Shown here: in pieces, positions 1 to 64,000 of the stretch
How the letters are laid out: each line of letters opens with the position of its first letter
How positions within the stretch are numbered: the stretch's first letter is position 1
Assembly: GCA_964463875.1 (NCBI GenBank)
Contig: CAYXEG010000001.1
Location: forward strand, 13,714-77,713
DNA from: an uncultured Dehalococcoidales bacterium
Lineage (GTDB): Bacteria > Chloroflexota > Dehalococcoidia > Dehalococcoidales > UBA2162
Length of the DNA: 64,000 nt
Direction of reading: 5' to 3'
Position numbers and translations under genes: made by a program
Notes under the pieces: generated by a model
Databases searched by the model: none
What the model was told of the DNA's origin: nothing
Seen by the model: the letters and a program-made list of their open reading frames with translations, nothing else

Positions 1-530
1 CCGGGTACCCCAACGGGTTCAAAACCAGTGTCATCGTTATGAACAGGACAGATATTTTGGACTGGTTCCAAACCATGCAGAGCTACTGGGCACAGATCGG
101 AATCGATGTAACTATCGATGCCAGAGAGCAGGGCGCCTGGTATACCATTCTTCAAGCCCGCAATTATGACCAGATGATGTGGGGAACAGGGGCGCCAATT
201 AGTCAGCTCCATTCCGCTGCCTGCATGGAAAGTGAGTCGTCGACCAACCCTTCATTTATTCATGACCCTAAGGTGGTAGAAGCCAAAGATAAAATGCTGG
301 CCCTGTCTGTTGTAGACGACAAAGCCGCTGATGCAATCCACCGGGAACTGATGAAGCACGTTCTTGCCCAGGCCTATGTGATACCGATGCCGGGCGGAAC
401 GACTTACAGCCTGTGGTGGCCATGGCTCAAGAACTATTACGGGCCGATAAGCGTCGGTTACATTAACACAGACAACTGGGTTGCCTGGGCTTGGATAGAC
501 CAGGAATTAAAGGAGTCAATGGGATACTAG
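1..530 (+). CDS. ABC transporter substrate-binding protein, family 5 (peptide/nickel type), C-terminal fragment; 5' end outside window
   Basis: Frame 3 is open from nt 3 (GYPNGFKTSVIV...). The tail HRELMKHVLAQAYVIPMPG...WWPWLKNYYG...WIDQELK aligns by eye with the C-termini of the full-length paralogues at 6355, 19627 and 26162. Confidence 0.85.
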   Translation, partial: GYPNGFKTSVIVMNRTDILDWFQTMQSYWAQIGIDVTIDAREQGAWYTILQARNYDQMMWGTGAPISQLHSAACMESESSTNPSFIHDPKVVEAKDKMLALSVVDDKAADAIHRELMKHVLAQAYVIPMPGGTTYSLWWPWLKNYYGPISVGYINTDNWVAWAWIDQELKESMGY

Positions 531-586
531 AAGATATCCACTACCAAGTTCAACAAGTAAACAATATACAAATAAGCGAAGTGAAA

Positions 587-623
587 TTCCACCCCACTCC
601 GATTTCACCGGAGTGGGGTGGAA
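587..623 (+). terminator. Intercistronic perfect 15-bp stem-loop (attenuator / mRNA-stabilising hairpin) between SBP and permease genes; no U-tract
   Basis: TTCCACCCCACTCCG (587-601), loop ATTTCAC, CGGAGTGGGGTGGAA (609-623). The arms are exact reverse complements. Confidence 0.5.
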
Positions 624-699
624 ATATGGCACAGTTACGCCTGATGCCGTATGAGATCTCGAATATGGTGAAAATAGGTAAAGTGGAAAGGAAAAGGTA

Positions 700-1662
700 A
701 TGCGAGCATATCTCATTCGTCGTATCCTGCTTATCATTCCTACACTCGTACTTCTGACCGTCATTGTTTTTCTCATCATTCGTTTAATACCGGGAGATGT
801 TATCGATATGATGGTCGCCGAGATTAATACTGAAGGATTAATGACCTATGAGGAAGCTCGTGAAATGATTCGCGACCGACTCGGTCTTGATACCCCGCTC
901 CTTGAACAGTACTGGAACTGGGTCACCGGAGTATTCCGTGGTGACCTGGGTATATCAATGAGGAGCGGGCAATCTGTCACTGAAGAATTTCTCGAAAAAG
1001 TACCCGTTTCACTCGAACTAGGCATTCTTACCATGATTATCGGTCTGATGATAGCGTTACCGCTTGGTATATTTTCGGCTGTCCGTCAGGACTCACCGGC
1101 AGACTACACCGGCCGGACATTCGCCGTATTGATGTTATCCTTACCCAATTTCTGGCTTATGACTATGGTAATCGTCTTTCCGGCGATATGGTGGGATTGG
1201 ATGATTGAACTGGAGTACATTCCCTTCACTGAAGACCCTGCAGGGAATCTTATCCAGTTTCTGCCCCCGGCGTTTCTCATGGGAGCAGCCTTCTCCGGTG
1301 GTTTAATGAGGTTTATACGCACAATGATGCTGGAAGTACTTCGGCAGGACTACATACGTACCGCCTGGTCGAAAGGTCTTTCCGAACGAACGGTTATTTC
1401 ACGTCATGCCATCAGAAATACCTTGATACCAATGGTTACCATTGTCGGCATGGGGTTACCGGGTTTGATTGGCGGGTCTGTTATAACCGAGCAGATATTC
1501 AATCTTCCCGGGATAGGACGATGGTTGTTCGAAGCTGTTAATCAGCGGGACTATACAATTATCAGCGGAATGAATTTGATAATGGCAATAGCCGTCCTGT
1601 TGTGCAACCTGGCAGTTGATATCACCTACGCGTGGCTCGACCCCAGGGTGAAGTATCAATAA
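700..1662 (+). CDS. ABC transporter permease, DppB/OppB type
   Basis: 320 aa and multi-TM. N-terminus MRAYLIRRILLIIPTLVLLTVIVF and C-terminal LAVDITYAWLDPRVKY are typical of the BPD_transp_1 / OppB family. Purine-rich SD lies before the ATG. Confidence 0.9.
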   Translation: MRAYLIRRILLIIPTLVLLTVIVFLIIRLIPGDVIDMMVAEINTEGLMTYEEAREMIRDRLGLDTPLLEQYWNWVTGVFRGDLGISMRSGQSVTEEFLEKVPVSLELGILTMIIGLMIALPLGIFSAVRQDSPADYTGRTFAVLMLSLPNFWLMTMVIVFPAIWWDWMIELEYIPFTEDPAGNLIQFLPPAFLMGAAFSGGLMRFIRTMMLEVLRQDYIRTAWSKGLSERTVISRHAIRNTLIPMVTIVGMGLPGLIGGSVITEQIFNLPGIGRWLFEAVNQRDYTIISGMNLIMAIAVLLCNLAVDITYAWLDPRVKYQ

Positions 1663-1676
1663 TAAAGGAGAAAGCA

Positions 1677-2681
1677 ATGCAAAGAAGTCCGCAAGCTAAC
1701 GATGCGGTTGGAAAACAGAAGAAGCATCGCCCTTTCCTCATCGATTTATTTATCAGGCTGGTTAAAGAGAAGCCTCTGGGGACTGTGGGACTTTTTTTTG
1801 TTATCTGCCTCTTATTCGCCGGTATTTTTGCTGACTGGCTGGCACCCTACCATTACATGTACCAGGATTTGGACCATATTCTCGAACCTCCCTCAGCGAA
1901 GTTCCTGCTGGGAACAGATAACCTCGGACGGTGCCTTCTCAGTCGTATCATATATGGCGCCCGTATCTCGATGATTGTCGGTTTGAGTGTTCCCGCCATC
2001 TCGTCAATCATGCAAATATTCATCGGAGGCGTTGCCGGCTATGTCGGTGGAAAATGGGATTTAATCGTGATGCGCTTTGTCGATACCATGATGTGCTTTC
2101 CCACACTTGTCATCATGCTGACAGTGGTTGCTATTATCGGTCCGGGACTGATGCAACTTATTTTACTGCTGGGGATTCTGGGTGGACTGGGCGGCTCCAA
2201 CCGGGCGACGCGCAGCTATGTAATCAATATCCGGGAAAATATCTATGTGGAGGCAGCCACGGCGATAGGAGCATCGAGATTTCACATCATGTTAAAGCAT
2301 ATTGTGCCCAATATCCTGCCTTTGATAATCGTCGGCTTCACAATGGGTATGGGCGGCGCTATATTGGCGGAATCTTCGTTAAGCTTCCTCGGTTTTGGTA
2401 TTCCACCGCCGTATCCGAGCTGGGGTGGCATGCTGAGCGGTAACGCCCGGCGTTATATGTTCAGCGCACCCTGGTTGGCTATCTGGCCCGGCTTGGCATT
2501 GGCAGTCGTTGTCTGGGGCATGAACATGTTCGGTGATGGTTTACGGGATATCATTGACCCCAGGCTGCGGGGCGGGCTGGGAAGTTATCGACTTAACCCC
2601 AAGAAGCTGGAAAAAATCCTGAAAAAGGGGAAAGCAAATGAAGATGTCCCGAAAGTTGAGGTAGAAAACGTACAATCGTAA
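1677..2681 (+). CDS. ABC transporter permease, DppC/OppC type
   Basis: The ATG at 1677 is preceded by AAGGAG (1667-1672). Contains LGTDNLGRCLLSRIIYGARIS and a C-terminal GDGLRDIIDPRL motif. The track's upstream GTG (1632) overlaps the preceding gene and lacks an SD. Confidence 0.9.
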   Translation: MQRSPQANDAVGKQKKHRPFLIDLFIRLVKEKPLGTVGLFFVICLLFAGIFADWLAPYHYMYQDLDHILEPPSAKFLLGTDNLGRCLLSRIIYGARISMIVGLSVPAISSIMQIFIGGVAGYVGGKWDLIVMRFVDTMMCFPTLVIMLTVVAIIGPGLMQLILLLGILGGLGGSNRATRSYVINIRENIYVEAATAIGASRFHIMLKHIVPNILPLIIVGFTMGMGGAILAESSLSFLGFGIPPPYPSWGGMLSGNARRYMFSAPWLAIWPGLALAVVVWGMNMFGDGLRDIIDPRLRGGLGSYRLNPKKLEKILKKGKANEDVPKVEVENVQS

Positions 2682-2916
2682 TTTGAAAAGACACAACACA
2701 CCGTAATCGCTGATGACTTCAGGTACATTATCCGGGTCAGAACACCTGAGGCGGCTCGTGATAATGTGATAATGCAGAAGACTGGATACTGAGCTTAAAA
2801 TAACGGAGATATTCGTGAACGCGCTATACTGTAGAGTGAGCTTTTACAAGTCTGTCTGGGATAATCCGGTAACATCAGTGATTGAGTAAATATGAAATCT
2901 AAGGAGTCAGTACATT

Positions 2917-4644
2917 ATGTCAGAAAAAATCACCTGCATTAATCCGACAGGTATTTCGGAACCGGTCGATACTTTCCCGTTAGCCACAAGGCTGGACACT
3001 CTGGACGGAAAAACGATACACATCAGTATCACCGGAGAACCGGATATCACCCTGCCTCTGGAGAAAAAACTCAGAGCCAATTATCCGAATGTGAACTGGA
3101 CTCAGAAAAAGTCATACACGCCTACTCCGGTCTACCTTTCCGAGGAAGAGATGAAGACGACCGATGCCGTGATACTGGCGGTATGCTGGTGAAGCGGCGC
3201 CGTATGGGGGCAGTTGCCCTACATTACAAAACTCGAAAAGGCAGGGATACCAACGGTAATAGTCGATCTCGAAGACCAGCATCAAATGGTGAAACAGACA
3301 GCTTTACGGTATGGCGTACCCGAAGTGCGTTTTCTTGCGGCTTCACGCACGGTTCACGGCGAACTGGATTGTGACGCCTTTATCGAACCGATGCTTGATA
3401 TGCTGGTAAAACCGCTCACTGAAAAAGAAAAAGAAAGAGGCCGCTGGACCCCATCACCTTCAGAAAGAATAATCTTTGAGGGTTCACACGATGATGCTGA
3501 GGAGTTTTTTCACCAGAGAGAATGGGTTGGTCATCCGGTAAAAGCATGGATATCGAAATATACCGATGGCTTGCCGGTGAGAATACCGACGGAAGAACGA
3601 GTCGCTGAGATGCTGAAAGGTACCAGCCATAAACCTGATGAGCTTATCGTTCATCAAAAGAACGGTAGAGGTTTTAAGAAAGGTGACCCGGTTCAATTTC
3701 AGCCAATGGGATGGACAGCAACGGTTGAGAAAGTGGCTGCTTGTGCTGTTATGGCAGGATGCAAGCCGGAATATCTGCCGGCGGTCCTTGCTATCGCTGA
3801 GTCAGGTTCATTTATCGGCAGCACCCACACCTTCGGTCACTGGCTCTGTGTCAGTGGGCCGTATGCTAAAGAAGTTGGTATGAACAGCGGTTGCGGCATG
3901 CTGGGTCCCGGCAACGATGCTAATTGTACCATTGGACGCGCTTATGAAATAATCGCCCGTAATATTGGCGGAGCTATTCCTGGGGTGAACCGGATGACGA
4001 GTATCGGCAGCCCGTTCGAGGGAAGTCGGTGCTGCGCAGAAAACGCGGAAGGTCTGCCGCCAGGGTGGGAAGGGTTGAATGAAGAAGCCGGGTACTCTAA
4101 AGATGAAAGTGTTATGCTGGTGATTCCGCATGTCAACGATGGTATCCGTGGTGTCCAGTTTTCACCCGGCGGTTACCGGGCATTCCAGAAAAGCGGTCAC
4201 GGGGGTATTGCCCGAAAACTGGGAGTCAAAGGAATTCCCGGTCCTCATAACTGGCTGGAGTATCTGATAGATGAATTCTGGGCGGGCAGAGAGGGCGCTA
4301 AAACCATCATCATGGTGCCTGAAATGGCGCAGCACCTCTATGAATATGGTTTTAAATCCAAGGATGAAGTCTATGAATGGCTGTATAAGAAGAGTTTCAT
4401 GCCGTTAGGGAAATACCGGCACTTTTCATGGGTAGACCTCGGTACGAACGGCTGGCTCGGTAAAGAGCCGATTTCAGGAAAGCCCTGGAAAGAGCTTTCG
4501 GATGATTATCTGGTTCCGGCAGCCGAAAGCCCTTACGCCTTCTGTATCATTGTTGGCGGAGGCGACGAAGAACTGAGCCACCAGTTAAGTTCTCATCTTC
4601 ATCTTGGCATCGATCCCTTTTACAGCATTGATGCCTGGCGTTAA
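2917..4644 (+). CDS. Candidate selenoprotein of unknown function (91 aa + Sec + 483 aa if UGA 3190 is read through); otherwise two separate hypothetical genes 2917..3192 and 3214..4644
   Basis: Both ORFs share one frame and are separated by a single TGA. The downstream ORF has only a TTG start. The local motif is DAVILAV-C-W-U-S-G. A hairpin lies downstream at SECIS-like spacing. AAGGAG SD precedes the ATG at 2917. Confidence 0.5.
3190..3192 (+). other. In-frame UGA, candidate selenocysteine codon
   Basis: tgc tgg TGA agc ggc gcc gta tgg ggg cag ttg. There are no other stops between the two ORFs. Confidence 0.5.
3203..3223 (+). promoter_or_regulatory. Candidate bacterial SECIS stem-loop
   Basis: GGGGC (3207-3211) pairs with GCCCU (3216-3220) around an AGUU loop. 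The stem is extendable with bulges (U3205-A3221, U3203-A3223). The loop G-U sits 24-25 nt from the U of UGA. Confidence 0.4.
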
Positions 4645-4666
4645 TGTGATTTTTTGTCGCTAAAAT

Positions 4667-4696
4667 ACAGGGATCCGGCAGGTACCGGATCCCTGT
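4667..4696 (+). terminator. Rho-independent-type terminator after 2917..4644
   Basis: ACAGGGATCCGG (4667-4678), loop, CCGGATCCCTGT (4685-4696). Perfect 12-bp stem followed by GACTTTTCG. Confidence 0.7.
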
Positions 4697-5276
4697 GACT
4701 TTTCGTATCCCCTTTTCAGAATGAATGGCATGATAGCACCTACCTCGATTACCTGTTACTCCGGTTATCATTAACGGAATTTGAAGCTAACCCAACTTCC
4801 GCAGTCTTGAGGCTAAGAGGCAGTTCCTTCGAGCGTAATGTTTACACTACATTTTTACAGATTTTCATCCTCTTGGGAAGGTGTAACCCCAGCATTTGCA
4901 GGAGCACTGCCTGAGGTTTTGTGGGCTGAGCGATGCAGCGCTTCCGAATGATGGTCGTGTATCTGGTCGGCAGAGCGATATCCACGGCTTTTATCTGAGC
5001 AATCTCATCGAATACCTTCCGGGGTTCATTACCGAGACCTGCCCTTTTACACATCTGACCGGGCATCTTCCGCAGGACGTATGCCGGATACAGAGCCGGG
5101 AGAAGTAGCGGAAATGGATTTCGGACATCTGGGGATGGTAGGGGATGATCTTCGGAGAACGGATGTTTGACAGCTCTCACCGGGGTCGAAACTGTGGCAG
5201 GCACAGAAAGTGGTACGGCTGGGAGAACGATACACACCGGCACGGCTCGATACCGCTTTTTATGCAATCCGGTCTC

Positions 5277-5305
5277 TTGACATTGCGGGATGTAACATGT
5301 AATAT
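5277..5305 (+). promoter_or_regulatory. sigma70-type promoter for 5407 gene
   Basis: TTGACA (5277-5282), 17-nt spacer, TAATAT (5300-5305). Confidence 0.5.
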
Positions 5306-5310
5306 ATGCA

Positions 5311-5359
5311 ATCATATAGGAAATCATATAAGATTCCGTAAAAAATAAGCATATATGAT
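5311..5359. promoter_or_regulatory. Candidate operator: repeated ATCATAT / ATATGAT half-sites just downstream of the -10
   Basis: ATCATAT at 5311-5317 and 5323-5329. The inverted copy ATATGAT is at 5353-5359. The same half-site recurs at 19304-19338 and 23191-23218. Confidence 0.4.
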
Positions 5360-5406
5360 TTCTTATAGATTTTCCATTATAACCTTATTCAAAGGAGGGT
5401 GAGATT

Positions 5407-6075
5407 ATGGCGAGTGACAAGTTTCCCGAAGGATGGATAGTTGTCGACCACGTCATCCCCGGAGTCACGGAAGAGATGATTGACTGGTGGTGGGTCAACA
5501 TGGAGAAGGGGTACGAATTGTGGTGCCCTGACGAACACAAGGGCTTCATCTGGGAAGTCAAGCCTCCTCTCGGCGGGCATATCGGAGCCGTTCAGATTGC
5601 TAAAGAGAGCATCGATTTCGGACCGGTCAGAGACCTTCGTATCGAATGGGTGGACCCGAACATCGGAACTCAGGAACAAAAAGATTTCTGGACCTACAGC
5701 CATCTGCTCGCTGCCGGCAGGCCGGCAACCGAGCCTGGCGGCATTGGGTTTGTCAATCTCTCTCATCAGTGGGAAGCAATTCCCGGGGGATGCAAAATGA
5801 GGTCCTGTATGCACGGCTTCCCCGGGGGACGACCGCCGGGACCCCCTCCGGGAGTACGTATGCCCCAACCTCCGCCCCAGGCAGCAGGGCAACATCCGAG
5901 CGGAAAGTCGCCGACCGGAGGCGGCTGGCATTCCCATAACATAGCTGAAGTAAGTACCTTCACGGCGTTTCTGCCGGCTCTCTGGGGAATTTGGCAGGCT
6001 GTACCTGATCCGACGATAAACCGGCAGGCTTCTCTGAAGATTAAAAAGGAAGGCTCGAAAATTATCTATATCTAA
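5407..6075 (+). CDS. Conserved hypothetical protein, tentatively DAPG/phloretin-hydrolase (PhlG)-family-like, with Pro/Gly-rich insert; paralogue of 23303..23998
   Basis: AAAGGAGGG SD. IPGVTEEMIDWWWVNMEKGYELWCPDEHKGF resembles, from memory, the PhlG-family ...MxDWWF...LWHPxDH block. The family assignment is unverified. The protein is shorter than PhlG. Confidence 0.45.
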   Translation: MASDKFPEGWIVVDHVIPGVTEEMIDWWWVNMEKGYELWCPDEHKGFIWEVKPPLGGHIGAVQIAKESIDFGPVRDLRIEWVDPNIGTQEQKDFWTYSHLLAAGRPATEPGGIGFVNLSHQWEAIPGGCKMRSCMHGFPGGRPPGPPPGVRMPQPPPQAAGQHPSGKSPTGGGWHSHNIAEVSTFTAFLPALWGIWQAVPDPTINRQASLKIKKEGSKIIYI

Positions 6076-6354
6076 TCAGCGCTACGGTAATCTTACAGCT
6101 GAAAGGGGGGTTGACTATAGCACGTACCGCAAAGAGATGAACATGACCACCTGTACCGTGATACCCTTCAATACCACTCGAGCAAAACTGAAAAGAAACG
6201 TCTTTTACTTCCGTGGAGACTAAACCCGAGAAAGACGGCGAAACCCGGCTCTGGCGGGTAATTCTGAAGCAAGACGAAGGAGAAACGATACTTTTAAACG
6301 AGCCCATACCGATAGAGAAACACCCGTAAAACCTTGAAAAACAGGAAGGGGAAT

Positions 6355-8166
6355 ATGAAAAAAAAGATTATCTATATTCTGGTAAGCTGCATCATGGTTC
6401 TATCGTCGCTGGTGGCAGCATCGTGTGAAAAGGAAGAGGTAGCGAAAGAGGAGGAAGAGGAAGGAAAGGTTGTCATAACCGATAAAACGTCACCGACTGA
6501 GGTAACAGAAGAAAAGAAAGAGGAAGCCAAGGTGTCGGATGTTCCGCAGTACGGTGGAACGGTAACCATCACAACCACTCAGGATATCCAAGGTTACGAT
6601 CATGCCAATTTCTCAAGAGGCTTTCTCAATAACGTGTACCTGGTCAATGACACAATGGGTGCCCCTGATTGGAGCAGAGGTTCAGCCGGCACCGGGGAAA
6701 TCGATTGGGCCAGTCCGAGTCAGAAGCGCATTGATTTCACTATCGGCGCCCTGGCGGAGAGCTTCGAAATCATCCCTCCGGGGACAATCATTTTTAATGT
6801 TCGCCAGGGGGTACACTACGCACTCACCGATACCGAAGCCAGCAAACTGGTGGGCGGACGCGAAATGACAGCCGAAGACGTTGCGTTTTCTCTGGACAGG
6901 CATATTCATGAACCGATGTCTTATTTAGCTTTTACTGATCCTACCATGCCGAAAAATACAACGGTAACGCAAACAGGTCCGTGGACCGTGCAGATAGACA
7001 CCGGTCAATTCAACCTGGACCCGCTATGGTTGATGCTTCCCGACCGCGAGATATGGCCGAAGGAACTCATCGAAAAGTATGGTACTATAAGCGAGTGGTA
7101 CCAACAGGTGGGTAATGGCCCGTTCATCATGACAGATAGTGTTGTCGGCAGTTCCGCCACTTTCGAAAGGAACCCGAACTACTGGATGACGGACCCAGTC
7201 GGTTCGGGCAAAGGCAACCAGTTGCCTTACTTTGACCGTGTTCAAATGCTAATCATTCCTGATGCCTCAAGTAGTCAGGCAGGTTTCCGTACAGGCAGAA
7301 TAGATCAACTAGGTGCCCAGAGCAACGACGCCGCAAAAACAATGATACAGACCGCGCCTCATGTCAAGTATACCAAATACCTGCAGGGGCCAAATTACAT
7401 TTCGATGAGACTTGATATCCCCGAACTGCCACACACGCAAAAAGAGGTACGCCAGGCGCTGATGATGGCGATTGATTACGAAGCAATCGTCAGAGACTGG
7501 TACAATGGCGAGGCAGAGATACTTGCCTGGCCGCTGGCATATTCCAAGGGGTATGCCAACGCCTATATGCCGCTGGAGGAAATGCCTCAAGCGGTGAAGG
7601 ATATCTATACCTATAACCCGGTAAAAGCAAAACAAATGATTTCGGACGCCGGCTATCCGAATGGCTTCAAGACTATGGTAACCTGTACATCAGATGCCGT
7701 CGATTTTCTCTCCATAATCGTAGATATGTGGGAAGATATTGACGTGGAATTGAAGCTCGATATCGTCGATTTTGGTCCTTACTACAACTACACGGCGTCC
7801 CGGAAATACCCGGAAATGCTTTACGGTTTCTACGTTCAGCCGGGACCCTACGCCCAGTTACTCCCCTTCAGAATCGATAATACGTTCAATCGAAGCTGGG
7901 TAAAAGATGCTACAGTCGATGCTGCCTACGAAGAGATTCTCAAGTACAACCTCATTGACCAGGCAAAAGTCGACCAAATACACCGGGAGTTGATGCCGTA
8001 CGTGCTGGAGCAGGCCTATTATATCACGGTACCCGGCCCCTATCTGTTCAACTTCTGGCAACCCTGGCTGAAGAACTATTACGGTGAGGTTCAAGTCGGT
8101 TACCAGCCTTACTGGGTACGCTTCTCATGGATAGACCAGAACCTCAAGAGGTCGCTTGGTTATTAA
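6355..8166 (+). CDS. Family-5 ABC substrate-binding lipoprotein (Glu-rich linker)
   Basis: The ATG at 6355 follows GGAAGGGG. Signal peptide plus lipobox LVAAS-C. Strong similarity to the 26162 paralogue (WSRGSAGTGEIDW..., WQPWLKNYYGE). Confidence 0.9.
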   Translation: MKKKIIYILVSCIMVLSSLVAASCEKEEVAKEEEEEGKVVITDKTSPTEVTEEKKEEAKVSDVPQYGGTVTITTTQDIQGYDHANFSRGFLNNVYLVNDTMGAPDWSRGSAGTGEIDWASPSQKRIDFTIGALAESFEIIPPGTIIFNVRQGVHYALTDTEASKLVGGREMTAEDVAFSLDRHIHEPMSYLAFTDPTMPKNTTVTQTGPWTVQIDTGQFNLDPLWLMLPDREIWPKELIEKYGTISEWYQQVGNGPFIMTDSVVGSSATFERNPNYWMTDPVGSGKGNQLPYFDRVQMLIIPDASSSQAGFRTGRIDQLGAQSNDAAKTMIQTAPHVKYTKYLQGPNYISMRLDIPELPHTQKEVRQALMMAIDYEAIVRDWYNGEAEILAWPLAYSKGYANAYMPLEEMPQAVKDIYTYNPVKAKQMISDAGYPNGFKTMVTCTSDAVDFLSIIVDMWEDIDVELKLDIVDFGPYYNYTASRKYPEMLYGFYVQPGPYAQLLPFRIDNTFNRSWVKDATVDAAYEEILKYNLIDQAKVDQIHRELMPYVLEQAYYITVPGPYLFNFWQPWLKNYYGEVQVGYQPYWVRFSWIDQNLKRSLGY

Positions 8167-8219
8167 CGACGCTATTGCTTAACAGGGTAGCGTACTGATA
8201 CAGGCTTATGTAACCATTG

Positions 8220-8258
8220 CATCCTGCGGCGCTTCCAATGCGGAAGCGCCGCAGGATG
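8220..8258 (+). terminator. Perfect 17-bp hairpin after SBP gene (no U-tract)
   Basis: CATCCTGCGGCGCTTCC (8220-8236), loop AATGC, GGAAGCGCCGCAGGATG (8242-8258). Confidence 0.55.
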
Positions 8259-8423
8259 GCAGCGATAAAAGGATATTTAGACACAGAAATGGAGTAAACT
8301 GCCCCCTCTGACTAAACAAGGGGTGGCTTGAAGATGACAGGAAAAGGCTGCTTGAGAATCTTTCAGAAAATACGGCGTCTATAACCAGATTGCGGACGTG
8401 AAAAAATTGAAGAGGTGTGAAGA

Positions 8424-9188
8424 ATGTTGAGCTTATTTGATTTGCGTGGTAAAACCGCTGTTGTCACCGGAGGAGCGGGAGGAATCGGCAAGGCGCTGGC
8501 TCTCGGCCTGGCGGAGGCCGGTGCTGATGTTGTCATTACCAGCCGGGGCATCGGTAAACTCAAGGAAGTAGAAGCGGAAATAAAAGCCACTGGAAGGAAA
8601 GCCCTGGCGATTTCCACGGACGTGACCGACGAAAAATCGGTTGCGGAGATGGTGGATACGGTGAAGAAAGCGTTTCCCCGCATCGATATCCTGGTGAACG
8701 GAGCGGGCGTGGCGATACGAAAACCGGCAGATACGTTTCCTATCGATGAATGGCAGCAGGTAATGGACGTCAATGTCCGGGGAACATTCCTGTGCTGCCA
8801 GGCAATCGGCAGATTGATGATTCAGCAGAAAGAGGGCAAAATCATCAATATTTCTTCGGTGAGAGGCCGCTACGGCCTGCCGGTAGGGTATGCGGCATAC
8901 TGTCCCAGCAAGGGGGCGGTTGATACGCTGACGCGCACCCTGGCGTGCGAATGGGCGAAACACAATGTACTGGTTAACGCCATAGCGCCGACGGTTGTTG
9001 AGACGGAACTGACGAAGGAACTGCTGGCCGACGTCGAATACGCAAAAACCATGAAAGCCCGTATCCCGATGGGGCGATGGGCTGTCACCGACGACCTGGT
9101 GGGGCCGTGCGTATTCTTCGCCTCGGGCGCCTCGAACTTTATCACCGGACAGGTTCTCTATATCGATGGCGGGGTCACCACCTGGTAG
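8424..9188 (+). CDS. Short-chain dehydrogenase/reductase (classical SDR)
   Basis: TGGAGGIGKA (TGxxxGxG), NISS, and Y-CPS-K (YxxxK). 254 aa. Confidence 0.9.
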   Translation: MLSLFDLRGKTAVVTGGAGGIGKALALGLAEAGADVVITSRGIGKLKEVEAEIKATGRKALAISTDVTDEKSVAEMVDTVKKAFPRIDILVNGAGVAIRKPADTFPIDEWQQVMDVNVRGTFLCCQAIGRLMIQQKEGKIINISSVRGRYGLPVGYAAYCPSKGAVDTLTRTLACEWAKHNVLVNAIAPTVVETELTKELLADVEYAKTMKARIPMGRWAVTDDLVGPCVFFASGASNFITGQVLYIDGGVTTW

Positions 9189-9243
9189 AAGCAGAATCGT
9201 CGAAACTTGAACAACAAATAGTGGAGAAGTAAAGGAGTTATCG

Positions 9244-9582
9244 ATGAAGAAAGTGAAGCTCTCGGATGTCAAGCCGTACGCGGCTGCCGGACATTTTAAC
9301 ATGACCGCAATGCGGCTTCAGGGAAAAGAGGAGACCGGGATTCAGAAATTCTGGATGGGATTATCGTATTTTCTTCCCGGTGGAGGGGCCGGTTGGGCGT
9401 ATGAGGATTCACCCACGGAGAAAGTGTACCTTGTCCTCGAAGGCGAACTGACGGTCAAAAGTAAAACCGAAGAAGTGACGCTGGGCCCGATGGACTCGCT
9501 GTATCTTGCCCCGAATGAGGGAAGAGAAATTATCAACAAGACCAACAAGCCGGTGACCATGGTCGTCGTCGTCACCAGTTAG
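9244..9582 (+). CDS. Cupin-fold protein
   Basis: 112 aa with AAAGGAG SD. PGGGAGWAYEDSPTEKVYLVLEGEL...LYLAPNEGREIIN follows the cupin two-motif layout. The usual His ligands of motif 1 are not evident. Confidence 0.65.
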   Translation: MKKVKLSDVKPYAAAGHFNMTAMRLQGKEETGIQKFWMGLSYFLPGGGAGWAYEDSPTEKVYLVLEGELTVKSKTEEVTLGPMDSLYLAPNEGREIINKTNKPVTMVVVVTS

Positions 9583-9656
9583 GAAATAATTACCCGCAGG
9601 CAAACAAGCGGACTTTTCATTAAAAACATAGTAATAGAAACAGGAGGAAATCAGTA

Positions 9657-10595
9657 ATGGGGAAAAAAGTATTTGTTGACCTTACGCATCCTTTCGGAGC
9701 AGAAATTCCACGCTGGCCGTATTTCGACAAGCCGATAATCGATAATGCGCATACGATGGCCAAAGGCGGTGTTCTGACGCAGAAGATTACCTGCACCATG
9801 CATACCGGGACTCACTGCGACGCTCCCCGGCATGTTATGGAAATCGAATTCGACGGCAAGAGAGCGCGGTATACCCACGAAATGCCGGTCGACGCCTATA
9901 CCGGCGAAGCAGTCTGCCTGCCAATCGAGATTGAACGCTGGGGGCTTATCATGCCGAAACACCTCGAAGCCGCCTGTGAAAAAGTCGGTATCAAGCCGAG
10001 CGAACTGGAAGGCATGGTCCTCTGCCTCAATACCGGCATGCACCGGAAATTCGACGATTCGAAAGAGTACTATCACTATTCCTGCGGTACCGGTATCGAC
10101 GCCGGCAGATGGTTTGTCGAGAAAAAGGTAAAATGCGTGGCGATGGATATGCAGGCGCTGGACCACCCGCTCCATACTGCCATGGGTAATAACGGCATGA
10201 CCCGCATGAACCTGATTGGCGCTTCCGGCTATCCTATCACCGAAGAATACACGCAGCAGTTCGGCGAAGAGGCTTATGCCGAGTTTGATAAGTTTACCTA
10301 TATCAAGGTACATGGTAAAGAAGCCTATGACAAGAAATTCGGCGATTTGGAAGCAATCGGCTGCTGGGGCACCTGGGAGCCCTGCCACAAGATGATGCTT
10401 GGGCATGGTATTGTCGGTGTTGAAAACCTCGGCGGCAACCTTGACAAGGTTACCGGCAAACGGTTCAGGTTTTACTGCTTCCCGCTCCGCTGGTACCTGG
10501 GCGATGGCTCGATGGCCCGGTGCGTCGCGGAAATCGACGAAGACAACTTGAATAACGTTCCTGACAGAACCTATACTTATGGCGGTGTTATCTAA
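9657..10595 (+). CDS. Cyclase-family (kynurenine-formamidase-like, PF04199-type) metal hydrolase
   Basis: MHTGTHCDAPRH matches the HxGTHxDxPxH family signature. AGGAGG SD. Confidence 0.8.
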   Translation: MGKKVFVDLTHPFGAEIPRWPYFDKPIIDNAHTMAKGGVLTQKITCTMHTGTHCDAPRHVMEIEFDGKRARYTHEMPVDAYTGEAVCLPIEIERWGLIMPKHLEAACEKVGIKPSELEGMVLCLNTGMHRKFDDSKEYYHYSCGTGIDAGRWFVEKKVKCVAMDMQALDHPLHTAMGNNGMTRMNLIGASGYPITEEYTQQFGEEAYAEFDKFTYIKVHGKEAYDKKFGDLEAIGCWGTWEPCHKMMLGHGIVGVENLGGNLDKVTGKRFRFYCFPLRWYLGDGSMARCVAEIDEDNLNNVPDRTYTYGGVI

Positions 10596-10681
10596 TATAC
10601 ATGTGCAGTAAATACGGTACTGCATTTCATACCCGGCAGGGTCAGGTAAAAAACGGGTAAATATGGTTGGCAGGTGAGAGA

Positions 10682-12052
10682 ATGAAAGACGGATATGTCA
10701 CCGAACAGGCTCAGGATGTAAAGATACTCACGGAAGCTGAGGTGGTGGTGGTAGGCGGGGGGCCGGGAGGCCATTCGGCGGCCATCGCTGCCGCGAGGAA
10801 CGGCGTAAAGACAGTTCTGGTCGAGAGGTACGGCCATCTCGGCGGAATGGCAACCGGCGGCATCGTTATCCAGATACCTCACATGAGCGACGGCGGCAGC
10901 GAACAGCAGATTGCCGGCTTGACACAGGAATGGATTGACCGGCTCGACTCCATCGGAGGGGTCCTTGTCCCGCGGCGCAGCCAGATAGGCTCAGCCGATG
11001 AAAAGCTGATTTCCTACTGGCGGCGATTCATGGGAAACGTCAACCGGGGAAGGATTGAATATACTGCCTGGGTCGACCCGGAACTCCTGAAATGCGTCCT
11101 GAACGATATGGTCGAGGAAGCCGGTGTCAAACTGCTTCTTCATTCCTGGGGTGTCAGGTCGATAGTCGAAGGCAACACGGTCAAAGGAGTGGTTTTCGAA
11201 AGCAAGTCCGGCCGGCAGGCCGTGACGGGCAAAGTAATTATCGACGGCACGGGGGACGGTGACCTGCTGCCCTCGGCCGGGGCGGCCTGGGAAGGCGGTT
11301 TCGACCCGACATCGAGAAGCTCGATGCTGGCGCTCGTATTCAGAATCGGGAACTGCGACTACCAGAAGTATTGTGATTTCCGGGAAACAAACCCCGAGAA
11401 ATCCCAGGAACTTTCGAAGGCGATGACTGATTTGGTCGGGACGAGGCTTGTCCCGCTTCCTTCACCCCGCAACGATGTGATGTGGGTTAATAACTGGATT
11501 CCGAATCTCGATAACCTGAACGTCGAGCACCTGACCGAGCTGGAAGTGAGCATGCGGAGGATGATGCGAAAGGGACATGACTTCCTGAAGAAGAACATCC
11601 CGGGCTTCGAAAACAGCTTTATCCTCGATACTGCCTCGCAGACCGGCACGCGCGGGGGAAGGCGCGTTATGGGAGAGGTCAGAATCACTCACGACGATTT
11701 GAGAAACGCCACGAAGTACGAAGATACTATCGCTGTATTCCCGAAAATGGGTCCGCCGAACGAGGAAACCGGCGGTAAATATACTTTTATACCCTACCGG
11801 TGCGTAGTGCCGGAAAAGACGGAGGGGCTGCTTGTTGCCGGGCGGAGTTTCTCGTCCGACGGGGCGGCTAACAACATGGCAAACCTGATTCCCCACTGCA
11901 TCGCAATAGGTCAGGCGGCCGGTACCGCCGCAGCGCTCTCGGTAAAGGAAGGAATACAACCCAGGAAGGTGGATTACCGTACCTTGCAGAAGGCACTGCT
12001 GAAGCAGAATGTACCGCTTCCGGGCGTGGATTTAGCTGAAGCCAGGGTGTAA
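10682..12052 (+). CDS. FAD-dependent oxidoreductase (PF12831-like); paralogue of 17887..19155
   Basis: VVVVGGGPGGHSAAIAAARNG...ERYGHLGGMATGG dinucleotide fold. C-terminal GRSFSSDGAANNMANLIPHCIAIGQAAG. The ATG at 10682 follows GGTGAGAG; the track start at 10667 is TTG. Confidence 0.8.
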   Translation: MKDGYVTEQAQDVKILTEAEVVVVGGGPGGHSAAIAAARNGVKTVLVERYGHLGGMATGGIVIQIPHMSDGGSEQQIAGLTQEWIDRLDSIGGVLVPRRSQIGSADEKLISYWRRFMGNVNRGRIEYTAWVDPELLKCVLNDMVEEAGVKLLLHSWGVRSIVEGNTVKGVVFESKSGRQAVTGKVIIDGTGDGDLLPSAGAAWEGGFDPTSRSSMLALVFRIGNCDYQKYCDFRETNPEKSQELSKAMTDLVGTRLVPLPSPRNDVMWVNNWIPNLDNLNVEHLTELEVSMRRMMRKGHDFLKKNIPGFENSFILDTASQTGTRGGRRVMGEVRITHDDLRNATKYEDTIAVFPKMGPPNEETGGKYTFIPYRCVVPEKTEGLLVAGRSFSSDGAANNMANLIPHCIAIGQAAGTAAALSVKEGIQPRKVDYRTLQKALLKQNVPLPGVDLAEARV

Positions 12053-12397
12053 TTGCCTCTCTAACCGGCGGAGGTATTCTCCGGAGAAGGCGCCCGGGCG
12101 TATCAGCGGTAATTGAATAACAAGGACTCCTTGAGGATTTTTGTGAAATTAACACAGGAATGCCTCAGGGAGTTTTTTGTTTTTTATCTGGACAAAGAAG
12201 ACTTGAAAATATTATACTGACCCTGCCACCAGCCCGATTACCCCCAGGGCTCCGGACACGGGAGGGGTTGACTGGACATTTAAGCTGATATGGATGGGAT
12301 CATTCAGCACCCTGGTTTCCCCTGGCAGGGCCAGTATATCAGAAATTCGGTTTGTAAAGAGCAGGAAAAAATCTGTATGAAAACGAGGGATGTTTTT

Positions 12398-13609
12398 TTA
12401 CAGAATGACTCCTTCTTCTTTCAATTTGGCAATATCTTCCCAGCTGTACCCCAGTTCCAGCAGAATTTCTTCGTTATGCTGGCCCAGTTCAGGGCAGGTG
12501 GTTCGCAATGTCGCAGGGGTATCGCTAAACTCTACCGGGGTTGTGATTAACCTGATTTTTCCGGCGCTCGGGTGTTCAACCTCGACAAAGAAATCATTGG
12601 CCAGGGCTTGCGGGTCGTTGATAACCTCCATCGGAGTTTGAACTTTTCCATAGATGCAGTTATTTTCTTTGAACCGTTTTTCCCATTCGGCCATCGTTCT
12701 TTCCGACAGGCATTTTTCAATGATTGCTATCAACTCTTCGCAATGTTCTTTACGGGCATCAAGGTCGCAGAATCTCGAATCACGCGCCAGTTCCGGCCTG
12801 TCTATAGCCCGGCAGAAACCCGGCCAGGCGCCTTCCGATTGAAGCATGGCCAGCCAGAACCACCGGCCGTCAGCGGTCTGGTAGCTGTTCCACACCGGGT
12901 TCTGGGCTTTTTTACGGTCATGTTTGACCGGTACAGTCCCGCCAAGAGCGCCTTGAATATCCACAGCCAGGCTCCAGACAGCCGTATGGTAGAGCGACAC
13001 TTCGATGTTTTGTCCCTGCCCGGTTTTTTGCCGTTGCAGCAGGGCAGCACAGACAGCGCTGACGAGGTGCGAACCCGCCATGCTGTCGATGATACCGACT
13101 CGCTGGGGAGCGGGAGGCGTGCCCGGTTCTCCGATAAGGTGCATCATCCCCGAACGTGCCCAGCCGGCGGTAAAATCGTATCCCCGCTCCTCACTGTCAG
13201 GGCCTTTAGCGCCATAGCCGCTGATGAAGGCATAGATAAGTTTCGGATTAATCCGGTGCAGGGTATCATAATCGATGTGCATCTTTTTTACCGAGCTGCG
13301 CTTGTAGTTGCACATGAACACATCCGCATTTCGAATAAGATTGTGAATAATTTCCTGCCCCGCTTCGTGGGAAAGGTCCACTGCCAGTGACCTCTTGTTC
13401 CGATTGAGGACCTGCATTACCCAGTTAATTTCACCCGTTGCAACTCCCTGGGCTCTTTTCAGCCCACGGTGCATCTCGCCGGTCAGCGGTTCGAGTTTTA
13501 TCACGTCAGCACCCCAGTCAGCCATGGTCGAACTGGCGGCGGGTATCGCGACAATCTGTCCCATCGATACTACTTTAAGACCTTCAAGGACGCCTGACAT
13601 AAATTTCAT
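12398..13609 (-). CDS. Family III CoA-transferase (CaiB/BaiF/Frc type)
   Basis: LEGLKVVSMGQIVAIPAASSTMADWGADVIKLEP plus DFFVEVEHPSAGKIRLITTPVEFS. ATGA overlap with the upstream stop. An alternative ATG at 13600 has better SD spacing. Confidence 0.85.
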   Translation of the reverse strand: MKFMSGVLEGLKVVSMGQIVAIPAASSTMADWGADVIKLEPLTGEMHRGLKRAQGVATGEINWVMQVLNRNKRSLAVDLSHEAGQEIIHNLIRNADVFMCNYKRSSVKKMHIDYDTLHRINPKLIYAFISGYGAKGPDSEERGYDFTAGWARSGMMHLIGEPGTPPAPQRVGIIDSMAGSHLVSAVCAALLQRQKTGQGQNIEVSLYHTAVWSLAVDIQGALGGTVPVKHDRKKAQNPVWNSYQTADGRWFWLAMLQSEGAWPGFCRAIDRPELARDSRFCDLDARKEHCEELIAIIEKCLSERTMAEWEKRFKENNCIYGKVQTPMEVINDPQALANDFFVEVEHPSAGKIRLITTPVEFSDTPATLRTTCPELGQHNEEILLELGYSWEDIAKLKEEGVIL

Positions 13610-14388
13610 ACTCCTTTGGCTGATTCTTCAACGGCGATGATAGCTGCGCCGAACGCATTGACAATCAGGGGCCGGGGAGGTACCAGCAAGGTCACCCCCA
13701 GACTGTCCTCCAGTTTCTTTATAAGCCCGATATTCAACGCCCCGCCACCGCTGACAGCGCACTCCTCTTCGAGGCCGATTCTCTCAACCAGAGAGGTAAT
13801 TTTATCGGCCAAAGCTTTATGGATTCCGTTCAGGATATCTTCCCTCCGAAAACCTTCAGCTACCCGTGAGACCGCTTCCGATTCACCAAAAACAGCGCAC
13901 CCGGTGGTGAAGGCGATGGGATTATCGGAATCAAGCGACATGGGACCGATATCGTCCAGCTCTATCTGGAGAACGTTGGCAACAATCTCCAGGAAGCTTC
14001 CGCTCCCGGCGGCGCACTTCTCGCTGGTGAGAAAACCGGTCACCTGGCCGGCGTCGTTTATTCTGATTACCTGGGTGTACTGTGACTGGACATCGATGAT
14101 TGTCCTCACCGAAGGAAATAAATTATGTATTCCCCTGGCACAGCAGCGAATACCGGTGATATGCCGGCTGCCCGGCTCAATATCATCGCTATGGCCGGTG
14201 GTGACCATGGTATCGATATCCTCTTCCGTCAGGTTTGTCTCTGCCAGCAGTTCTTCCTTGAGTTGCGCAGCGACTTTTCGATAGTTTATACCGGACTGAA
14301 GTATTCGATATGCCGAAACAGTCCCGTTCCGGGTGATGACACCTTTACTGGTGGATGAACCGATATCGATACCAATAATCCGGGCCAT
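13606..14388 (-). CDS. BcrAD/BadFG-type ATPase subunit (activase / BCR gamma- or alpha-like)
   Basis: MARIIGIDIGSSTSKG (ASKHA phosphate-1). EKCAAGSGSFLE and TTGCAVFGESE provide the Cys contexts for the bridging [4Fe-4S]. Confidence 0.85.
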   Translation of the reverse strand: MARIIGIDIGSSTSKGVITRNGTVSAYRILQSGINYRKVAAQLKEELLAETNLTEEDIDTMVTTGHSDDIEPGSRHITGIRCCARGIHNLFPSVRTIIDVQSQYTQVIRINDAGQVTGFLTSEKCAAGSGSFLEIVANVLQIELDDIGPMSLDSDNPIAFTTGCAVFGESEAVSRVAEGFRREDILNGIHKALADKITSLVERIGLEEECAVSGGGALNIGLIKKLEDSLGVTLLVPPRPLIVNAFGAAIIAVEESAKGV

Positions 14389-14398
14389 TTTCGCCTCT

Positions 14399-15247
14399 TC
14401 AGTTCGTGTAAAAACTGGCTTCTTCCAGCCGTCTCGGGATTTTTCGGACAGTCTTGCCCTGAGACAGTAATTTCAACGTTGCGTCTTTCGCCAGGAGGGC
14501 TGCCCCCAGGGCGCCGGTCAACAATGGCTCATCGGGCACGAAAACCCTGCATCCGAGGTTCTCTTCCAGAGCTTTGACGACCCCGATATTCTTCGCCACC
14601 CCTCCGGTAAACACCACATCAGGTTCCACGGAAAGCTTCTTCACCATTCTGGCAACACGGGCAGCAATGGCATCATGAAGCCCGGCAATGATATCTTCAA
14701 TCGGGACGCCTTTCGAGATACAGGTAATCACTTCCTGGCGGGCAAAGACCGTACAGGTATTATTGATGGGGACTTTGTTTTTCGATTTCATCGACAGAGG
14801 CCCCAAATCTTCAATTTTAATGCCAAGTGTGCCGGTGAAAACCTCCAGGAACCGGCCAGTTCCTGCGGCGCACCGGTCATTCATGGCGAAATCCAGCAGC
14901 TTTCCATCCCGGATTTTCATTCCCTTGGAATCCTGTCCACCGATATCGATAGCTAATTTAGCAGCAGGGAACTGACTCGTAATACCCCTCGTATGGCAGG
15001 TCAATTCGGTAATCTGGCGGTCGGCGAAGGGAACGTTTACCCTTCCGTAGCCGGTGGCTACCAGGCAGGTGATGTCGTCGATTGACAAGCCTGCCTGAAC
15101 CAGGGCTTTTTCCATGACCTTATTAGCCAGGCGCCGGTGCTCAGCGCCGGTGTGATGAATGACGCTGGCATGCAGCTTTTCCTGTTCATCGATAATCACG
15201 AGCTTGGTCATGGTCGAACCTGAATCTATTCCGGCGTAATAGTTAAT
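14399..15247 (-). CDS. Second, distinct BcrAD/BadFG-type ATPase subunit; probable non-canonical ATT start
   Basis: The first ATG (15211) would delete the essential GIDSGST phosphate-1 motif. That motif is encoded in-frame just upstream (NYYAGIDSGSTMTKL), after a TGA at 15265-15263. GGAG lies 8 nt before ATT 15247. Also has DRCAAGTGRFLE and NNTCTVFARQE. Confidence 0.75.
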   Translation of the reverse strand: MNYYAGIDSGSTMTKLVIIDEQEKLHASVIHHTGAEHRRLANKVMEKALVQAGLSIDDITCLVATGYGRVNVPFADRQITELTCHTRGITSQFPAAKLAIDIGGQDSKGMKIRDGKLLDFAMNDRCAAGTGRFLEVFTGTLGIKIEDLGPLSMKSKNKVPINNTCTVFARQEVITCISKGVPIEDIIAGLHDAIAARVARMVKKLSVEPDVVFTGGVAKNIGVVKALEENLGCRVFVPDEPLLTGALGAALLAKDATLKLLSQGKTVRKIPRRLEEASFYTN

Positions 15248-15286
15248 AGCCGCAACTCCTTTTCAGCCGAATGAACGAGACCCTGC

Positions 15287-16459
15287 CTAACCGATGATTT
15301 CGGTGAATGCCTGAACCCTTGTCATCAGCGGGCCGAGGGCGGATTTACTGTAATCGTGCTCGATGTAGATGGCCGGTAACTCTATGTACTCGAGGTAATC
15401 CTTTATCTGAGGAATCTCATACCCGTGGCTGTCGCAGTACCGTAAAGCGTGGAGAATAACTCCGTTCACATTCCAGTCTTCAGCGAAGTTTTTCAGATAA
15501 CCGAACCTGTTTTCAATATCAGCCTGGTAGTTTCCCGCCGAGCTTCCGGCGACTGAATCACGAAACGTCCGGGGACATTTGAGGTCTTCGAGGTAGTGGT
15601 ACGCCAGGCCGTCGAGCGGGTCATCCGTAACCGGGACATCGTCGAAGAACGCCCGGCTTCCGACGCACGTATCGTCCATGACTACGTGCGCGTCGAGGCT
15701 TTCAATCATTTCGATAAACGCCGTATTGTCCAGGACGGGGCCCCAGACAAGCAGCCGGGCCGATTTTTCCGGTATCCGGTTCTCGCGTTCCTGGATTTCG
15801 GCGATGATATCCCTTAACAGTAAGTTTCCTTCCTCGACCGGGAGGCTCATCAGGGCTATCATCACCTGAAGGATTTCCGTTCCTGATACGAGAGGCGGGT
15901 CCGGTTTTCTCAGGGCGTATAACTCACGGACCAGTCGCCGCTGCTCATTATGTTTCAGGACGGCTTCTTTCAAACTGTCCCGGGACATGTTCCTTCCGGT
16001 GAAGGACTCGAGCGATTTTTGAAATCCCTCTAGCAGTTCTTTCAGCCGTTCCCGTGAATTTTCCCGGTTGGTATGAGGGACATCGAGGAAATGGGAATAG
16101 GGAGTTTTAACAGCAACATCCCAGACGTGAGCTATCCTGGCGCCGACATCGCAGATATGGGCCATGACGACGCCGTCAAGAAAATCGTATCTGCCTTTGA
16201 TTCCCAGGTCGAGAATGCTGCGAAGGAAAGGGCAGACAATCGTTGGCATGTAATCGTCCGCGCCGGTAATCGGCTCGTCCATATCTCCGAAAATCCGGTA
16301 AGGAACCAGGTGCATCGCCGTCAGCATCTCAGTAACCGGGTAGATGCAAAGATAGCCAATCACCTGCCGGCCTTCCGCCTTCAGTTCTTTTATCCGGCGA
16401 GTCCGGTTGCGGTAAATATCCTGCGCTTTTTCGAGCCCTGCGACCGGTTTATTTACCAT
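15287..16459 (-). CDS. 2-hydroxyacyl-CoA dehydratase / benzoyl-CoA reductase B/C-family subunit (HgdB/BcrC/BzdN-like)
   Basis: 390 aa. VIGYLCIYPVTEMLTAMHLVPYRIFG...IVCPFLRSILD... is typical of the HGD-D family. It overlaps the upstream gene by 7 nt. Confidence 0.85.
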   Translation of the reverse strand: MVNKPVAGLEKAQDIYRNRTRRIKELKAEGRQVIGYLCIYPVTEMLTAMHLVPYRIFGDMDEPITGADDYMPTIVCPFLRSILDLGIKGRYDFLDGVVMAHICDVGARIAHVWDVAVKTPYSHFLDVPHTNRENSRERLKELLEGFQKSLESFTGRNMSRDSLKEAVLKHNEQRRLVRELYALRKPDPPLVSGTEILQVMIALMSLPVEEGNLLLRDIIAEIQERENRIPEKSARLLVWGPVLDNTAFIEMIESLDAHVVMDDTCVGSRAFFDDVPVTDDPLDGLAYHYLEDLKCPRTFRDSVAGSSAGNYQADIENRFGYLKNFAEDWNVNGVILHALRYCDSHGYEIPQIKDYLEYIELPAIYIEHDYSKSALGPLMTRVQAFTEIIG

Positions 16460-17832
16460 TCGAGCCCCTCTTTTTTCCGGACGTCTTTGTAGTAGTCCAT
16501 AATCTCCTCGAAAGCTTCGGCTTTTTTTAATCCTTCGACCGGGTCGAAGAGAGACAAATCGACGATATCCCCTTCCAGAACCAGCGACGGGACTTTATAG
16601 ACATCCATTATCTGTTTCCGGTAGAGAAAGAGAGGAGCCGAAAAGGCGCGGCAGGTCAGCATCGGGTGGAGGAAGGCTCCGTCACATTGAAATTCCCTGA
16701 CGTTTTTCGCTGCCAGCCTGTGAGAGAACCCCTGTTTTCGTATCTCCTCTTTTATCTCGGCGGCTTCCGCCGGTTCGAAATCACTGTCTATGGTTGACGC
16801 CAGGCTTCGGTGATTCGCCCTGACGTAGCGTTCCATCGGGTCGCTGATATGGCTGACGTCGATATCGACTGGTCTCATCGGGTGATAGCTGCTTTCGTGA
16901 ACGAAGTTCCAGCCTCTGTCAGCCAGCTGGTCGAAAAAACCAAGGCTGTGCCAGGGAGGTAATCCCTGGAACGTCAACCGGTATTTTTCTTCGCGGTTGA
17001 TGCCGGCTATCTTTCTGTCCACCCGGTCTTTGACTTCATCGTACATTTTCCGGTACAAAACCGTCATTTCGTTGGCATCGCCAGCCTTGTAGAGGGCGCC
17101 TGACATCGAGCTCCAGAAATCCCTTGAATTCATCGGGCAGGGCCGCTCCCGGCGGAGCTGGTTGGTATTCCACCAGACTTTATCCAGTTCCTGGGTTCCC
17201 TGAATTTCGCCAATCTTATCCCAATCCATCTTTTTCCCGCAAAAATTCTCCAGAAAGGCAGCGAACAGCTTGTATTCTTTGACAAGAAAACGAATGGTTT
17301 GTTCGTCTGCCTCTTCGTCCAGGGATTCCCGCTGACCGGCGGAAGGGGCTTCAATTATGTATACCGGAACATCGAGGTAGCGTCCGAGCGCCTGGAAGAA
17401 CTTGTACCGGGCATCGCAGACGGCTCCCGAACCGACCAGTATCGAGGGTTTTGACATTCCTCCACCGGGGGCTTCCGGGGGGATGTTGCCATGCAGGTCG
17501 GCCATTTTTGCGGCATAGCCGAGCCCGTTGCGGCAATACCCGCACATGTGACTTGGGAAACCTTCCGATTCGGCTCTCTCCAGGAACGGTTCGGCAGCTC
17601 CGGACGAGGCGCAGATTGTGCCGTAATTTTCGGGGAATATCGCATCGATATCCATCGCGGTGAGGATAGCCGTAGGGATGGACAGCATGCACCAGGCAAT
17701 CGGTCTGCCTTTATCGGTTGCTTCCCGTCCTCCTTTATACATGGAGTCGACATAGGCTCGTAATTCGTACATCGAGCTGAGCCGGTTCAACGTCCGGTCA
17801 GCCTTTGGCCCCAGGACTTTTCTTTCACTCAC
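16453..17832 (-). CDS. 2-hydroxyacyl-CoA dehydratase / benzoyl-CoA reductase family large subunit (HgdA/BcrB/BzdO-like)
   Basis: 459 aa with PIAWCMLSIPTAILTAMDIDAIFPENYGTICASSG...HMCGYCRNGLGYA. Confidence 0.85.
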   Translation of the reverse strand: MSERKVLGPKADRTLNRLSSMYELRAYVDSMYKGGREATDKGRPIAWCMLSIPTAILTAMDIDAIFPENYGTICASSGAAEPFLERAESEGFPSHMCGYCRNGLGYAAKMADLHGNIPPEAPGGGMSKPSILVGSGAVCDARYKFFQALGRYLDVPVYIIEAPSAGQRESLDEEADEQTIRFLVKEYKLFAAFLENFCGKKMDWDKIGEIQGTQELDKVWWNTNQLRRERPCPMNSRDFWSSMSGALYKAGDANEMTVLYRKMYDEVKDRVDRKIAGINREEKYRLTFQGLPPWHSLGFFDQLADRGWNFVHESSYHPMRPVDIDVSHISDPMERYVRANHRSLASTIDSDFEPAEAAEIKEEIRKQGFSHRLAAKNVREFQCDGAFLHPMLTCRAFSAPLFLYRKQIMDVYKVPSLVLEGDIVDLSLFDPVEGLKKAEAFEEIMDYYKDVRKKEGLEW

Positions 17833-17886
17833 CTTTATTGCTCTATCCTTTGTTGACAGATTTTAATGGCAATTATAGCTATCGTT

Positions 17887-19155
17887 TTACGATAGTTCAA
17901 CTCCCTGGGCGACTAGCCTTTTCTGTAATGACTTGATATCTACTTTACGCGGCAGGACATTACTCTTCACTGCGAGGGCAGCCGCGGTTCCGGCCGCCTG
18001 TCCCATTTGAATACAGTGCGAGATGACGTTGAACATCGAATTCGCTTCCTGGTCGGATGAGAAACACCTCCCGGCGGCAAGCAGCCCTTCCAGTTTGGCC
18101 GGTACCAGGCAGCGGTACGGCATGGCGATATTCACTGCCGGGCCGTCGGTGATGGGCCAGCTCAATGGTACCCCATGGGGGAATATCAAAACCGTGTCGT
18201 CGTACTTCTTTTTAGCTTTAATTTCATCCAGTGTCAGGATGTGCTCGCCGACGAGGCGGCGGCTGCCGCGCGTGCCGATTTGTGAGGCGCTATCATAGAT
18301 ATAGCTGTTTTCAAAACCGGGAACAGCCTGTTTGTAATAAGAATGGAGAGGTACCATTGTTTTCCGGACGTTCGTTTCCACCCAGGTGAGGTCCTCGACA
18401 TTTAGACAGTTTTTACCACGAATAAAGTTGTTGACCCAGAAAACATCCTGGCGCTGGGCAGGCACCGGGGCAATATGGAATCCGGCGAGTTTGAACCCTT
18501 CCTCCCTCATTTTCACCCAGCTGCCCGGTTCCGCCTTGCGAAACTCGGCAAACTTGTCGAAGTTGATGCCGCCGATGCGGAAGACCATGGCCATTTCGGA
18601 GGTACGGTACCCTTTATCCAGCGAGGCATCGAAATCGGCGCCGGCGGAAGCAAAAATGTCGCCGTCACCGGTAGCATCGATGACGACTTTCCCCATCACC
18701 GCGTTGCGCCCCGATTTACTCTCGAAGATGACACCTTTGACGGTGTTATTCTCAACCACAGCCCGGCAGGACCAGGAGTGCAGGAGAAGCTTTACGCCGG
18801 CTTCGAGGGCCATGTCGTTCAGGGCACATTTCAACAGTTCCGGGTCTACCATGAAAGTACGATTCCATTCCGGCTCTTTTGTTTTCGAGAGGTCATGGAG
18901 ACCGTTAACTTTGTTGAGTCTGTCAATCCATTCCTGTCCCTGGCCGAAAGCAGGGTTGAACATGAGTACCAGGCCGCCTGTCGCCATGCCGCCGAGATGG
19001 CCGTACCTTTCCATCAGAATCGTATCGGCGCCTTCGCGGGCGGCAGTGATGGCGGCAGTCACACCTGCCGGGCCGGCCCCGACGACAACGACATCCGCTT
19101 CTGCCAGGACATTGATATCACGAGCTTCTTCACGAACAGTAGTACCCTTTCCCAT
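17887..19155 (-). CDS. FAD-dependent oxidoreductase (PF12831-like); first gene of the BCR/HAD-like operon
   Basis: VVVVGAGPAGVTAAITAAREG...ERYGHLGGMATGG and GRCFSSDQEANSMFNVISHCIQMGQAAG. By eye roughly half the residues match the 10682 paralogue. Confidence 0.8.
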   Translation of the reverse strand: MGKGTTVREEARDINVLAEADVVVVGAGPAGVTAAITAAREGADTILMERYGHLGGMATGGLVLMFNPAFGQGQEWIDRLNKVNGLHDLSKTKEPEWNRTFMVDPELLKCALNDMALEAGVKLLLHSWSCRAVVENNTVKGVIFESKSGRNAVMGKVVIDATGDGDIFASAGADFDASLDKGYRTSEMAMVFRIGGINFDKFAEFRKAEPGSWVKMREEGFKLAGFHIAPVPAQRQDVFWVNNFIRGKNCLNVEDLTWVETNVRKTMVPLHSYYKQAVPGFENSYIYDSASQIGTRGSRRLVGEHILTLDEIKAKKKYDDTVLIFPHGVPLSWPITDGPAVNIAMPYRCLVPAKLEGLLAAGRCFSSDQEANSMFNVISHCIQMGQAAGTAAALAVKSNVLPRKVDIKSLQKRLVAQGVELS

Positions 19156-19264
19156 GGAACCCTCCCTTTACCCTGAGCTGATTTCAGGATTCATTTGCTT
19201 CAGAAAACCTTGTTAACAACTTTCATTCCTGGTCCGACGCGTTCTCTGCCACCGGCTTGAAGGC

Positions 19265-19292
19265 TTGACAATTTCCTTATTGATGTTATATT
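19265..19292 (+). promoter_or_regulatory. sigma70-type promoter directed at SBP gene 19627
   Basis: TTGACA (19265-19270), 16-nt spacer, TATATT (19287-19292). Confidence 0.5.
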
Positions 19293-19303
19293 GTGATTCC
19301 TAT

Positions 19304-19338
19304 ATCATAATAATTATGATTTCACGTATGATATCATA
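19304..19338. promoter_or_regulatory. Two palindromic candidate operators between and over the divergent promoters
   Basis: ATCATAAT-A-ATTATGAT (19304-19320; 8-bp arms) and TATGATATCATA (19327-19338; perfect 12-bp palindrome). Confidence 0.45.
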
Positions 19339-19357
19339 TATATTTACCGAATATCAA
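19328..19357 (-). promoter_or_regulatory. sigma70-type promoter directed at the 19155<-12398 operon
   Basis: On the minus strand: TTGATA (19357-19352), 18-nt spacer, TATCAT (19333-19328). Confidence 0.45.
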
Positions 19358-19626
19358 GTATTTTTTCCGGCTTTTTTCCCTCTGCTGACACTGAGTTCAA
19401 ACGGACAGGAAATGCCGGTAATGCAGGCGAGGGCAGTAAACCGGTGAACCCCGAAATTCCCGCAGAAGGAAATCAAATCAATAAGCAGGATATCGGTGAT
19501 TGTTAGCAGGAAACAAAGGAGGTGAACACTTATAGGGAGATATCACGGCTATTCCGGTAACCGGTAGCATCAATGAACCTGACGATTGAATTATTTCGGG
19601 TAGATGGTAAAGGAGAAAATAACACA

Positions 19627-21369
19627 ATGCTGAGAAAAAAAGTGGCATGGGTGGTAAGCATCATGATGGTAGTAACCCTCATGATTGTTTCTTCGTGCGG
19701 AGGTTCGGAAACAGGAGAGGAAGAAGAAGGGCTTCTTTCTCCGGAAACTCCAAAGTACGGAGGCACGCTTCAGATTTTGGGAGGTGATCCGTCGAGCTTC
19801 GACGAAGCATTGGCTTTTAAGTTTATGGCTCGTACGACCTATCAGACGAACGATTCCCTGATAGGCGGCGATTTTTACAAAGGCCCGTCCGGGACCGGCG
19901 AAACAGACTGGGTCAGCGGCGCCTGCGGTAACATGGATGTCCTGACCGGCTATATAGCTGAAAGATGGGAACTTATCGGTAACGATACGATTATCTACCA
20001 TATTCGAAAAGGTATTCATTTCCACAATAAACCACCGACGAACGGCCGGGAACTTACCGCCGAGGACGTGGTTTTTTCGCTCAACAGACTGTGGTTCGAA
20101 AGCGATAAAACCCTCCATTCGATGAATCCGCCTTTCCTCAAACCAACGTCAATTACGGCAATCGATAACTATACCGTCGAGGTTAAAGTACCGCCGGCGA
20201 TGCAGGGCACTCTGCTGGTGGAAATCGGCGTGGACGGTATCTATCCGAAAGACGCCATCGAACAGTTCGGAGATATGAGCGACTGGAAAAATGTCATCGG
20301 TGCCGGCCCGTGGATGATTGAAGAATACGTCCCCAGCAGCTACCTGCACCTGGTGAGAAATCCTGACTACTACATGACCGACGAGCAACACCCGGAGAAC
20401 CGGCTGCCCTACATCGATGCGGTGAGAGCCCGGGTTATCCCGGATGCTTCCACGCAGCAGGCGGCTATGAAAACAGGCCAGCTCGACTACATAGATATTG
20501 TCGATTTCGAAACCTTGACAAGCCTGACGACTCATAACAAAGACATTCTTAACAAGTCGAGAATGAACGCTCCCTTGAATGTCTATTTCGTGATGGACAA
20601 TCCGGAATCCCCCTGGGCGGATGTCAATGTCCGCCGGGCGATGAATATGGCCATCAATAAGCAGGTCATCATCGACGACCTGTTCTCCGGCCACGGCTAT
20701 ATGCTGGCCAATCCCTATCACCAGTATTCTTCGCATGCAGCGTTTTATACGCCTCTCGAGGAACAGCCGGCATCGGTGAAGGAGTTATTCGTCTATAACC
20801 CGGAGAAAGCGAAAGCCTTGTTAACAGAGGCAGGTTACCCGGATGGCTTTACCACGGAAGTTGTCTGCCAGCAGACGGTTTACCGGGGAATGAACATGGT
20901 TGACTACCTCTCGGTCATTGCGGAGGACTGGAAAAAAGTCGGGGTAAACGTCAAGATATCCGCCGTGGATTCAACCATTTTCAACAGCATGAAGAACGGC
21001 CGCACGTTCGAGGATGCCATCCTGGTTGACTACCAGGGGTACTCCGCGCCGTTCAAGTTCCTCGGCTACATTGAAAACTTCAGTAATATGAACAAATACG
21101 TTGACCCGGTTATGCAGGAATACCACAATGCAGCCCAGCAGGTTCTTTACAAGGACACAACCGAGCTGAACAAGATACTGAAAGAATCAGGCCCGTACGT
21201 TCTCGACCAGGCTTTTGCGGCCTGGATGCCGGCTATGGATGTCTATACTATATGGCAGCCCTGGCTCCAGAATTACAAGGGTGAAGTCTGGGGCGGCGTC
21301 GCCACACCGGAAGAATGGTCACGATACAGCTGGCTCGATGAAAGCCTGAAGAAAAGTCTGGGATACTAG
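19627..21369 (+). CDS. Family-5 ABC substrate-binding lipoprotein
   Basis: The ATG at 19627 lies 8 nt after AAGGAG. Signal peptide plus lipobox IVSS-C. PKYGGTL..., WQPWLQNYKGE. Confidence 0.9.
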   Translation: MLRKKVAWVVSIMMVVTLMIVSSCGGSETGEEEEGLLSPETPKYGGTLQILGGDPSSFDEALAFKFMARTTYQTNDSLIGGDFYKGPSGTGETDWVSGACGNMDVLTGYIAERWELIGNDTIIYHIRKGIHFHNKPPTNGRELTAEDVVFSLNRLWFESDKTLHSMNPPFLKPTSITAIDNYTVEVKVPPAMQGTLLVEIGVDGIYPKDAIEQFGDMSDWKNVIGAGPWMIEEYVPSSYLHLVRNPDYYMTDEQHPENRLPYIDAVRARVIPDASTQQAAMKTGQLDYIDIVDFETLTSLTTHNKDILNKSRMNAPLNVYFVMDNPESPWADVNVRRAMNMAINKQVIIDDLFSGHGYMLANPYHQYSSHAAFYTPLEEQPASVKELFVYNPEKAKALLTEAGYPDGFTTEVVCQQTVYRGMNMVDYLSVIAEDWKKVGVNVKISAVDSTIFNSMKNGRTFEDAILVDYQGYSAPFKFLGYIENFSNMNKYVDPVMQEYHNAAQQVLYKDTTELNKILKESGPYVLDQAFAAWMPAMDVYTIWQPWLQNYKGEVWGGVATPEEWSRYSWLDESLKKSLGY

Positions 21370-21383
21370 TTCCTGAAATATGC

Positions 21384-21425
21384 AAAAAAAAGAGAGGCCG
21401 GCAATTGCCGGCCTCTCTTTTTTTT
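21384..21425. terminator. Bidirectional rho-independent terminator between convergent genes
   Basis: A8-GAGAGGCCGGCAATTGCCGGCCTCTC-T8. Perfect stem 21391-21418, flanked by A- and T-runs. Confidence 0.9.
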
Positions 21426-21457
21426 ATGAATCGAAATACTGTTTACCAGGGAACCGG

Positions 21458-22480
21458 CTACACCTCTCTCTTCAGCGCTGTTTTCGGAACGACGGTCGGA
21501 TTGACAACATTCTTCGGCCACGTACCGCTGAGAACCCTGACGGCTTCCCGGACCGGGTTGACCGGCTGAACACGCAGGGACGTTTTCGAGAAGGAAGCGG
21601 AATGAGGTGTCACGATGGCATTCTCCAATGTGAAGAGAGGATTGTCTTGCTCGACCGGTTCTTTTTCGTAAACATCGAGTCCGGCTCCGGCTATCCATTT
21701 CTCTTTGAGGGCTTTTACCAGCGCTTTCTCGTCGACCAGTCCGCCGCGGCCGGTATTGATGAAAATAGCTTCGGGCTTCATTTTCCTGAATTCTGCCTCG
21801 CCTATCATGTGACGGGTTTGTTCGTTCAGGGGGGCGTGCATCGAAATAAAGTCCGATTGTTCGATAAGCTGGTCCAGGTCAACCGGCGTTATCGAATATT
21901 CTTTAAACAAGGCCTGGCTGAGGAGCGGGTCATACCCGATAAGGCTCATACCGAAACAGAGAGCTTTTTTGGCGACCATTCGGGCAATCGCTCCGCAACC
22001 GACCAGGCCGAGGGTTTGCCCGTGAATCGGCGGCAGGTCCGTGAGTAAATCGTTTCTCGAACGCCCCCATTCTCCTCTTTTTAACATATTGTTCAGGGAG
22101 GTGATGTTTTTAGCCGCGGCCAGAAGCAGAGCAATGGCGTGGTTGGAGACTTCCTCGATACACCATTCCGAGGCGGGATTGTTGATTACCATGATACCGT
22201 TTTCGGTAGCGGCGCCGATATCGATGCCATCGAATCCAACAGAGTAGGTTATTATTGCACGGCATTTGGGTAGATGTTCGATAACCCTCCGGGTAAAGAG
22301 GTAACCGCCGCCCAGGATAATATCGGCATCTTTGGCAATCTCAATCAATTCGTCTTCGCTGCTGCATCTTCCTGATATCAATTCCGCCTCGAATTGCAGC
22401 TTTTTCAATTCTGCTTCTTCAATCTCCGCCGTCGTTCCGCGCAATTTCGCCGTCGTCAATATCTTGTATGTAGTACTCAT
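21458..22480 (-). CDS. D-isomer-specific 2-hydroxyacid dehydrogenase (NAD-dependent)
   Basis: GLVGCGAIARMVAKKA (GxGxxG), INTGRGGLVDEKAL, GAGLDVYEKEP, TPHSA. Confidence 0.85.
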   Translation of the reverse strand: MSTTYKILTTAKLRGTTAEIEEAELKKLQFEAELISGRCSSEDELIEIAKDADIILGGGYLFTRRVIEHLPKCRAIITYSVGFDGIDIGAATENGIMVINNPASEWCIEEVSNHAIALLLAAAKNITSLNNMLKRGEWGRSRNDLLTDLPPIHGQTLGLVGCGAIARMVAKKALCFGMSLIGYDPLLSQALFKEYSITPVDLDQLIEQSDFISMHAPLNEQTRHMIGEAEFRKMKPEAIFINTGRGGLVDEKALVKALKEKWIAGAGLDVYEKEPVEQDNPLFTLENAIVTPHSASFSKTSLRVQPVNPVREAVRVLSGTWPKNVVNPTVVPKTALKREV

Positions 22481-22544
22481 GCTTTTAACTCACCTTATTA
22501 ATTATTCCGTAACATCGTTAAACGTGTATTTCTGTTACTACCTT

Positions 22545-23051
22545 TTACCCCGCACGCTTTTCAGGGAGCGCATTGTTTTCCCGGGCTTTCTGCAGGAACG
22601 GCGGTACGTAATTCAGTCCGAGTAACGACCTCGTATGACCCCGCAGTTTTTCAAGAAGCCCGGTAAGCTGTTCTTTTTCCTTTTCGGTGAGGACATCGAA
22701 AATCAGCACGATGGCATGTTCGGTGATGGTATTGTTATATAATTCCCGTCCTTTATCGGTCACGATAACATATGTTTTGTTTTCTCCCGGGATTCTTACT
22801 TTTTCTACCAGTTCGTTTTTTTGCATTCTGTCGACCAGCGTGGTGACTGAATTTAGTTCTTTAACGGAAGATTCGGCAAGCTGGTTAAGGGTTAACATTT
22901 CAACACTTTTCACGAGCATGTGCAATACTTTCACTTGGGATTGACTGATATTGTATTGCGCGAGTTCAAGTTTAACGGCTCGTTGAATCGTTTCATTCGT
23001 TGAATGAAGCAGGGCTTGCAGTTCGATTCGCGGATCATCCATTTTTGACAT
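22545..23051 (-). CDS. MarR-family transcriptional regulator; paralogue of 38734..39204
   Basis: 168 aa. Winged-helix region LTLNQLAESSVKELNSVTTLVDRMQKNELVEKVR. Divergent from the 23303 gene. Confidence 0.85.
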   Translation of the reverse strand: MSKMDDPRIELQALLHSTNETIQRAVKLELAQYNISQSQVKVLHMLVKSVEMLTLNQLAESSVKELNSVTTLVDRMQKNELVEKVRIPGENKTYVIVTDKGRELYNNTITEHAIVLIFDVLTEKEKEQLTGLLEKLRGHTRSLLGLNYVPPFLQKARENNALPEKRAG

Positions 23052-23128
23052 AATGTCTCTCCTTCGGTATCTATAAAATTTTGTTCACCTAATTTCAGTG
23101 TTTTGCATTTTTCCCGGATTTCGAATGC

Positions 23129-23157
23129 TTGACATCCGTTATCTTAATGTGTTATAC
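23129..23157 (+). promoter_or_regulatory. sigma70-type promoter for 23303 operon
   Basis: TTGACA (23129-23134), 17-nt spacer, TTATAC (23152-23157). Confidence 0.5.
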
Positions 23158-23179
23158 ATGACTTCATATTGGAAGTCAA
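23151..23179 (-). promoter_or_regulatory. sigma70-type promoter for the MarR gene; its -10 overlaps the opposite promoter's -10
   Basis: On the minus strand: TTGACT (23179-23174), 17-nt spacer, TATAAC (23156-23151). Confidence 0.45.
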
Positions 23180-23190
23180 ATACATAATGA

Positions 23191-23218
23191 AATATGATGT
23201 TATCGAAGATATCATATT
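23191..23218. promoter_or_regulatory. Candidate operator AATATGAT-N12-ATCATATT
   Basis: Perfect 8-bp inverted arms at 23191-23198 and 23211-23218. Same half-site as at 5311-5359 and 19304-19338. Confidence 0.45.
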
Positions 23219-23302
23219 CATCGTAATGCCAGAGATTGGGTATTTCTTAGCCGGAAAAGAGTCGAACGGCATATAGATAACGAAAAAAAAGGAGAAAGCT
23301 GA

Positions 23303-23998
23303 ATGGAAGAAGGAAAATATCCGATAGGTTGGGCAGTTGTCGATCATGTCATTCCCGGCGTTACTCCGGAGATGATTGACTGGTGGTGGGTCAACATGGA
23401 AAAAGGGTACGAATTATGGTGCCCTGACGAACACAAAGGCTTCACCTGGGAAGTCAAACCTCCTCTCGGCGGGCATATCGGAGCCATACAGATTGCCAAA
23501 GAAAGCATCGATTATGGCCCGGTGATGGATCTTAGAATCGAGTGGGTCGACCCGAACCTGGGAACCCAGGAACAGAAGGATTTCTGGACATATGAACATC
23601 TCCTTACTGCCGGTGGAGGCCCTCCCGGAATGCCAAAGGGAGTAATGCTATCTCACCAGTGGGAAGCAATTCCGGGGGGATGTAAAATGCGTTCCTGCAT
23701 GCATGGTATGGCAGGTGGATCTGGACCACGGCCGCCACAGGGACCGCCTCCCGGAGCCAGGCAGGGTCCGCCTCCCGGTCCGCCTCCCGGTTTTGTGATG
23801 CCTCCTCATCCGAGCGGCAAGAAACCGACCGGTGGTGGGTGGAGCGCTCATAACGTTTCTGAAGCCAGTACATTTAAAAATTTCCTGCCGGCTCTCTGGG
23901 GAATCTGGCAGGCTGTTACTGACCCGGCAATCAATCGCCAGGCTTCTCTGAGGGTTAAGAAGGAAGGCTCCAAGATAATCTATATCGACCAGAGGTAA
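23303..23998 (+). CDS. Conserved hypothetical protein, tentatively DAPG/phloretin-hydrolase-family-like, with Pro/Gly-rich insert; paralogue of 5407..6075
   Basis: Long blocks are identical to 5407 at protein and DNA level (EMIDWWWVNMEKGYELWCPDEHKGF, PPLGGHIGA, SHQWEAIPGGCKMRSCMHG, FLPALWGIWQAV). Confidence 0.45.
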   Translation: MEEGKYPIGWAVVDHVIPGVTPEMIDWWWVNMEKGYELWCPDEHKGFTWEVKPPLGGHIGAIQIAKESIDYGPVMDLRIEWVDPNLGTQEQKDFWTYEHLLTAGGGPPGMPKGVMLSHQWEAIPGGCKMRSCMHGMAGGSGPRPPQGPPPGARQGPPPGPPPGFVMPPHPSGKKPTGGGWSAHNVSEASTFKNFLPALWGIWQAVTDPAINRQASLRVKKEGSKIIYIDQR

Positions 23999-24020
23999 AA
24001 AACCTGTAAAGGGGGAAATC

Positions 24021-24263
24021 ATGGAAGCGGAAAAAATGAGATGGGTCAAGGAAATCAAAATAGACCTTGATACTTGCAAGGGATGCAAAACCTGCGTTAA
24101 TGCCTGCTTCGTCGATGTAATTCGCTGGAATGCTGAAACGAAGAAACCTGTTGTTGCTTACTCGGAAGATTGCGTCTGGTGTCTGGCGTGTGAAGCAGGC
24201 TGCCCGGTCAGCGCAATAGAAGTAATACCAATCATTCCGGCACCATTACGAGTATCGTTTTAA
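24021..24263 (+). CDS. 2x[4Fe-4S] ferredoxin
   Basis: 80 aa with CKGCKTCVNAC and CVWCLACEAGCP cluster motifs. Confidence 0.9.
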   Translation: MEAEKMRWVKEIKIDLDTCKGCKTCVNACFVDVIRWNAETKKPVVAYSEDCVWCLACEAGCPVSAIEVIPIIPAPLRVSF

Positions 24264-24314
24264 CGACAGTGTGTCACTGGCAGTCATTCAAGAATAAAAG
24301 ACAGGAGGTCCAAG

Positions 24315-26132
24315 GTGACCGAAATGGGAAAAACTGGAGAAGTAATATCGACTGATGTCCTTATTATCGGTGGCGGCGTGGGAGGCCTCGCAGCCGCGAT
24401 AAAAGCAAAAGAAGCGTATCCAGATATCGATGTGCTCATGGTAGACAAGCAGACTATCGGATGGGCAGGGAAAGCAACGAAAATCGGAGGGTTTCTAGCG
24501 TTTCTCGCCAAAGACGGCAACCCTGACAAATTCATCGATTTTCAGGTTAGAAATGCCGGTTACTATATTAACGACCAGAATGCTTTGAAAAAATATGTCA
24601 ATAGTACCTACTCGGCGGTAGAGCTCCTTGCTGAATGGGGAGCAAATGTTGCCAGAACACCTGACGGTAAAGTACTGGCAATCCCCAATTCCTTTGCTCC
24701 TGAGTATTCGATGACGTTTGTCGACATTGATTTGATGCAGCCGATGATGAAAAGAGCAAAGAAACTCGGTGTACGGATGCAGAATAAAACCCACATTGTC
24801 GATCTGCTTGTTAAAGATAACAGGGTAACCGGCGCGGTTGGTTTTGACATAACTGACGGTAGTTTCATGACTTTTAAGTCAAAATCAACTATTATCGCTA
24901 ACGGCAGTTGCGGGTATAAAGTCCGTCGATTCTGGGTTGCCGGCACCGGTGACGGGATTTCTGCCGCCTACCGGGCTGGTGCAGAAATGCGTAACGCGGA
25001 ATACGGCAATCTTTACGGGCATGTGGTGATGAAGGATTTGGATGGCGGCAATGCAGGCACCATGACCCTTGTAAATTCACTCGGAGAAAACATTGCCAAC
25101 AAGTACATGCCCAACATGGGGCCTGCGGGTGTCTTCCTTCCTGTCAAACTGGGAGTCGGACTGGAAATGGAAGTCAACGCAGGACGGGGTCCGATTCGTT
25201 CCCAGCCGTCTCAGGCGGGACCGGGCGGGCCAGGCGGACCGGGAGGACCGGGTGGACCGGGCGGGACGGGTAGACCAGGTGGTGGACCGGGCGGACCGGG
25301 TGGGCCAGGTGGACCTGGCGGACCAGGCGGGCCAGGCGGAGGGGGTAGGCCAAGTGGCGGTGGTGGTTTTGGCCTTCCAAAACTGAACGCATGGAACAAG
25401 ATGATGGGTGAGAAAGCCAGTAAATACGGGCCGTCGGTTCCGAACCAGGAAATCGCTGTCCCGCTGCACGGTGAACTCTCCTGCATTCGTGTCGATGAAA
25501 ATATGAAAACCACTCTCGATGGCTTATGGGCAATCGGAGATACGAGTTACGCCGGTTCAGCTATTGCCGGGGCAGTTGCATCTCCTCCGGGAGTGACTCC
25601 TGGTTCCGGTGTCATGTACGCAGTGATAAGCGGGACATGGGCCGGACCTGAGGCTGCCCGCTTGGCGGCTTCGGTATCGGCTTCAACCGGGAGCGCGGAT
25701 GACATCAATCTGTTAAAGCAACGGATATACGCTCCGATGAGTAACAAAGGAAGCTACTCGCCGTGGGAAGCAATCTCCAGGCTGCAGGATGCTGTCGCAC
25801 CGATGAAGTACAGTCTGCGCCGAAATAAAGAAAGATTAGCGGAAGCTCTGTCAATTGTTCTTTCCGTTAAAGAAAGACTACCGGAACTTGCTGCAAACGA
25901 TTTCCATTACCTGAGTAAATGCCATGAAGTCATCAGTATGACGGCCTGTGCGGAAATCACTTTTACTGCAGCAGCGACAAGAGAAGAAAGCCGGGGGTTC
26001 GCCTATCGTGAGGATTACCCGGAACAGGATGACAAAAACTGGCTGCAGTGGATTATCCTCAGGCAGGGTAAAGGCAAGATAGAAGTTTCGAAAGAACCTG
26101 TACCAATCGAGAAATATAACGTACGACCTTAA
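24315..26132 (+). CDS. FAD flavoprotein of the fumarate reductase / succinate dehydrogenase / APS-reductase alpha superfamily, with 50-aa Gly-Pro insert
   Basis: GTG lies 6 nt after AGGAGG. VLIIGGGVGGLAAA. The C-terminal ESRGFAYREDYPEQDDKNW resembles the ESRGAHxRxDxPxxDDxNW signature but lacks the His. Confidence 0.8.
   Translation: MTEMGKTGEVISTDVLIIGGGVGGLAAAIKAKEAYPDIDVLMVDKQTIGWAGKATKIGGFLAFLAKDGNPDKFIDFQVRNAGYYINDQNALKKYVNSTYSAVELLAEWGANVARTPDGKVLAIPNSFAPEYSMTFVDIDLMQPMMKRAKKLGVRMQNKTHIVDLLVKDNRVTGAVGFDITDGSFMTFKSKSTIIANGSCGYKVRRFWVAGTGDGISAAYRAGAEMRNAEYGNLYGHVVMKDLDGGNAGTMTLVNSLGENIANKYMPNMGPAGVFLPVKLGVGLEMEVNAGRGPIRSQPSQAGPGGPGGPGGPGGPGGTGRPGGGPGGPGGPGGPGGPGGPGGGGRPSGGGGFGLPKLNAWNKMMGEKASKYGPSVPNQEIAVPLHGELSCIRVDENMKTTLDGLWAIGDTSYAGSAIAGAVASPPGVTPGSGVMYAVISGTWAGPEAARLAASVSASTGSADDINLLKQRIYAPMSNKGSYSPWEAISRLQDAVAPMKYSLRRNKERLAEALSIVLSVKERLPELAANDFHYLSKCHEVISMTACAEITFTAAATREESRGFAYREDYPEQDDKNWLQWIILRQGKGKIEVSKEPVPIEKYNVRP
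25218..25367 (+). repeat. Coding low-complexity (Gly-Pro-Gly)n tract inside the flavoprotein gene
   Basis: GPGGPGGPGGPGGPGGTGRPGGGPGGPGGPGGPGGPGGPGGGGRPSGGGG. Codons vary synonymously (gga ccg ggc / ggg cca ggc / gga cct ggc). Confidence 0.95.
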
Positions 26133-26161
26133 CAATACACAAATACTATAACGAGGAAAGC

Positions 26162-27991
26162 ATGAAAAAACTGACTTGGCTACTACTTACATCCGTCATG
26201 GTGGTAACGCTGGTTCTCACATCATGTACTCAGGGAACGAGTGAAACAAAACAACCGACGACAGACACGTCGAGTGATAAACCTGTGGTTACAACGACGA
26301 CTACATCTACCACGACGACAACGACTACAACAACCGGGACAACTGAAGAGAAGGAACCGCAGTATGGCGGAACCATGAATATGATGACGAACATGGACTA
26401 CCAGGGTTTTGACCATGGTATGTATCCGGCAGGATTCCTCAATCACGTATATCTGGCGAATGACACGCTCCTGTCCGGTGACTGGTCGAGAGGCGCTGCC
26501 GGTACCGGGGAAATCGACTGGGCGCTGAGCAGTCAGAAGAGAATTGAATATACCATCGGTGAACTCGCGGAGAGTTTCGAAATCAGAGAACCCGGTACGA
26601 TAGCTTTCACCGTCCGTAGGGGTGTTTACTTCGCACTTAATCCGGACAGTGAAGCCAGCCGACTGGTTAACGGGAGAGAGATGACCGTTGATGACGTACT
26701 CTTTTCTCTGAATCGGCACATCACCTCGCCGATGTCGTATATGCGTATAACCCGACCGACCCTGCATCTGACAACGACTGTTACGCAGGAAGGTGATCGA
26801 ACGGTAGTCGTGACAACCTCGATTGATAACTTTGACGCGCTCTGGTTGTTAATCGGTGAACGTGAAATCTGGCCTAGGGAAGTAATCGAAACATACGGCA
26901 ACGTGACCGACTGGCGTAATATGGTAGGCACTGGTCCCTATGTGTTGACCGACTATGTCCAGGGCAGTGCCGGCGTATTTGAAAAAAATACCAATTACTG
27001 GCAGACTGATCCCGTCGGTACGGGAAAAGGAAACCGGTTACCTTACCTGGATGGTATACGGATGCTGATAATCACTGATGTGTCTACTCAACTGGCAGCG
27101 TTACGCTCCGGTAAAGTGGACCAGTTAAGCAACCTTTCCTATGACAGTTACAGCGACCTGATGAGAACCAGCCCTAATCTCCAGTATCACCAGTTTGTAG
27201 CCGGGCCAAATGCAATATCGATGAGGCAGGACAAAGCCGACTTACCATTCAGCGATGTCCGAGTACGGCAGGCTCTGATGATGGCCATCGACTATGACGA
27301 AATAATAGAGTCTTACTTCAGCGGTCAAGCCGAAAAACTTGCCTGGCCGTTAGCGAATATCAAGGGATACGATAATGCCTATATGCCTCTGGAAGAGATG
27401 CCCGCCTCGGTACAGGAATTATTCTCCTATAACCCGGAAAAAGCAAAACAGTTGATGATAGCGGCAGGGTACCCGGATGGATTCAAAACCAAAATCGCTG
27501 TTCAGTCAACTGATTCGGGTGCGGTTGAGTACCTGTCCATAGTCAAAAATATGTGGGAACAAATCAATGTTGACCTTTCTCTTGATTTACTTGAGACCGG
27601 GACCTTTTTCAATATGACGATGAGTAAACAGTACGACGAATTTCTCTACGGATTTTTCGTGCAGCCCGGACCGTATGCCCAGTTAACACCTTTCGCCGAA
27701 GAGAGCACCTTTAATCGAAGCTGGGTAAACGACACAAGAGCAAAAGAGACTTATGAAGAAATTCTGAAATACAATCTCATCGACCAGGCAAAAGTAGACG
27801 AATTACATAGAGAAATCATGCCATACGTGTTAGAGCAGGCATGGTACATCCCCAGCCCGGGCGCCTATGTTTATAACTTCTGGCAGCCGTGGTTGAAAAA
27901 CTACTATGGCGAAGGCTTGATTGGCTACAAACCAGCCTGGGTTCGTTATGCCTGGATTGACCAGGATTTGAAGCAGAAAAGCTTAAACTAG
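26162..27991 (+). CDS. Family-5 ABC substrate-binding lipoprotein (poly-Thr linker)
   Basis: Signal peptide plus lipobox LTS-C, then a T-rich linker. Close paralogue of 6355..8166. Confidence 0.9.
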   Translation: MKKLTWLLLTSVMVVTLVLTSCTQGTSETKQPTTDTSSDKPVVTTTTTSTTTTTTTTTGTTEEKEPQYGGTMNMMTNMDYQGFDHGMYPAGFLNHVYLANDTLLSGDWSRGAAGTGEIDWALSSQKRIEYTIGELAESFEIREPGTIAFTVRRGVYFALNPDSEASRLVNGREMTVDDVLFSLNRHITSPMSYMRITRPTLHLTTTVTQEGDRTVVVTTSIDNFDALWLLIGEREIWPREVIETYGNVTDWRNMVGTGPYVLTDYVQGSAGVFEKNTNYWQTDPVGTGKGNRLPYLDGIRMLIITDVSTQLAALRSGKVDQLSNLSYDSYSDLMRTSPNLQYHQFVAGPNAISMRQDKADLPFSDVRVRQALMMAIDYDEIIESYFSGQAEKLAWPLANIKGYDNAYMPLEEMPASVQELFSYNPEKAKQLMIAAGYPDGFKTKIAVQSTDSGAVEYLSIVKNMWEQINVDLSLDLLETGTFFNMTMSKQYDEFLYGFFVQPGPYAQLTPFAEESTFNRSWVNDTRAKETYEEILKYNLIDQAKVDELHREIMPYVLEQAWYIPSPGAYVYNFWQPWLKNYYGEGLIGYKPAWVRYAWIDQDLKQKSLN

Positions 27992-28009
27992 TATCAGTAC
28001 CTCCTCAGA

Positions 28010-28056
28010 GCGGTACCCGGTGAAGATTGCGCAGCAGCAAATTCACCGGGTACCGC
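28010..28056 (+). terminator. Perfect 15-bp hairpin after SBP gene
   Basis: GCGGTACCCGGTGAA (28010-28024), 17-nt loop, TTCACCGGGTACCGC (28042-28056). Confidence 0.5.
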
Positions 28057-28118
28057 ATGAGGAAACCGGAAAACGGATAAAGAAATGCTATTAGTTGTAA
28101 TATAGTAAGGATTTTCAT

Positions 28119-30074
28119 ATGAAAGAAGCTATCTGGAACCCCACTCAGGAACGTATACGGGAAGCCAACGTATCCCGGTTTATTACCCTGGTAAACGAGC
28201 GGTTCGGGCTGAAACTGAGCACGTACAACGACCTGCAAAAATGGTCGGTCGCCCATATACCGGAATTCTGGAGCCTGATATGGGAGTTCGGAGAAGTGAA
28301 GGCTTCGGTCCCGTATGAGACAGCGGTGACCGGGTTAAACGATATGCTCGGCGTGACGTGGTTTCCCGGCGCCAGGTTTAATTTCGCGGAAAATCTGCTC
28401 AGGTACCGTGACGAGCGAACGGCGCTCGTTTTCAAGGGCGAGGGCCAGACGAAGGCACGGCGAATCACCTATGCCGAACTTTACGCTCAGGTTTCCCGAT
28501 TGGCAATAGCTCTCGCCCGGGCCGGTGTGGTTACCGGAGACCGGGTGGCCGGATTTCTGCCGAATATGATTGAAACGGTTGTTGCCATGCTGGCGACCAC
28601 CAGTCTTGGCGCGATATGGTCGTCCTGCTCGCCGGATTTCGGGATAAAGGGTATGCTCGACCGTTTCCAGCAGATTGCTCCGAAGGTACTCTTTACTGCC
28701 AATGCCTATGTCTACAACGGAAAAACACACGATTCGCTCGAACGCGTTGCAGCCGCCACGGCTGAAATACCGTCAATCGAGAAAGTAATCGTCATCCCGT
28801 ATACCGAAGCATCCCCGGATGTAAGCAGGCTGCCGGGGGCAGTCCTGTTCAACGATTTCATTGCCGGCATCGAGCTGTCCGAAATATCCTTCGAACAATT
28901 ACCGTTCGACCACCCGATTTACATCGTTTATTCTTCCGGAACAACCGATAAACCGAAGTGCGTTGTACACCGGGCAGGTGGCATCCTCCTTCAGCACTTG
29001 AAGGAACTGATGCTCAATGCCGATTTGAAACGGGAAGATACCATCTTTTACTTCACGACCTGCGGCTGGGTGATGTGGAACTGGCTGGTAAGTTCGTTGA
29101 CTCAGGGGGCAACCCTCGTTCTCTACGACGGCTCGCCGTTTGCCTCGGAAAACACTGTTCTTCTCGAGCTGGTTCAGAACGAAAAAGCCACTATATGGGG
29201 AACCAGCCCGAAGTACCTCTCCACGATAGAGCGGGCCGGTCTCAAGCCGGCGGCCGGTTATGACCTCAGCCATCTGAAAACGATGATATCGACCGGTTCG
29301 CCGCTGATGGAGGAAAATTACCGGTACGTTTACCGGGATATCAAATCGGATGTGTTCCTGAACAACATCTCGGGCGGGACCGAAGCGATTGCCTGTTTCG
29401 GTATCGGCAACCCAATCAGCCCGATATATTGCGAGGAGATGCAGGGTCTCGGCCTGGCCATGGACGTCAGGGTATTCGATGAAAACGGTGATTCGCTCAT
29501 CGAACAGGAAGGCGAACTGGTATGTGCCCGGCCTTTCCCCTCGATGCCGCTGCGTTTCTGGAATGACGAGAACGGGCAGCGATACCGGGAAACCTATTTT
29601 TCGATGTATCCCAACATCTGGAGGCACGGCGATTTTGCGAAGATAACGGAAAACGGCGGGCTGGTTATCAGCGGCCGTTCTGACGCCACCCTGAAACCCG
29701 GTGGGGTCAGGATAGGGACAGCCGAGATTTACCGGCAGGTAGAAACGGTTAGCGAAGTCCAGGACAGCCTTGTTGTCGGGCAGAACTGGGATAACGATGT
29801 CCGTATCATTCTTTTCGTTAAAATGAAGGAAGGAAATGAATTCGGCCAGGGGCTCGTTCAGAAACTGAAAACCGTTATCAGGAATAACGCCTCTCCCCGT
29901 CATGTTCCTGCTATAATAATCCCGGTGGCCGATATTCCCTACACCATCAACGGAAAAAAAGTTGAACTGGCGGTACGAAATATCATACACGGATTACCGG
30001 TCCAGAACCGGGACGCCCTGGCGAACCCGGATTCGCTGGATTTATATAAAAACCTTGAAGAACTCAAGTCATAA
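28119..30074 (+). CDS. Acetoacetyl-CoA synthetase (acetoacetate--CoA ligase)
   Basis: 651 aa. The N-terminus ...WNPTQERIREANVSRFI...LQKWSVAHIPEFWSLIW is typical of AACS. YSSGTTDKPK is the AMP-binding motif. ...GKKVELAVRNI tail. Confidence 0.8.
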   Translation: MKEAIWNPTQERIREANVSRFITLVNERFGLKLSTYNDLQKWSVAHIPEFWSLIWEFGEVKASVPYETAVTGLNDMLGVTWFPGARFNFAENLLRYRDERTALVFKGEGQTKARRITYAELYAQVSRLAIALARAGVVTGDRVAGFLPNMIETVVAMLATTSLGAIWSSCSPDFGIKGMLDRFQQIAPKVLFTANAYVYNGKTHDSLERVAAATAEIPSIEKVIVIPYTEASPDVSRLPGAVLFNDFIAGIELSEISFEQLPFDHPIYIVYSSGTTDKPKCVVHRAGGILLQHLKELMLNADLKREDTIFYFTTCGWVMWNWLVSSLTQGATLVLYDGSPFASENTVLLELVQNEKATIWGTSPKYLSTIERAGLKPAAGYDLSHLKTMISTGSPLMEENYRYVYRDIKSDVFLNNISGGTEAIACFGIGNPISPIYCEEMQGLGLAMDVRVFDENGDSLIEQEGELVCARPFPSMPLRFWNDENGQRYRETYFSMYPNIWRHGDFAKITENGGLVISGRSDATLKPGGVRIGTAEIYRQVETVSEVQDSLVVGQNWDNDVRIILFVKMKEGNEFGQGLVQKLKTVIRNNASPRHVPAIIIPVADIPYTINGKKVELAVRNIIHGLPVQNRDALANPDSLDLYKNLEELKS

Positions 30075-30142
30075 TCATAATGTCGAAATAAAAAAACAGT
30101 ACAGGAAGTGAAACCGAAAATAGTGATAACAAGGAGCAGGAT

Positions 30143-30904
30143 ATGCCGATAGAGTATCTCAGGGAAGACAATATTGCCGTCATCACGATAAACTACCCCG
30201 ACATACTGAACGCGCTCAATCCGAAGACACTCATCGAATTGTCCGGAGCAGTTAGCGATTTTCAGAACGATCCGGCATTGAGAGTGGGTATCATTACCGG
30301 TGCCGGCGGGAAAGCGTTCTGCGCCGGGATGGATGTTAAGTCGGTTGAGCCGGATGGCCTGGGCAACGCGGAAGCTCGCCCGGAGGGCACTCTGGTACGT
30401 GGCCTCGAAATTGGGAAACCGCTTATCGCCGCCGTCAACGGCTACGCTTTGGGGGGAGGTTTCGAAATAGCCCTTGCCTGCGATATCAGAATCGCCTCGG
30501 AGAATGCGATTTTCGGTCTTCCGGAAGTGTCGTTAGGAATAATTCCCGGCTGGGGAGGCACCCAGAGGCTGGCCCGACTCATTCCCTTCGGCAAGGCATT
30601 GGAGATGATATTGACAGGTGCCCGTATTGGTGCCGGGGAAGCACTCGATTTGCACCTGGTAAGCCGGGTTGTTCCTGCAGACAGCCTTATGACAGAAGCC
30701 AGGGAACTTGCCCGGCGGTTAAGCGAATTCTCACCCCTCGCCCTGCAGGCGGTGAAGGATGCGGTATACCGGGGATATGACATGAACCTTGCGGAGGGCT
30801 TGAAGCTTGAAAGCGAATGGTCAGCCAGGACCATGGCATCCGAGAACTTCATCAGGGGCAGAGCTTCTTTTCTCGAAAAGAAAAAACAGGGGAAAAACTC
30901 GTGA
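30143..30904 (+). CDS. Enoyl-CoA hydratase/isomerase (crotonase) family
   Basis: AAVNGYALGGGFEIALACDIRIAS...GIIPGWGGTQRL. Confidence 0.9.
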   Translation: MPIEYLREDNIAVITINYPDILNALNPKTLIELSGAVSDFQNDPALRVGIITGAGGKAFCAGMDVKSVEPDGLGNAEARPEGTLVRGLEIGKPLIAAVNGYALGGGFEIALACDIRIASENAIFGLPEVSLGIIPGWGGTQRLARLIPFGKALEMILTGARIGAGEALDLHLVSRVVPADSLMTEARELARRLSEFSPLALQAVKDAVYRGYDMNLAEGLKLESEWSARTMASENFIRGRASFLEKKKQGKNS

Positions 30905-31032
30905 AACCGGTTTGAATTAATGAATAAAAAAGTGTTAAATATCTCGTAATTTACATCGTACTTTGTTTGTTCGTTTGGTAGGGAGACTACCTGTTCGAAC
31001 CGGTAAAGATTAAGCAGGAGGAGAGTACATTC

Positions 31033-32280
31033 ATGTCAGAAATTAACGATGACGAAAGCATGCTCAGTCCGTATCGTGTTCTCGATATGGCGAACGAGCA
31101 AGGCCTTCTCTGCGGAAAGGTACTGGCTGACCTGGGGGCAGATGTTATCAAGATTGAAAAACCGGGCGGTGATTCCTCCCGGCATATCGGCCCGTACTAC
31201 CATGACGAAATCGATCCCGAGAAAAGCCTTTACTGGTTTTCCTACAACACGAACAAGCGGAGTATCACCCTCGATATAGAGACCGATACCGGGAAAGAAA
31301 TATTCAAAAACCTTGTCAGGACGGCCGATATTGTTGTCGAATCATTTCCTCTCGGTTACATGAAGTCGCTCGGCCTCGATTACCCGGAACTGGAAAAGGT
31401 GAAGCCGGATATTATCGTCGCGTCTATCACTCCCTTCGGTCAGGACGGCCCTTACAGCGGATTCAAAGATTCGGATATTGGCATCTACGCCATGGGCGGA
31501 TACATGTCCACGATTGGTGACGGCGACCGTCCGCCGGTGCGCATCAGCCATCACCCCCAGACCTGGCTGCATGCCGGGGGACAGGCCGCGCAGGGCGCGA
31601 TGCTGGCTTTATACTGGCGGGAAATGACCGGCGAAGGGCAGTATATCGATGTTTCGACCCACGATTCAATCACCCGGTTTACTCCTGAACGGGTAACGAA
31701 CTTCTGGGATTATGGAAAGAAGGTGGCCCGCCGGGGAACACGGCGAGCTGTTCTCGGACGAATATGGGAATGCAAAGACGGCCATGTCTATGCAATTTAC
31801 TGGGGAGGAGAAGCTGGAAAACGCTGGAATATTCCCCTTATCAAGTGGATGGACAGCGAAGGAATGGCCACCGATTTCCTGAAGAATTTTGATTGGGATA
31901 CGTTTGACATGATTCACAATCCGGAAGAAACCCTGATAAAGATTGCCGAACCGACCAGCGAATTCTTCCGTGCCCACACCAAGGCGGAACTGCTTGAGGG
32001 CGCCCTCGAGTATAACGTCCAGGTTTACCCGATTAACTCGGCTGTCGAGATTGCGAATAACGTCCAGTTGAAAGCCAGGGACTTCTGGGTGACGCTGGAG
32101 CACCCGGAACTGGGTACGTCGATTCGTTATCCGGGAGCGTTCGCAAAAACTACCGCCGTACCGCCCCGGGTGACTCGCCGGGCGCCGTTCATCGGCGAAC
32201 ACAACCATGAAATTTATCTCGGAGAAATGGGGCTTTCCGAGGAAAGGCTCCGGGAATTGAGCGAAAAAGGGATTATTTAA
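31033..32280 (+). CDS. Family III CoA-transferase
   Basis: YRVLDMANEQGLLCGKVLADLGADVIKIEKPGGD and EHPELGTSIRYPGAFAK. Confidence 0.85.
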   Translation: MSEINDDESMLSPYRVLDMANEQGLLCGKVLADLGADVIKIEKPGGDSSRHIGPYYHDEIDPEKSLYWFSYNTNKRSITLDIETDTGKEIFKNLVRTADIVVESFPLGYMKSLGLDYPELEKVKPDIIVASITPFGQDGPYSGFKDSDIGIYAMGGYMSTIGDGDRPPVRISHHPQTWLHAGGQAAQGAMLALYWREMTGEGQYIDVSTHDSITRFTPERVTNFWDYGKKVARRGTRRAVLGRIWECKDGHVYAIYWGGEAGKRWNIPLIKWMDSEGMATDFLKNFDWDTFDMIHNPEETLIKIAEPTSEFFRAHTKAELLEGALEYNVQVYPINSAVEIANNVQLKARDFWVTLEHPELGTSIRYPGAFAKTTAVPPRVTRRAPFIGEHNHEIYLGEMGLSEERLRELSEKGII

Positions 32281-32304
32281 CCGGTGAATACAGGGAGAGA
32301 GACT

Positions 32305-33777
32305 ATGGCGAAAAAACTGCTTGAAGGCGTGAAAATATGTGATTTTACCCGGGTCATTGTCGGTCCGTTAACCACGAAAACGCTCTCCGATTACGGGGCA
32401 GAGGTAATAAAGATTGAAGGAAACAACAACCTCGATATTTTCCGGATACAGGCGACGAACCCGGATTTATCGGCGGCGTTTAACCAGTGGAATACCTGTA
32501 AAATGGGCGTAACGTTGAATCTCAACGACCCTCGGGGCAGGGATATAGCCATGAAAATCGCTGCCTGGGCGGATATCGTCGTTGAAAATTTCGCCGGAGG
32601 GGTGATTGGCAAACTTGGGCTCAGTTATGAGGAAATAAAAAAGGTGAATCCGGATGTCATCATGCTCAGTTCCTGCATGCAGGGGCAGACCGGGCCGTTT
32701 GCCCGGCACCCCGGCTGGGGATTTCAGCTTTCGGCGCTTTCCGGATTCAGCAACATAACAGGCTGGCCGGACCGCCCGCCGCCGGATATCGGGGTGTATA
32801 CCGATTTTATCACCCCCCAGTATAACGTATGCCTGCTTATCGGAGCGCTCCTGTACCGGAAGCGAACCGGGAAGGGTATGTTTATCGATACCGCCCAATT
32901 CGAGACAGGCCTGCATTTTATCGCTCCGTTGCTGCTCGACTATTTCGTCAACGGGCGGGCGGCTAACAGGATGGGAAATCAATCGGACACAGCCGCACCG
33001 CATAACGCTTACCGATGTCAGAGCGAACCGAGGTATTGTTTTATCCCGGTTAATTCGGATGATGACTGGCAGAAATTCTGCAGAGCGGCAGGACATCCGG
33101 AGTGGGCAGGTGACGCGAGATTCGCCACGCCTGAAATGAGAAGTACGAACAGAATTACCCTCAGAAAACTGGTGGAAGCGTGGGCGTCCGACTTGAACGT
33201 GGAAGATGTCATGAATAGTATGAGTCCTGTGGGAATAACAGTCGAAAGACTGTTGGATGCCGGCGGTTATGACGAGACGGATAACGTCTATCGGTGCAAG
33301 GATGAGGAACGATGGTGTGCTATTGCGGTGACGACCGACGAAGAATGGCGAAATTTCTGTGAGGTAATCGGAAATCCTGCCTGGACGAAAGACAGCCGCT
33401 TTGCGACGCTGGCGGCGAGGAAGGAAAACGAAGAGGAACTGGACCGACTGGTCGAAACCTGGACGACCGGGTACCTTGCGTTCGATATCATGAACCTGAT
33501 GCAGAACGGCGGTGTGCCGGCGGGGGTCGTCGAGACCGGTGAAGACCAGCTCGAACATGACCTACAGACGAGGCACCGCAAGCTTTTCCGGGAAGTCGAA
33601 CATCCGAGAATGGGCAAACTTCACTCCGTGTCATCGCCGTTTCAACTTTCGAAGGTTGACTGCGAACTGACGACCTCGCCCCTGCTCGGGGAACACAACG
33701 AATATGTGTTGAAAGAGATACTCGGTTATTCGGACGATGAAGTAGCTGAATTCGTCATCGATGGCGTGCTGGGGTAG
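32305..33777 (+). CDS. Family III CoA-transferase with internally duplicated ~93-aa segment
   Basis: The ATG at 32305 follows GGGAGAGAG. LEGVKICDFTRVIVGPLTTKTLSDYGAEVIKIE. It has two tandem copies of the YRC..E.R.C.I.V..D..W..FC...G.P.W..D.RFAT block. Confidence 0.8.
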   Translation: MAKKLLEGVKICDFTRVIVGPLTTKTLSDYGAEVIKIEGNNNLDIFRIQATNPDLSAAFNQWNTCKMGVTLNLNDPRGRDIAMKIAAWADIVVENFAGGVIGKLGLSYEEIKKVNPDVIMLSSCMQGQTGPFARHPGWGFQLSALSGFSNITGWPDRPPPDIGVYTDFITPQYNVCLLIGALLYRKRTGKGMFIDTAQFETGLHFIAPLLLDYFVNGRAANRMGNQSDTAAPHNAYRCQSEPRYCFIPVNSDDDWQKFCRAAGHPEWAGDARFATPEMRSTNRITLRKLVEAWASDLNVEDVMNSMSPVGITVERLLDAGGYDETDNVYRCKDEERWCAIAVTTDEEWRNFCEVIGNPAWTKDSRFATLAARKENEEELDRLVETWTTGYLAFDIMNLMQNGGVPAGVVETGEDQLEHDLQTRHRKLFREVEHPRMGKLHSVSSPFQLSKVDCELTTSPLLGEHNEYVLKEILGYSDDEVAEFVIDGVLG

Positions 33778-33877
33778 GTATACTTTTTTTATTATTCACT
33801 CTGGAAGTGTTACAATAGTACACTAACTGACCATGATGCAATAATCGCATTCTGATGGGAATGAAAGGAGTTACAAT

Positions 33878-35086
33878 ATGGATTTTTCCCTGTCGCCACA
33901 AGAACTGGCTTTCAAAAAAGAGGTCAATGACTGGCTTGACGAACACATGAAGGAACTGCCGAAATGGTGGGGTAAAAACGACGGTTCGGAGCCGGAACCG
34001 GAATCAGAAGAATACCGTGCGTTCAGTACCGGCTGGCACAAAAAACTGTACGATGCCGGGTTTGTCGGCATTGCCTGGCCGAAGGAATACGGAGGCCGGG
34101 GAGCGACCCTGATGGAGCAGGTTATTTTCAACGAGGAAATGGCCAAGCGACACGCTCCGACCGGTGCCGGGGGCCTTGGGGTTGGCTGGGCTGGCCCGAC
34201 CATCATTGCCGCCGGGACTGAGGAACAGAAGAAACGTTTCCTGCCGAAGATTCTCAATGGAGAAGAGTTCTGGTGTCAGGCCTTTTCCGAACCTGAAGCA
34301 GGCTCTGACTTGAAAAATATCCAGACAAAAGCCGTTGAAGATGGTGATTATTACGTTATCAACGGACAAAAGGTATGGACAACGGGTGGAATGAGGGCGG
34401 ACTGGGCAATTCTACTGGCGAGAACCAATTTCGACCCGAATATTCCGAAACAACGTGGTATCAGTTATTTCCTGCTCGATATGCATGCCCCGGGCGTCAT
34501 GGTGCGGCCGTTGAAGGAAATGCACGGCGAGGCGCTGTTTGGCGAAACATTCCTTGATGACGTCCGAATTCACAAAAGCCTCATGGTGGGAGAGAAGAAT
34601 CGGGGTTTTTATATCTCGATGGGAACGTTCGAGTTCGAACGCTCCAATTCAAGTACCGCAATCGGTATCCTGACGACAATCGATAATATGATAAAACTGG
34701 CAAAAACCATGAAACGTAATTCGGCGGCGTTGTCTGACGACCCGGAGGTCCGACAAAAAATCGCCCGGTTCTATATTGAAGCCAACGTAGCGAAATATAT
34801 CGGCCTGCGCGCCCTGACCCGTCAGCTTCGGGGGATGACTCCCGGTCCGGAAAGTTCGGTCGGAAGCCTGCTCATCATGGAAATGGGGCAGCGTATTCAG
34901 GATTTTGCCATGTCGCTCCAGGGACCGTACAGCCGTCTCACGAGAGGCTCGAAATACGCAGTTGAAAACGGCCGATGGCAGCGGAGTTATCTGTCAGCCC
35001 GCGGAGATACGATTATGACCGGTACCTCGGAAATCAAGAGAAACATTATCGCCGAAAGAATCCTGGGACTCCCCAGGTGGGTCTAG
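33878..35086 (+). CDS. Acyl-CoA dehydrogenase family protein (FadE-like)
   Basis: FSEPEAGSDLKNIQTKAVEDGDYYVINGQKVWTTGG. The C-terminal TIMTGTSEIKRNIIAERILGLP has Thr where MCAD-type enzymes have the catalytic Glu of YEGT. Confidence 0.85.
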   Translation: MDFSLSPQELAFKKEVNDWLDEHMKELPKWWGKNDGSEPEPESEEYRAFSTGWHKKLYDAGFVGIAWPKEYGGRGATLMEQVIFNEEMAKRHAPTGAGGLGVGWAGPTIIAAGTEEQKKRFLPKILNGEEFWCQAFSEPEAGSDLKNIQTKAVEDGDYYVINGQKVWTTGGMRADWAILLARTNFDPNIPKQRGISYFLLDMHAPGVMVRPLKEMHGEALFGETFLDDVRIHKSLMVGEKNRGFYISMGTFEFERSNSSTAIGILTTIDNMIKLAKTMKRNSAALSDDPEVRQKIARFYIEANVAKYIGLRALTRQLRGMTPGPESSVGSLLIMEMGQRIQDFAMSLQGPYSRLTRGSKYAVENGRWQRSYLSARGDTIMTGTSEIKRNIIAERILGLPRWV

Positions 35087-35104
35087 GAGAAAGGAAAACT
35101 ACCG

Positions 35105-36241
35105 ATGAATTTTGAACTCGATGAAGAACAGGTAATGCTGAAAACCTCTGCCAGGGAATTCATGGATAAGGAATGTCCCAGAGAACATGTCCGGGCGATG
35201 ATGGAAGACAAAACGGGATATTCTCCCGAGTTATGGAAAAAAATGGCTGATTTGGGATGGCTGGGGATTTCCTTCCCGGAACAGTATGGCGGCGCGGAAT
35301 TTTCCTTCCTTGAACTGGCGGTCGTTCTGGAGGAATGCGGTCGCGCGCTTCTCCCCGGTCCGTTGATGCCGACAGTCGTCCAGGTCGGGCGAACCATTCT
35401 CGCCGCTGGTACTGAAGAGCAAAAACAAAAATTTCTTCCGAAGATGATAAACGGACAGGCAATTTACACGCCGGCATTTCTTGAGAAAAACGGCAGTATC
35501 GATGCTCCCGGAATAACGGCTACTGCCATCCCGAGAGGTGATGATTATGCTATAAACGGTACGAAACTGTTCGTTCAGGATGCCCATATTGCTGACTATA
35601 TTCTCTGCGTGACACGGACTTCTGATAGTACCGAAAACGAAGAAGGAATAACCCTTTTCATGGTCGATGCGAAAAGCCCCGGAATTCGGGTCGAAGTATT
35701 AGCAACCATGACAGGAGAAAAACTGTGTGAAGTAGTATTCGATAATGTTGTCGTGCCGGGCAATAATGTCATCGGCGAAGTCGGTAAAGGCTGGCCGGTC
35801 GTCGAAAGGATGAAGTCCGAAGCAGCCGTTGCCGAAGCAGCCTGGATGACCGGCGGTGCCCGGTGGGTACTGGAAACATCGATTGATTACGCGAAAGAGC
35901 GAATCGCCTTCGGTCGGCCGATAGGCAGTTTCCAGGCGATTCAGCACAAACTTGCCAACATGGCCCTCGAAGTGGAGGGAGCAACCTCTATCATGTATTA
36001 TGCTGCCTGGACGATATCAGAGAATACCGATGATATACCGATGGCGGCTTCGATGGCAAAATCATGGTGCGGCGAAACCTATAAACACGCGGCTGCCGAT
36101 GGGGTTCAGGTTCACGGAGGTATCGGGTTTACCTGGGACCATGATATGCATCTCTACTTCAAGAGAGCCGCATCAGCCGAAGTATCTTTCGGTGACGGGT
36201 ATTACCACCGGGAAAACGTCGCCCGGTTACTGAAAATTTAA
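35105..36241 (+). CDS. Acyl-CoA dehydrogenase family protein (FadE-like, partner subunit?)
   Basis: ERIAFGRPIGSFQAIQHKLANMALEVE and GGIGFTWDHDMHLYFKRA. It lies 18 nt after the preceding ACAD gene. Confidence 0.85.
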   Translation: MNFELDEEQVMLKTSAREFMDKECPREHVRAMMEDKTGYSPELWKKMADLGWLGISFPEQYGGAEFSFLELAVVLEECGRALLPGPLMPTVVQVGRTILAAGTEEQKQKFLPKMINGQAIYTPAFLEKNGSIDAPGITATAIPRGDDYAINGTKLFVQDAHIADYILCVTRTSDSTENEEGITLFMVDAKSPGIRVEVLATMTGEKLCEVVFDNVVVPGNNVIGEVGKGWPVVERMKSEAAVAEAAWMTGGARWVLETSIDYAKERIAFGRPIGSFQAIQHKLANMALEVEGATSIMYYAAWTISENTDDIPMAASMAKSWCGETYKHAAADGVQVHGGIGFTWDHDMHLYFKRAASAEVSFGDGYYHRENVARLLKI

Positions 36242-36263
36242 AAAAAATAGAAGGAGAAGTAGA

Positions 36264-37043
36264 ATGTCTATTGATTACGTAAAAGAAGGTCATATAGCAA
36301 CCTTCACCATCAACAACCCGGAAGTAATGAACGCCCTGACGCCTACCCAGGTGGCGGAGTGGACGGATGCCCTGATTGATTTCCGTGACGACAAGAATTT
36401 ATGGGTCGGCATCGTTACCGGCGCCGGCGAAAAAGCTTTCTGCACCGGATTGAACCTGAGAGCTGCCGGAGGCGGTGCACCAGGTCAGGGTCCGGCTCAG
36501 GGAACACGGCCGATACCCAAAGAAACACTGGTTAAAGGCCTGAAGCTGTATAAACCTCTGATTGCTGCTGTCAACGGATACGCCCTTGGCGGCGGACTTG
36601 AGATTGCCTTGGCATGCGATATCAGGGTTGCTTCCGAAAACGCTCAGCTTGGCTTGACCGAGGTAACACTGGGGTTAATCCCGGGATGGGGCGGCTCTCA
36701 GCGACTTCCGAGGTTGATTCCGTTCGGTCTGGCAGCCGAGATGATGCTCATGGGACGTCGTGTCAAAGCTGATGAAGCCCTCAGAATCGGCCTCGTCCAT
36801 GAGGTTGTTCCCCAGGCTGAACTAATGAAAGCCGTCAAAGCCCGCGCTGAAAAGATGTGTGAATCCGCTCCGCTGGCTATGCAGGCGGTCAAGGAAGCCA
36901 TGCTCAGAGGTATCGACATGGAGCTGATGGACGCCCTGAACCTTGAAGGCGAACTTGGCAGAAGCGTCGTCTCCTCGAAGGATTTCGCGGAAGGCAGAAC
37001 AGCCTTCGTGGAAAAGAGAAAACCGAATTATAAGGGAGAATAA
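36264..37043 (+). CDS. Enoyl-CoA hydratase/isomerase (crotonase) family; paralogue of 30143
   Basis: AAVNGYALGGGLEIALACDIRVAS...GLIPGWGGSQRL. It carries a short Gly/Pro/Gln-rich loop, AAGGGAPGQGPAQGT. Confidence 0.9.
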   Translation: MSIDYVKEGHIATFTINNPEVMNALTPTQVAEWTDALIDFRDDKNLWVGIVTGAGEKAFCTGLNLRAAGGGAPGQGPAQGTRPIPKETLVKGLKLYKPLIAAVNGYALGGGLEIALACDIRVASENAQLGLTEVTLGLIPGWGGSQRLPRLIPFGLAAEMMLMGRRVKADEALRIGLVHEVVPQAELMKAVKARAEKMCESAPLAMQAVKEAMLRGIDMELMDALNLEGELGRSVVSSKDFAEGRTAFVEKRKPNYKGE

Positions 37044-37087
37044 ACCCTGGGAAAACAGGGTGTGTTAATAGGAACGGAGGAACTTGA

Positions 37088-38236
37088 ATGATTTTGAAAG
37101 ATTTCAGTGACAAAGCGGCAATTGTCGGCGTCGGGTACACCGAAAAACAGGGTACCGTCCCCGGCAGGAGCAATATAAGCTTTGCCCAGGAAGCCGCGAA
37201 GAACGCCATCGAAGACGCCGGCTTGAAGAAAGATGACATCGATGGCTTGTTAATCCAGCCGACAATGGGAATGCAGTCCTATTCGGTCGCGGCCAAGCTC
37301 GGTCTGAACAACCTTAAACTGCTGGCGAACGAGGATGTCATGGGCGGTACGGCGCCCTGCATCACCGCCCATGCCATGTATGCGGTAGCGACGGGACAGT
37401 GTAAATATGTGATGTGCCTGTACGGCTGCACCGATAAATCGCGGGGGATGATGCTCGGCGGTGGTGGAATGGGGCCGATGGGTACCGGACCGGCGTATGG
37501 TATCTTCGGGGCGAACATGGAATACGCTCTGGCAGCCCGCCGGGCAATGCACGAGTTCGGAACCGGGCCGGATACCTGGGTTGAAATCGCTATGTCACAG
37601 AGGAAGTGGGCGAACCTCAATCCGAGAGCCTTCTTCTACGATAAACCGTTAACAAGGGAAGATTATTTCAATGAGCCTTGGGTTGCAGAACCGTTCAGGC
37701 GCATCGACTGCTGCCTGGTCAGCGATGGCGGGAGAGCCTACATCGTAACAACCGCCGAACGGGCGAAAGCCCTCAAGCAGCCTCCGGTGTATATCGCCGG
37801 TGTCGGGCAGAACCACCATACTCCTGAAATAGAGCAATCTCATCACATGACCGGTCCGACGGGAGCCCAGCAATCCGGCAAGATGGCGATGGAGATGGCC
37901 GGAATCACAGTAAAAGATATCGATGCCTGTGAAATTTACGACTGCTTCACCTATACCGTTGAAGTTACCATGCAGAGCTACGGTTTCTTCGAGAGAGGCG
38001 GAGGCTACGATTTCTTCAAGAACGGCCGTACCGGACCCGGCGGAGAGTTCCCGGTCAATACATCGGGCGGACTCCTTTCCGAGGTTTACTACATGGGATT
38101 CACCCCTCTTACCGAAGGCGTCATGCAGTTGAGGGGGCAGTGCGGCGAGAGACAGGCCAAAGGTCTAAAACATATTCTGTGCAGTGGCAACGGCGGTATC
38201 CTTCAGACCCACGGCACGGTGATTTTAAGGAGTTAG
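37088..38236 (+). CDS. Thiolase-fold protein of the SCP-x / lipid-transfer (Ltp) type
   Basis: 382 aa. KAAIVGVGYTEKQGTVPGRS..., ...CLVSDGGRAYIVT..., ...NTSGGLLSE... It is followed by a DUF35 gene, as in known thiolase/aldolase-DUF35 pairs. Confidence 0.8.
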   Translation: MILKDFSDKAAIVGVGYTEKQGTVPGRSNISFAQEAAKNAIEDAGLKKDDIDGLLIQPTMGMQSYSVAAKLGLNNLKLLANEDVMGGTAPCITAHAMYAVATGQCKYVMCLYGCTDKSRGMMLGGGGMGPMGTGPAYGIFGANMEYALAARRAMHEFGTGPDTWVEIAMSQRKWANLNPRAFFYDKPLTREDYFNEPWVAEPFRRIDCCLVSDGGRAYIVTTAERAKALKQPPVYIAGVGQNHHTPEIEQSHHMTGPTGAQQSGKMAMEMAGITVKDIDACEIYDCFTYTVEVTMQSYGFFERGGGYDFFKNGRTGPGGEFPVNTSGGLLSEVYYMGFTPLTEGVMQLRGQCGERQAKGLKHILCSGNGGILQTHGTVILRS

Positions 38237-38240
38237 CGCA

Positions 38241-38654
38241 ATGATGAGAAACGCCAATCAGAAACCAATACCGACGATAACCCCGGAGAACAAACCGTTC
38301 TGGGGCTACATGAAACAGCATGAGTTCCGGGTACAGCGGTGCAAAGAATGCGGCAAGCTGTTCTATCCGCCGAGCGAATACTGCCTCCACTGCCTCGGTC
38401 ATGATACGGAGTGGGTAAAACTCAGCGGCAAGGGTAAGGTCTTCAGCTTTGCGATTGTCCGGCGCGCCGGTATGCCGGCTTTTGCCGCCGAAATACCCTA
38501 CGTTGTGGCAATCATCGAGACCGAAGAAGGTATCCGCTACAGCTCGAACGTTATCGGATGTGACCCAGACAAAGTGTACATCGATATGCCTGTCGAAGTC
38601 GTTTTCGAGGACGTTAACCCCGAATTTACCCTGCCGAAGTTTAAACCGGTGTAA
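38241..38654 (+). CDS. DUF35 Zn-ribbon / OB-fold protein (thiolase partner)
   Basis: 137 aa. The CKECGKLFYPPSEYCLHC zinc ribbon is followed by an OB-fold-like region. It starts 4 nt after the thiolase stop. Confidence 0.85.
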   Translation: MMRNANQKPIPTITPENKPFWGYMKQHEFRVQRCKECGKLFYPPSEYCLHCLGHDTEWVKLSGKGKVFSFAIVRRAGMPAFAAEIPYVVAIIETEEGIRYSSNVIGCDPDKVYIDMPVEVVFEDVNPEFTLPKFKPV

Positions 38655-38681
38655 CAATTATTCGCTTTACATGAAAAAAAA

Positions 38682-38709
38682 CGGGCGCCCGAAGCATAAC
38701 GGACGCCCG
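38682..38709. terminator. Bidirectional terminator between convergent genes
   Basis: A-run, CGGGCGCCCG...CGGACGCCCG stem (one mismatch), then TTTACTTTTC. Confidence 0.7.
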
Positions 38710-38733
38710 CTTTACTTTTCCTCTGTTGATGTA

Positions 38734-39204
38734 TCAGTCTTTCTGTAAAAAAGGTGGGGTATAATCCAGCCCGAGTAAATTTCTTGCCTTGGTCTGAAGT
38801 TTGGAGAGAAGGACTCTCAGTGCTTCTTTTTCCTTGTCGTCGAGAGCATCGAAAATCAGTATGATTGAGCGTTCGGTAACCGTGTTTTCATAAATATCTT
38901 TCCCTTTTTCAGTCAGGGCGATGTAGGCACGGGAATCTCCCGGCCTCTTGATTTTTTCGACCAGTCCCTTTTTTAACATCCTGTTGACGAGGGTTGTTAC
39001 CGAGTTTAGTTCTCTAATGGAGACTTCTGCAATCTGATTTAACGTCATCAGTTCCTTGTTGTTGTATATCATATGCATGATTTTTACTTGCGACTGGCTC
39101 ATGTTATATTGCCCGAGTTCCAGCTTGATGGCTTTCTGTATGGAATCCCGGGTTGAGTCAAGTAACGCATTCAATGCAATCCTGGGATCACTGGCTTTTG
39201 ACAT
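38734..39204 (-). CDS. MarR-family transcriptional regulator; paralogue of 22545..23051
   Basis: Starting at MSKASDPRIALNALL (ATG 39204) it aligns end-to-end with the first MarR, including the shared tail LLGL.Y.PPFLQK. Confidence 0.85.
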   Translation of the reverse strand: MSKASDPRIALNALLDSTRDSIQKAIKLELGQYNMSQSQVKIMHMIYNNKELMTLNQIAEVSIRELNSVTTLVNRMLKKGLVEKIKRPGDSRAYIALTEKGKDIYENTVTERSIILIFDALDDKEKEALRVLLSKLQTKARNLLGLDYTPPFLQKD

Positions 39205-39542
39205 AACAATTCCTTTTAATAATATATATTTCTTTGCTGTATGGCTGTTCGACTTGACGTAATCCACGCTGGATTTCAAGCTTTTCATCCAGGTTCCGGA
39301 CTGTTTTTCATAGAAAATTTTCTTAAAGTAATGAAATGGAACCCACGCTATTCTCTTGATATTATAATGAAGATAAATCGTGGTAAAGTCAATGATATTT
39401 TTATTTTCGTGAAATTATTACGAACGAAAGAAAAAAGGGAAGTACTGCATTTCATCAGGGTGAATGGTTGCCAAGTATTGTTGAAAGACTAATCTCCAAC
39501 CCCTTTTGAAATCTGGAATTCTGTTGCCTCTTTGATAGGTCA

Positions 39543-40283
39543 ATGATAATATTGGCTATGGTTAAAAATCCTCAACTGGCGGAAATTACCTGGTATCATT
39601 CTCCTAAAGCGAAATCTTTAACTGAAAAACACTACTTTCCACATCGGATTGTCCATTCACGGTTAGCCGATTACCTGGCTGGTGGGGGGTGTGACGATAG
39701 TTCAACAATTCTTGATATTGGCTGCGGTTCAGGAAGGGAAACCGAGTTTATCGGACCCATATCCTCAAAGATTACAGGAATCGACATTTCGCAATCGGCT
39801 ATCGGGGCTTTTATCAAAAAAGGATTCGATGGCATTCTGGCAGACGTCAAATCCCTGCCTTTTCCCGATGAATCATTCGATTTTGTCATCTGTCCGGAAA
39901 TCCTTCATCATTTAAGAGGGCAGGGCGCACTGACCGATTTTCTCATCGAATTCAGCCGGGTTCTGAAACGAAACGGAGTACTGATTACCGTCGAACCTAA
40001 TGCGTTCAATCTTTCAGGAATACTGATGAATGTAGCTAACACGATAAAACCCGGCATCACCGGACTGGTTCCCCATGAGAGAGCCTTGTCTCCCACCGGG
40101 TTGAAAAAGGCTTTTCGGAAAGCCGGCTTGACCAACGTTACCTGTATTGCCGCTTCGTATGTATGGAACCGCTTTCCTCTTTGTGTTTCACGGTTTATCG
40201 CAGAACATGAAAACTCCATCAGGTTCAAAAAACCATTCAGTTATTTCGGCTGGTTCTCGATTGTCTCGGGCCGGAAGATCTGA
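39543..40283 (+). CDS. Class I SAM-dependent methyltransferase
   Basis: ILDIGCGSGRE (motif I) and FDFVICPEILHHL. Confidence 0.8.
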   Translation: MIILAMVKNPQLAEITWYHSPKAKSLTEKHYFPHRIVHSRLADYLAGGGCDDSSTILDIGCGSGRETEFIGPISSKITGIDISQSAIGAFIKKGFDGILADVKSLPFPDESFDFVICPEILHHLRGQGALTDFLIEFSRVLKRNGVLITVEPNAFNLSGILMNVANTIKPGITGLVPHERALSPTGLKKAFRKAGLTNVTCIAASYVWNRFPLCVSRFIAEHENSIRFKKPFSYFGWFSIVSGRKI

Positions 40284-40395
40284 GGCTGCTCTCCCGTGTT
40301 CCTCTTTATAGTAGTATTCTGTATTCCTCTTGTGCCTTATGATAAACTGGTACGTGAAATACCACTGATGCAGCTTCAGGAGGCAGCAGAGTAAA

Positions 40396-41394
40396 ATGTC
40401 TGAAGATTACAGAAAAGACTTCAACGGAAAAACCGTTCTGGTGACCGGAGGAGCAGGGTGTGTCGGTTCGAACCTGTGTAAAAAACTGGCAGAACTCGAC
40501 GCGAATGTGATTATTCTCGATAACCTGTCTTCAGCCTATATCTGGAATATTCCGGATAATCCGAAAATCAGCTTTATCGAAGGCGATATTCTCGATGATG
40601 AAGTACTGAAGAGGGTGTTCAGGGAAAAGCCGGACTACGTTTACCACCTGGCGGCGCACTTTGCGAACCAGAATTCCGTCGATGAGCCTGAAACAGACCT
40701 CATGGTTAACGGTCTGGGCATTCTGAAGGTGCTCCAGTATGCAAGCATGGGAAACGTTAAACGGTTCGTCTATTCTTCGTCTGGGTGCGGCGTGTACGGG
40801 CTTGAATCAAGGATGCCGTTCGAAGAGCATGATATCTCCATCAGTTTGCATACGCCCTACCAGGTGACCAAGCTGCTCGGTGAACTGTACACCAATTACT
40901 TTCATAATCTCTATAAACTGCCGATAGTGAACGCGCGGTTCTTCAATGTCTTCGGCCCCGGCGAAGTGCCGGGTAAGTACCGGAATGTCATTCCCAACTT
41001 CTTTTACTGGTCGATGAACGGGCAGGCGCTGCCGATTACCGGTGACGGCTCGGAGACGAGGGACTGGACGTACGTCGAGGACATCGTCAACGGACTGCTG
41101 GCGATGGGAATAAAAGAAGAAGCAATCGGCGAGGCCATCAACCTTGGTTCCGGGAAGGAACACCGGGTAATCGATATGGCCAGTCTCGTTAACGGGCTTA
41201 CCGGTAATAAGGCCGGAATACGCTTCGCTCAGCGAAGGAACTGGGACGTAAAAACAAGGCTGCTGTCATCCATCGGTAAGGCGACCAGACTGCTGGGGTA
41301 TCAACCACAAACCTCATTCGAGGATGGTCTGAAAAACACATATACATGGTTTACAAAGAACTGGGATGATATCCGGGAATCGGCGGAGTTTTAG
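40396..41394 (+). CDS. NAD-dependent nucleotide-sugar epimerase/dehydratase (extended SDR)
   Basis: VLVTGGAGCVGSNL, YQVTK (YxxxK), NARFFNVFGPG. Confidence 0.85.
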   Translation: MSEDYRKDFNGKTVLVTGGAGCVGSNLCKKLAELDANVIILDNLSSAYIWNIPDNPKISFIEGDILDDEVLKRVFREKPDYVYHLAAHFANQNSVDEPETDLMVNGLGILKVLQYASMGNVKRFVYSSSGCGVYGLESRMPFEEHDISISLHTPYQVTKLLGELYTNYFHNLYKLPIVNARFFNVFGPGEVPGKYRNVIPNFFYWSMNGQALPITGDGSETRDWTYVEDIVNGLLAMGIKEEAIGEAINLGSGKEHRVIDMASLVNGLTGNKAGIRFAQRRNWDVKTRLLSSIGKATRLLGYQPQTSFEDGLKNTYTWFTKNWDDIRESAEF

Positions 41395-41420
41395 GGAAAA
41401 AATTACCGGCAGGCAGGCGC

Positions 41421-42449
41421 ATGGATAAGAATAACACCATCAATCACCGGGTATTTATCGATAGAGTCGATAAGGGCATAGAAGAGACACTCAAACAAGG
41501 CCTGGCATTTATCGACTGGGAAAAGATTGTCAAAAAAAACGCCCGGGTGTTCATCAAACCGAATTTCACTTCTCCCCGGCCCGAAAAAGGGGTCACAACC
41601 AATCCGGATGTTATCAGAAGTCTCCTGGAAATTTTGTCGGAGAGAACGAATTCGATAATCATCGGTGAATCGGATGGAGGAAACCATTCCTTTTCTGCCG
41701 ATGAGGCCTTCGAGGGGCATGATATGTACCGGATATGCAAAGAAACCGGTGCGAAACTGGTAAACCTCTCGACTTTACCGTCACAATCGGTTGAATCTGC
41801 GGTTCTCGGCCGGAGAGTCCGGGTTGAACTTCCTGAACTACTCCTGAATGAAATCGATTGTTTCATCACTGTGCCGGTACTGAAAGTCCATGTCATGACA
41901 ACTATCAGTTTAAGTCTTAAAAATTCCTGGGGCTGCTATCCCGACACCATGCGGGGGATGCATCACCAGAATCTTTCGTATAAACTGGCGCTCATTGCTT
42001 CGAAGTTAAAGCCGAAGATAGTGATAGTGGACGGGATTTACGCGCTTAACAGTCACGGACCGATGTATGGTGAGGCAATCGATACGAATTTGTTGATGGT
42101 AGGGAACAATACGGTCGCCATCGATGTTCTCGGCGCCGCTCTGATGGGTTTTTCACCGGATAAAGTGCAACACATCCGGATTGCGGAGAAAGCCGGGTTA
42201 GGCTGCGCCGATGTGAAGAAAATCGTGATAAACCAGGACTGGAAACCGTACAGGAAGCAGTTCCACATTAAAAAGACATTTGTTGACTCTATATCAAAAA
42301 TACCATTCAACAGCGATGCCCTGGCGAAACTTATTTTTCAGTCGCCGATTACTCCTCTGATATACAAGGTTATCGGTATATTTAGAACCTCTAAAGAAAA
42401 AGAAATAGCCGGTCAACTGGGCAATAAAAAACGACTCGGGCCTTACTAG
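41421..42449 (+). CDS. DUF362-domain protein
   Basis: ARVFIKPNFTSPRPEKGVTTNPDVIRSLLEIL...IIIGESDGG has the DUF362 layout as I remember it. Confidence 0.65.
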   Translation: MDKNNTINHRVFIDRVDKGIEETLKQGLAFIDWEKIVKKNARVFIKPNFTSPRPEKGVTTNPDVIRSLLEILSERTNSIIIGESDGGNHSFSADEAFEGHDMYRICKETGAKLVNLSTLPSQSVESAVLGRRVRVELPELLLNEIDCFITVPVLKVHVMTTISLSLKNSWGCYPDTMRGMHHQNLSYKLALIASKLKPKIVIVDGIYALNSHGPMYGEAIDTNLLMVGNNTVAIDVLGAALMGFSPDKVQHIRIAEKAGLGCADVKKIVINQDWKPYRKQFHIKKTFVDSISKIPFNSDALAKLIFQSPITPLIYKVIGIFRTSKEKEIAGQLGNKKRLGPY

Positions 42450-42451
42450 GT

Positions 42452-43618
42452 ATGAAGATTTTGCAGGCAACTGCCTATTTTTCACCGGTAATGGGAGGGT
42501 CTGCGGAAGTACCGTATCAATTATCATCCGCACTGATAAAAAGAGGCCATCAGGTTAACGTTTATACCAGCGACTATAAACTGGACAACACGTATATAAA
42601 TCTATTACCGGCCGGTACGGTACGTAGTTTTCACACCCTTTTTACCGCTATTAATTTTTACATAACACCGGGATTAATGCGAGCCGGGAAAAAGGAAATC
42701 AGACAATACGATATCGTTCATCTTCACAACTACAGGACTTTTCAAAATATCGTGATTCATCATTACGCTAAAAAACTCGGAATTCCTTATATTGTTCAGC
42801 CTCATGGTTCCGCCGGGACTTTTTTCATGAAAGGATTTTTAAAGAAAGTTTTTGACATAACATGGGGAAAACGAATACTTAATGATGCTTCGATACTTCT
42901 TGCAGTTTCTTCGATGGAAGCGGAACAACTCAGTGAAATGGGTATCGAAAAGAGCAGGATTAACATACTGCCGAATGGCATGGATGTTTCTGCATTCGAA
43001 AACCTGCCCCGGAAAGGTCTTTTCAGGGAAAAGTACTCGTTGAAATCCGACGATCGTATTGTTCTTTTCCTGGGGAGAATTCATAAAATTAAAGGAATTA
43101 GTCTTCTTGTTCAAGCGTTTGCTGAACTCTCTGCTGAACTCGGTAATATCAATCTTGTAATAGCCGGTCCTGACGATGGGGATTTACCGAATATTACCAG
43201 GTTAGTAAAGAAGATGGGAATAATAGATAAAGTAATTTTCACCGGTCCGCTCTATGGCCAGGAAAAATTGAGCGCGTATATCGATGCTGATGTCTTTGTA
43301 CTTCCTTCAATGTATGAAATTTTCTCGGTTACAATTCTCGAGTCACTACTTTGTGGCACGCCGGTGATAATCGTTGACCAATGCGGAATAGCTGGTGATA
43401 TCGATGGTAAAGGAGGAATATCAATTCCCCGTGATAAAGGCTCATTGAAAAAAGCCATGTATCGGATGCTAACTGACCACAATTTAAGAAAATCACTTGG
43501 TGCCCGGGGGAAGAAGCTGGTTCAGCAACGGTTTAATTGGACTGCGATTATCGATAATCTCGAAAAAATCTACAATAATGCATCAACCGATAGGGAAAAA
43601 CTAGTTGATTCATATTAA
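42452..43618 (+). CDS. Glycosyltransferase, GT4 / group 1
   Basis: MKILQATAYFSPVMGGSAEV and the EIFSVTILESLLCGTPVI (E-x7-E) region. Confidence 0.85.
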   Translation: MKILQATAYFSPVMGGSAEVPYQLSSALIKRGHQVNVYTSDYKLDNTYINLLPAGTVRSFHTLFTAINFYITPGLMRAGKKEIRQYDIVHLHNYRTFQNIVIHHYAKKLGIPYIVQPHGSAGTFFMKGFLKKVFDITWGKRILNDASILLAVSSMEAEQLSEMGIEKSRINILPNGMDVSAFENLPRKGLFREKYSLKSDDRIVLFLGRIHKIKGISLLVQAFAELSAELGNINLVIAGPDDGDLPNITRLVKKMGIIDKVIFTGPLYGQEKLSAYIDADVFVLPSMYEIFSVTILESLLCGTPVIIVDQCGIAGDIDGKGGISIPRDKGSLKKAMYRMLTDHNLRKSLGARGKKLVQQRFNWTAIIDNLEKIYNNASTDREKLVDSY

Positions 43619-43666
43619 GATGCAGACTTGTTTCAACGTATTCAACAAGATACTTGGAGCTTTTTC

Positions 43667-44947
43667 ATGACGAAAAAGGTTTTACTGATAGGTTTTCCCA
43701 GCCCTCTGAGGAGAGGAGGTAGCCCGAGATTGCTCGGATTGGCGAAATACCTTCCTTTATTTGGCTGGAAACCGACTATCCTTTCAGGACCTCTTGACAG
43801 GCCGCCTGAAGGAAAAACCCGAATATGTGAAACGAAAATGAAGGACAATCTTGGTATTCTCAGCAGGCTGTTGGGCTCAGGACAACCGGAAGACCTGACA
43901 AGTGAGGTAAAACGAAAGCTTGCCGTAAGGACGACACAATCCTTTGTTGATAAGCTGTTGACATTCGGGGGTGAAATAAGTACCTATCCCGATTTCTATC
44001 GTGGATGGGAGAAATTCGGCTATCAGGAAGGAACCCATCTCCTTGAGAGTGAAGAATTCCAAGCCATGATTAGTTGTCATCCGAAAATCAGTCACATTAT
44101 TGCTAAGAAGCTGAGAGACAAATACAAGATACCCTGGGTGGCGGATTTACCTGACTTATGGTCGCAAAATTACAATTACCGATATAGCCAGTATCGAAGG
44201 GTGATGGATAGAAGGCTTGAAATAAAAACGCTGTCATCAGCAAACGTTATGACCACCGTATCGGAGCCTTTAGCGGAAAAGTTGAGAATGTTACATAAAA
44301 ATAAAAAAATCGAATCGATTCCAAGTGGTTATGATGAAGAGTTGTTCGATTCGTCTTTTGTCCCGATTACCGGCAAATTTTCAATCACTTATACCGGAAT
44401 GATATATACCGGTAAACAGGATCCCGGTAAATTGCTGAGAGCTTTGGCTGAACTGAATAGAGATAATCAAATTGACATAAAAAATTTCGACGTAAGGTTC
44501 TACGGGGAAAAAGTTGGATGGCTGGAGGCGGAGATTGAACAATTCAGACTGGCGGATTGTGTAAAACAGCATGGCATGCTTCTTAAAAATGAAGTAATCA
44601 GGAAGCAGCGGGAATCTCAGGTACTGGCTTTTTTTAACTGGGAAGACCCTGAAGAACCCGGGGTGTATTCAGGTAAAATATTTGAGTACCTTGGCGCAAG
44701 GAGGCCGATACTGTGTACTGGTGGGGACATCGAAGACGTTGTACCAGAGTTGTTACGTGAAACCGGTGCCGGCGAAAGCGCGGTTGAGATATCCGATATT
44801 AAAATATTAATAACAAAGTATTATCATGAGTATAAAAAAACCGGACTAGTTACGTACAGAGGAAATGAATCAGCCGTAAAGAAGTACTCACAGCAGGAAA
44901 TGGCGAGAAGGTTTAATGAGATTCTAAGTAATCTCGGGGCGTGTTAA
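43667..44947 (+). CDS. Putative glycosyltransferase (GT-B fold)
   Basis: MTKKVLLIGFPSPLRRGGSPR... The C-terminal half ...GVYSGKIFEYLGARRPILCTG resembles group-1 GTs. The start is chosen at the second ATG. Confidence 0.55.
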   Translation: MTKKVLLIGFPSPLRRGGSPRLLGLAKYLPLFGWKPTILSGPLDRPPEGKTRICETKMKDNLGILSRLLGSGQPEDLTSEVKRKLAVRTTQSFVDKLLTFGGEISTYPDFYRGWEKFGYQEGTHLLESEEFQAMISCHPKISHIIAKKLRDKYKIPWVADLPDLWSQNYNYRYSQYRRVMDRRLEIKTLSSANVMTTVSEPLAEKLRMLHKNKKIESIPSGYDEELFDSSFVPITGKFSITYTGMIYTGKQDPGKLLRALAELNRDNQIDIKNFDVRFYGEKVGWLEAEIEQFRLADCVKQHGMLLKNEVIRKQRESQVLAFFNWEDPEEPGVYSGKIFEYLGARRPILCTGGDIEDVVPELLRETGAGESAVEISDIKILITKYYHEYKKTGLVTYRGNESAVKKYSQQEMARRFNEILSNLGAC

Positions 44948-45229
44948 CACATAATACGTATTACGACAAATTGGGTGATGCGGAGATAATACGCGAACGA
45001 CACAGCTGGATTATAAGCGATTTTTCAACCCAAAGCTGTTGCAGTGCACCCGTTGTAGTTTTTTACTCCTATTTAACATACTTTACTGGAACCGGATAAT
45101 CAAGGCAACAGTATATCCGGTTAATTCGATACCGACTTCTTTCTGATTCCTGTTCCTTTTCATTTGCCCTCCTTTCCCTCTACAGGCTATAATTACCGCA
45201 TCCCAATGTGAATCGGAGGTTTCTGGCGT

Positions 45230-46660
45230 ATGTCTCGAAATCCAATTGATGAAGTACTTCATGCGAAATCGGTAGCGGTGGTAGGCGCCACCCCCTCGGG
45301 TAACTGGGGCGGAGGCGGTTTCCTCGCCGGGCTGATTGAATACGGTTTTAAAGGCAACATCTACCCGGTCAACCCGAAATATACCGAGGCGATGGGGCTG
45401 AAAGTCTATCCCACGCTGCTCGATGTCCCCGAACCGGTCGAGTACGTCATTTCCTGCGTACCGGCCCGGCTGGCTCCCGGTATTCTCGAACAGGCGATTC
45501 AAAAAGGCGCAAAAACAACCCACCTTTTTACTGCCCGCCTGGCTGAAACCGGCCGTGCCGAGGGAATCGAAACCGAGAACAGAATCCTCAATCTCGCCCG
45601 TAATTCGGGCATGCGCCTCATCGGCCCGAACTGCATGGGTGTCTATGCGCCGGGCTATGGTATCTCGTTCCATGCCGATTTCCCGAAAGAATCCGGTTCG
45701 GTCGGTCTGGTTTCCCAGAGTGGCATGCTGGCCCGGGAAATCGTTAAAAATTCACCCCTGCGGGGCATCTACTTCAGCAAGGTTTTCAGCTATGGGAATG
45801 CAATCGACCTCAACGAATCGGATTTTCTCGCCTACCTTGCCGACGACCCCGAAACCAGCGTTATCCTCTGCTACATCGAAGGGGCGAAAGACGGACCCAG
45901 GTTCTTCAAAACGCTGAAGTATGCGGCTGCCCGCAAACCGGTCGTCATCCTGAAAGGCGGCCGGGGCCAGTCAGGCGCGCGGGCTACTTCTTCGCACACC
46001 GCTTCGCTGGCCGGCAGTTTCAATACCTGGGGCGCCCTGGCTGCCCAGACCGGGGCGGTCATGGCGGACAGCGTTGAAGAACTTATTGACCTGGCGGCAA
46101 CCTTCCGCTTCCTTCCCCCGATACAAGGCAAGCGGGTAGGAGTCGCCGGCGGCGCCGGAGGCTCGAGCGTCCTCGCTGCCGACGGCTGCGAAAGCGCCGG
46201 ACTCGACGTGGTTCCTCTTTCGGACGCCTTCCGGCAGTCATTGAAAGAACAGGGTGTCTCAGTCTGGGACTGGATTGGCAACCCGGCCGACCTGTCTATC
46301 CGGGAAGACGAAAGCCTGTCGGTCGGCCTGATGCTGGAGATGATGGCGAAAGACCCCGATTTCGACCTCCTGATTGCTATCATGGGCATGCCGGGCGGTC
46401 CTCCGCCCGCGCCCGGACTCTCACCCGAGGAAATATTCCGGCAGCAGTATCGGCTTGACATAACCAGAACCAAACCGTTTCTGGCGGTAGTACCGGATAA
46501 GAGTATCGGGGCTGGTGACGACAGCGATTTCGAATGGAAAATGCTCTGCCAGACACGGACAATCCTGATAAAGCTCGGCATTCCGTTTTACCCGACGGCT
46601 GACCGGGCTGCCCGTGCCGCTGCTAAAGCCAGCGATTACTACCGGTATTTTCATCCATAA
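45230..46660 (+). CDS. ADP-forming acyl-CoA synthetase alpha-type protein (CoA-binding + SCS-like domains)
   Basis: AKSVAVVGATPSGNWGG..., IYPVNPKY..., GPNCMGV..., TSSHTASLAG (phospho-His loop). Confidence 0.7.
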   Translation: MSRNPIDEVLHAKSVAVVGATPSGNWGGGGFLAGLIEYGFKGNIYPVNPKYTEAMGLKVYPTLLDVPEPVEYVISCVPARLAPGILEQAIQKGAKTTHLFTARLAETGRAEGIETENRILNLARNSGMRLIGPNCMGVYAPGYGISFHADFPKESGSVGLVSQSGMLAREIVKNSPLRGIYFSKVFSYGNAIDLNESDFLAYLADDPETSVILCYIEGAKDGPRFFKTLKYAAARKPVVILKGGRGQSGARATSSHTASLAGSFNTWGALAAQTGAVMADSVEELIDLAATFRFLPPIQGKRVGVAGGAGGSSVLAADGCESAGLDVVPLSDAFRQSLKEQGVSVWDWIGNPADLSIREDESLSVGLMLEMMAKDPDFDLLIAIMGMPGGPPPAPGLSPEEIFRQQYRLDITRTKPFLAVVPDKSIGAGDDSDFEWKMLCQTRTILIKLGIPFYPTADRAARAAAKASDYYRYFHP

Positions 46661-46683
46661 CGAAAGCACACCTGGTACTTATC

Positions 46684-46712
46684 AGCGGGTCGGGTTGAAA
46701 TACCGGCCCGCT
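46684..46712 (+). terminator. Terminator-like hairpin
   Basis: AGCGGGTCGG, 9-nt loop, CCGGCCCGCT (one G-U pair), then TTTCC. Confidence 0.5.
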
Positions 46713-46744
46713 TTCCATGATACTATGACCGGGAGGCTGGAACA

Positions 46745-47794
46745 ATGAAGATTATCGATTTACGCAGCGACACCGTAACCCATCCGACACCGGAGATGCG
46801 GCGGGCGATGTTCGAGGCTGAAGTCGGGGACGATGTCTACGGCGAGGACCCGACCGTCAACCGCCTCGAAACAATGGCCGCCGAACGAACCGGACAGGAA
46901 GCGGCGCTGTTTACCACCTCCGGAACCCAGAGCAACCTCATTGCCATCCTGACCCTGACCAGGCATGGTGATGAAATCCTGATGGGCAGTGAAGCCCACA
47001 TTTTCTGGTATGAAGTCGGAGGCGCGGCAGCCCTCGGCGGCGTTCTTGTCCGAAGGCTCCTGAACGATGAGAACGGACGACTCGATACCAATGAAATCGA
47101 ACAGGCAATCCGGCCGAAGAATATCCATAATCCGGAAACGACGCTTGTCTGTCTCGAAAACACCCATAATCGCTGCGGGGGAGCGGTTCTGACCACCGAA
47201 TATACGAACGAGGTTTGTAATCTTGCCCACACTCACGGGCTGAAAGTTCACCTTGACGGCGCCCGCATTTTTAACGCCTCCGTATCCCTCGGCATACCGG
47301 TTCATACCCTGACGGAAAACGTCGATTCGGTGTCATTCTGCCTCTCGAAAGGGCTGAGCGCGCCGGTCGGCTCGCTGTTATGCGGCAGCGCCGCATACAT
47401 CAAGAAAGCCCGCAAGTTCCGGAAAATGCTGGGCGGCGGCATGCGGCAGGCAGGTATCATTGCCGCAGCCGGTATCACCGCCCTTGAAACGATGGTAGAG
47501 CGCCTCGGAGAGGACCACGCGAATGCCAGGCGGTTCGCCAACGGGCTGGCCGGAATCAGCGGTCTTAAGCTGGCTCAGCAAGAAACACCCTCGAACATCG
47601 TCCTGTTCGACCTTGCCCCGGAGCTATCGGCTGACGGGTTCATTGGAAGTTTAAAAGAAAAAGGCGTCCTGGTTGGTTCGCGGGGCGGTAACCTGTTCCG
47701 GGCGGTGACGAACCGGATGGTATCGGCATCAGACATCGATGAAGCCCTGACGGCTCTCGAATCGGTCTGCCGGACGCTTCTGCGGAAAGCCTGA
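46745..47794 (+). CDS. ltaE: Low-specificity L-threonine aldolase (PLP, beta-eliminating lyase family)
   Basis: [19 protein letters not shown]...[16 protein letters not shown]...TSGTQSNL. Confidence 0.8.
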
Positions 47795-47812
47795 GCGCCA
47801 CTGTCGATTTAA

Positions 47813-47842
47813 TTGACATTCCTCTTTTTACGGTGCTATATT
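47813..47842 (+). promoter_or_regulatory. sigma70-type promoter upstream of SDR gene (about 150-nt leader)
   Basis: TTGACA (47813-47818), 18-nt spacer, TATATT (47837-47842). Confidence 0.45.
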
Positions 47843-47991
47843 GTCTGAAATCAGGGAAGAAATCCGGTTGAATTTTTCCGCTTTTCTTCTTTAATGCTTG
47901 AACGGTAATTTGCAGAGTAATCGAAGCAGGCTGCAGGTAGTAAAATAATTCATTACCAACCTGAATATATAAAAATGAAAAGGAGTAGAGA

Positions 47992-48813
47992 ATGATAGTC
48001 GACAACAAGATTTTCGACCTTACCGGCAAGGTAGCCCTGGTGACCGGAGGAAGCCGCGGCCTCGGCCGGGCAATGGCTCAGGGAATGGCCGCATTCGGCG
48101 CCAAAACCGTCATCGCTGCCCGCGCTCAGGACAAAATTGATGAAACCCTGAAAATCCTGGAACAGTACAAAGTCGATACCCTCGGCGTTTCAGCCGACAT
48201 GACCAAAGAAGCTGATATCAAGCGCATGGTCGATGAGACCGTCAAGAAGTTCGGCCGCATCGATATCCTCATCAACAACGCCGGTATTGCCCGGAGACTG
48301 AAGCCGATACACGAAGAGAATACCGAAGATTTCGATATCGTCATCAACACCAACCTGAGAGGCCCCTTCCTGGTCCTCAAGTATGTCCTCCCCGTCATGA
48401 TTAAGCAGAACAAAGGCTCGATTATCCAGACCTCATCGACCGCCGGTATCCGGGCGGAACTTCCGGAAATCGCTCCGATTGCCTACTGCACCGCCAAAGC
48501 CGGCATCATCATGATGACCCAGGTCGCGGCTCTCGAATACGCCAAGTACAATATCCGGGTCAACTGCATCGCCCCCGGCATGCACCATTCCGAGCTCGGC
48601 CATGATAACCCGATGCCGAGAGTTGAACCCAATCCTGAAATGATGGCTGCCATGCAGGCAAGCATGCAGAGAACCCAGGATGACATTCCGCTGGGTCGAT
48701 GGGGAGACGCCGAAGAACTGGCAGGTATCGCTGTTCTCCTCGCTTCGGATGCCTCCAGCTACATCACCGGCCAGATTATCGCCCAGGACGGCGGACGTTC
48801 CTGCAAGCACTAA
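47992..48813 (+). CDS. Short-chain dehydrogenase/reductase
   Basis: VTGGSRGLGRA, NNAG, YCTAK (YxxxK). Confidence 0.9.
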   Translation: MIVDNKIFDLTGKVALVTGGSRGLGRAMAQGMAAFGAKTVIAARAQDKIDETLKILEQYKVDTLGVSADMTKEADIKRMVDETVKKFGRIDILINNAGIARRLKPIHEENTEDFDIVINTNLRGPFLVLKYVLPVMIKQNKGSIIQTSSTAGIRAELPEIAPIAYCTAKAGIIMMTQVAALEYAKYNIRVNCIAPGMHHSELGHDNPMPRVEPNPEMMAAMQASMQRTQDDIPLGRWGDAEELAGIAVLLASDASSYITGQIIAQDGGRSCKH

Positions 48814-48837
48814 TCGCACTTCATAACGTATCTGAAA

Positions 48838-48866
48838 ATGGCCTCCCGCGATGGAGGCCATTTTTT
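48838..48866 (+). terminator. Canonical rho-independent terminator
   Basis: ATGGCCTCC, CGCGAT loop, GGAGGCCAT, followed by T6. Confidence 0.85.
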
Positions 48867-49069
48867 ATGCCCGGATTTTTCAGAATTTATGGAAATTCTG
48901 GTAATCATATTTGCTTTTCGATTCGAATATGACATACTGTTGTCAGATGAGGAAGTGTTTACTATGAGATGAGTGACTGTACTTTACTCCGGACAGCCTG
49001 CATGGACTGCTGAAGTAAAACCATCCGACCAGGCTGATAATCAATAGTTAAAGGAAATTATCAGAGAAT

Positions 49070-49846
49070 ATGAAAGTAGATATTGTCAATACGGATATGT
49101 CAAACGTCCGGCAATACGGTCTTTGCGGATATAAGGACATAAAACGCGCCGGGTTCCCGGAAAAAATCGACTGGCTGAAAGATCGCTTAAACGAAGGGCT
49201 TACGATTAAAACTCTCGTTTCCGATGAAGACGGTGCCCAGGGAATGATTGAGTATATCCCGGGTGAGTACTGCTGGCGTCCGGTGGAAGCCGCCGGCTGG
49301 CTGTTTATCCATTGTATATTCGTCGGGTTTAAAAAGAAGTACCAGGGGCAGGGGTATGGGACGCTCCTGTTGCGGGAGTGCATCGCTGACGCGGTAAAAG
49401 GAAACTATAAAGGTGTGGCGGTCGTTACCCGTAAAGGCTCTTTCATGGCAGGGAATAACTTATTCCTGAAAAATGGTTTTGAGGTGGTCGATACTGCTGT
49501 GCCCGATTTCAGTTTGATGATAAAGCGGTTGAACAGCCCGGCAGCTCCTCCCCGGTTCCGGCCGGATATCGGAAAGCAGGCGTCCCGGTACGGTGAAGGG
49601 TTGACCATTATCCGGGCTTTCCAGTGTCCGTACACCGTGAAGAACGTTAATGAAATCGCCGAAGTTGCTGAAAAGACCTATGGTCTCAAGCCGGACATCA
49701 TTACCCTCTCGAGCGCTGAAGAAGCCTGGAACAGCCCCTGCGCTTATGGTATATTTTGTATTCTGTATAACGGGAAAATCGTCGCCACGCAACCGATAAG
49801 CCGCGGCAGATTTACCAATATCATGAAAAAAGAAACAGGCCAATAA
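49070..49846 (+). CDS. GNAT N-acetyltransferase with YoaP-like C-terminal domain
   Basis: KKKYQGQGYGTLLL (acetyl-CoA loop). C-terminal LTIIRAFQCPYT...YGIFCILYNGKIV. Confidence 0.7.
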   Translation: MKVDIVNTDMSNVRQYGLCGYKDIKRAGFPEKIDWLKDRLNEGLTIKTLVSDEDGAQGMIEYIPGEYCWRPVEAAGWLFIHCIFVGFKKKYQGQGYGTLLLRECIADAVKGNYKGVAVVTRKGSFMAGNNLFLKNGFEVVDTAVPDFSLMIKRLNSPAAPPRFRPDIGKQASRYGEGLTIIRAFQCPYTVKNVNEIAEVAEKTYGLKPDIITLSSAEEAWNSPCAYGIFCILYNGKIVATQPISRGRFTNIMKKETGQ

Positions 49847-49885
49847 ATCGTGAATTGATAAGTATCCGTTTATAAGGAGTGAACG

Positions 49886-50713
49886 ATGATTGAACTGCCT
49901 GAAGCAAATGTCCTTGCGAAACAGAGTAATGAGGTTTTACAGGGCAGGAAAGTAAAGAATGTCGTTGCCGGTTTCTCTCCTCACAAGTTCTCCTGGTTTT
50001 TCGGCGAAACCTCGGACTATGAGAAAAGGCTGAAGGGAAAGACCGTTGGCAACGCCGAAGCGCATGGCGGCCTGCTTGAAATCAAAGTTGAAGATATGAT
50101 GCTCCTCTTCGGGGACGGTGTTACCCTGAAATTCAGCCAGGCTGACGAAACCCGGCCGCAAAAGCACCAGTTACTGGTGGAATTCGAAGATTCCACCACT
50201 TTAAGCGGCTCCGTCCAGATGTATGGAGGCCTGTGGTGTTTCCCGGAAGGTGAGTACGATAACCCCTATTACCTGATGGCGAAGGAAAAGACATCACCGC
50301 TATCCCCTGACTTCACGGAAACGTTTTTCCAGGGCATGGCCGATTTACCGGAACACCGGAAACTGAGCGCCAAGGCCTTCCTCGCCACCGAACAGCGGAT
50401 TCCCGGCCTGGGAAACGGTGTTCTGCAGGATATCCTCTACAACGCCGGCATCCATCCGAAACGAAAAATGGAGACCTGTACTGAAGATGAGATTGACCTG
50501 CTGTTCGATTCGGTGAAATCGACGCTTCAGGAGATGACCGGACAGGGAGGCAGGGACACCGAAAAAGACCTGTTCGGAAAATCGGGCGGATATAGAACGA
50601 AACTGAGTAAGAATACCCTCGGTAAACCCTGCCCGAAATGCGGCGGGAAGATAGTCAAACAAGCCTACATGGGCGGCAGCATTTATTTCTGCGAGGGATG
50701 CCAGCTGCTGTAA
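49886..50713 (+). CDS. Fpg/Nei-family DNA glycosylase-like protein with Ile in place of the catalytic Pro2
   Basis: MIELPEA compares with the canonical MPELPEV. C-terminal C4 zinc finger CPKCGGK...FCEGCQ. Confidence 0.7.
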   Translation: MIELPEANVLAKQSNEVLQGRKVKNVVAGFSPHKFSWFFGETSDYEKRLKGKTVGNAEAHGGLLEIKVEDMMLLFGDGVTLKFSQADETRPQKHQLLVEFEDSTTLSGSVQMYGGLWCFPEGEYDNPYYLMAKEKTSPLSPDFTETFFQGMADLPEHRKLSAKAFLATEQRIPGLGNGVLQDILYNAGIHPKRKMETCTEDEIDLLFDSVKSTLQEMTGQGGRDTEKDLFGKSGGYRTKLSKNTLGKPCPKCGGKIVKQAYMGGSIYFCEGCQLL

Positions 50714-50855
50714 CGAACTACCGGTAACCGGCTGATAGCAAGAAAATATTGAATCCGGAGGGAGCAAAAAAAGAGCCGAAAGATTGTTTGTGCCTTGTTT
50801 CGTTATTGTATGATTACTATGGGAATACCGTATTTACCACTGGAATAACGAACAA

Positions 50856-51761
50856 ATGGTACGGACAGAATCAAAAAATCAACGCACAGGTTTCACCCTG
50901 ATAGAACTATTAATTGTGATTGGGCTTCTGGGTGTTCTGGCTGCCATCGCTGCACCGATGGCAATCCGCCATTTCGAAGGAGTGAGAACAACCGCTGACG
51001 AAGCCACTGTAAAAATTCTGAACGAAACTACTGCACTTTATCAAATCGAAGAGAAAATAACCGAAGGCGATATTTTCGCCGGAATTGAAGATGATTCGGA
51101 ACGAATGGAACAGCTTGTTACCCGGGGATACATCAGAGAAGCTGTCAGTCCCCGGCAAAAAGACACCGAATTTGCCTGGCACATAATCAGTCAAAGCTGG
51201 ATATACCGTTCGACATTGAATGATGTGGAATACCCCGATTGGACCGACTCAACCACCTATCTGGCAGGGGATACTGTAGTTTATGACGGCCGGATTTTCG
51301 AGGCACGAACCTGGACTCAGAACCAAATCCCGGGAGATACGGATAGTCCCTGGCAGGAAATTACCGGCGAATGGCGAGGGTTCAATGTCTATTTCGAAGG
51401 TGATGTCGTCTTGCACGAAGGAATACAATACCAGGCGAGGAACTGGACGCAGAATGCCGTTCCCGGTTTGATTGACAGTCCCTGGCAGGAAATTACCGGC
51501 GAATGGCGGGGGTTCAATGTCTATTTCGAAGATGATGTCGTCTTGTACGAAGGAGCACAATACCAGGCGAGGAACTGGACACAGAACGCTGTTCCTGGCC
51601 TGATTACCAGTCCCTGGCAGGAAATAACCGACGAATGGCGCAGTTTTAACATTTATCAGGCTGGCAACATCGTTGTGCATAACAGTACGCATTACAGGGC
51701 GAAATGGTATACCCAGAATGAGGAACCGGGGATTTCTTCCGCCTGGCAAGTAATCGATTGA
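50856..51761 (+). CDS. Type IV pilin-like (prepilin N-terminus) protein fused to four CBM5/12-like repeats
   Basis: Leader MVRTESKNQRTG | FTLIELLIVIGLLGVLAAIA (G-1, F+1, E+5). Then 4x W/Y..Y..GD.V...G..Y.A..WTQN..PG....W units. Confidence 0.8.
   Translation: MVRTESKNQRTGFTLIELLIVIGLLGVLAAIAAPMAIRHFEGVRTTADEATVKILNETTALYQIEEKITEGDIFAGIEDDSERMEQLVTRGYIREAVSPRQKDTEFAWHIISQSWIYRSTLNDVEYPDWTDSTTYLAGDTVVYDGRIFEARTWTQNQIPGDTDSPWQEITGEWRGFNVYFEGDVVLHEGIQYQARNWTQNAVPGLIDSPWQEITGEWRGFNVYFEDDVVLYEGAQYQARNWTQNAVPGLITSPWQEITDEWRSFNIYQAGNIVVHNSTHYRAKWYTQNEEPGISSAWQVID
51231..51758 (+). repeat. Four tandem 132-bp (44-codon) coding repeats
   Basis: Copies 51361-51492 and 51493-51624 differ at about a dozen positions by eye. 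The flanking copies are more diverged. Confidence 0.9.
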
Positions 51762-51862
51762 TCCTGGCCAGGAATTTTTTCGATTAATCATCAGTTCCTT
51801 TGCTTGTATAGTTAATTCATACTATAGTATGATAATAGTATGAATACAATTGGGGTGTTGAG

Positions 51863-52117
51863 ATGAACAGGAGCACGAAAGTTGCGATAAGCCTGCCCGG
51901 GGATATCCTGGCTGTTATCGAAAAAGAGCGGAAAGCAACCGGAGAAAGTCGCAGTGAGTTCTTCCGGCGGGCGATAGAAACTCTTTTGGGCCAGCAGCGG
52001 GAATCGGAAGCAGTTCAAGCCTACATTAAGGGGTATCGAAATCAGCCGGAAACCGCCGAAGAGATAGAAGCTTTGCACAAGGCGGGAGTCGAAGCGCTTT
52101 CCGGAGAACCCTGGTAA
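51863..52117 (+). CDS. Ribbon-helix-helix (CopG/MazE-like) antitoxin
   Basis: 84 aa with STKVAISLPGDILAVIEKERKATGESRSEFFRRAIE. Its stop overlaps the toxin start (TAATG). Confidence 0.8.
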   Translation: MNRSTKVAISLPGDILAVIEKERKATGESRSEFFRRAIETLLGQQRESEAVQAYIKGYRNQPETAEEIEALHKAGVEALSGEPW

Positions 52118-52437
52118 TGAGGCAGGGTGAAATCTGGTGGGCAGAACTTGAACCGCCGGCCGGGAGACGTCCGGTGTTGCTCCTGTCACGCGACGAAGCC
52201 TGTGCCGTACGGGAACTGGTAACGGTAGCGCCGCTTACCACCCGAATCCGCCACATCCCCTCGGAAGTGCCTCTCGGTCCTGAAGACGGTCTTCCGAAAC
52301 CTTGTGTCGTTAACCTGGACATCATAACAACCATCAGGAAATCAGCCCTGACAGACCGGCTGGCGGTTCTCGACCGGGAAAAATGGCGAGCCGTCGAACT
52401 GGCGATACTCTTCGTCTTTCATCTGAAAACACCATGA
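52117..52437 (+). CDS. mazF: MazF/PemK-family endoribonuclease toxin
   Basis: RQGEIWWAELEPPAGRRPVLLLSRD...VTVAPLTT. Confidence 0.85.
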   Translation: MRQGEIWWAELEPPAGRRPVLLLSRDEACAVRELVTVAPLTTRIRHIPSEVPLGPEDGLPKPCVVNLDIITTIRKSALTDRLAVLDREKWRAVELAILFVFHLKTP

Positions 52438-52498
52438 AAAATCTGCCGGATGGTATATAATGATACTATCGCGTTGTGCATGATGGGATGAAACGATA

Positions 52499-53953
52499 GT
52501 GAAAAAGATACGATTTTACAGCACGAACAACAAATCGGAACAGGCGAGTTTCAAGCAGGCGCTGATGAACGGGCTGGCTTCCGATTACGGTCTCTACATG
52601 CTGCCGAAAGCGGACATTCCGAGGCTTGAACCGGAGACGATAGCCTCGATGAAAGGCCGTCCCTATGCCGAAATCGCCTTCCGGGTACTCAACCCGTTCC
52701 TCGGAGAAGAGATACCTGTCGAAGACCTGCGGCCGCTCCTTGAATCGGCCTACGATGAAAGCGTCATCCCGACGAAGGTGCAGCCCATCACCGGGAAAAC
52801 TCACATCATGTGGCTGACGAACGGCCCGACCTATTCCTTCAAGGATTATGCCGCCCGGCTCTACGGACGGGCTTTGAATTATTTCCTGAAGAAAGAACAA
52901 AAAAAGAGAGTGGTGGTCGTTGCCACGAGCGGCGATACCGGCGGGGCGGTCGCCGATGCTGTCCACGGCCTGGAGAGCGTCTCCTGTATCGTCTTCTTCC
53001 CGAAAGCCCGCGTTTCCGACCATCAGCGCCGGCAGATGACTACCCTGGGGAAGAATATCTACGCCGTCGAGGTCAACGGCGATTTCGATACCTGCCAGGC
53101 AATCGTCAAACGCATCCTGGGCGATAAATCCTTCTCCCGTCATGTCTTCGATGACCCGGACCGCTTTACCTCAGCGAACTCGATAAGCGTTGGACGTCTT
53201 CTGCCGCAGGCGGTCTATCCCTTCTACGCCTACTCGCGGGTAGCCGATTACGATGAACCGATGATTCTGAGTATCCCCTCCGGTAATTTCGGGAACATGA
53301 TGGGCTCGGTGATTGCCAAAGCGATGGGTCTGCCGATTTCGAAGATTCTCTGCGGCGTCAACGAGAATACCGAGTTTGCGGACTTCATGACCGACTGGAA
53401 ATTTCAGGTTCGGAAAACGGTCTTTTCTCCCTCGGTAGCGATGAATGTCTCCAATCCGAGCAACTTTGCCCGGCTGATAGATTTCTACGGCGGCCATGTC
53501 TTTGATAAGCGCGACGCAAAAGGGCAGGTCGTCATGCCGGGCGTCATGGACAGAATGCCGGATATCGAAGCCATGAAGAACGACCTTTTCTCAATCAGCG
53601 TCTCGAACGAAGACCACTACCGCACCATGAAAGAGGTCTATGACCGGTACGGCGTGATTATCGAACCGCACGGGGCGGTTGGCTGGAAGACGCTCGATGT
53701 CTACCTGAAAGGGAAGCATGACCAACTGGCGGTCGTCGATGAAACGGCCGATCCCGGCAAGTTCCCGGACGATATCATGAAAGCCATTGGAAAACTACCC
53801 GAGATACCTGAGAACATTCACCGGCAGGAAAAGCTCGACGAACGGATTTACCAGGTTGAAGAAGAACCGGATATCGATTCGGTCGGCTCGATGGTCGTCA
53901 GCGACCGGCAGTACGAGAGAGTCAGACAGATTCTTACCGGGATATTTACCTAA
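52499..53953 (+). CDS. thrC: Threonine synthase (long form)
   Basis: GTG start. YSTNNKSEQASFKQALMNGLASDYGLYMLP, the SFKDYAAR PLP-lysine context, and ATSGDTGGA. Confidence 0.85.
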   Translation: MKKIRFYSTNNKSEQASFKQALMNGLASDYGLYMLPKADIPRLEPETIASMKGRPYAEIAFRVLNPFLGEEIPVEDLRPLLESAYDESVIPTKVQPITGKTHIMWLTNGPTYSFKDYAARLYGRALNYFLKKEQKKRVVVVATSGDTGGAVADAVHGLESVSCIVFFPKARVSDHQRRQMTTLGKNIYAVEVNGDFDTCQAIVKRILGDKSFSRHVFDDPDRFTSANSISVGRLLPQAVYPFYAYSRVADYDEPMILSIPSGNFGNMMGSVIAKAMGLPISKILCGVNENTEFADFMTDWKFQVRKTVFSPSVAMNVSNPSNFARLIDFYGGHVFDKRDAKGQVVMPGVMDRMPDIEAMKNDLFSISVSNEDHYRTMKEVYDRYGVIIEPHGAVGWKTLDVYLKGKHDQLAVVDETADPGKFPDDIMKAIGKLPEIPENIHRQEKLDERIYQVEEEPDIDSVGSMVVSDRQYERVRQILTGIFT

Positions 53954-53955
53954 AA

Positions 53956-54921
53956 TTATTCCCGATATAGTGAAATAGTCTGCCTGGCGAAATCGAGGAC
54001 GCTGACGCGCAGGGAAATCGGTTCGAGTACCTCGATGCCTCTTCCGCAGGCGATTACAAACGTCCTGGCCGCTTCAAGGGTCTCGAACGGGAGTTCGACA
54101 TGGAAATACCCCTGCGAGTCAGGCAGTGTCGATTGGATTTTCTCTCTTACCTGTTTGCCGAATCTCACCTTCAATATCGGAATGAATTCCGGCGCGACCC
54201 GAACGAGGGCAATATAAGCAGAGAAGTGTTCTTCCTGGTGCCGGCTCCATTCCTGCCAGAATTCCGCCAGGTTGAAATCAACCGGGCGTTCGAAAAATTC
54301 CTCTGATAGAGAGACTTCCCGTAGCGAGGCCACCCGGCGGGCGCGAATCTTTCCCTGATGAGCGTAGACAATATACCAGTCGCCTGCCTTAGCGACGAGG
54401 CCGTATGGTTCGACCCGGAGACGGATATCCCCCGGGAACGGCAGGCTGTAGCTGATATCGATTTTCCTGTTCTCGAGCACACCTTGATAGATAGTCCGGA
54501 GATACGGCACCGGCTCTGCTTCCTGCTGCCACCAGGTGGAATCCAGCAGAATCCGGCGGTTCAGCTTCATTTCATCGATGAGGCTGTCCCGGTTCAGCGA
54601 GGCGGATAGTTTCAGCAGGGCGGTCCGGAGTTCTTTCCCGATACCCAGTTTCACCAGCGGTTCCGGGATATCGAGCGAAAGGAGCGCCCGCAGTTCGTTA
54701 TTGGTCAGCCCGGTCAACCGGGTGCGGTAGTTATCGAGCAGGGCATAACCGCCGTCCGGCCCCGGTGCGCCGTACACGGGAATCCCGGCGGTCGTCAGAG
54801 CGTCGATATCCCGGTAGATAGTTCTTTCCGAAACCTCCAGTTCCTCAGCCAGTTTCCCGGCGGAAACCTTTCCCCGGGATTGCAGGAGAAGCAGCAACGA
54901 TATCAGTCGGTCGGCTCGCAT
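53956..54921 (-). CDS. HTH + WYL-domain transcriptional regulator (YafY-like)
   Basis: MRADRLISLLLLLQSRGKVSAGKLAEELEVSERTIYRDIDAL and a WYL-type block, GDWYIVYAHQGKIRARRV. Confidence 0.85.
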   Translation of the reverse strand: MRADRLISLLLLLQSRGKVSAGKLAEELEVSERTIYRDIDALTTAGIPVYGAPGPDGGYALLDNYRTRLTGLTNNELRALLSLDIPEPLVKLGIGKELRTALLKLSASLNRDSLIDEMKLNRRILLDSTWWQQEAEPVPYLRTIYQGVLENRKIDISYSLPFPGDIRLRVEPYGLVAKAGDWYIVYAHQGKIRARRVASLREVSLSEEFFERPVDFNLAEFWQEWSRHQEEHFSAYIALVRVAPEFIPILKVRFGKQVREKIQSTLPDSQGYFHVELPFETLEAARTFVIACGRGIEVLEPISLRVSVLDFARQTISLYRE

Positions 54922-55033
54922 TTTCCTTCCTTTCTTATTGTTTTAACAGTACCATGAAATACTGACACAGGATGTCAGTATTTCAGTATACAGTAGAATC
55001 ATCGGAAATAACATCGGCTGTCAGGAGGATACG

Positions 55034-55519
55034 ATGAGTACTGAAAAACAAATAGAGGTAATAATCAAAAAATTCGAACCGATGCGCGTCGCCAGCTTTT
55101 ACGGATTCGGCAAGAGTCCCGAAAACATTGCCATGGAAAAACTGGTCGCCTGGGCGAAATCGAGAGGGTACCTCGATACCCCCGGCGAACACCGGATTTT
55201 CGGCTTCAATAATCCGAATCCCTCACCGGGTTCGGTGAACTATGGATATGAGTTCTGGATAACCGTTGGCGGGGATGTCGAACCGGAAGGCGATATCCGG
55301 ATTCACCAGTTCAACGGCGGGCTGTATGCTGTCACCCGCTGCTACAATGTGGGGCCGGAAGGAAAAGGTATCACCGAAACCTGGATGAAGCTGTTCTCCT
55401 GGATTCAGGGCAGCCGGTACAATATCGCCTCCCATCAGTCGCTCGAAGAACACATCGGCGCCTTTCCCCCAACAATAGAAACGATGGTACTGGATATCTG
55501 CATGCCGGTTTCGGAATAA
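55034..55519 (+). CDS. GyrI-like small-molecule-binding domain protein
   Basis: 161 aa with FEPMRVASFYGFG...RIFGFNNP...GGLYAVTRC. Divergent from the WYL regulator. Confidence 0.7.
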   Translation: MSTEKQIEVIIKKFEPMRVASFYGFGKSPENIAMEKLVAWAKSRGYLDTPGEHRIFGFNNPNPSPGSVNYGYEFWITVGGDVEPEGDIRIHQFNGGLYAVTRCYNVGPEGKGITETWMKLFSWIQGSRYNIASHQSLEEHIGAFPPTIETMVLDICMPVSE

Positions 55520-55528
55520 CCGTCTCCG

Positions 55529-56638
55529 TTACAGGAACGGAAACTTATACCCGGTCAGGTTCAGTTCTTTGACCAGTTGTCGGATATCTTTCTGTAACGG
55601 CTCGTTGACCGGAATGCCGGTTTTCTTTCTCTCCAGCCCGGCGAGGTACTCTTTCTCGCCGGCGGTGTAAATCCGGTCGTGCCCGGGAGCTTTTTTCGAG
55701 GCTCGCAATTCCCTCAGAATTTCTCCGGCAGTCTTTTTGAACTCAACCGGTTCGGTGAACTCGCTGATATTGATAGCGATAAAGAAATGCCCCAGGTGAT
55801 ACGGTTCGGGTTTGCCGACTTTCATGCCGATAAGCTGCTTCAGGTAGTTGCCTGACTGTAAAGCAGCGGAGAGAATTTCCACGAGCGTCGCATAGCCGTA
55901 GCCCTTATACCCGCCGAGTTCTTCGCCGATTCCCCCCAGCGGCGCCAGGGCAGCCGTGCCTTTGACAAGGTCGATGAGCACCTGTTTTGAATCCGTTTTC
56001 GGCTGCCCGTCCTCGCCGATAACCCAGCCTTCCGGCATGGTTTTTCCCAGCCGGTCATAGACTTCAATCTTGCCTCGCTGGGTAATCGAGGTGGCGCAGT
56101 CGATGACGAAGGGGAAATCCTCATCGGTCGGCAGGCCGAAGGTCAGCGGATTGGTGCCGAGCATGTTTTCCACGCCGAAGGTAGGGGCAATGGAAGGCCG
56201 GGCGTTGGTACCGGTAATGCCAATCATATCTTCTTTGGCGGCCATCATGACATAGTAGCCGGCGATACCGTAATGGGTTGAGTTGCGGACAGCCACCATC
56301 CCCATGCCGTGCCGCTTCGCTTTTTCGATTGCCAGGGTCATCGATTTCTTCGCGATAACCTGCCCCATGCCGTCGTGCCCGTCGACGACGGCCGTCGTCA
56401 TACCTTCCCGGACGATTTCGAAGTTCGTCACCGGGAACTGGATGCCGGCCTTGATTCGGTCGTAGTAAATCGGTTTCAGCCGTCCGATGCCGTGAGAATC
56501 GATTCCCCGTTTATCCGCTTCAATCAGCACCTCAGCACAGATTTTCGCGTCGGCTTCGGGAACACCGACTCCTTTAAAGACATCCGCCATGAACCGTTCC
56601 ATGATATCGGCATCTATCCGGTAAACGTTGTCACTCAT
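55529..56638 (-). CDS. Ldh_2-family oxidoreductase (type-2 malate/L-lactate/sulfolactate dehydrogenase family)
   Basis: ADKRGIDSHGIGRL, VAVRNSTHYG, GTNPLTFGLP. The ATG at 56638 has an AGGGG SD 7 nt upstream; the alternative start is GTG 56653. Confidence 0.8.
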   Translation of the reverse strand: MSDNVYRIDADIMERFMADVFKGVGVPEADAKICAEVLIEADKRGIDSHGIGRLKPIYYDRIKAGIQFPVTNFEIVREGMTTAVVDGHDGMGQVIAKKSMTLAIEKAKRHGMGMVAVRNSTHYGIAGYYVMMAAKEDMIGITGTNARPSIAPTFGVENMLGTNPLTFGLPTDEDFPFVIDCATSITQRGKIEVYDRLGKTMPEGWVIGEDGQPKTDSKQVLIDLVKGTAALAPLGGIGEELGGYKGYGYATLVEILSAALQSGNYLKQLIGMKVGKPEPYHLGHFFIAINISEFTEPVEFKKTAGEILRELRASKKAPGHDRIYTAGEKEYLAGLERKKTGIPVNEPLQKDIRQLVKELNLTGYKFPFL

Positions 56639-56806
56639 TCTCTTACCCCTCACCGCTGTTTTTCTGTTTATACTGTATCATAGCCCAAAACGGCCGTGCG
56701 GGAAAACCAGCATTGTTCGGCATGGAGCTATCCGTCTCTTTTTGTGTTAGAATTTGAAAGAAGCAGGCGAAAAGGCTTTACCGAATACCTGAAAAGAAGC
56801 GAACCA

Positions 56807-57964
56807 ATGAAAGATAACGTCGTCAGACTCAGTTACAATGATAAAGAAATTATTCTCATCGGCACCGCCCACGTTTCGCAGGAAAGCGCCGAACTGGTGA
56901 AGCGGGTTATCGAAGAAGAACGGCCGGACAGCGTTTGTGTCGAACTCGATGAAGGCCGGTATGAGAACCTGCGGAATCCGCAGTCGTGGGAAAATACGGA
57001 TGTCGTACAGATTATCAAAACGAAGAGAACCGGTTTTTTACTGGCTAACCTGGTGCTGGGCTCGTTCCAGAAAAACATCGCCCGGCAACTGGGGACGAAG
57101 GTTGGGCAGGAAATGCTCCAGGGCATAGAAAGCGCCCGGGAAACCGGCGCCGGACTGGTGCTGGCCGATCGCCCCATCCAGACCACCTTTCTGCGCATCT
57201 GGCGGAAACTGGGCTTATGGGAAAAAACGAAGCTGTTCTTCAGCCTGCTGTTTTCATTCAGCGAGGACGTCGGGCTGACCAGCGACGATGTCAACGACCT
57301 TCTGAAAGATGAAACCCTGGAGTCCGTTATCACCGAAATGAGGAAAAAATTCCCGGTCATCGGCCGGATTTTGATAAGCGAGCGCGACCAGTACCTGGCT
57401 TCCCGTATCCGGGAAGCCCCCGGGAGAAAAGTGGTAGCGATTCTCGGAGGCGCTCACGTGCCGGGCGTGAAAGAAGAAATCTACAAAGAACAGGATATCG
57501 CTGCAATTACTGAAATTCCCCGGGGAAGTCCGGTTTTCAAGTTACTCGGCTGGGTTATTCCCGTGGCGGTTCTCGGGTTGTTCATCTACGGGTTTGCGGT
57601 TAATGTCCAGACCGGGCTGGAGCAGCTTTCGGTCTGGTTTATCTGGAACAGCGCCCTGGCGGGCCTGTTTACGGCCCTGGTGCTGGGGCATCCCCTCAGT
57701 ATTCTGACGGCGCTTGTGTCGGCACCGTTCACCTCGATGAACCCCTTCCTTGCCTGCGGCTGGCTGGCCGGCCTTGTCGAAGCTACCGTCAGGAAACCGA
57801 CCGTGCATGATTTGCAGAACGTCTCCCGGGATTTCGGCAGCTTCAGGGGTTTTTTCAGGAACCGGTTCCTCAAGGCGCTTGCGGTCGTCATTGCTGCTAA
57901 CATCGGCAGCACCATCGGCACCTTCGTCGCCGGGACGAATATCATAAGAAATCTGTTCAGTTAA
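56807..57964 (+). CDS. TraB/GumN-family protein with C-terminal membrane domain
   Basis: IILIGTAHVSQESAELVKRVIEEERPDSVCVELDEGR, with hydrophobic C-terminal helices. The start is placed at the internal ATG 56807. Confidence 0.8.
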   Translation: MKDNVVRLSYNDKEIILIGTAHVSQESAELVKRVIEEERPDSVCVELDEGRYENLRNPQSWENTDVVQIIKTKRTGFLLANLVLGSFQKNIARQLGTKVGQEMLQGIESARETGAGLVLADRPIQTTFLRIWRKLGLWEKTKLFFSLLFSFSEDVGLTSDDVNDLLKDETLESVITEMRKKFPVIGRILISERDQYLASRIREAPGRKVVAILGGAHVPGVKEEIYKEQDIAAITEIPRGSPVFKLLGWVIPVAVLGLFIYGFAVNVQTGLEQLSVWFIWNSALAGLFTALVLGHPLSILTALVSAPFTSMNPFLACGWLAGLVEATVRKPTVHDLQNVSRDFGSFRGFFRNRFLKALAVVIAANIGSTIGTFVAGTNIIRNLFS

Positions 57965-57988
57965 GGTACCCGGAACAGGCAAGACCGT

Positions 57989-59746
57989 CTAATCGCCGGT
58001 CAGCTTCGAGATTTCTCCGAGAACAGCTTTAATGTAAGTCCTGTCGATTTGTCCGGTCGGAGCTTTCGTTTCGAAAATTCTCTCGGGGATTCTCAGAGTA
58101 TCGAGGGAAAATCCTTCCCGAACCTTGAACCGGTACTTGTCATGGTATATCTGTCGCCCGATTCTCGTCAGTTCCTCTTCCGTCAGGTCCATTCCCGCCA
58201 GCTTCAGGCTTCGGATGACAGTTGCCGGAACATACAGGCCGCGCGCGAAAAAACACACCACCATCGACGACAGAATCTGCCGCCACTGTTCTTCCTTGAC
58301 GAGGGTTTCAGCCAGTTCTTTCGGCGACATTTCCCGTTTCATCAGGGTTTTCTGGTCGACACTGTACCCGCCGTTATCGAGATGGCTGTGGCGCATGCCG
58401 GCGAGGACCCCGATATGAGCTGCCGGGCCGGTATGGTAACCGGGCATTTCATTGCCGCCAAAGGAGAGGGCAAACTCTTCTCCGCCGTATTCGGAGGCGG
58501 CGAATTCGACCCCCCGTGCCAGCCCCCGGTAAAAACGGTTCGGCTGCGTGTTTATCAGCTCGACGGCTTCGATATACGAGGTATAATCGCCCCAGGTGAA
58601 CCGGATACCGAGCGTATCCGCCTCTTTGATAAAGCCTTTTTGCATGGCCTCGGTTGCCCAGGCCAGGACGACCCCCGCGCTCATCGCGTCCATGCCGAAT
58701 TTTTCGACTTTTTCGAGCAGTTTAAGGAAACCCCGGGCTTCGGTGATACCGAGCATCGAACCGAGCGAGTAGATAGTTTCGTAGTCGTATGAAATCATCG
58801 AGGTCTTGTAGAAATAAGACTCATCGGCATAGGGTTCTCTCAGGGCGGCGATGTGAATGCAACTGACCGGGCAATGGGAGCAGGCAAGCCTCCTGCCGAG
58901 GAAATTCTCGGCAAGGCTTTCCCCGGAAAGCTCTTCCGCACCCTCGAATTTCGTTTCCTGCAGGTTCCGGGTCGGCAGACCCCCCAGCAGATTGAGGGGA
59001 AGGACGTTTTCGGCCGTGCCCAGGTCATGGTACTTCTGCATGACACTGGATTTCGTTATCGATTCGTAGAGTTCGTCGTACAATTTCCGGTATTCGCGCC
59101 TGTCAGGAACGGAAATCGAACGTTTCCCGGTGACGACGACCGCCTTGAGTTTCTTGCTGCCGAAGACCGCCCCGAGTCCCAGCCTGCCGAAATGACGGTA
59201 GGTTTCGGTGGTGACTCCGGCATATCTGACGAGACGTTCACCCGCGCCGCCGATGCGCATAATGGTCCGCAGCCCGCTGCCGGATTCGTTTTCCCGGATA
59301 ATCCGCCCGACGGTGAAGCTGCTTTCCATACCCCAGATGGTTGAAGCGTTCCGGAATTCCACTCCTTTTCCGGTGATGGTAAGGTAAATCGGCAGTTCGC
59401 TGGCTCCCTTAATGACGATTGCTCCGTATCCGGCCATCCGGATAGAGATGGCGCTCCGCCCGCCGCAGTGGCTCTCTCCCAGATTGCCGGTGAGGGGTGA
59501 TTTGAACATGGCAACGGTTTTCGAGGCAAGGGGAAGTACCCCCGTCAGAGGGCCGACCGCGAAAATAACCGGATTATCCGGCCCGAGCGAATCGGCGTTT
59601 TCCGGGCATTCCTCAGCAAGGAGAGCGGTGGCAACACCGGTGCCGCCGATATACCGGGTAAAGAGTTCCGGCCTTTTTTCCACCCGAAAACTCTTGTCCG
59701 TCAAGTTAACATAAAGAACACGGTCTAAACTGGCATCAGTCAGCAT
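57989..59746 (-). CDS. aor: Aldehyde:ferredoxin oxidoreductase family (tungstopterin) enzyme
   Basis: 585 aa. RVLYVNLTDKSF...YIGGTGVATALL...GPLTG... and ...CSHCPVSC... are typical of AOR. Confidence 0.85.
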   Translation of the reverse strand: MLTDASLDRVLYVNLTDKSFRVEKRPELFTRYIGGTGVATALLAEECPENADSLGPDNPVIFAVGPLTGVLPLASKTVAMFKSPLTGNLGESHCGGRSAISIRMAGYGAIVIKGASELPIYLTITGKGVEFRNASTIWGMESSFTVGRIIRENESGSGLRTIMRIGGAGERLVRYAGVTTETYRHFGRLGLGAVFGSKKLKAVVVTGKRSISVPDRREYRKLYDELYESITKSSVMQKYHDLGTAENVLPLNLLGGLPTRNLQETKFEGAEELSGESLAENFLGRRLACSHCPVSCIHIAALREPYADESYFYKTSMISYDYETIYSLGSMLGITEARGFLKLLEKVEKFGMDAMSAGVVLAWATEAMQKGFIKEADTLGIRFTWGDYTSYIEAVELINTQPNRFYRGLARGVEFAASEYGGEEFALSFGGNEMPGYHTGPAAHIGVLAGMRHSHLDNGGYSVDQKTLMKREMSPKELAETLVKEEQWRQILSSMVVCFFARGLYVPATVIRSLKLAGMDLTEEELTRIGRQIYHDKYRFKVREGFSLDTLRIPERIFETKAPTGQIDRTYIKAVLGEISKLTGD

Positions 59747-60152
59747 TTTCCACCCTCTCCTCTTTTTTCAGTTCGAGGACACCGTGAGGGCAGTAACTGG
59801 TACAGTAACCGCAGTGAATGCAGATAGTAGGTTTGTTGGTCTCCTCGTAGCAGAAAACGGCGCCGATGATGCAGGCATCCCGGCAGTTGCCGCAGCCGAT
59901 GCACTTCGAGGGGTCGAGTTTAACGCCCCCGCCTTTCCGGAGAACAAGAGCTTCGGTAGGGCAGACTTTGGCGCAGGGAGGGTTGACGCAGGCCCGGCAG
60001 ACGATAACGGTGAACCCGCGTTCCATGCCACCGACCGACCGGACTTCGATACAGGTACCCGATAATCCGGCTTCACCCTGCCTCCTGGCACAGGCGAACA
60101 TACAGGACTGACAACCGACACACCGCTCGGCATCGGTAATCGATAATCTCAT
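59736..60152 (-). CDS. Poly-[4Fe-4S] ferredoxin (AOR electron-transfer partner)
   Basis: CVGCQSCMFAC, CRACVNPPCAKVCP, CIGCGNCRDAC, CIHCGYCTSYCP. It overlaps the AOR start by 11 nt. Confidence 0.9.
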   Translation of the reverse strand: MRLSITDAERCVGCQSCMFACARRQGEAGLSGTCIEVRSVGGMERGFTVIVCRACVNPPCAKVCPTEALVLRKGGGVKLDPSKCIGCGNCRDACIIGAVFCYEETNKPTICIHCGYCTSYCPHGVLELKKEERVENAD

Positions 60153-60200
60153 TGAGCAGCTCTTTCTTTACTATCGATACTGACGAGAATGGTACACCGA

Positions 60201-60209
60201 ATTATACCA
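60201..60209 (-). promoter_or_regulatory. Extended -10 element (TGgTATAAT) upstream of ferredoxin/AOR operon
   Basis: The minus strand reads TGGTATAAT (60209->60201). No good -35 is present. Confidence 0.4.
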
Positions 60210-60245
60210 TGATTAACGTTCTGAATGAGGAATCGGGCGGTTAAT

Positions 60246-60272
60246 AAGGGGCTGAGTTACGGTCAACCCCTT
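60246..60272 (-). terminator. Hairpin downstream of the 60299 gene
   Basis: AAGGGG / CCCCTT 6-bp stem with a 15-nt loop. No clear U-tract. Confidence 0.3.
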
Positions 60273-60298
60273 GAGAGGCATCGTCTGCTTTATTTCAT

Positions 60299-60985
60299 TC
60301 ACCTATGAGGAACAACGCGAACGACAAGATGCCCGGCCGTGCTCCGGCCGGAAGTCGCAGCGGTTACCGGGACCATCGTCAGCCCTGTATCAGCCGGCTG
60401 CTTCAAGGCTACGGCAAACCGGAACTCGATTTCTCTGACCAGTAACCCGGGCAGAGAACCCGGAATGCCGGCTTGAAAATCGTTCAGCAGGGCGGTAATC
60501 TGTTCCGGCTGTAAAGGAATGTCCTTATCCGGTTGTTGTTCGGCGGCCATTTCCCTGATTTGGTTTTCCAGGGTGGCTATCTTTGCCTGAAGCCCGGTAA
60601 TCTGATTCTCGGCTGCCAGCCGCAGTGCTTCGTTTGATGCCGCCAGGGTTTTCCCCTTTTCAATTTCCCTGTTCAGGTTCTCGATGGTCAGCAGCAGCCG
60701 TTCGTTTTCTTTTTTTACCGCGACGAGTGCCGCGTTCGATTTCTTGTTTTCATCGAGAGCATTTTGCAGGCGGGTATCGGGTTCGGCTGCTTTTTCCACG
60801 GCGGGCTTGGCAGCGATAAGGTTCTCTGGGATTTTTTTCAGCGCGGCAACCTGTTTCGATACCGAATCGGCTGTATCGGTCGATTTACCGTCTTTTGCCG
60901 TCCCTGTTCTCTTTATCGAAACCGGTTCGGGCTTGGTGGGCGTTTTTTTAACCGGTTGTATATCGTTTTTTTTCCGGCTGGTCAT
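60299..60985 (-). CDS. Hypothetical protein E: Lys/Pro-rich N-terminus, central coiled coil, C-terminal helix+beta module
   Basis: AAGGA SD. Heptad-like NERLLLTIENLNREIEKGKTL...LQAKIATLENQIREM. The C-terminal ITALLNDFQAGI...VREIEFRFAVAL...HLVVRVVP shares its layout with the three upstream genes. Confidence 0.7.
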   Translation of the reverse strand: MTSRKKNDIQPVKKTPTKPEPVSIKRTGTAKDGKSTDTADSVSKQVAALKKIPENLIAAKPAVEKAAEPDTRLQNALDENKKSNAALVAVKKENERLLLTIENLNREIEKGKTLAASNEALRLAAENQITGLQAKIATLENQIREMAAEQQPDKDIPLQPEQITALLNDFQAGIPGSLPGLLVREIEFRFAVALKQPADTGLTMVPVTAATSGRSTAGHLVVRVVPHR

Positions 60986-60997
60986 ACCTGCTGTCCT

Positions 60998-61492
60998 TTA
61001 GTCGGGCAGTACGATTTCCTGAAGCACTTTACCGCTTTTATCTTCTACCGAGACGAGCCACCTGTTTTTTTCCGGAACGAAGGTCGGTTTCACCTGAAGG
61101 TCTCTCGCGTTTGCGGCCAGTTTCTGGATATCCTTGCGCTCAAGAACTTCCCGTATCAGGTCCGGGGTTGTTTTTTTAGACGGGGCGGCTTCCTTAACGG
61201 GTGCCCGGACAGGTTCGTCGAAGGTACTCACGTAACTTATCCGCAACGTCGACAGCAGCCCGGGGTCGATTGCCGCCGTCCTGATTTCCTCGGAGGAAAC
61301 CGGCCTGACCGTCAATTTCCCTTTTGAAGTATCGACCGTTACCTTGATTTCCAGGTCGGCGTTATTCAGTACGATATTGGAATTGAGGTTCAGGCCGGAC
61401 AACAGCGAACTCTGGGCGTCGGTGAAGGATTGTCCGGCCATCTCGAGAAAACTCGTCATCTCGATGTTTTCCGAAGCCTTATTCTCAGTCAT
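60998..61492 (-). CDS. Hypothetical protein D: short version of the helix+beta module plus unique C-terminal domain
   Basis: AGGAG SD. FLEMAGQSFTDAQSSL...ADLEIKVTV...LSTLRISYV. Confidence 0.7.
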   Translation of the reverse strand: MTENKASENIEMTSFLEMAGQSFTDAQSSLLSGLNLNSNIVLNNADLEIKVTVDTSKGKLTVRPVSSEEIRTAAIDPGLLSTLRISYVSTFDEPVRAPVKEAAPSKKTTPDLIREVLERKDIQKLAANARDLQVKPTFVPEKNRWLVSVEDKSGKVLQEIVLPD

Positions 61493-61527
61493 ACGGCATT
61501 TAGCTCCTGATTATTCATTTTGCAGGG

Positions 61528-62163
61528 TTACTCTTTCGTTTCGGTGGTTCGGGACGGCTCGATTCGTATCGGGGGCGGTACCGGGACAAGTGTTGCCGTC
61601 AATTTCGAGGTTATCTTCAGGTCTTTATTCAGCTTTCGCTCCATCTGGATAGTACTGGTGTTGGCGAACAGTGTTTTTTTACCCTTTTCGGTGCTGCTTT
61701 CGTTCTCCACCACAGTCAGGTCGAGCGCCACTTCGACGGTTGCCTGGGAAAATTGATAGAAGGACGGCAACATGCCGAGTTCGAGCAGGCTGATACTTTG
61801 AGGAGGGCTGTTTTTATAGGTGATATTCCCTTTTTCATCGACTGTCTCGGTGATGTTCCGGACAACGTTCACTTTCGTCTCGGCGAGTTCGGTCATCATC
61901 TCGGCGGAGGCTTTATCGAGGCTCATCTGGGCGTCGGCGATGGATTCCCCAAGCATGCGGACGAGGTCGCCGAACGATGTCGAAGGTACTTTACTGACAA
62001 TTGTTTCGGGCGATACGATAGGGTTCCGGAAAGCGCGGATATCTGCCGGTAGTTTTTTTGGATTAACCATCTGTCCTTCCTGCTCCTGACCTGCATCGGG
62101 TATTCCCGGTACAGTATTTTTCGAGATGCGCTTTGAGGTGACAGGCGGTTTGCCCTCCGCCAT
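61528..62163 (-). CDS. Hypothetical protein C: paralogue of 62204..62740
   Basis: MLGESIADAQMSLD...SISLLELGMLPSFYQFSQATVEVALDL...KLTATLVPVPPPIRIEP. An alternative start at 62070 has a strong AGGAGCAGGAAGGA SD. Confidence 0.7.
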   Translation of the reverse strand: MAEGKPPVTSKRISKNTVPGIPDAGQEQEGQMVNPKKLPADIRAFRNPIVSPETIVSKVPSTSFGDLVRMLGESIADAQMSLDKASAEMMTELAETKVNVVRNITETVDEKGNITYKNSPPQSISLLELGMLPSFYQFSQATVEVALDLTVVENESSTEKGKKTLFANTSTIQMERKLNKDLKITSKLTATLVPVPPPIRIEPSRTTETKE

Positions 62164-62203
62164 GCCACCTCAAACACACTGCAATGGCTACGCTGCCCGG
62201 TCG

Positions 62204-62740
62204 TTAGGCTTCGTTTTCGGGCTTTTCCTTGGGAGGCCGGTTATCGACCACGCTCAAAACCGGTTCGATGCGCGGAGGCGGCGGAACCGGAACCATCTTC
62301 GTGACCAGCCGACTGGTTCCGTGGACTTCCTTGCCGAATTTACGGTTATGCGATACCTCGGTGTTGACGGAAGCGCTGAAACAGGCGAACCCGACTTTGG
62401 CTTTGGCGCTTACCTTGACATTCGTCTCCCGGGACGTCGTCGTCTTGATGTCCATGGTGACTTCGATGGTCGCTTCCGAGAACTGATAGAACGTCGGGAG
62501 CAGCCCAATCTGGAGCAGCGACACTTCCACCGGGGGAGCGTTGGTAAACGTTACTCCACCGTCAGCGTCAATTACCTGGGTTACTCCGAGAACCAGCGGC
62601 ACCGTCGTTTCCGCGAGAAGCTTGGCTGTATCGACAGAATTCTCATCGAGCGCTCTTTGAGCTTCTGCGATACCGAGCCCCAGTTTCATTACCATTTCCG
62701 GTAACGGAACTGCCAGTAATTCCTGTCCTACACCTGCCAT
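62204..62740 (-). CDS. Hypothetical protein B: paralogue of 61528..62163
   Basis: AAGGAG SD 8 nt upstream. KLGLGIAEAQRALD...EVSLLQIGLLPTFYQFSEATIEVTMDI...RLVTKMVPVPPPPRIEP. Confidence 0.75.
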   Translation of the reverse strand: MAGVGQELLAVPLPEMVMKLGLGIAEAQRALDENSVDTAKLLAETTVPLVLGVTQVIDADGGVTFTNAPPVEVSLLQIGLLPTFYQFSEATIEVTMDIKTTTSRETNVKVSAKAKVGFACFSASVNTEVSHNRKFGKEVHGTSRLVTKMVPVPPPPRIEPVLSVVDNRPPKEKPENEA

Positions 62741-62796
62741 GTTCGTTTCTCCTTTTCTCCTGTTTTTTTAAATACGGGTTGACTGACAGGGAACAA

Positions 62797-63117
62797 TCAT
62801 TCCCTCATTACCATCTTCGTCAGTACTTTTAACGCTTGTTCGAACTTTTCGGTATCAACGGTGACCGGACCGATTTTTACGATTAACGGGTTGTTTTTCA
62901 GACGGATAAACCCGCTGAAAGGCAGTGTTACCAGAAAATCCCGGGAGGTCAGCTTCATTACTATCTCACCCCCGTGTTCCCGGATTAAACTTTCAGGGGT
63001 AACGGCGTTGCAGGTTAACAGGTAGATGCTTCTTTCCGGCCCTTCGATACTGATTTTGGCCCCCATGATGCCGTTTTTCCGGAGGAAATTTCCGGAAGAA
63101 TCAGGTATAGTATTCAT
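62797..63117 (-). CDS. Hypothetical protein A (106 aa, beta-rich with C-terminal helix); first gene of the operon
   Basis: The ATG at 63117 lies 9 nt after GAGGAG. I recognise no family. Confidence 0.6.
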   Translation of the reverse strand: MNTIPDSSGNFLRKNGIMGAKISIEGPERSIYLLTCNAVTPESLIREHGGEIVMKLTSRDFLVTLPFSGFIRLKNNPLIVKIGPVTVDTEKFEQALKVLTKMVMRE

Positions 63118-63305
63118 GTTAACGATGCTCCTCATAGTAACCCCGGCTCGGAGGGATAGGATGCAGTGGAATTGTTTACCAAGAGATATAACGGAATTCC
63201 TTGAAGAAAGGTTGAATTATTCTACGGAAAAGTTCCAATGAGTATTTTTCAGACTGATTGTGAAAACGGGTAATAACGGATAACTAATAAAGGATTATTC
63301 AACCT

Positions 63306-63899
63306 TTGAACGATTCTTTCGTTACAAAAGATAAGGGTGACTGCTTACGAGGTGATAAGGTTCTTACCAATATTGAAGACCTTGTCTCCATGGCTCAGCG
63401 TGGAGACAGTCATGCTTTCAGCTTGCTCTACCAGGAGTATGTCCGTCCTATATATCAATATATTTATATGCGGGTGGACAAAAACACCGAACAGGCGGAA
63501 GATTTGACCCAGGAAGTCTTCCTCAAAGCCCTGGATAATCTTCAAAAATACCGGTACCGGGGGAAACCTTTTACTAGCTGGCTGTACCGTATTGCTCATA
63601 ATCTCGTCATCGACTATTACCGGCATGCCAATAAAAACCATGCGTCTCCCATTACCGAGACGATGGTTATGGTGTCCGAGGAAAATCCGGTCAGCGCGGT
63701 TGAGCGTTCAGCAGAATTGAACGAACTGAAAAAAGCTATCGAGAAGCTGCCGCCTCAGCAGAAAGAGGTTATATCGTTACGCTTTATCAACGGATTATCG
63801 ATTGCCGAAACCGCTGAGATAATCGGGAAAACAGGCGGTAATGTAAAAAAGTTACAGCATGTCGCACTAACGAAACTCAAGAAGATAATGAACAGCTGA
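63306..63899 (+). CDS. ECF-type RNA polymerase sigma-70 family factor
   Basis: Region 2: FSLLYQEYVRPIYQYIYMRV...AEDLTQEVFLKAL...FTSWLYRIAHNLVIDYYR. Region 4: LPPQQKEVISLRFINGLSIAETAEIIGKTGGNVKKLQHVAL. The start is uncertain (TTG 63306 or ATG 63390). Confidence 0.9.
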   Translation: MNDSFVTKDKGDCLRGDKVLTNIEDLVSMAQRGDSHAFSLLYQEYVRPIYQYIYMRVDKNTEQAEDLTQEVFLKALDNLQKYRYRGKPFTSWLYRIAHNLVIDYYRHANKNHASPITETMVMVSEENPVSAVERSAELNELKKAIEKLPPQQKEVISLRFINGLSIAETAEIIGKTGGNVKKLQHVALTKLKKIMNS

Positions 63900-64000
63900 T
63901 GAAGAAGATTTTTTTGCATCTTGAAGAGTGCCTCGAACGGGTACGGCAGGGAGAGAACCTGGAAGACTTTATCAGAGAGTATCCAGGGGAGGAAACCGAA
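63899..64000 (+). CDS. Putative anti-sigma / sigma-associated protein, N-terminal fragment (continues past window)
   Basis: The ATG overlaps the sigma stop (TGATG). MKKIFLHLEECLERVRQGENLEDFIREYPGEETE. The call is made from position only. Confidence 0.4.
   Translation, partial: MKKIFLHLEECLERVRQGENLEDFIREYPGEETE

Follow-up and report, generated by a model that had tools for sequence, protein, structure and literature searches.

A probable UGSC-family selenoprotein gene with an in-frame UGA and a SECIS-type hairpin in an uncultured Dehalococcoidales bacterium

Results

The locus and its reading frame

The gene described here lies on the plus strand of a 64-kb stretch of DNA from an uncultured Dehalococcoidales bacterium, referred to below as the window. 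The tail of a family-5 solute-binding protein (39-530; Pfam SBP_bac_5) and two Dpp/Opp-type ABC permease genes (700-2681, plus strand; Pfam BPD_transp_1 and OppC_N) precede it, with the permease genes directly upstream of position 2917, and a second SBP5 gene is found at 6334-8166 (Pfam SBP_bac_5). Two ORFs, 2917-3192 and 3214-4644, have between them a single TGA (3190-3192) and seven sense codons (SGAVWGQ, 21 nt), after which TTG 3214 is reached and the frame stays open up to TAA 4642-4644. Inspection of the sequence confirmed the statement of a first-pass annotation of this DNA that both ORFs share one frame; that annotation also remarked that the downstream ORF has no ATG close to its start, and the first in-frame ATG past the TGA is at 3286. 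Taken as one selenoprotein gene, the complete feature (2917-4644, plus strand) would comprise 575 codons, including UGA as Sec92, plus TAA 4642-4644; its TGA is conserved and has Cys homologues, as detailed below. The read-through product would be 575 aa in length, with C90-W91-U92-S93-G94 at its center and TTDAVILAVCW-U-SGAVWGQLPYITK as the peptide across the UGA. A Shine-Dalgarno-like AAGGAG (2901-2906, plus strand), as read from the sequence, is located 10 nt upstream of ATG 2917 and therefore favors 2917 as the true start over TTG 3214 or ATG 3286. Past the stop codon, by 22 nt, there is an intrinsic-terminator-like stem-loop of 13 pairs followed by a T-rich tail (4666-4706, plus strand).

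The public NCBI product of this locus, P0001 (452 aa, 100% identical), starts at ATG 3286, and its annotation omits the predicted Sec center together with 123 N-terminal residues, a truncation that recurs in all of the best 120 database relatives listed. Public annotation appears to split the gene because the UGA codon is read as a stop. The starts assigned to the downstream piece vary among gene callers (VWGQLPY.., MWRQLPY.. and MPYIAK..), and all of these fall within conserved sequence. Across the window, TGA is the ordinary stop of 13 of the 59 long ORFs, and examination for other in-frame TGA codons between two long open stretches gave no further credible case, with the rest being off-frame noise or adjacent genes. 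The window contains no paralogue of the gene, and neither selenocysteine-insertion genes (selA/B/C/D) nor tRNA-Sec were found within these 64 kb, including by a tRNA scan. Dehalococcoidia MAGs are among the genomes richest in selenoproteins, with 46-49 genes (PMC13326102).

Conservation of the UGA codon across homologues

The UGA codon at 3190-3192 (plus strand) is predicted to encode Sec92 within the motif W-U-S-G-A. Comparison with related loci resulted in the identification of an in-frame TGA with conserved residues on either side at 33 of the 34 full-length loci inspected, and the TGA was kept at 42 or more of the 80 related loci classified. Among the TGA-bearing loci are Dehalococcoidales, Acidobacteriota, Burkholderiales, Rhodospirillales, Verrucomicrobiia, Syntrophaceticus and Desulfatiglandales, and every one of the close Dehalococcoidales-type copies (21/21) has the TGA. 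Homologues made as single polypeptides with Cys or Sec at this position, for which the first-pass annotation had proposed a search, do exist: proteins of 530-570 aa have Cys in the TGA column, namely P0209 and P0271-P0278 (GACGSC), P0230 (GDCGNC) and P0166 (GSCGGM), and other single-polypeptide homologues have Ser, Gly or Ala there. With the UGA codon masked as X, MAFFT placed it in the column of the initial Cys of CGSC/CGNC of P0209, P0276 and P0230.

The residues round the UGA are conserved as protein throughout the clade (W-U-[S/H]-G-A-[V/I]-W-x-Q-L-P). Whereas the classical family is characterized by U-G-S-C, the motif of the Dehalococcoidales-type clade is W-U-[S/H]-G-A, so that this clade is without a resolving Cys at +3. 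The UxxC redox motif is thereby absent from the window protein (U-S-G-A), with other clades of the fused family keeping U-[GS]-[GST]-C. The residue at -2 of the Sec varies among the 21 clade copies (C in 11, A in 5 and V in 5), and CxU (Cys-Trp-Sec) was rejected as a redox motif because Cys is present in just 11 of 21.

A SECIS-type hairpin downstream of the UGA

Bacterial SECIS elements bring SelB with its bound Sec-tRNA(Sec) to the ribosome, and criteria of the bSECISearch type look directly after the UGA for a stem-loop whose apical loop has G(U) at approximately 16-37 nt. The window gene has a downstream stem-loop with an apical G-U in this range. This candidate bacterial SECIS-type hairpin, AUGGGGGC-AGUU-GCCCU(A)CAU, is located at 3204-3224 (plus strand), with its core GGGGC-AGUU-GCCCU at 3207-3220, its loop at 3212-3215 and a bulged A3221. 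Counting the U of the UGA as 1, the loop residues G3213 and U3214 are nt 24 and 25, as the first reading of the sequence had it, and TTG 3214 falls inside the loop.

Evidence for this hairpin comes from comparison. The GCAGTTGCC segment is invariant, and CAG-TTG is frozen at synonymous sites in 21 of 21 copies, with other conserved residues using 2-5 codons. The pair nt19-nt30 covaries (GC in 10, AU in 9, CG in 1 and GU in 1 of the 21 copies, unpaired in 0), and the covariation score was matched by 0 of 500 shuffles. The hairpin pattern occurs once in the window vs. 0 expected, and the DNA signature TGGTGA-N17-GCAGTTGCC picks out the clade. Furthermore, 18 distant loci have their own, different hairpins with G-U loops at an equal distance from the UGA. 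The fdhF-like geometry that had been put forward from the single sequence is thus backed by covariation and frozen synonymous sites, and the hairpin proved to be conserved when checked across copies and clades. The single-sequence fold that had also been recommended as a check gave a different outcome, as the stability of 3185-3250 in RNAfold was no better than that of shuffles (z = -0.22); the significance of the hairpin therefore arises only from comparison. De novo RNAalifold did not yield the named hairpin, and the weak, different structure that it produced (-3.4 kcal/mol) was rejected, with the named hairpin alone showing covariation. Rfam searches detected no SECIS or other family, either in the whole window at gathering thresholds or in 3150-3300 at E <= 10, a null result that is not counted against a SECIS, given how short and diverse such bacterial elements are.

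In the Escherichia coli fdhF SECIS, the minimal upper stem-loop begins approximately 11 nt after the UGA and has loop residues G23/U24. The stem-loop of the window gene similarly starts 14 nt past the end of the UGA (11 nt with the three extra pairs of the extended stem), carries an apical-loop G-U, here at nt 24-25, and lies in coding sequence, and several related clades have a GGUC loop in the same comparison. It differs from fdhF in its shorter stem (5 core pairs plus 3) and its 4-nt AGUU loop, and no equivalent of the bulged U was found. Supported by comparison of sequences, the hairpin at 3204-3224 is consistent with bacterial SECIS geometry, the G-U of its apical loop being 24-25 nt downstream.

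Domain organization of the predicted protein

The fused architecture consists of a UGSC domain followed by a TDGLP / VMAGC / GPGNxAN / DxWR domain in one polypeptide. The predicted UGSC-family domain, approximately aa 1-165 (2917-3411, plus strand), spans the UGA, with the Pfam model PF24696 (UGSC) matching aa 8-144 of the read-through protein (nt 2938-3348), across the TGA, at 29.8 bits vs. a gathering score of 25. This bears out the suggestion, in the first-pass annotation, that the N-terminus resembles UGSC proteins. For NCBIfam NF041046, the window protein scores 25.3 bits, below the equivalog cut-off of 125, and the fused relative P0230 passes that cut-off with 136 bits, suggesting that the window protein is a distant relative and not an equivalog. 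In an AF2 model of the Cys homologue P0209 (pLDDT 90), the N-domain is beta-alpha-beta, and Foldseek against the PDB returned for this predicted model only flavodoxin-like folds (the flavodiiron flavodoxin domain, WrbA and lumazine synthase; E ~3e-4, TM ~0.5 to target), with no thioredoxin fold in the top 50 matches. Of the redox context initially suggested for the UGA, the flavodoxin-like fold agrees with the P0209 model better than the thioredoxin fold does, and the CxU motif fails on its variable -2 Cys. A thioredoxin-fold oxidoreductase had been suggested for UGSC (PMC2398784).

The remainder of the protein, aa 166-575 (3412-4641, plus strand), is a conserved domain of unknown function with the motifs TDGLPVxxPTEERV, VEKVAxxAVMAGCKPE, GPGNxANxTIGRA and SIDAWR. 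This C-domain is widespread, with 3044 matches and 2911 cluster representatives at 50% identity, the representatives having been searched with the part of the protein past the UGA. The first-pass annotation had been unable to place it in a functional family, and broader searches led to the same result. No Pfam or NCBIfam model matches the C-domain of the window protein, of 54 relatives or of the Trx-type relatives; a profile search against PDB sequences gave no relative below E = 0.15; and Foldseek of two AF2 models against the PDB gave no C-domain relative, only generic matches to the flavodoxin-like N-domain. The best and non-significant structural match of the C-domain was to an Fe-S fumarate hydratase (E = 0.34, TM 0.2).

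No cluster of invariant Cys or His residues is seen in the C-domain. Cys282 of VMAGC (3760-3762, plus strand) is a candidate partner thiol of Sec92, judging from its retention across forms: the Cys is kept in 40 of the 40 Sec forms where the motif was found, in all 25 Trx-type forms and in 9 of 9 Cys forms, and substitutions (Ala, Val or Gly) are confined to forms without an N-domain Sec/Cys (8/35). At 25 loci, including 3 with TGA, the same C-domain is instead joined to a thioredoxin/redoxin-like CxxC module and a PG[C/U]GS motif. As the Sec position is occupied by Gly, Ser or Ala in many members, the C-domain can apparently function, or at least persist, without the redox center.

Gene neighborhoods

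Solute-binding-protein genes adjoin the gene both in the window and at many other loci, with SBP5 directly upstream of the homologues at L007 and L015 and TctC binding-protein genes adjoining the proteobacterial homologues. A TrxR-like flavoprotein gene with a CAAC motif is found near homologues in four lineages; it is directly adjacent at L023 and L028 and one gene off, with TctC between, in Ottowia and Variovorax, and no TrxR-like gene was found in the window. Clustering of the neighborhoods of 80 loci showed weak conservation (CoA-transferase III and SBP5), as obtained with a naive ORF caller that is unreliable in GC-rich loci. We infer from these associations that the transporter and binding-protein genes may be functionally linked to the selenoprotein.

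Discussion

Taken together, these results suggest that 2917-4644 is very probably one gene in which the UGA, served by a SECIS element, specifies Sec, and that its product is, as predicted from sequence, a cytoplasmic 575-aa selenoprotein of the known UGSC family. Two separate genes, one encoding a 91-aa protein that ends at UGA 3190 and the other a ~452-476-aa protein from TTG 3214 or ATG 3286, would accord with the fact that the gene callers of all sources split the locus here and that UGA serves as a normal stop at other places in the window. However, the seven "intergenic" codons and the surrounding residues are conserved as protein, one Pfam domain spans the UGA, the Cys homologues are single polypeptides, and TTG 3214 sits in the SECIS loop, while the second piece has neither a Shine-Dalgarno-like sequence nor a conserved start, since predicted starts differ among homologues; two genes are thus extremely unlikely. 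TGA is also a single step from TGC or TGT, and a nonsense mutation in a former Cys codon, whether in a pseudogene or through sequencing error, could produce such a gene, but the identical TGA in 21 of 21 related copies and in distant phyla, the protein-level conservation of both halves and the conserved downstream RNA hairpin leave this reading with virtually no chance, and the comparative sequence data effectively refute it.

Read-through of the UGA as an amino acid other than Sec (Trp, Cys or Gly), by a near-cognate or suppressor tRNA or by genome-wide UGA recoding, would be in keeping with the reassignment of UGA in some uncultured bacteria and with the 64-kb window, where no Sec machinery was seen. 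Against this stand the termination of 13 of the 59 long window ORFs by UGA, the position-specific nature of the site, which pairs with Cys in homologues, the conservation in every clade of a SECIS-type hairpin with a G-U loop at the canonical distance, and the fact that the family is already established as selenoproteins (PMC2398784). Insertion of an amino acid other than Sec is therefore highly unlikely, and insertion of Sec is the reading that we retain.

In aquatic metagenomes, UGSC ranks among the most abundant selenoprotein families. The window protein resembles this family (PF24696; NF041046; PMC2398784) in its homologous N-domain, which scores above the Pfam threshold, in having Sec in the alignment column of the U/C of UGSC/CGSC and in the SECIS hairpin directly downstream; it differs in its motif W-U-S-G-A, which has no +3 Cys, in its score of 25 bits vs. 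the NF041046 cut-off of 125, and in the 400-aa C-terminal domain that it adds to what is classically a stand-alone protein of ~150 aa. The fusion of UGSC to a large domain, considered potentially informative in the initial reading, is not new. In NCBI/UniRef, Cys forms of 550 aa already bear the name "UGSC family (seleno)protein," and a UGSC/Unknown_1 fusion from GOS reads (Zhang and Gladyshev, 2008; PMC2398784, Fig. S1A) is a candidate counterpart, likened here by its description only. The fused 530-570-aa UGSC proteins of Ottowia thiooxydans and Variovorax (P0276, P0272) share the two domains, with 29-37% identity in the C-domain and a Cys aligned to the Sec; these are proteobacterial Cys forms (GACGSC) with TrxR-like and TctC genes nearby, whereas the window protein is a predicted Sec form of the Dehalococcoidales-type clade with a different motif and SBP5/ABC neighbors. 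The thioredoxin-like/redoxin-fused version (loci L038-L080) likewise has the same C-domain, including VMAGC, behind an N-terminal thiol/selenol module, but that module is a CxxC thioredoxin fold plus PG[C/U]GS, and where there is a Sec site, it belongs to another motif.

GrdA/GrdB of the glycine/sarcosine/betaine reductases and PrdB of D-proline reductase are selenoproteins fed by thioredoxin reductase and thioredoxin. As a hypothesis, the window protein may be their functional analogue, an anaerobe's Sec reductase acting on imported small molecules, with TrxR-type genes near its relatives, although it has no Pfam match to PF07355 or PF09338 at E <= 1 and no pyruvoyl or partner subunits were seen. 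The fusion to a large conserved domain, the alternative thioredoxin-like module and the TrxR-like and SBP neighbors together make a reductase role of UGSC a testable hypothesis, and we infer that the protein is a selenol/thiol relay reductase. Sec92, located where a beta-strand ends and a helix begins in the flavodoxin-like N-domain, would be the redox-active nucleophile of this reductase, with the substrate site in the 400-aa C-domain. Given the loss of the +3 Cys of U-G-S-C, Sec92 would probably form a selenenylsulfide during its cycle, either with Cys282 (VMAGC) in the C-domain or with an external thiol. A system of the thioredoxin-reductase/thioredoxin type would return it to the reduced state, and the probable substrate is a small organic compound imported by the adjacent binding-protein-dependent transporter. 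We regard this mechanism, with Sec92 as nucleophile, Cys282 or an external thiol as partner and TrxR/Trx as reductant, as a serious possibility that falls somewhat short of probable.

Granting Sec, its role might instead be that of a metal or cofactor ligand held by the C-domain, or of a non-redox catalytic nucleophile, and not that of a redox relay. Formate dehydrogenases and [NiFeSe] hydrogenases use Sec to bind a metal, and such a role would suit a clade that has no +3 Cys and whose -2 Cys is not conserved, as well as the best, non-significant Foldseek match of the C-domain to an Fe-S fumarate hydratase (E = 0.34). However, the C-domain has no invariant Cys/His cluster and is alternatively joined to a thioredoxin-like CxxC module, four lineages have TrxR-like genes nearby and UxxC is kept in other clades, and we consider a ligand or non-redox role rather unlikely.

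Returning to the relay reductase, a wider and quite tentative proposal is that the C-domain may be the catalytic module of a widespread but unrecognized family of reductases acting on small molecules (~2900 clusters at 50% identity) with interchangeable N-terminal selenol/thiol modules of the UGSC or thioredoxin type, each in Sec and Cys versions, and with TrxR-like recharging, an inter-domain Sec-Cys282 selenenylsulfide being used in the expanded, tandemly duplicated Dehalococcoidales clade (W-U-[S/H]-G-A, no local Cys). The C-domain is in addition a candidate for a fold without a solved representative. As the public records are truncated, proteomic, structural and metabolic analyses of such Dehalococcoidia would be using decapitated proteins. 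If the proposed mechanism is true, these Dehalococcoidales anaerobes would gain a Sec-dependent route for the reductive catabolism of imported organics.

Gene Model and Conservation of the In-Frame TGA

Comparison of related sequences indicates that 2917-4644 (+) holds a selenoprotein gene that annotation has split and missed; its family and its architecture are both known. It begins at ATG 2917, behind a Shine-Dalgarno-like AAGGAG read from the sequence (2901-2906, +), passes through TGA 3190-3192 and closes with TAA 4642-4644, with a terminator-like hairpin of 13 pairs on its 3' side (4666-4697, +). The first-pass annotation had described two ORFs in one frame, and the sequence bears this out: they are separated by the TGA and 21 nt (SGAVWGQ), after which the frame is open from TTG 3214 to the final TAA. 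The predicted read-through product has 575 residues, including ...DAVILAVCW-U-SGAVWGQLPYITKLEKAGIP.... As had been remarked, the downstream ORF has TTG 3214 as its start and no ATG nearby; this TTG sits within the loop of the hairpin treated in the next section, and the public NCBI product (P0001; 452 aa, 100% identity to the locus) starts at ATG 3286, so that 123 residues are missing, among them the Sec centre and one half of the UGSC domain.

With the read-through protein as query, 3044 relatives were matched, the best 120 of which all cover the post-TGA part only (79-83% of the query). The N-termini predicted for the relatives vary (VWGQLPY..., MWRQLPY..., MPYIAK..., LPYITK...) and always lie within conserved sequence, as is expected of gene callers that miss a Sec codon and begin again behind it. 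When the upstream sequence of 80 related loci drawn from GTDB genomes was translated in frame, a TGA with conserved residues on either side was present in 33 of the 34 loci having full-length matches, and an in-frame TGA in at least 42 of the 80 overall. The Sec motifs comprise W-U-[S/H]-G-A (Dehalococcoidales type), GH-U-STC, GH-U-GGC, GL-U-STC and GD-U-GSC, and other TGA-bearing clades include Acidobacteriota, Verrucomicrobiia, Rhodospirillales, Burkholderiales, Syntrophaceticus, Thermodesulfobacteriota and Desulfatiglandales. Full-length single polypeptides of 530-570 aa came out of an exhaustive, profile-free search over 1.84 billion representatives, and in a MAFFT alignment with the window's TGA masked as X, that codon shares its column with the TGA of other clades and with the first Cys of GACGSC (database proteins P0209 and P0276), GDCGNC (P0230) and GSCGGM (P0166), while Ser occupies it in P0185 and P0177. 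Single-polypeptide homologues with Cys aligned to position 92, for which a search had been proposed, thus exist. The Pfam UGSC model (PF24696) matches residues 8-144, across the TGA and above its gathering score, in agreement with the UGSC-like N-terminus that had been suggested.

These observations exclude three other explanations of the locus. Two separate genes, each with its own start, would have to accommodate a single domain running across the TGA, Cys homologues made as one polypeptide and the varied N-termini. A pseudogene is contradicted by the retention of the TGA between conserved residues in nearly all full-length loci and in several clades, and a general recoding of UGA by the 13 of 59 long ORFs of the window that end in TGA, which point to the standard code. 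The comparison of loci therefore supports the proposed read-through of both ORFs as one Sec protein.

SECIS-Type Hairpin

The putative SECIS hairpin GGGGC-AGUU-GCCCU has its core at 3207-3220 (+), extendable to 3204-3224, and, counted from the U of UGA, G and U of the loop fall at nt 24 and 25; core and loop are as first described. The criteria for SECIS geometry are those of the fdhF and bSECISearch literature. Folding the region alone, a check that had been proposed, gave a stability no better than shuffled sequence (z = -0.22), and Rfam had no match, so the case rests on comparison.

The alignment ran from TGA-3 to +57 and took in 16 copies of Dehalococcoidales type; 5 more paralogues were added through the pattern TGGTGA-N17-GCAGTTGCC (total n = 21), GCAGTTGCC being invariant across all copies. 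Synonymous sites are frozen at Gln+7 (CAG in 21/21) and Leu+8 (TTG in 21/21); comparably conserved neighbouring residues use 2-5 codons (Leu+11 five; Ala+3, Leu+14, Gly+18 and Pro+20 four each). Covariation links the first position of codon +6 to the third position of Pro+9 (GC 10, AU 9, CG 1, GU 1, unpaired 0), and the covariation score of the named 8-pair helix was reached by 0 of 500 column shuffles, every slid control being worse. Each of 18 distant loci, unrelated in sequence here, has a hairpin starting about 12-19 nt after UGA with GU in its apical loop (GGUC, AGUGU, CGGUU, AGUUG...). Conservation of the hairpin, which had been left to be checked, is thus upheld, and the frozen codons, covariation and distant-clade hairpins are what a bacterial SECIS element would be expected to show.

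N-Domain and Relation to the UGSC Family

The N-domain (about aa 1-165) is assigned by its sequence to the UGSC family. P0209, a Cys homologue, was modelled with AF2 (mean pLDDT 90, pTM 0.90) as a beta-alpha-beta sandwich with Cys/Sec at a strand end and helix start, and flavodoxin-like folds were the sole Foldseek matches of its N-domain against the PDB (E about 3e-4). Of the strand-to-helix redox site first proposed for a thioredoxin- or flavodoxin-like protein, the position and the flavodoxin-like fold agree with this model; thioredoxins, the fold also suggested in 2008, are not among its matches. Nor does Cys-Trp-Sec hold as a motif, since the window's clade has no conserved Cys at -2 among its 21 copies; Cys is also absent at +3.

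[quoted passage not shown] The name 'UGSC family (seleno)protein' is given by NCBI and UniRef to fused Cys forms of 550 aa, and the fused relative P0230 passes the NCBI model. The fusion does join a UGSC domain to a large C-domain, as had been thought informative, but this architecture was already known, and the discovery of the gene is itself of modest novelty. A score of only 25 bits on the NCBI model, below the equivalog standard, and the absence of the UxxC that gives the family its name mark the window protein as a divergent member rather than an equivalog. Dehalococcoidia are known as selenoprotein-rich (PMC13326102), and the clade of the window protein, of Dehalococcoidales type, is divergent and expanded, with an unusual Sec motif. 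Second copies adjoin the first in five Dehalococcoidales loci (L001:5758, L002:2249, L004:4618, L005:6481, L014:6816(-); all TGGTGA-N17-GCAGTTGCC), and the MAG CAVTJN01 has at least 4 copies of the family gene; the family is expanded in Dehalococcoidales, with a single copy in the window.

Acidobacteriota and Verrucomicrobiia Sec forms begin with a Tat-like signal (MNRRKLLSLLGxSPALLAG; L017, L019, L020, L024-L027, L031, L035, about 250 codons upstream of the match start), which makes their export probable; a signal peptide is absent from the window protein.

C-Domain and Its Other N-Modules

The C-domain (aa 166-575) carries the conserved motifs TDGLPxxPPTE, VEKVAxxAVMAGC, GPGNxANxxIGR and DxWR. 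It could not initially be placed in any family, and this persists: no Pfam or NCBIfam model matches, a profile search found no PDB relative, and Foldseek gave no C-domain match with either model, the best for the window C-domain model (pLDDT 80.5, pTM 0.86) having E = 0.34.

At 25 loci the C-domain has another fusion partner, a thioredoxin/redoxin-like CxxC module with a KRDCPTC...TVPTL segment (PF08534 at 26.7 bits in L040); RPG-C-GS comes some 60 aa further on. The module of these Trx-type fusions lies upstream of the match start in L038, L040, L044, L045, L049, L052-L054, L057-L065, L067, L068, L070, L072-L074, L077, L078 and L080 (for example L040:3515-5100 and L053:2317-3756). An in-frame TGA replaces the RPG-C-GS Cys in 3 of the 25 (L054, L072, L078), and the resulting PG-U-GS has the look of a further Sec site in the C-domain family, one that seems not to have been described. 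The two fusion types suggest that the C-domain recruited a thiol/selenol module twice.

The VMAGC Cys (Cys282 in the window) is kept by every Sec form in which the motif was found (40/40), every Trx-type fusion (25/25) and every Cys form (9/9) and is replaced in 8 of 35 members without N-domain Sec/Cys and nowhere else, in counts that ignore phylogeny. In many full-length members Ser, Gly, Ala or Met takes the place of Sec/Cys ('redox-dead'; APSNTST, GGTSG, DSAATT), among them L018 (about 3450-5269), P0158, P0172, P0177, P0185, P0207 and others.

Gene Neighbourhood and Proposed Mechanism

In Ottowia thiooxydans and Variovorax, both cultured, the genes of the Cys forms belong to a conserved cluster ordered MarR, TrxR-like flavoprotein (305 aa, CAAC motif), TctC binding protein, fusion gene, PAS/HTH regulator, class-V aminotransferase and RidA. 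A TrxR-like gene (about 305 aa, Pyr_redox_2, CAAC) is near the fusion gene in four lineages: TctC intervenes in the Ottowia/Variovorax loci (L081:10757-11680(-); L082:6038-6955), and the gene immediately neighbours Sec forms, in the same orientation, in one Rhodospirillales and one Chloroflexota locus (L023:2749-3636; L028:5418-6215).

The gene is flanked by solute-binding-protein genes, in the window by family-5 (SBP5) genes and two ABC permeases. Four SBP5 genes fall within 28 kb (39-530, 6334-8166, 19573-21369, 26162-27991) with one permease pair (700-2681), the only one seen with them; no ATPase genes were seen beside them. An SBP5 gene comes after each of two DAPG-hydrolase-like genes (5407-6075, 23303-23998). 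The surroundings are rich in CoA-dependent catabolic genes: a 2-hydroxyacyl-CoA dehydratase-type cluster (12398-19155, -) holds a CoA-transferase III, two BcrAD/BadFG activator ATPases, two HGD-D subunits and an FAD-dependent oxidoreductase (PF12831; a further PF12831 gene is at 10667-12052), and a beta-oxidation-like operon (28119-38654) holds an acyl-CoA synthetase, an enoyl-CoA hydratase, a second hydratase, two CoA-transferase III, two acyl-CoA dehydrogenases, an SCP-x-type thiolase and a ChsH2-like OB/zinc-ribbon protein. An aldehyde:ferredoxin oxidoreductase gene of the tungsten-enzyme family (57989-59746, -) is consistent with an anaerobic lifestyle of the source organism. Long ORFs without a Pfam match at the thresholds used, taken as putative genes, are 4842-5327(-), 8433-9302(-), 9651-10625(-), 43628-44947(+), 60299-60985(-) and 61528-62163(-).

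The Trx-type fusions, the VMAGC Cys pattern, the TrxR-like neighbours and the solute-binding-protein genes suggest that the fusion protein may be a reductase acting on an imported small molecule, with Sec recharged through a TrxR-type chain; the glycine and proline reductase selenoproteins would be analogous to it, not homologous. Because the clade lacks the +3 Cys and a conserved -2 Cys, our preferred guess, held tentatively, is that Sec92 may form an inter-domain selenenylsulfide with Cys282. The many relatives with Gly, Ser or Ala where Sec would be count against a strict redox requirement. The interest that remains lies in the uncharacterised C-domain and in this testable relay hypothesis.

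Follow-up and report, generated by a model that had tools for sequence, protein, structure and literature searches.

A hydrolase-ferredoxin-flavoprotein gene triad in an uncultured Dehalococcoidales bacterium, a candidate unit for reductive polyphenol degradation

In a 64,000-nucleotide stretch of DNA from an uncultured Dehalococcoidales bacterium (hereafter the window), three adjacent genes encode a short protein of the PhlG/phloretin hydrolase type, a small ferredoxin and an FAD flavoprotein. We give about even chances to the proposal that this triad constitutes one enzyme unit, in which the ferredoxin-driven reduction of a polyphenol substrate is coupled to retro-Claisen C-C hydrolysis; complex formation, the direction of electron flow, the order of the two reactions and the class of substrate are what we infer from the comparisons below. 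A unit of this composition was described in no paper that we found. If the proposal is true, the module helps anaerobes to degrade plant polyphenols, and since Eubacterium ramulus, a gut bacterium available in culture, has it too, its function could be tested there.

Organization and conservation of the triad

The three genes lie on the + strand at 23303-23998 (231 aa), 24021-24263 (80 aa) and 24315-26132 (605 aa, GTG start), separated by gaps of 22 and then 51 nt, which confirms the tight spacing reported in the initial annotation of this DNA. Each gene is preceded by a Shine-Dalgarno sequence (AGGAG, GGGGG and AGGAGG, respectively), and no terminator-like site was found between them on the + strand. 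The initial annotation also placed the triad behind one promoter, a claim that the sequence does not establish, as promoter-like matches around the triad were at chance level (11 found vs. 8.2 +/- 2.7 expected), and for this reason the promoter/operator role of the candidate region at 23129..23218 (+ strand) can only be put forward tentatively. The TTGACA at 23129-23134 and an 8-nt inverted repeat (AATATGAT at 23191-23198, ATCATATT at 23211-23218) are consistent with, though they do not go beyond suggesting, a regulated promoter beside a divergent gene for a MarR-family regulator of 168 aa (22545..23051, - strand; Pfam MarR E 4e-5), whose 23.9 bits are slightly under the 24.6-bit Pfam gathering cut-off. 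A MarR gene also flanks the triad in many other Dehalococcoidales loci.

The three genes are kept together well beyond this genome. The ferredoxin gene was found directly upstream of the flavoprotein gene in 72 of the 76 related loci that could be assessed, from at least six phyla, and a PhlG-family hydrolase adjoins the flavoprotein in at least 56 of 64 loci; phyla with the module include Chloroflexota, Thermodesulfobacteriota, Actinomycetota, Acidobacteriota, Spirochaetota and Bacillota. Gene order varies among clades and the association of hydrolase, ferredoxin and flavoprotein persists. The flavoprotein even carries the short hydrolase domain as an in-frame C-terminal fusion in 15 Acidobacteriota/Spirochaete loci, with ORFs of 738-751 aa in 14 of them, the fifteenth extending past its contig end. 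Acidobacterial loci carry a canonical DAPG hydrolase alongside the fused short domain and Firmicutes modules have the canonical PhlG-family form only, while no second PhlG-family gene was found near the modules of Dehalococcoidales, Desulfatiglandales and Actinomycetota.

Directly downstream of the triad lies a gene for a family-5 ABC substrate-binding lipoprotein (SBP; 26162..27991, + strand; SBP_bac_5 E 1e-55), which occupies the same position in the related loci L001, L005, L006, L009 and L029, and at 28119..30074 (+ strand) there is an acetoacetate-CoA ligase (NCBIfam TIGR01217, 888 bits vs. a cut-off of 520.9). Elsewhere in the window (8424..10595, + strand) Pfam matches identify an SDR (8424-9188), a cupin (9244-9582) and a cyclase-family protein (9657-10595), which by their sequences are a candidate phloroglucinol reductase and ring-opening set. 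The order MarR, triad, SBP, SDR, cyclase, cupin is found in L001, L006, L009 and L061, with an acetoacetate-CoA-ligase-like gene after the cupin in L001, L006 and L009, and in many Dehalococcoidales loci the SDR/cyclase/cupin trio is divergent to the triad. The window SDR has its closest matches among gluconate/KduD-type SDRs, from which it is indistinguishable; no curated family model exists for the cyclase, which shows 78-97% identity across phyla. Two module-bearing genomes have no close homologue of this conserved cyclase (G001, of 7.6 Mb, best match 40%; G005, 47%), and a third, G003, has no cyclase homologue and a locus with an SDR fragment and a transposase that may be decayed. The island in the window additionally holds CoA-transferases, ACADs, a crotonase, a thiolase and a BcrAD/HGD-D system. 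The flavonoid degrader E. ramulus carries genes for LysR, a DAPG hydrolase, ferredoxin, flavoprotein, NMO, MFS and a second DAPG hydrolase, and in Clostridium sp. CF012 one stretch combines an SDR, a cyclase, a sigma-54 activator, a Phy-like protein, ferredoxin, flavoprotein and an OYE enoate reductase. Phloroglucinol reductase (PGR) is of the SDR family and dihydrophloroglucinol cyclohydrolase (DPGC) of the cyclase family (PMC10470551). As in the PGR-DPGC-TfD-TAL pathway of Clostridium scatologenes described there, the loci studied here would provide a putative SDR reductase and predicted ring opening by a cyclase-family protein, with SDR, cyclase and acetoacetate-handling genes as neighbours; unlike in that pathway, neither the surroundings of the triad in the window nor the related loci that were annotated showed a BKACE-type TAL, and many Dehalococcoidales loci have a CoA-transferase and a second SDR instead.

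The three proteins of the triad

The flavoprotein (24315..26132) matches Pfam FAD_binding_2 (E 2e-24) and Succ_DH_flav_C (E 4e-18), and has a Gly/Pro-rich insert at about residues 300-350. All of its NCBIfam matches are far under their cut-offs, the best being NF006131 (164 bits vs. 587); TIGR01812 gives 142 bits (cut-off 567), the Sdh/Frd/NadB models fall 3- to 10-fold short, and the aprA model TIGR02061 gives 84 bits (cut-off 641.75), compared with 869-956 for true AprA of other genomes. Its closest solved relatives are the alpha subunit of the PAPS reductase of Methanothermococcus thermolithotrophicus (8a8o_A is best; profile E 2.7e-40) and the AprA of Archaeoglobus fulgidus (1jnr), both at about 25% identity. 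In the phylogeny that the initial annotation had proposed, the flavoprotein family is monophyletic (SH-aLRT 99) on a long stem, apart from the AprA and the Sdh/Frd/NadB clades, and no aprA homologue was found in the window's genome at E <= 1e-20. Judged by sequence, the protein belongs to an uncharacterized family that, within the SdhA/AprA superfamily, falls on the side of AprA.

Like FrdA/SdhA and L-aspartate oxidase, the flavoprotein has the domain order of the superfamily and the C-terminal ESRG...R.D.P..D..W motif, and like them it is presumably a flavoenzyme that transfers hydride at a C=C or C-X bond; unlike them, it has neither the covalent-FAD His nor the Thr/Glu of the cap domain, the Arg residues that donate the proton and bind the carboxylate are missing as well, and the triad has no FrdB/SdhB partner. 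In a MAFFT alignment, H45, H233, T245/E246, R288 and R391 of Escherichia coli FrdA correspond to Gly52, Tyr234, a gap, a Pro and Ala420, and H356 is the only catalytic residue retained, as His385. Three of the four FrdA catalytic residues (H233, R288, H356 and R391, counted with Met1) are therefore absent, which excludes fumarate chemistry and contradicts the identification of the flavoprotein as a fumarate/succinate enzyme. The initial annotation had argued in the same direction from another feature, the Ala at the His position of ESRGAH, within ESRGFAYREDYPEQDDKNW (residues 558-576). The Ala itself was confirmed by alignment (ESRGFAY in the window, ESRGFH in the family consensus) and occurs only in the window flavoprotein and its 95%-identical orthologue in L005, a single lineage that is itself under strong purifying selection. 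Since relatives naturally lack this His (the position is Phe in the Firmicutes clade and Tyr in AprA), the argument from the motif is refuted, and by this comparison the position is not an active-site residue. Y234, H236 and H385 are invariant within the window's flavoprotein clade and are not kept in the other clades, so that substrates may differ among clades.

With AprAB and PAPS reductase, the triad shares a large FAD_binding_2 subunit with a helical C-terminal domain, a predicted non-covalent FAD (the His of the SdhA flavinylation site is missing) and a small 2x[4Fe-4S] partner encoded adjacent to it; other AprA traits of the flavoprotein are P293, E379, H531 and a W207 that aligns with AprA W234. 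In sequence alignments with 1jnr and 8a8o, A. fulgidus AprA N74 corresponds to Leu61, W234 to Trp207, H398 to His385 and, by ungapped extension, R265 to His236. All four belong to the APS site, and by these alignments the Asn and Arg that bind APS would not be kept. The ferredoxin (24021..24263; Pfam Fer4 models) has the CxxCxxCxxxC motif twice (CKGCKTCVNAC and CVWCLACEAGCP), and in the PDB it is closest to polyferredoxins and PsaC, not to AprB; unlike AprB, it is a simple ferredoxin of 80 aa, and the flavoprotein encoded with it is linked to a PhlG-type hydrolase and not to sulfur genes. Even so, the analogy with AprB or a similar small Fe-S partner that the initial annotation had drawn is a fair one, given that 8a8o and 1jnr are the best solved relatives of the flavoprotein, and both gene position and this analogy suggest that the ferredoxin most likely is the dedicated electron-transfer partner of the flavoprotein. 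The ferredoxin is of a generic kind, and might serve as a free carrier instead of a bound subunit.

The hydrolase (23303..23998) matches Pfam DAPG_hydrolase (PF18089; E 3.7e-11, 43.4 bits vs. a cut-off of 22.7, model positions 33-222 of 223). Compared with canonical PhlG/Phy enzymes it is shorter by ~75 residues at the N-terminus, and it contains a Pro/Gly-rich insert, disordered, at about residues 137-156; proteins of this short form are ~216-231 aa long. No NCBIfam match was found for it, and the canonical hydrolases that neighbour the module reach just 62-102 bits vs. the NF047887 cut-off of 600. Its family profile matches the solved structures of Mycobacterium abscessus Phy (5xe5, E 1.7e-30) and PhlG (3hwp, E 2e-23), although identity to the solved enzymes is 15-22%, and the top Foldseek matches of its AF2 model (pLDDT 82.7) are again Phy and PhlG (5xey, 5xe5 and 3hwp; probability 1.00, TM ~0.5). 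H44, E67, H183 and E187 align with PhlG His129, Glu160, His270 and Glu274 (3hwp SEQRES numbering minus 8), which are the zinc ligands of PhlG; these positions and H118 are kept in 14/14 fused, 22/22 canonical and at least 36 of the 38 short proteins aligned. Like Phy of E. ramulus and M. abscessus and like PhlG, the protein thus combines the DAPG_hydrolase family, a predicted Bet v 1-like fold and the four ligand positions with a presumed retro-Claisen cleavage beside a polyhydroxylated ring, and on its sequence and model it is most likely a zinc-dependent retro-Claisen C-C hydrolase. What sets it apart from those enzymes is a reductase, encoded beside it or fused to it. Compared with the L005 orthologues, dN/dS was 0.028 for the hydrolase, 0.054 for the ferredoxin and 0.068 for the flavoprotein, and with values of 0.03-0.07 the window copy of the triad can be considered functional.

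Proposed function and alternative readings

In the unit that we propose, the flavoprotein with its non-covalent FAD would be the catalytic reductase, and the ferredoxin would feed electrons to it as AprB or the PAPS-reductase beta subunit does, for the low-potential two-electron reduction of a substrate derived from plant polyphenols. Candidate substrates are unsaturated or heterocyclic o-hydroxyaryl ketone precursors, for example of the chalcone, flavanone or isoflavanone type. The hydrolase would act directly on the product of the reductase, probably within one complex, and hydrolytic cleavage would yield an organic acid together with phloroglucinol or a close analogue. The ring compound would pass to the neighbouring SDR/cyclase/cupin and acetoacetate-CoA ligase, and the CoA-transferase, beta-oxidation and BCR/HAD-like genes in this island would deal with the acid. 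Such a pathway would be like that of Fcr (EnoR) and Phy in E. ramulus, in which a reductive step is followed by C-C hydrolysis to phloroglucinol, but Fcr is an NADH-dependent enzyme of the OYE type, whereas the triad has a ferredoxin-linked flavoprotein of the AprA/SdhA superfamily. The flavoprotein family has no characterized member and its sequence reveals no substrate, which counts against the polyphenol reading, as do the residues kept only within the window's clade, the lack of a close cyclase homologue in several module-bearing genomes, the gluconate/KduD-like SDR and the generic ferredoxin.

It is conceivable, if rather unlikely, that the flavoprotein and ferredoxin instead dearomatize a phenol, of the resorcinol type and not reducible by NAD(P)H, or phloroglucinol, in which case they would be a non-homologous replacement of the SDR reductase, and that the PhlG-like domain opens the resulting cyclic 1,3-dione by a retro-Claisen reaction, which would supply the CoA ligase and the beta-oxidation genes with acids of the 5-oxohexanoate type. 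Resorcinol reductase is an FAD enzyme for which no gene is known; its purified subunit is reportedly ~50 kDa, a size that speaks against this reading, since it does not match the 61-66 kDa of the flavoprotein. The reductase-hydrolase fusion would suit a thermodynamically pulled dearomatization, resorcinol reductase is described as ferredoxin-dependent (PMC10470551), PhlG-family chemistry is a beta-diketone cleavage, a close DPGC-type cyclase is missing from some module-bearing genomes, and the arrangement parallels the SDR and cyclase pair of the same loci. However, known PhlG/Phy enzymes cleave exocyclic acyl groups and not rings, canonical Phy-like genes are found in the Acidobacteria and Firmicutes modules, E. 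ramulus is known for flavonoids and not for resorcinol, and an ABC or MFS importer stands beside the module, which small neutral phenols do not need. A reading that we regard as improbable makes the short PhlG-like protein a reductase subunit of Bet v 1 fold that binds the substrate or serves as a scaffold, cleavage being left to separate canonical Phy-like enzymes where present; it would account for the canonical enzyme beside the fused domain in Acidobacterial loci, for its sole presence in Firmicutes, for the truncated N-terminus and Pfam score of just 43 bits of the short form, and for the second copy in this genome, on contig C28, that has Tyr at the His44 ligand position. Nevertheless, the retention of the zinc-ligand positions and H118, the dN/dS of the hydrolase, and the modules of three groups without another PhlG-family gene nearby argue for catalysis, as does the window's own genome, in which the short form accounts for each of the only three PhlG-like genes.

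The kinship with 8a8o and 1jnr, the AprA-type residues and the small 2x[4Fe-4S] partner would also fit an AprAB/PAPS-reductase-like enzyme that would form sulfite by reducing a sulfate ester or sulfonate, such as a sulfated phenol. We hold this to be very unlikely, given the low TIGR02061 score, the alignment of AprA N74 with Leu and R265 with His, the separate, long-stemmed clade, the catabolic genes that surround the triad, and module neighbourhoods in which no sulfur-metabolism genes were found and the PhlG-type partner is constant. Most database names, including the source annotation ('succinate dehydrogenase/fumarate reductase flavoprotein subunit'), follow the two Pfam domains and the ESRG motif in suggesting a variant of fumarate reductase/succinate dehydrogenase or L-aspartate oxidase, to which we attach almost no weight in view of the replaced FrdA residues, the sub-threshold models, the separate clade and the lack of both a FrdB-type three-cluster partner and a membrane-anchor gene.

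The paralogous locus

As stated in the initial annotation, a second locus in the window resembles that of the triad without its ferredoxin and flavoprotein. It encodes an intact short PhlG-like hydrolase of 222 aa (5407..6075, + strand; Pfam E 5.5e-12), 72% identical to that of the triad with the zinc-ligand columns kept and a dN/dS of 0.12 between the paralogues, and a family-5 substrate-binding protein (6334..8166, + strand) that is 55% identical to 26162-27991. This hydrolase persists without an adjoining reductase, an observation that counts against the coupled unit proposed above. No ORF was found between the two genes, and the initial annotation had left it undecided whether the redox pair was gained or lost in the non-coding spacer at 6076-6354, suggesting a search for relic similarity. 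Such similarity was detected, in the form of a frameshifted relic of the last ~80 flavoprotein codons (6089..6326, + strand): tblastn gave 16/40 identities with flavoprotein residues 562-601, and the family HMM gave two collinear matches in different frames (model 484-527, 4.8 bits; 522-561, 15.2 bits), with a top score of 5.2 bits among 200 shuffles. As the spacer holds what is left of the 3' end of a decayed flavoprotein gene, the redox pair was lost and not gained, the sequence indicating that the ferredoxin gene and ~480 flavoprotein codons were removed by deletion.

Conservation of the gene triad

Three open reading frames lie on the + strand at 23303-26132 of the window, with gaps of 22 nt and 51 nt between them and a Shine-Dalgarno site ahead of each, and a site scan found no terminator-like sites between the genes. 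The first (23303-23998, 231 aa) matches the Pfam family DAPG_hydrolase over nearly the entire model (43.4 bits, cut-off 22.7). The second (24021-24263, 80 aa) encodes a 2x[4Fe-4S] ferredoxin, and the third (24315-26132, 605 aa, GTG start), whose N-terminus lines up with those of its homologues, encodes a flavoprotein with FAD_binding_2 and Succ_DH_flav_C domains (Pfam). A divergent MarR gene is located upstream of the triad, and genes for a family-5 substrate-binding protein (SBP) and then an acetoacetate-CoA ligase (TIGR01217, 888 bits versus 521) follow downstream. The assembly is 3.1 Mb in size and 95% complete. The 64 kb around the triad form a catabolic island with four family-III CoA-transferases, two ACADs, a crotonase, a thiolase-like protein, a BcrAD/HGD-D system and an SDR-cupin-cyclase trio. 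Two FAD_oxidored (PF12831) paralogues (10667-12052 and 17887-19155) flank the SDR-cupin-cyclase set and the BcrAD/HGD-D operon, and a homologue sits after the flavoprotein in one related locus (L030). A 476-aa ORF at 3214-4644 matched no Pfam family and no PDB entry, and its homologues (30-59% identity) again lie near the triad in three related loci (L027, L029 and L061).

A scan with one genome per species yielded 80 loci, from Dehalococcoidales, Desulfatiglandales, Desulfobacterales, Actinomycetota, Acidobacteriota, Spirochaetes and Bacillota, the last represented by Alkalibacter mobilis, Clostridium spp., Sporobacter termitidis, Parasporobacterium and rumen Lachnospiraceae and Oscillospiraceae. 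Within the Dehalococcoidia the flavoprotein family was found in 4 of the 251 genomes sampled. In 72 of 76 assessable loci a di-cluster ferredoxin frame lies upstream of the flavoprotein and ends no more than 450 nt from it, and a PhlG-family match adjoins the flavoprotein on the same strand in at least 56 of 64. The initial annotation had taken the three genes to be a real unit, and their conservation in loci of several phyla bears this out. Sequence comparison showed the ferredoxin, the AprA-lineage FAD protein and the putative zinc C-C hydrolase to be a conserved and sometimes fused unit.

Three architectures were distinguished. In Chloroflexota, including the window, Thermodesulfobacteriota and Actinomycetota a short hydrolase is followed by ferredoxin and flavoprotein, and in Firmicutes a canonical DAPG hydrolase (Pfam E 1e-79 in a Clostridium example) takes the first place. 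In 15 Acidobacteriota and Spirochaete loci, a canonical DAPG hydrolase and a ferredoxin precede a flavoprotein that is fused in frame to a short hydrolase domain, giving an ORF of 738-751 aa in the 14 loci where it ends inside the contig. The fused flavoproteins form one clade in the maximum-likelihood tree, so the fusion probably arose once. It has been retained over diverged lineages with every zinc ligand intact, which is the strongest argument for the putative reductase and hydrolase acting together.

Further arrangements were seen in individual genomes. The genome of the window holds a second complete triad (contig C28, 13154-15813), made up of a short PhlG-like protein (204 aa) with Tyr at the position of the zinc ligand His44, a ferredoxin (70 aa) and a flavoprotein with ~40-44% identity to that of the window; two further ORFs come after it, one carboxylesterase-like and the other, from its N-terminal resemblance, URO-D-like. 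Two modules stand in tandem in one Deltaproteobacteria MAG (L013, 346-8701), the first with ferredoxin, flavoprotein (37% identity), canonical PhlG-like protein and OYE enoate reductase, and the second with TetR, short hydrolase, ferredoxin, flavoprotein (57%) and a 135-aa protein that has a hydrophobic N-terminal segment and matched no Pfam family. A degenerate Dehalococcoidales locus (L003, CP070832, 5545-9449) has an intact flavoprotein gene, a ferredoxin reduced to a fragment, no hydrolase, an SBP gene in two pieces and two URO-D-type genes upstream.

The flavoprotein and its partner hydrolase

The flavoprotein is matched by all Sdh/Frd, NadB, TfrA and AprA models of NCBIfam at a fraction of their cut-offs (best score 164 bits, cut-off 587), and among solved structures it comes closest to the PAPS reductase alpha subunit 8a8o (profile E 2.7e-40) and to AprA 1jnr. 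More than 380 homologues with 55-77% identity were found in metagenomes, usually named 'succinate dehydrogenase/fumarate reductase flavoprotein' or 'FAD-binding protein'. A maximum-likelihood tree was built from 31 family members together with four true AprA, two SdhA, E. coli FrdA, an aspartate-oxidase-like protein and two other paralogues of the window's genome as references; the AprA references were drawn from Desulfatiglandales and Desulfobacterales genomes, none being found in the control genomes. In this phylogeny, proposed along with the initial annotation, the family is a single clade (SH-aLRT 99) that branches on the AprA side of the Sdh/Frd/NadB root, set apart by long stems and falling within neither the AprA nor the Sdh/Frd/NadB references.

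Residues of E. coli FrdA were mapped by alignment onto the window flavoprotein (Met1 counted). An AF2 model built from a 29-sequence alignment was poor (pLDDT 58.9), and the mapping was based on sequence alignments instead. His45, the site of covalent FAD, corresponds to Gly52, or to Trp50 in an HMM alignment to SdhA 6lum; the catalytic His233 is Tyr234, the cap-domain pair Thr245/Glu246 falls in a gap, the proton donor Arg288 is replaced by Pro and the carboxylate-binding Arg391 by Ala420. The catalytic His356 is kept as His385, solely in the window's clade. Since the catalytic and substrate residues of FrdA are mostly replaced, fumarate/succinate chemistry is excluded. Two other assignments, of the ESRG Arg to FrdA R390 and of EGRG as the carrier of the proton-donor Arg, were refuted by the alignment with E. 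coli FrdA. A Gly/Pro-rich low-complexity insert (25218-25367, ~residues 300-350) lies between the EGRGP and GLPKL motifs; the same loop has 0 to ~60 residues in relatives, and those of the window and of its closest orthologous locus (L005) are among the longest.

It had previously been argued that a His to Ala change in ESRGAH speaks against fumarate/succinate chemistry. The direction of that argument holds, but its motif reasoning does not, because the position lies in the C-terminal helical domain, is not among the catalytic residues of FrdA and varies among relatives. The consensus of the motif is ESRGFHFREDFP, with His in all 28 other sequences of the 29-sequence alignment of close relatives; the wider family has His there, with Phe in the Firmicutes clade, and AprA has Tyr. 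Ala was found in the window and L005 only. L005 is a syntenic orthologue (~90% nucleotide identity over 15 kb) that also has the window's other unusual substitutions and the Gly/Pro-rich insert. The dN/dS values against L005 (hydrolase 0.028, ferredoxin 0.054, flavoprotein 0.068) place the triad genes under strong purifying selection, and the change to Ala is lineage-specific and tolerated. The window flavoprotein has the most deviations from the family consensus (13), but its reading as a pseudogene was rejected, since the orthologue has the same ones and dN/dS is 0.068.

The hydrolase profile matches phloretin hydrolase (Phy, 5xe5, E 1.7e-30) and 2,4-diacetylphloroglucinol hydrolase (PhlG, 3hwp, E 2e-23). 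In an alignment of short forms, flavoprotein-fused domains and canonical 270-300-aa DAPG hydrolases from related loci, H44, H118, H183 and E187 are invariant and E67 is nearly so. After subtraction of an 8-residue tag from the 3hwp SEQRES positions, H44, E67, H183 and E187 fall on His129, Glu160, His270 and Glu274 of PhlG, which we take to be its zinc ligands. These columns are kept in 14 of 14 fused, 22 of 22 canonical and at least 36 of 38 short sequences, the short-form exceptions being two with Gln at E67 and two gapped at H183/E187. An AF2 model of the hydrolase (pLDDT 82.7, with a Pro/Gly insert predicted to be disordered) matched Phy and PhlG first, and then Bet v 1, START and aromatase-cyclase folds. 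Given the kept ligand columns and the predicted Phy/PhlG-type fold, the short hydrolase is thus a trimmed family member that is probably active.

Neighbouring genes, hosts and proposed reaction

Anaerobic breakdown of plant polyphenols controls the release of carbon from peat and sediments and shapes bioactive flavonoid metabolites in the gut, and to our knowledge several of its reductive and ring-cleaving steps are without known genes. The module is common among anaerobes of peat, aquifers, sediments, rumen and gut, and was shown to sit within polyphenol/phloroglucinol-type catabolic islands. The operons of L001, L006, L009 and L061 run in the order MarR, triad, SBP, SDR, cyclase and cupin, followed in the first three by an acetoacetate-CoA-ligase-like gene, and in many other Dehalococcoidales loci a divergent SDR-cyclase-cupin-CoA-transferase-SDR set adjoins the triad. 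Phloroglucinol reductase belongs to the SDR family and dihydrophloroglucinol cyclohydrolase (DPGC) to the 'cyclase' family (PMC10470551). The cyclase-family protein of the window (9657-10595) is exceptionally well conserved, with 78-97% identity between Chloroflexota, Bacillota, Actinomycetota and Thermodesulfobacteriota; the comparison covered the window and L001, L006, L014, L023, L025, L036, L079 and L082. A second cyclase type, with 42-44% identity only, occupies the same position at other loci. The window SDR gave generic gluconate/KduD-type matches in PDB and NCBIfam and no identification as phloroglucinol reductase. A close DPGC-type cyclase homologue was present in five and absent in five of ten module-bearing genomes; of the latter, two have no adjacent hydrolase and one module is apparently decayed.

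Among cultured or named hosts, Clostridium sp. CF012 has SDR, cyclase, sigma-54 activator, Phy-like protein, ferredoxin, flavoprotein and OYE-type enoate reductase in a single stretch. The operon of Eubacterium ramulus (L096/L097, E. ramulus-type gut contigs, 940-7744) encodes LysR, a DAPG hydrolase (272 aa), ferredoxin, a flavoprotein (553 aa, named 'FAD-binding protein', 34% identity to that of the window), an NMO-like flavoprotein, an MFS protein and a second DAPG hydrolase (247 aa). The module genes of this operon are represented by WP_129899693, the ferredoxin and WP_129899691. Neither hydrolase is named phloretin hydrolase by NCBI, so both are probably distinct from the characterised Phy. 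E. ramulus is a culturable flavonoid degrader, and therefore a direct biochemical test is feasible.

The module combines a flavoenzyme of AprAB/FrdAB style with a Phy/PhlG hydrolase; our literature search found no characterisation of it, nor any paper on a ferredoxin/SdhA-like flavoprotein pair beside Phy/PhlG genes. By analogy with AprAB, electrons would enter from a low-potential donor and pass via the two clusters to FAD, the flavin might reduce a polyphenol-derived substrate, and the PhlG-type domain could then split the reduced product by a retro-Claisen reaction. We favour, at roughly even odds, a reaction in which an acylphloroglucinol-type ketone is made and then split, phloroglucinol passing to the neighbouring genes and the acid to the CoA-dependent ones. 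The main rival, of the resorcinol reductase type, in which a ring would first be dearomatised by reduction and then hydrolysed, would agree with the fusion and with a dependence on ferredoxin, though not with the known exocyclic specificity of the hydrolase family or with the E. ramulus context, and we consider it unlikely.

It is also conceivable, if doubtful, that the module works as a self-contained 'reductive C-C hydrolase', in which a flavoenzyme powered by ferredoxin is physically coupled to a zinc hydrolase of Bet v 1 fold, and that it serves a step for which we know of no identified genes. Such a step might be that of the ferredoxin-dependent resorcinol reductase and 1,3-cyclohexanedione hydrolase of fermenting clostridia, or the O-desmethylangolensin-type route, by which isoflavones or flavonoids undergo reductive opening of the C-ring and cleavage in Eubacterium ramulus and in anaerobes of sediment and peat. 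Were a role of the module in polyphenol breakdown to be confirmed, the annotation of a family everywhere labelled 'succinate dehydrogenase/fumarate reductase' or 'FAD-binding protein' would change across many genomes, and polyphenol catabolism would gain a ferredoxin-dependent route.

A remnant of the redox pair at the paralogous locus

It was earlier suggested that one of two loci, the triad locus or the paralogous locus of the window (5407-8166), had gained or lost the redox pair, and their comparison shows a loss at the paralogous one. The hydrolases of the two loci (5407-6075 in the paralogous one) are 72% identical and the SBPs (6334-8166) 55%. The spacer at 6076-6333 is more than random sequence. 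Residues 562-601 of the flavoprotein align by tblastn to 6204-6323 with 16 identities in 40, and the alignment ends in a stop just ahead of the SBP gene, matching the intact locus. The family HMM gave two collinear matches in two frames, model positions 484-527 at 6089-6220 and 522-561 at 6204-6323, the second scoring 15.2 bits versus a maximum of 5.2 bits among 200 shuffles. Both searches thus recovered a relic, so the ferredoxin gene and ~480 flavoprotein codons were removed by deletion from an L001-like operon. The remaining hydrolase is intact, with a dN/dS of 0.12 between the paralogues. Gly/Pro-rich low-complexity inserts are found in both short hydrolases, at ~23700-23830 and 5800-5900.

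Follow-up and report, generated by a model that had tools for sequence, protein, structure and literature searches.

Genes A–E, five minus-strand ORFs at 60299–63117 of the window (the whole 64-kb stretch of DNA that was analyzed), form a genuine operon of unnamed proteins and represent one functional unit, since the same cassette occurs in 80 loci and no other neighbor is conserved beside it. The main cassette protein, B, is without a described function. Sequence comparison supports that B, C, and D are built from one module, and E more weakly so. The cassette products could well assemble as a hetero-oligomeric ring-and-stem β-barrel of this helix-plus-hairpin module, distantly related to DUF2589 and Trypco2/Pepco, a reading that is held with slightly more doubt than belief. 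Being outside Pfam, NCBIfam, PHROGs, and PADLOC, the five linked genes define a superfamily that current annotation does not name. Most proteins as constrained as B belong to core machinery or form the lattices of shells, which makes an unnamed B unusual.

Operon, distribution, and regulation

The intergenic gaps amount to 56 (A/B), 40 (B/C), 35 (C/D), and 12 nt (D/E), and a Shine–Dalgarno–like site of the GGAG/GAGG type lies upstream of each start. The five-gene co-directional operon described in the first-pass annotation is hereby recovered with its coordinates unchanged (Table 1). The longest ORF of A begins at an alternative start (63135), and conservation sets in near residue 24. That transmembrane helices and signal peptides are lacking was likewise borne out, with a maximum Kyte–Doolittle value of 1.34 over 19-residue windows in A–E, none at the hydrophobicity of a transmembrane helix, and no signal peptide in any of the five. 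None of the proteins has a passing model in Pfam, NCBIfam, PHROGs, or PADLOC, E giving coiled-coil noise, and profiles of A and of B/C find no match among PDB sequences. RefSeq names the orthologues "hypothetical protein," and UniRef calls one B orthologue (Pelovirga) a DUF2589 protein. Scans of the region with Rfam and for sigma-70 promoters and terminators gave nothing useful.

Table 1. Features of the cassette region (positions refer to the window)
Feature	Position	Strand	Description	Evidence
Gene A	62797..63117	-	106–112 aa, putative accessory protein	ORF; GAGGAG before 63117 ATG
Gene B	62204..62740	-	178 aa, putative major subunit	AlphaFold pLDDT 82; 65–92% identity in 80 loci
Gene C	61528..62163	-	211 aa, B paralogue	BLASTP versus B; alignment; C-type consensus
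Gene D	60998..61492	-	Short Trypco2-like module, linker, and C-terminal α/β domain	AlphaFold, hhalign
Gene E	60299..60985	-	Lys/Pro-rich tail, coiled coil, and D-like module	Family matches, hhalign
ECF-type promoter of the A–E operon	63189..63216	-	TTCAACC-N16-CGTTA	Pair also in L003, L004
ECF-type promoter of the sigma gene	63298..63324	+	Presumed autoregulatory	Overlaps longest-ORF start
ECF sigma gene	63306..63899	+		Pfam Sigma70_r2, Sigma70_r4, Sigma70_ECF

An (A)-B-C-D(-E) cassette is present in 80 genomes from approximately 12 bacterial phyla and the haloarchaea. When the ORFs of these 80 loci and of flanks reaching up to 6 kb were clustered, no neighbor beside A, B/C, D, and E proved to be conserved. 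The cassette is experimentally accessible because cultured hosts exist, namely Sphaerotilus sulfidivorans, Pelovirga terrestris, Rhodoferax ferrireducens, Desulfonatronovibrio hydrogenovorans, Natronomonas gomsonensis, and Halorubrum tibetense. The superfamily defined by the five genes comprises about 956 clusters at 50% identity, and its distant members also occur as arrays of two to four paralogues.

Relative to the window proteins, the orthologues have a median identity of 77% for B, 53% for C, 34% for A, 33% for D, and 31% for E. Between Dehalococcoidia and haloarchaea, B retains 65% identity, compared with about 30% for its operon partners. The dN of B ranges from 0.05 to 0.33 with saturated pS, the saturation extending even to the closest other species compared. 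With synonymous sites saturated at such high identity, B is under extreme purifying selection. These sequence data indicate very strong selection on almost every residue of B, which is what dense packing in a homo-oligomer would predict.

A has orthologues in 44 loci, and an A-like gene lies at the end of the operon in a Natronomonas locus (L078); a word-indexed homologue search returned only three relatives. A is a family of its own, with no detectable relation to B, C, D, or E. Its conserved pattern looks α/β and not purely β, the first-pass annotation having described A as β-rich, and leaves the impression of a β-α-β-β-α-β fold like that of a subtilisin propeptide. A may be a dedicated accessory protein or chaperone.

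The motif TTCAAC-N16/17-CGTTA matches twice in the window, where 0.04 matches are expected, with one copy facing each transcription unit, and the same promoter pair is present in the relatives L003 and L004. Because both units carry the same promoter, the link between A–E and the divergent ECF sigma factor is real in this lineage, and the promoter predicts that the neighboring sigma factor would switch on the operon in this genome. The true sigma start is placed further downstream, since the promoter overlaps the start of the longest ORF. An ECF sigma gene lies near the cassette in only 3 of the 80 genome-scan loci and in L001 (it is found in L001, L003, and L004), and ECF control was rejected as a general feature of the cassette. 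Judged from this occurrence, the sigma factor is a lineage-specific regulator outside the conserved cassette. Of the divergent sigma/anti-sigma pair proposed initially, the sigma gene with its common promoter is confirmed, but the anti-sigma gene lies past the window end and is seen only in L004, as a DUF5667 membrane protein.

The shared module and predicted folds

B and C are clear paralogues, as had been noted, with 41% identity over 146 residues (BLASTP, E = 9e-37). D gives no significant match by BLASTP. On the domain level, hhalign aligns its N terminus with B/C at E = 5.8e-5 and a probability of 66%, with controls using A or the C-terminal domain of D yielding E values of 0.06 to 0.6. 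The HMM of the D family matches B/C sequences down to 5e-7, the A control reaching 0.003 to 0.005. In Natronomonas, the position of D is occupied by a 130-aa protein that ends in MVPVPPE, matches the D HMM at 1.3e-6, and groups with B/C by BLAST, representing a haloarchaeal intermediate between D and B/C; its score against the B/C HMM (6.5e-33) is circular because it was part of that HMM's training set. Profile comparison and this intermediate link D, noted before as a shorter copy of the layout, to B/C. For E, residues 180 to 224 of the C terminus align with residues 38 to 87 of D (hhalign, E = 6.8e-5), but directly against B/C nothing is found (E = 0.48). E is the weakest member of the module, because it is linked only via D. 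Under formal statistics, the module postulated for four of the proteins hence holds for B, C, and D and is weaker, being transitive only, for E.

The AlphaFold model of B consists of an amphipathic helix (residues 13–44), short strands that form a small β-meander (46–74), and a long hairpin (84–110/127–152) whose strands measure about 27 to 34 residues each and whose tip (108–129) is amphipathic. It is followed by a tail (153–178) that is 35% charged and 31% proline. Both hairpin strands are amphipathic, with one face being apolar or small and the other charged. Herein, hydrophobic and polar residues alternate strictly over about 11 distal residues per strand, and the tip (VKVSAKAKVGF/ACFSASVNTEV) shows a strong β-periodic hydrophobic moment. 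The apolar face is broken mid-stem by Thr/Arg/His/Lys, and the model confidence of the tip is low (pLDDT 39–47). C contains a hairpin that is eight residues shorter than that of B and has a polar tip, in addition to an N-terminal extension with a conserved RAFRxPIVxPE motif.

The model of D (pLDDT 73) comprises a helix (12–33) and strands 46–56, 59–64, and 80–86, which a disordered linker connects to a small α/β domain at the C terminus (109–163). D orthologues of other lineages carry PASTA and DUF4332 in place of this C-terminal half. E combines a coiled coil at about 40 to 150, which matches coiled-coil families only, with a C-terminal D-like module at about 160 to 225, and its family varies in length from 168 to 537 aa. 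The Lys/Pro-rich N-terminal tail, for which nucleic-acid or membrane binding had been considered possible, is present in the E of the window, but only a few orthologues carry it. It is lineage specific, and for this reason was rejected as a conserved nucleic-acid–binding element.

Foldseek searches of the PDB found nothing significant for the models of B (best E 0.35) and D. Many of the weak B matches (E ≥ 0.35) are pore stems (anthrax protective antigen, aerolysin, lysenin, and CDTb) and phage tail tubes, and complement C3 also appears. In BFVD, the unnamed viral protein A0A516MP19 has a similar fold (E = 2.8e-5, TM 0.55).

Possible assemblies of the cassette products

In the β-barrel reading, B would constitute the main constrained block, with its N-terminal amphipathic helices and meander acting as a cap. 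Its hairpins would align side by side to create a long barrel, and the distal segment of the hairpin could enter the cytoplasmic membrane from the inside. C, having the shorter and polar-tipped hairpin, may co-assemble or modulate, and D and E would dock adaptors, namely the α/β domain or PASTA plus HhH in D and the coiled coil in E. Such a protease-less, multi-paralogue assembly of the Pepco/DUF2589 type might be a pore or a cytoplasmic structure. The predicted long hairpin and the analogy with Pepco favor a ring- or barrel-like assembly over one of the shell type. A lipid-inserting conserved tip sits uneasily with the variety of host membranes, which include archaeal ether lipids, monoderms, and diderms.

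Several observations count against the barrel: the Pfam matches fall below gathering thresholds, none of the loci has a protease or sensor gene, the hairpin has a broken apolar face and a tip of low confidence, and the homology of E to B/C is transitive only. Defense and toxin effectors usually diverge fast, and the nearly frozen B, which differs from them in this respect, also counts against it. A more far-reaching form, which we regard as doubtful, is a new self-sufficient nanostructure common to bacteria and archaea. This would be a ring or tube with a β-barrel of approximately 100 Å, free of ATPases and enzymes and with a main subunit constrained like GvpA. It would serve a general cell role (inside-out membrane conduit, stress-release valve, or nucleoid- or envelope-anchored scaffold) and not defense.

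A purely cytoplasmic self-assembling tube, filament, sheet, or shell without any pore is rather unlikely. B would herein be the wall or polymer subunit and C, D, and E minor, capping, or anchoring components, following the logic of GvpA with GvpJ/M/S or of R-bodies. The conservation of B across bacteria and archaea is typical of densely packed lattice proteins, and the cassette combines paralogous minor components with a coiled-coil protein of variable length and lacks enzymes, ATPases, proteases, and membrane proteins. The two hairpin faces, apolar/small and charged, would suit a sheet with two surfaces, and the adaptors fused to D, HhH/DUF4332 and PASTA, suggest that the structure is tethered to some other part of the cell. 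However, Gvp, Reb, BMC, and encapsulin families are unmatched in Pfam, and no gvp or organelle genes are nearby; in sequence, the cassette comes closest to Trypco2/Pepco, whose assemblies are closed rings, and ECF sigma control in this lineage hints at an envelope role. An anti-phage, abortive-infection, or other conflict module, with B and C as latent Pepco-like pore toxins that A, D, or E would restrain until an unlinked trigger frees them, is improbable. It draws on the identical layout of Pepco as a defense effector, on the patchy phyletic distribution and varied genomic context, and on the fold shared with A0A516MP19. However, PADLOC has no match, and a protease, STAND NTPase, or other sensor is not linked in the 80 loci. 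The neighbors are housekeeping genes (phn operon, TRAP transporter, ilvD, purC, and AOR) and not defense islands, and the near-invariance of B is the opposite of arms-race diversification. The cassette is also without a match in 50,697 phage genomes and without a tblastn-confirmed match in an IMG/VR pattern scan, and it resides on just one plasmid.

The same phage and IMG/VR results, together with the lack of a PHROGs match, count against a remnant of a structural module from a prophage or tailocin, in which B would be the tube or collar protein; this reading is very improbable and already close to refuted. It was suggested by weak Foldseek matches to hairpins of phage tails, collars, and tubes and by two distant superfamily members, one with a weak Phage_tube_2 match and another with inserted repeat domains, but those matches are nonsignificant (E > 0.1) and phage genes flank 0 of the 80 loci.

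Comparison with known systems

The resemblance to DUF2589 and Trypco2 that the first-pass annotation proposed is near threshold for family consensus sequences (20.8 and 23.2 bits), but these stay below the Pfam cut-offs, and the window proteins score much lower. The B/C consensus matches DUF2589 (PF11655) with 20.8 bits (E = 5.3e-4, positions 2–133 of 154; cut-off 23), whereas B and C of the window give no match at E ≤ 1, and 1 of 65 members of the B/C superfamily matches at 3.3e-4. Tandem arrays of short paralogues are a further likeness. To our knowledge, DUF2589 has neither a known function nor a known structure, and the match hence explains nothing. In Archaeoglobus fulgidus, AF0414–AF0417 constitute a "DUF2589 related" paralogue array (PMC3949148).

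With the stems of pore toxins (anthrax protective antigen, aerolysin, lysenin, and CDTb/iota Ib), B shares a very long amphipathic hairpin with aromatics at the turn, of which only the distal 10 to 12 or so residues per strand alternate strictly. Homology is unsupported, given Foldseek E values of 1.8 to 5 and a TM of about 0.1. Pore toxins are secreted and act from the outside, whereas A–E have no signal peptides. The likeness to gas vesicles is one of analogy only: GvpA is a very conserved small subunit accompanied by divergent paralogues from the same operon (GvpJ/M/S), and the distribution is patchy across bacteria and haloarchaea. Sequence and fold are unlike, and the cassette has no GvpN/F/L-type partners. 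The host list, which also includes Chlorobium, Pseudanabaena, and Limnothrix, had raised a gas-vesicle link; this was dropped, as neither A–E nor 65 superfamily members have a Gvp match in Pfam and no gvp genes are nearby.

The closest parallel is with Pepco (peptidase co-occurring domain; Trypco1/2), a defense effector that acts as a pre-assembled β-barrel pore, forms SDS-resistant 9- to 10-mers, and becomes toxic once its tail is cleaved. Its basal helix is amphipathic, its barrel is charged in the lumen and hydrophobic on the outside, and its C-terminal tail consists of 40% charged residues and 20% proline (bioRxiv 10.1101/2025.11.14.688446). The model of B predicts the same order of an N-terminal amphipathic helix, a two-faced (charged/apolar) hairpin, and an unstructured Pro/charged tail. 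The N-terminal family consensus of D matches Trypco2 (PF19631) with 23.2 bits (E = 8.1e-5, positions 1–61 of 78), below the cut-off of 24.2. B of the window reaches 13.9 bits (E = 0.064), below the same cut-off, and 1 of 65 diverse B/C superfamily members matches at 8e-4. Unlike the cassette, Pepco adjoins a trypsin- or caspase-like protease that is usually fused to a sensor. Such a protease or sensor gene was found in none of the loci, either by 80-locus clustering or in the inspected windows, and the activation logic of Pepco is therefore absent. The cassette further differs by combining four paralogous forms and an unrelated fifth protein in one operon. B itself exceeds Pepco by about 60 residues, adds a meander, and has a hairpin of about twice the length; it is extremely conserved instead of fast evolving. 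If B forms a protease-less Pepco-like barrel, the Pepco fold would extend from phage defense to a conserved cellular structure.

The operon and its divergent sigma factor

The five genes A–E (Table) are arranged codirectionally as the first-pass annotation had described, with intergenic spacings of 56, 40, 35, and 12 nt from A to E and a GGAG/GAGG-type site ahead of every start codon. Likewise, none of the five proteins has a stretch with the hydrophobicity of a transmembrane helix. E is separated by 146 nt, on the same strand and without a convincing terminator, from the genes of a ferredoxin and an aldehyde:ferredoxin oxidoreductase (AFOR), which may be cotranscribed with the operon in the window; these genes are not kept beside the cassette, i.e., the gene set (A)–B–C–D(–E), in other genomes. 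A further gene (56696–57964, plus strand) encodes a TraB/PrgY/GumN-family protein whose C-terminal half is hydrophobic and which looks membrane-associated; it is unrelated to the cassette.

Features of the operon and its surroundings in the window
Feature	Position	Strand	Description
Gene A	62797–63117; longest ORF from 63135	minus	ORF, 106–112 aa
Gene B	62204–62740	minus	ORF, 178 aa
Gene C	61528–62163	minus	ORF, 211 aa
Gene D	60998–61492	minus	ORF, 164 aa
Gene E	60299–60985	minus	ORF, 228 aa
AFOR (AFOR_N/AFOR_C) and 4Fe-4S ferredoxin	57989–60152	minus	directly downstream of E
ECF sigma gene	upstream of A, divergent	plus	identified by domain content
ECF-type promoter of A–E operon	63189–63216	minus	motif copy about 70 nt upstream of A
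ECF-type promoter of sigma gene	63298–63324	plus	motif copy upstream of sigma coding region

ECF-type promoters combine an "AAC" −35 element with a "CGT" −10 element. Exactly two copies of the motif TTCAAC-N16/17-CGTTA were detected in the 64-kb window (0.04 expected), and both of the closest relatives, loci L003 and L004, have the same promoter pair. Because the operon and the sigma gene share this promoter type, the sequence indicates that A–E are most likely members of the regulon governed by this neighboring ECF sigma factor, which would also regulate its own gene. The two outward-facing copies of ATTCAACCTTT...CGTTA between A and the sigma gene (63189–63324) correspond to the inverted repeat I7 (63207–63223/63291–63307). 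Since the promoter overlaps the start of the longest sigma ORF (TTG at 63306), the true start must be located further downstream. The gene next to the sigma gene on its downstream side in L004 encodes a 399-aa DUF5667 membrane protein, which is likely the anti-sigma factor; the window ends before the equivalent position. L004, which is a Dehalococcoidales relative, also has an extra 55-codon ORF (4092–4259, plus strand; MGNDVVGGERNISEPVRPETIIKYQELIHALAMYDVSPEQLKKIAGSFSKRRYNE) that separates gene A from the ECF promoter and is absent from the window. The proposed link to a sigma/anti-sigma pair thus holds for the divergent sigma factor and its shared promoter, with a likely partner seen in L004, and does not extend to the cassette at large: a sigma gene lies near it in 3 of 80 genome-scan loci and in L001, and ECF control is lineage-specific.

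Distribution and selection

Relatives of B number 731 among 90%-identity clusters, and the best 120 of these are 78 to 100% identical and come from widely different phyla. Scanning a single genome for each species yielded 80 loci, which cover Chloroflexota (Dehalococcoidia, Anaerolineae, Chloroflexia, and Thermomicrobiales), other bacteria (Verrucomicrobiota, Kiritimatiellota, alpha-, beta-, and gamma-Proteobacteria, Desulfobacterota, Gemmatimonadota, Chlorobiaceae, Cyanobacteria, Acidobacteriota, Nitrospirota, Clostridia, and Actinomycetota), and the haloarchaea Natronomonas and Halorubrum. The gene order is (A)–B–C–D(–E), with a different one in Natronomonas gomsonensis (L078, 5980–8784), where B, C, a short B/C-like protein, E, and finally A follow each other. 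Clustering of all ORFs showed no gene families common to the 80 loci other than A, B/C, D, and E; the cassette is therefore self-contained, which bears out its description as one operon unit. All five orthologs of Sphaerotilus sulfidivorans are "hypothetical protein" in RefSeq.

Median identity to the window proteins is 77% for B, 53% for C, 34% for A, 33% for D, and 31% for E. Synonymous sites are saturated in every gene (Nei–Gojobori pS of 0.62–0.90), even against a 92%-identical B, and dN amounts to 0.05 to 0.33 for B, 0.26 to 0.80 for C, and 0.41 to 0.96 for A and D. Hence, the conservation of B reflects intense purifying selection as opposed to recent transfer. Horizontal transfer has also occurred, since the window B is nearer to those of Pontiella and Desulfatiglans than to those of other Chloroflexota.

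The short form of D (about 160 aa) is followed by E. The long form (314–339 aa), observed in L001 (11157–12149), L007, L009, L010, L016, L026, and L032, carries PASTA and DUF4332/HhH (HHH_5) domains and occurs without E. Long-D proteins look cytoplasmic, and their hosts include Dehalococcoidia, which are not known to have peptidoglycan; peptidoglycan binding by this PASTA domain is unlikely. The haloarchaeal E (L078) combines coiled coil, module, PASTA-like, and HhH parts in a single protein.

The wider superfamily comprises 956 clusters at 50% identity that match the B/C profile, and Pfam coverage of 65 diverse members is essentially nil. One locus (L084, 705–3860) encodes distant B/C-like proteins (611 and 427 aa). 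In the 427-aa protein, helix and hairpin are separated by an insert of about 250 residues, and this insert contains Gly-rich "GxGY...GGGGxGA" repeats, which resemble phage fiber or surface repeats. Distant members form arrays of two to four paralogs, sometimes beside TPR proteins and, at the loci inspected, never beside a protease. One literature observation matches this array pattern, namely the lactate-induced run of short "DUF2589 related" genes AF0414–0417 of Archaeoglobus fulgidus (PMC3949148).

The shared module and its predicted fold

B and C are unambiguous paralogs by sequence, as claimed before (41% identity; BLASTP E = 9e-37). The shorter copy of the helix and β-meander module ascribed to D gives no significant BLASTP match and was recovered with family profiles made from the 80 related loci: the N terminus of D matches B/C with E = 5.8e-5 in hhalign (controls with A or the C-terminal domain of D, 0.06–0.6), and B/C sequences match the D HMM down to 5e-7 (A control, 0.003–0.005). 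In L078, the position of D is taken by a 130-aa protein ending in MVPVPPE, which groups with B/C by BLAST and matches the D HMM across the whole module (1.3e-6); its match to the B/C HMM (6.5e-33) is circular, as the protein belonged to the training set. Its helix leads directly into a "SEVEADLQIAV" strand, which supports the first-pass register of ADLEIKVTV in D with ATIEVTMDI in B. The C-terminal 45 residues of E align with D (hhalign E = 6.8e-5) and not directly with B/C (0.48), so the module proposed there is linked transitively only. A is a separate family unrelated to B–E in profile comparisons.

In the AlphaFold model of B (pLDDT 82), a helix (13–44) and four short strands (46–74) precede a very long hairpin (84–110/127–152) with a low-confidence tip (114–133) and the tail PPPPRIEPVLSVVDNRPPKEKPENEA, which is 35% charged and 31% proline. 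Alternate hairpin residues are apolar or small on one face (FQSAIVMITTRTVVAAVF, AFAVTVHRFKVGSLTMP) and polar or charged on the opposite one (YFETETDKTSENKSKKG, CSSNESNKGEHTRVKVV), with strict alternation over the outermost 11 residues per strand, a length that matches a membrane-spanning β-hairpin. The hairpin of C is eight residues shorter and has a polar tip. In the D model (pLDDT 73), a helix (12–33) and three strands are connected through a disordered linker to a small, separate α/β domain. C and its orthologs keep a (L)RAFRxPIVxPE motif (residues about 36–53 of the window protein) within an otherwise variable N-terminal extension, and B has a conserved VVDNRP motif after the last strand; either could, judged by conservation, be a docking or processing site.

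Foldseek searches of the PDB with the B and D models gave no significant match; many weak matches of B are β-barrel toxin stems and phage tubes, alongside complement C3. The only significant structural match to B among the libraries searched is an unnamed 178-aa viral protein with a similar predicted fold (BFVD A0A516MP19; E = 2.8e-5, TM 0.55, 19% identity).

Possible nature of the assembly

Our preferred reading, held tentatively, is a protease-less multiparalog assembly of Pepco/DUF2589-like modules. Herein, B would form a ring whose hairpins together create one long barrel, C, D, and E would be variant subunits or adaptors, and A would be an accessory factor; we infer oligomerization, membrane insertion, and subunit roles alike. 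The main alternative is a lattice or tube in the cytoplasm, comparable to the shell of a gas vesicle; it accounts for the extreme conservation of B at least as well, and we consider it somewhat less likely overall. A defense toxin is improbable, with sensor and protease missing, housekeeping neighborhoods, and no diversification. A phage remnant is far less probable still and essentially excluded.

The likeness to DUF2589 and trypco2, suggested in the first-pass annotation, is a real signal over most of each model that stays below threshold. With consensus sequences generated by the family HMMs, B/C scores 20.8 bits against DUF2589 (cut-off 23; positions 2–133 of 154) and the N terminus of D 23.2 bits against Trypco2 (cut-off 24.2; positions 1–61 of 78). 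No A–E component passes any membership test for a named family, and profile and structure searches place none in a well-characterized one. The literature searched contains no description of the cassette. The chance that it constitutes a hitherto unrecognized type of conserved prokaryotic nanostructure is substantial, if less than even. Pepco is the present name of Trypco1 and Trypco2. For a 117-aa representative, a 2025 preprint reports an amphipathic helix at the base, a barrel whose lumen is charged and whose exterior is hydrophobic, and a Pro/charged tail at the C terminus; this protein assembles into SDS-resistant 9–10-mer barrels that become a pore once a linked protease removes the tail (bioRxiv 10.1101/2025.11.14.688446). 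The predicted monomer of B has the same layout of helix, hairpin, and Pro/charged tail, whereas the A–E cassette contains no linked protease. The cassette is best regarded as a novel variant based on Pepco/DUF2589-type modules.
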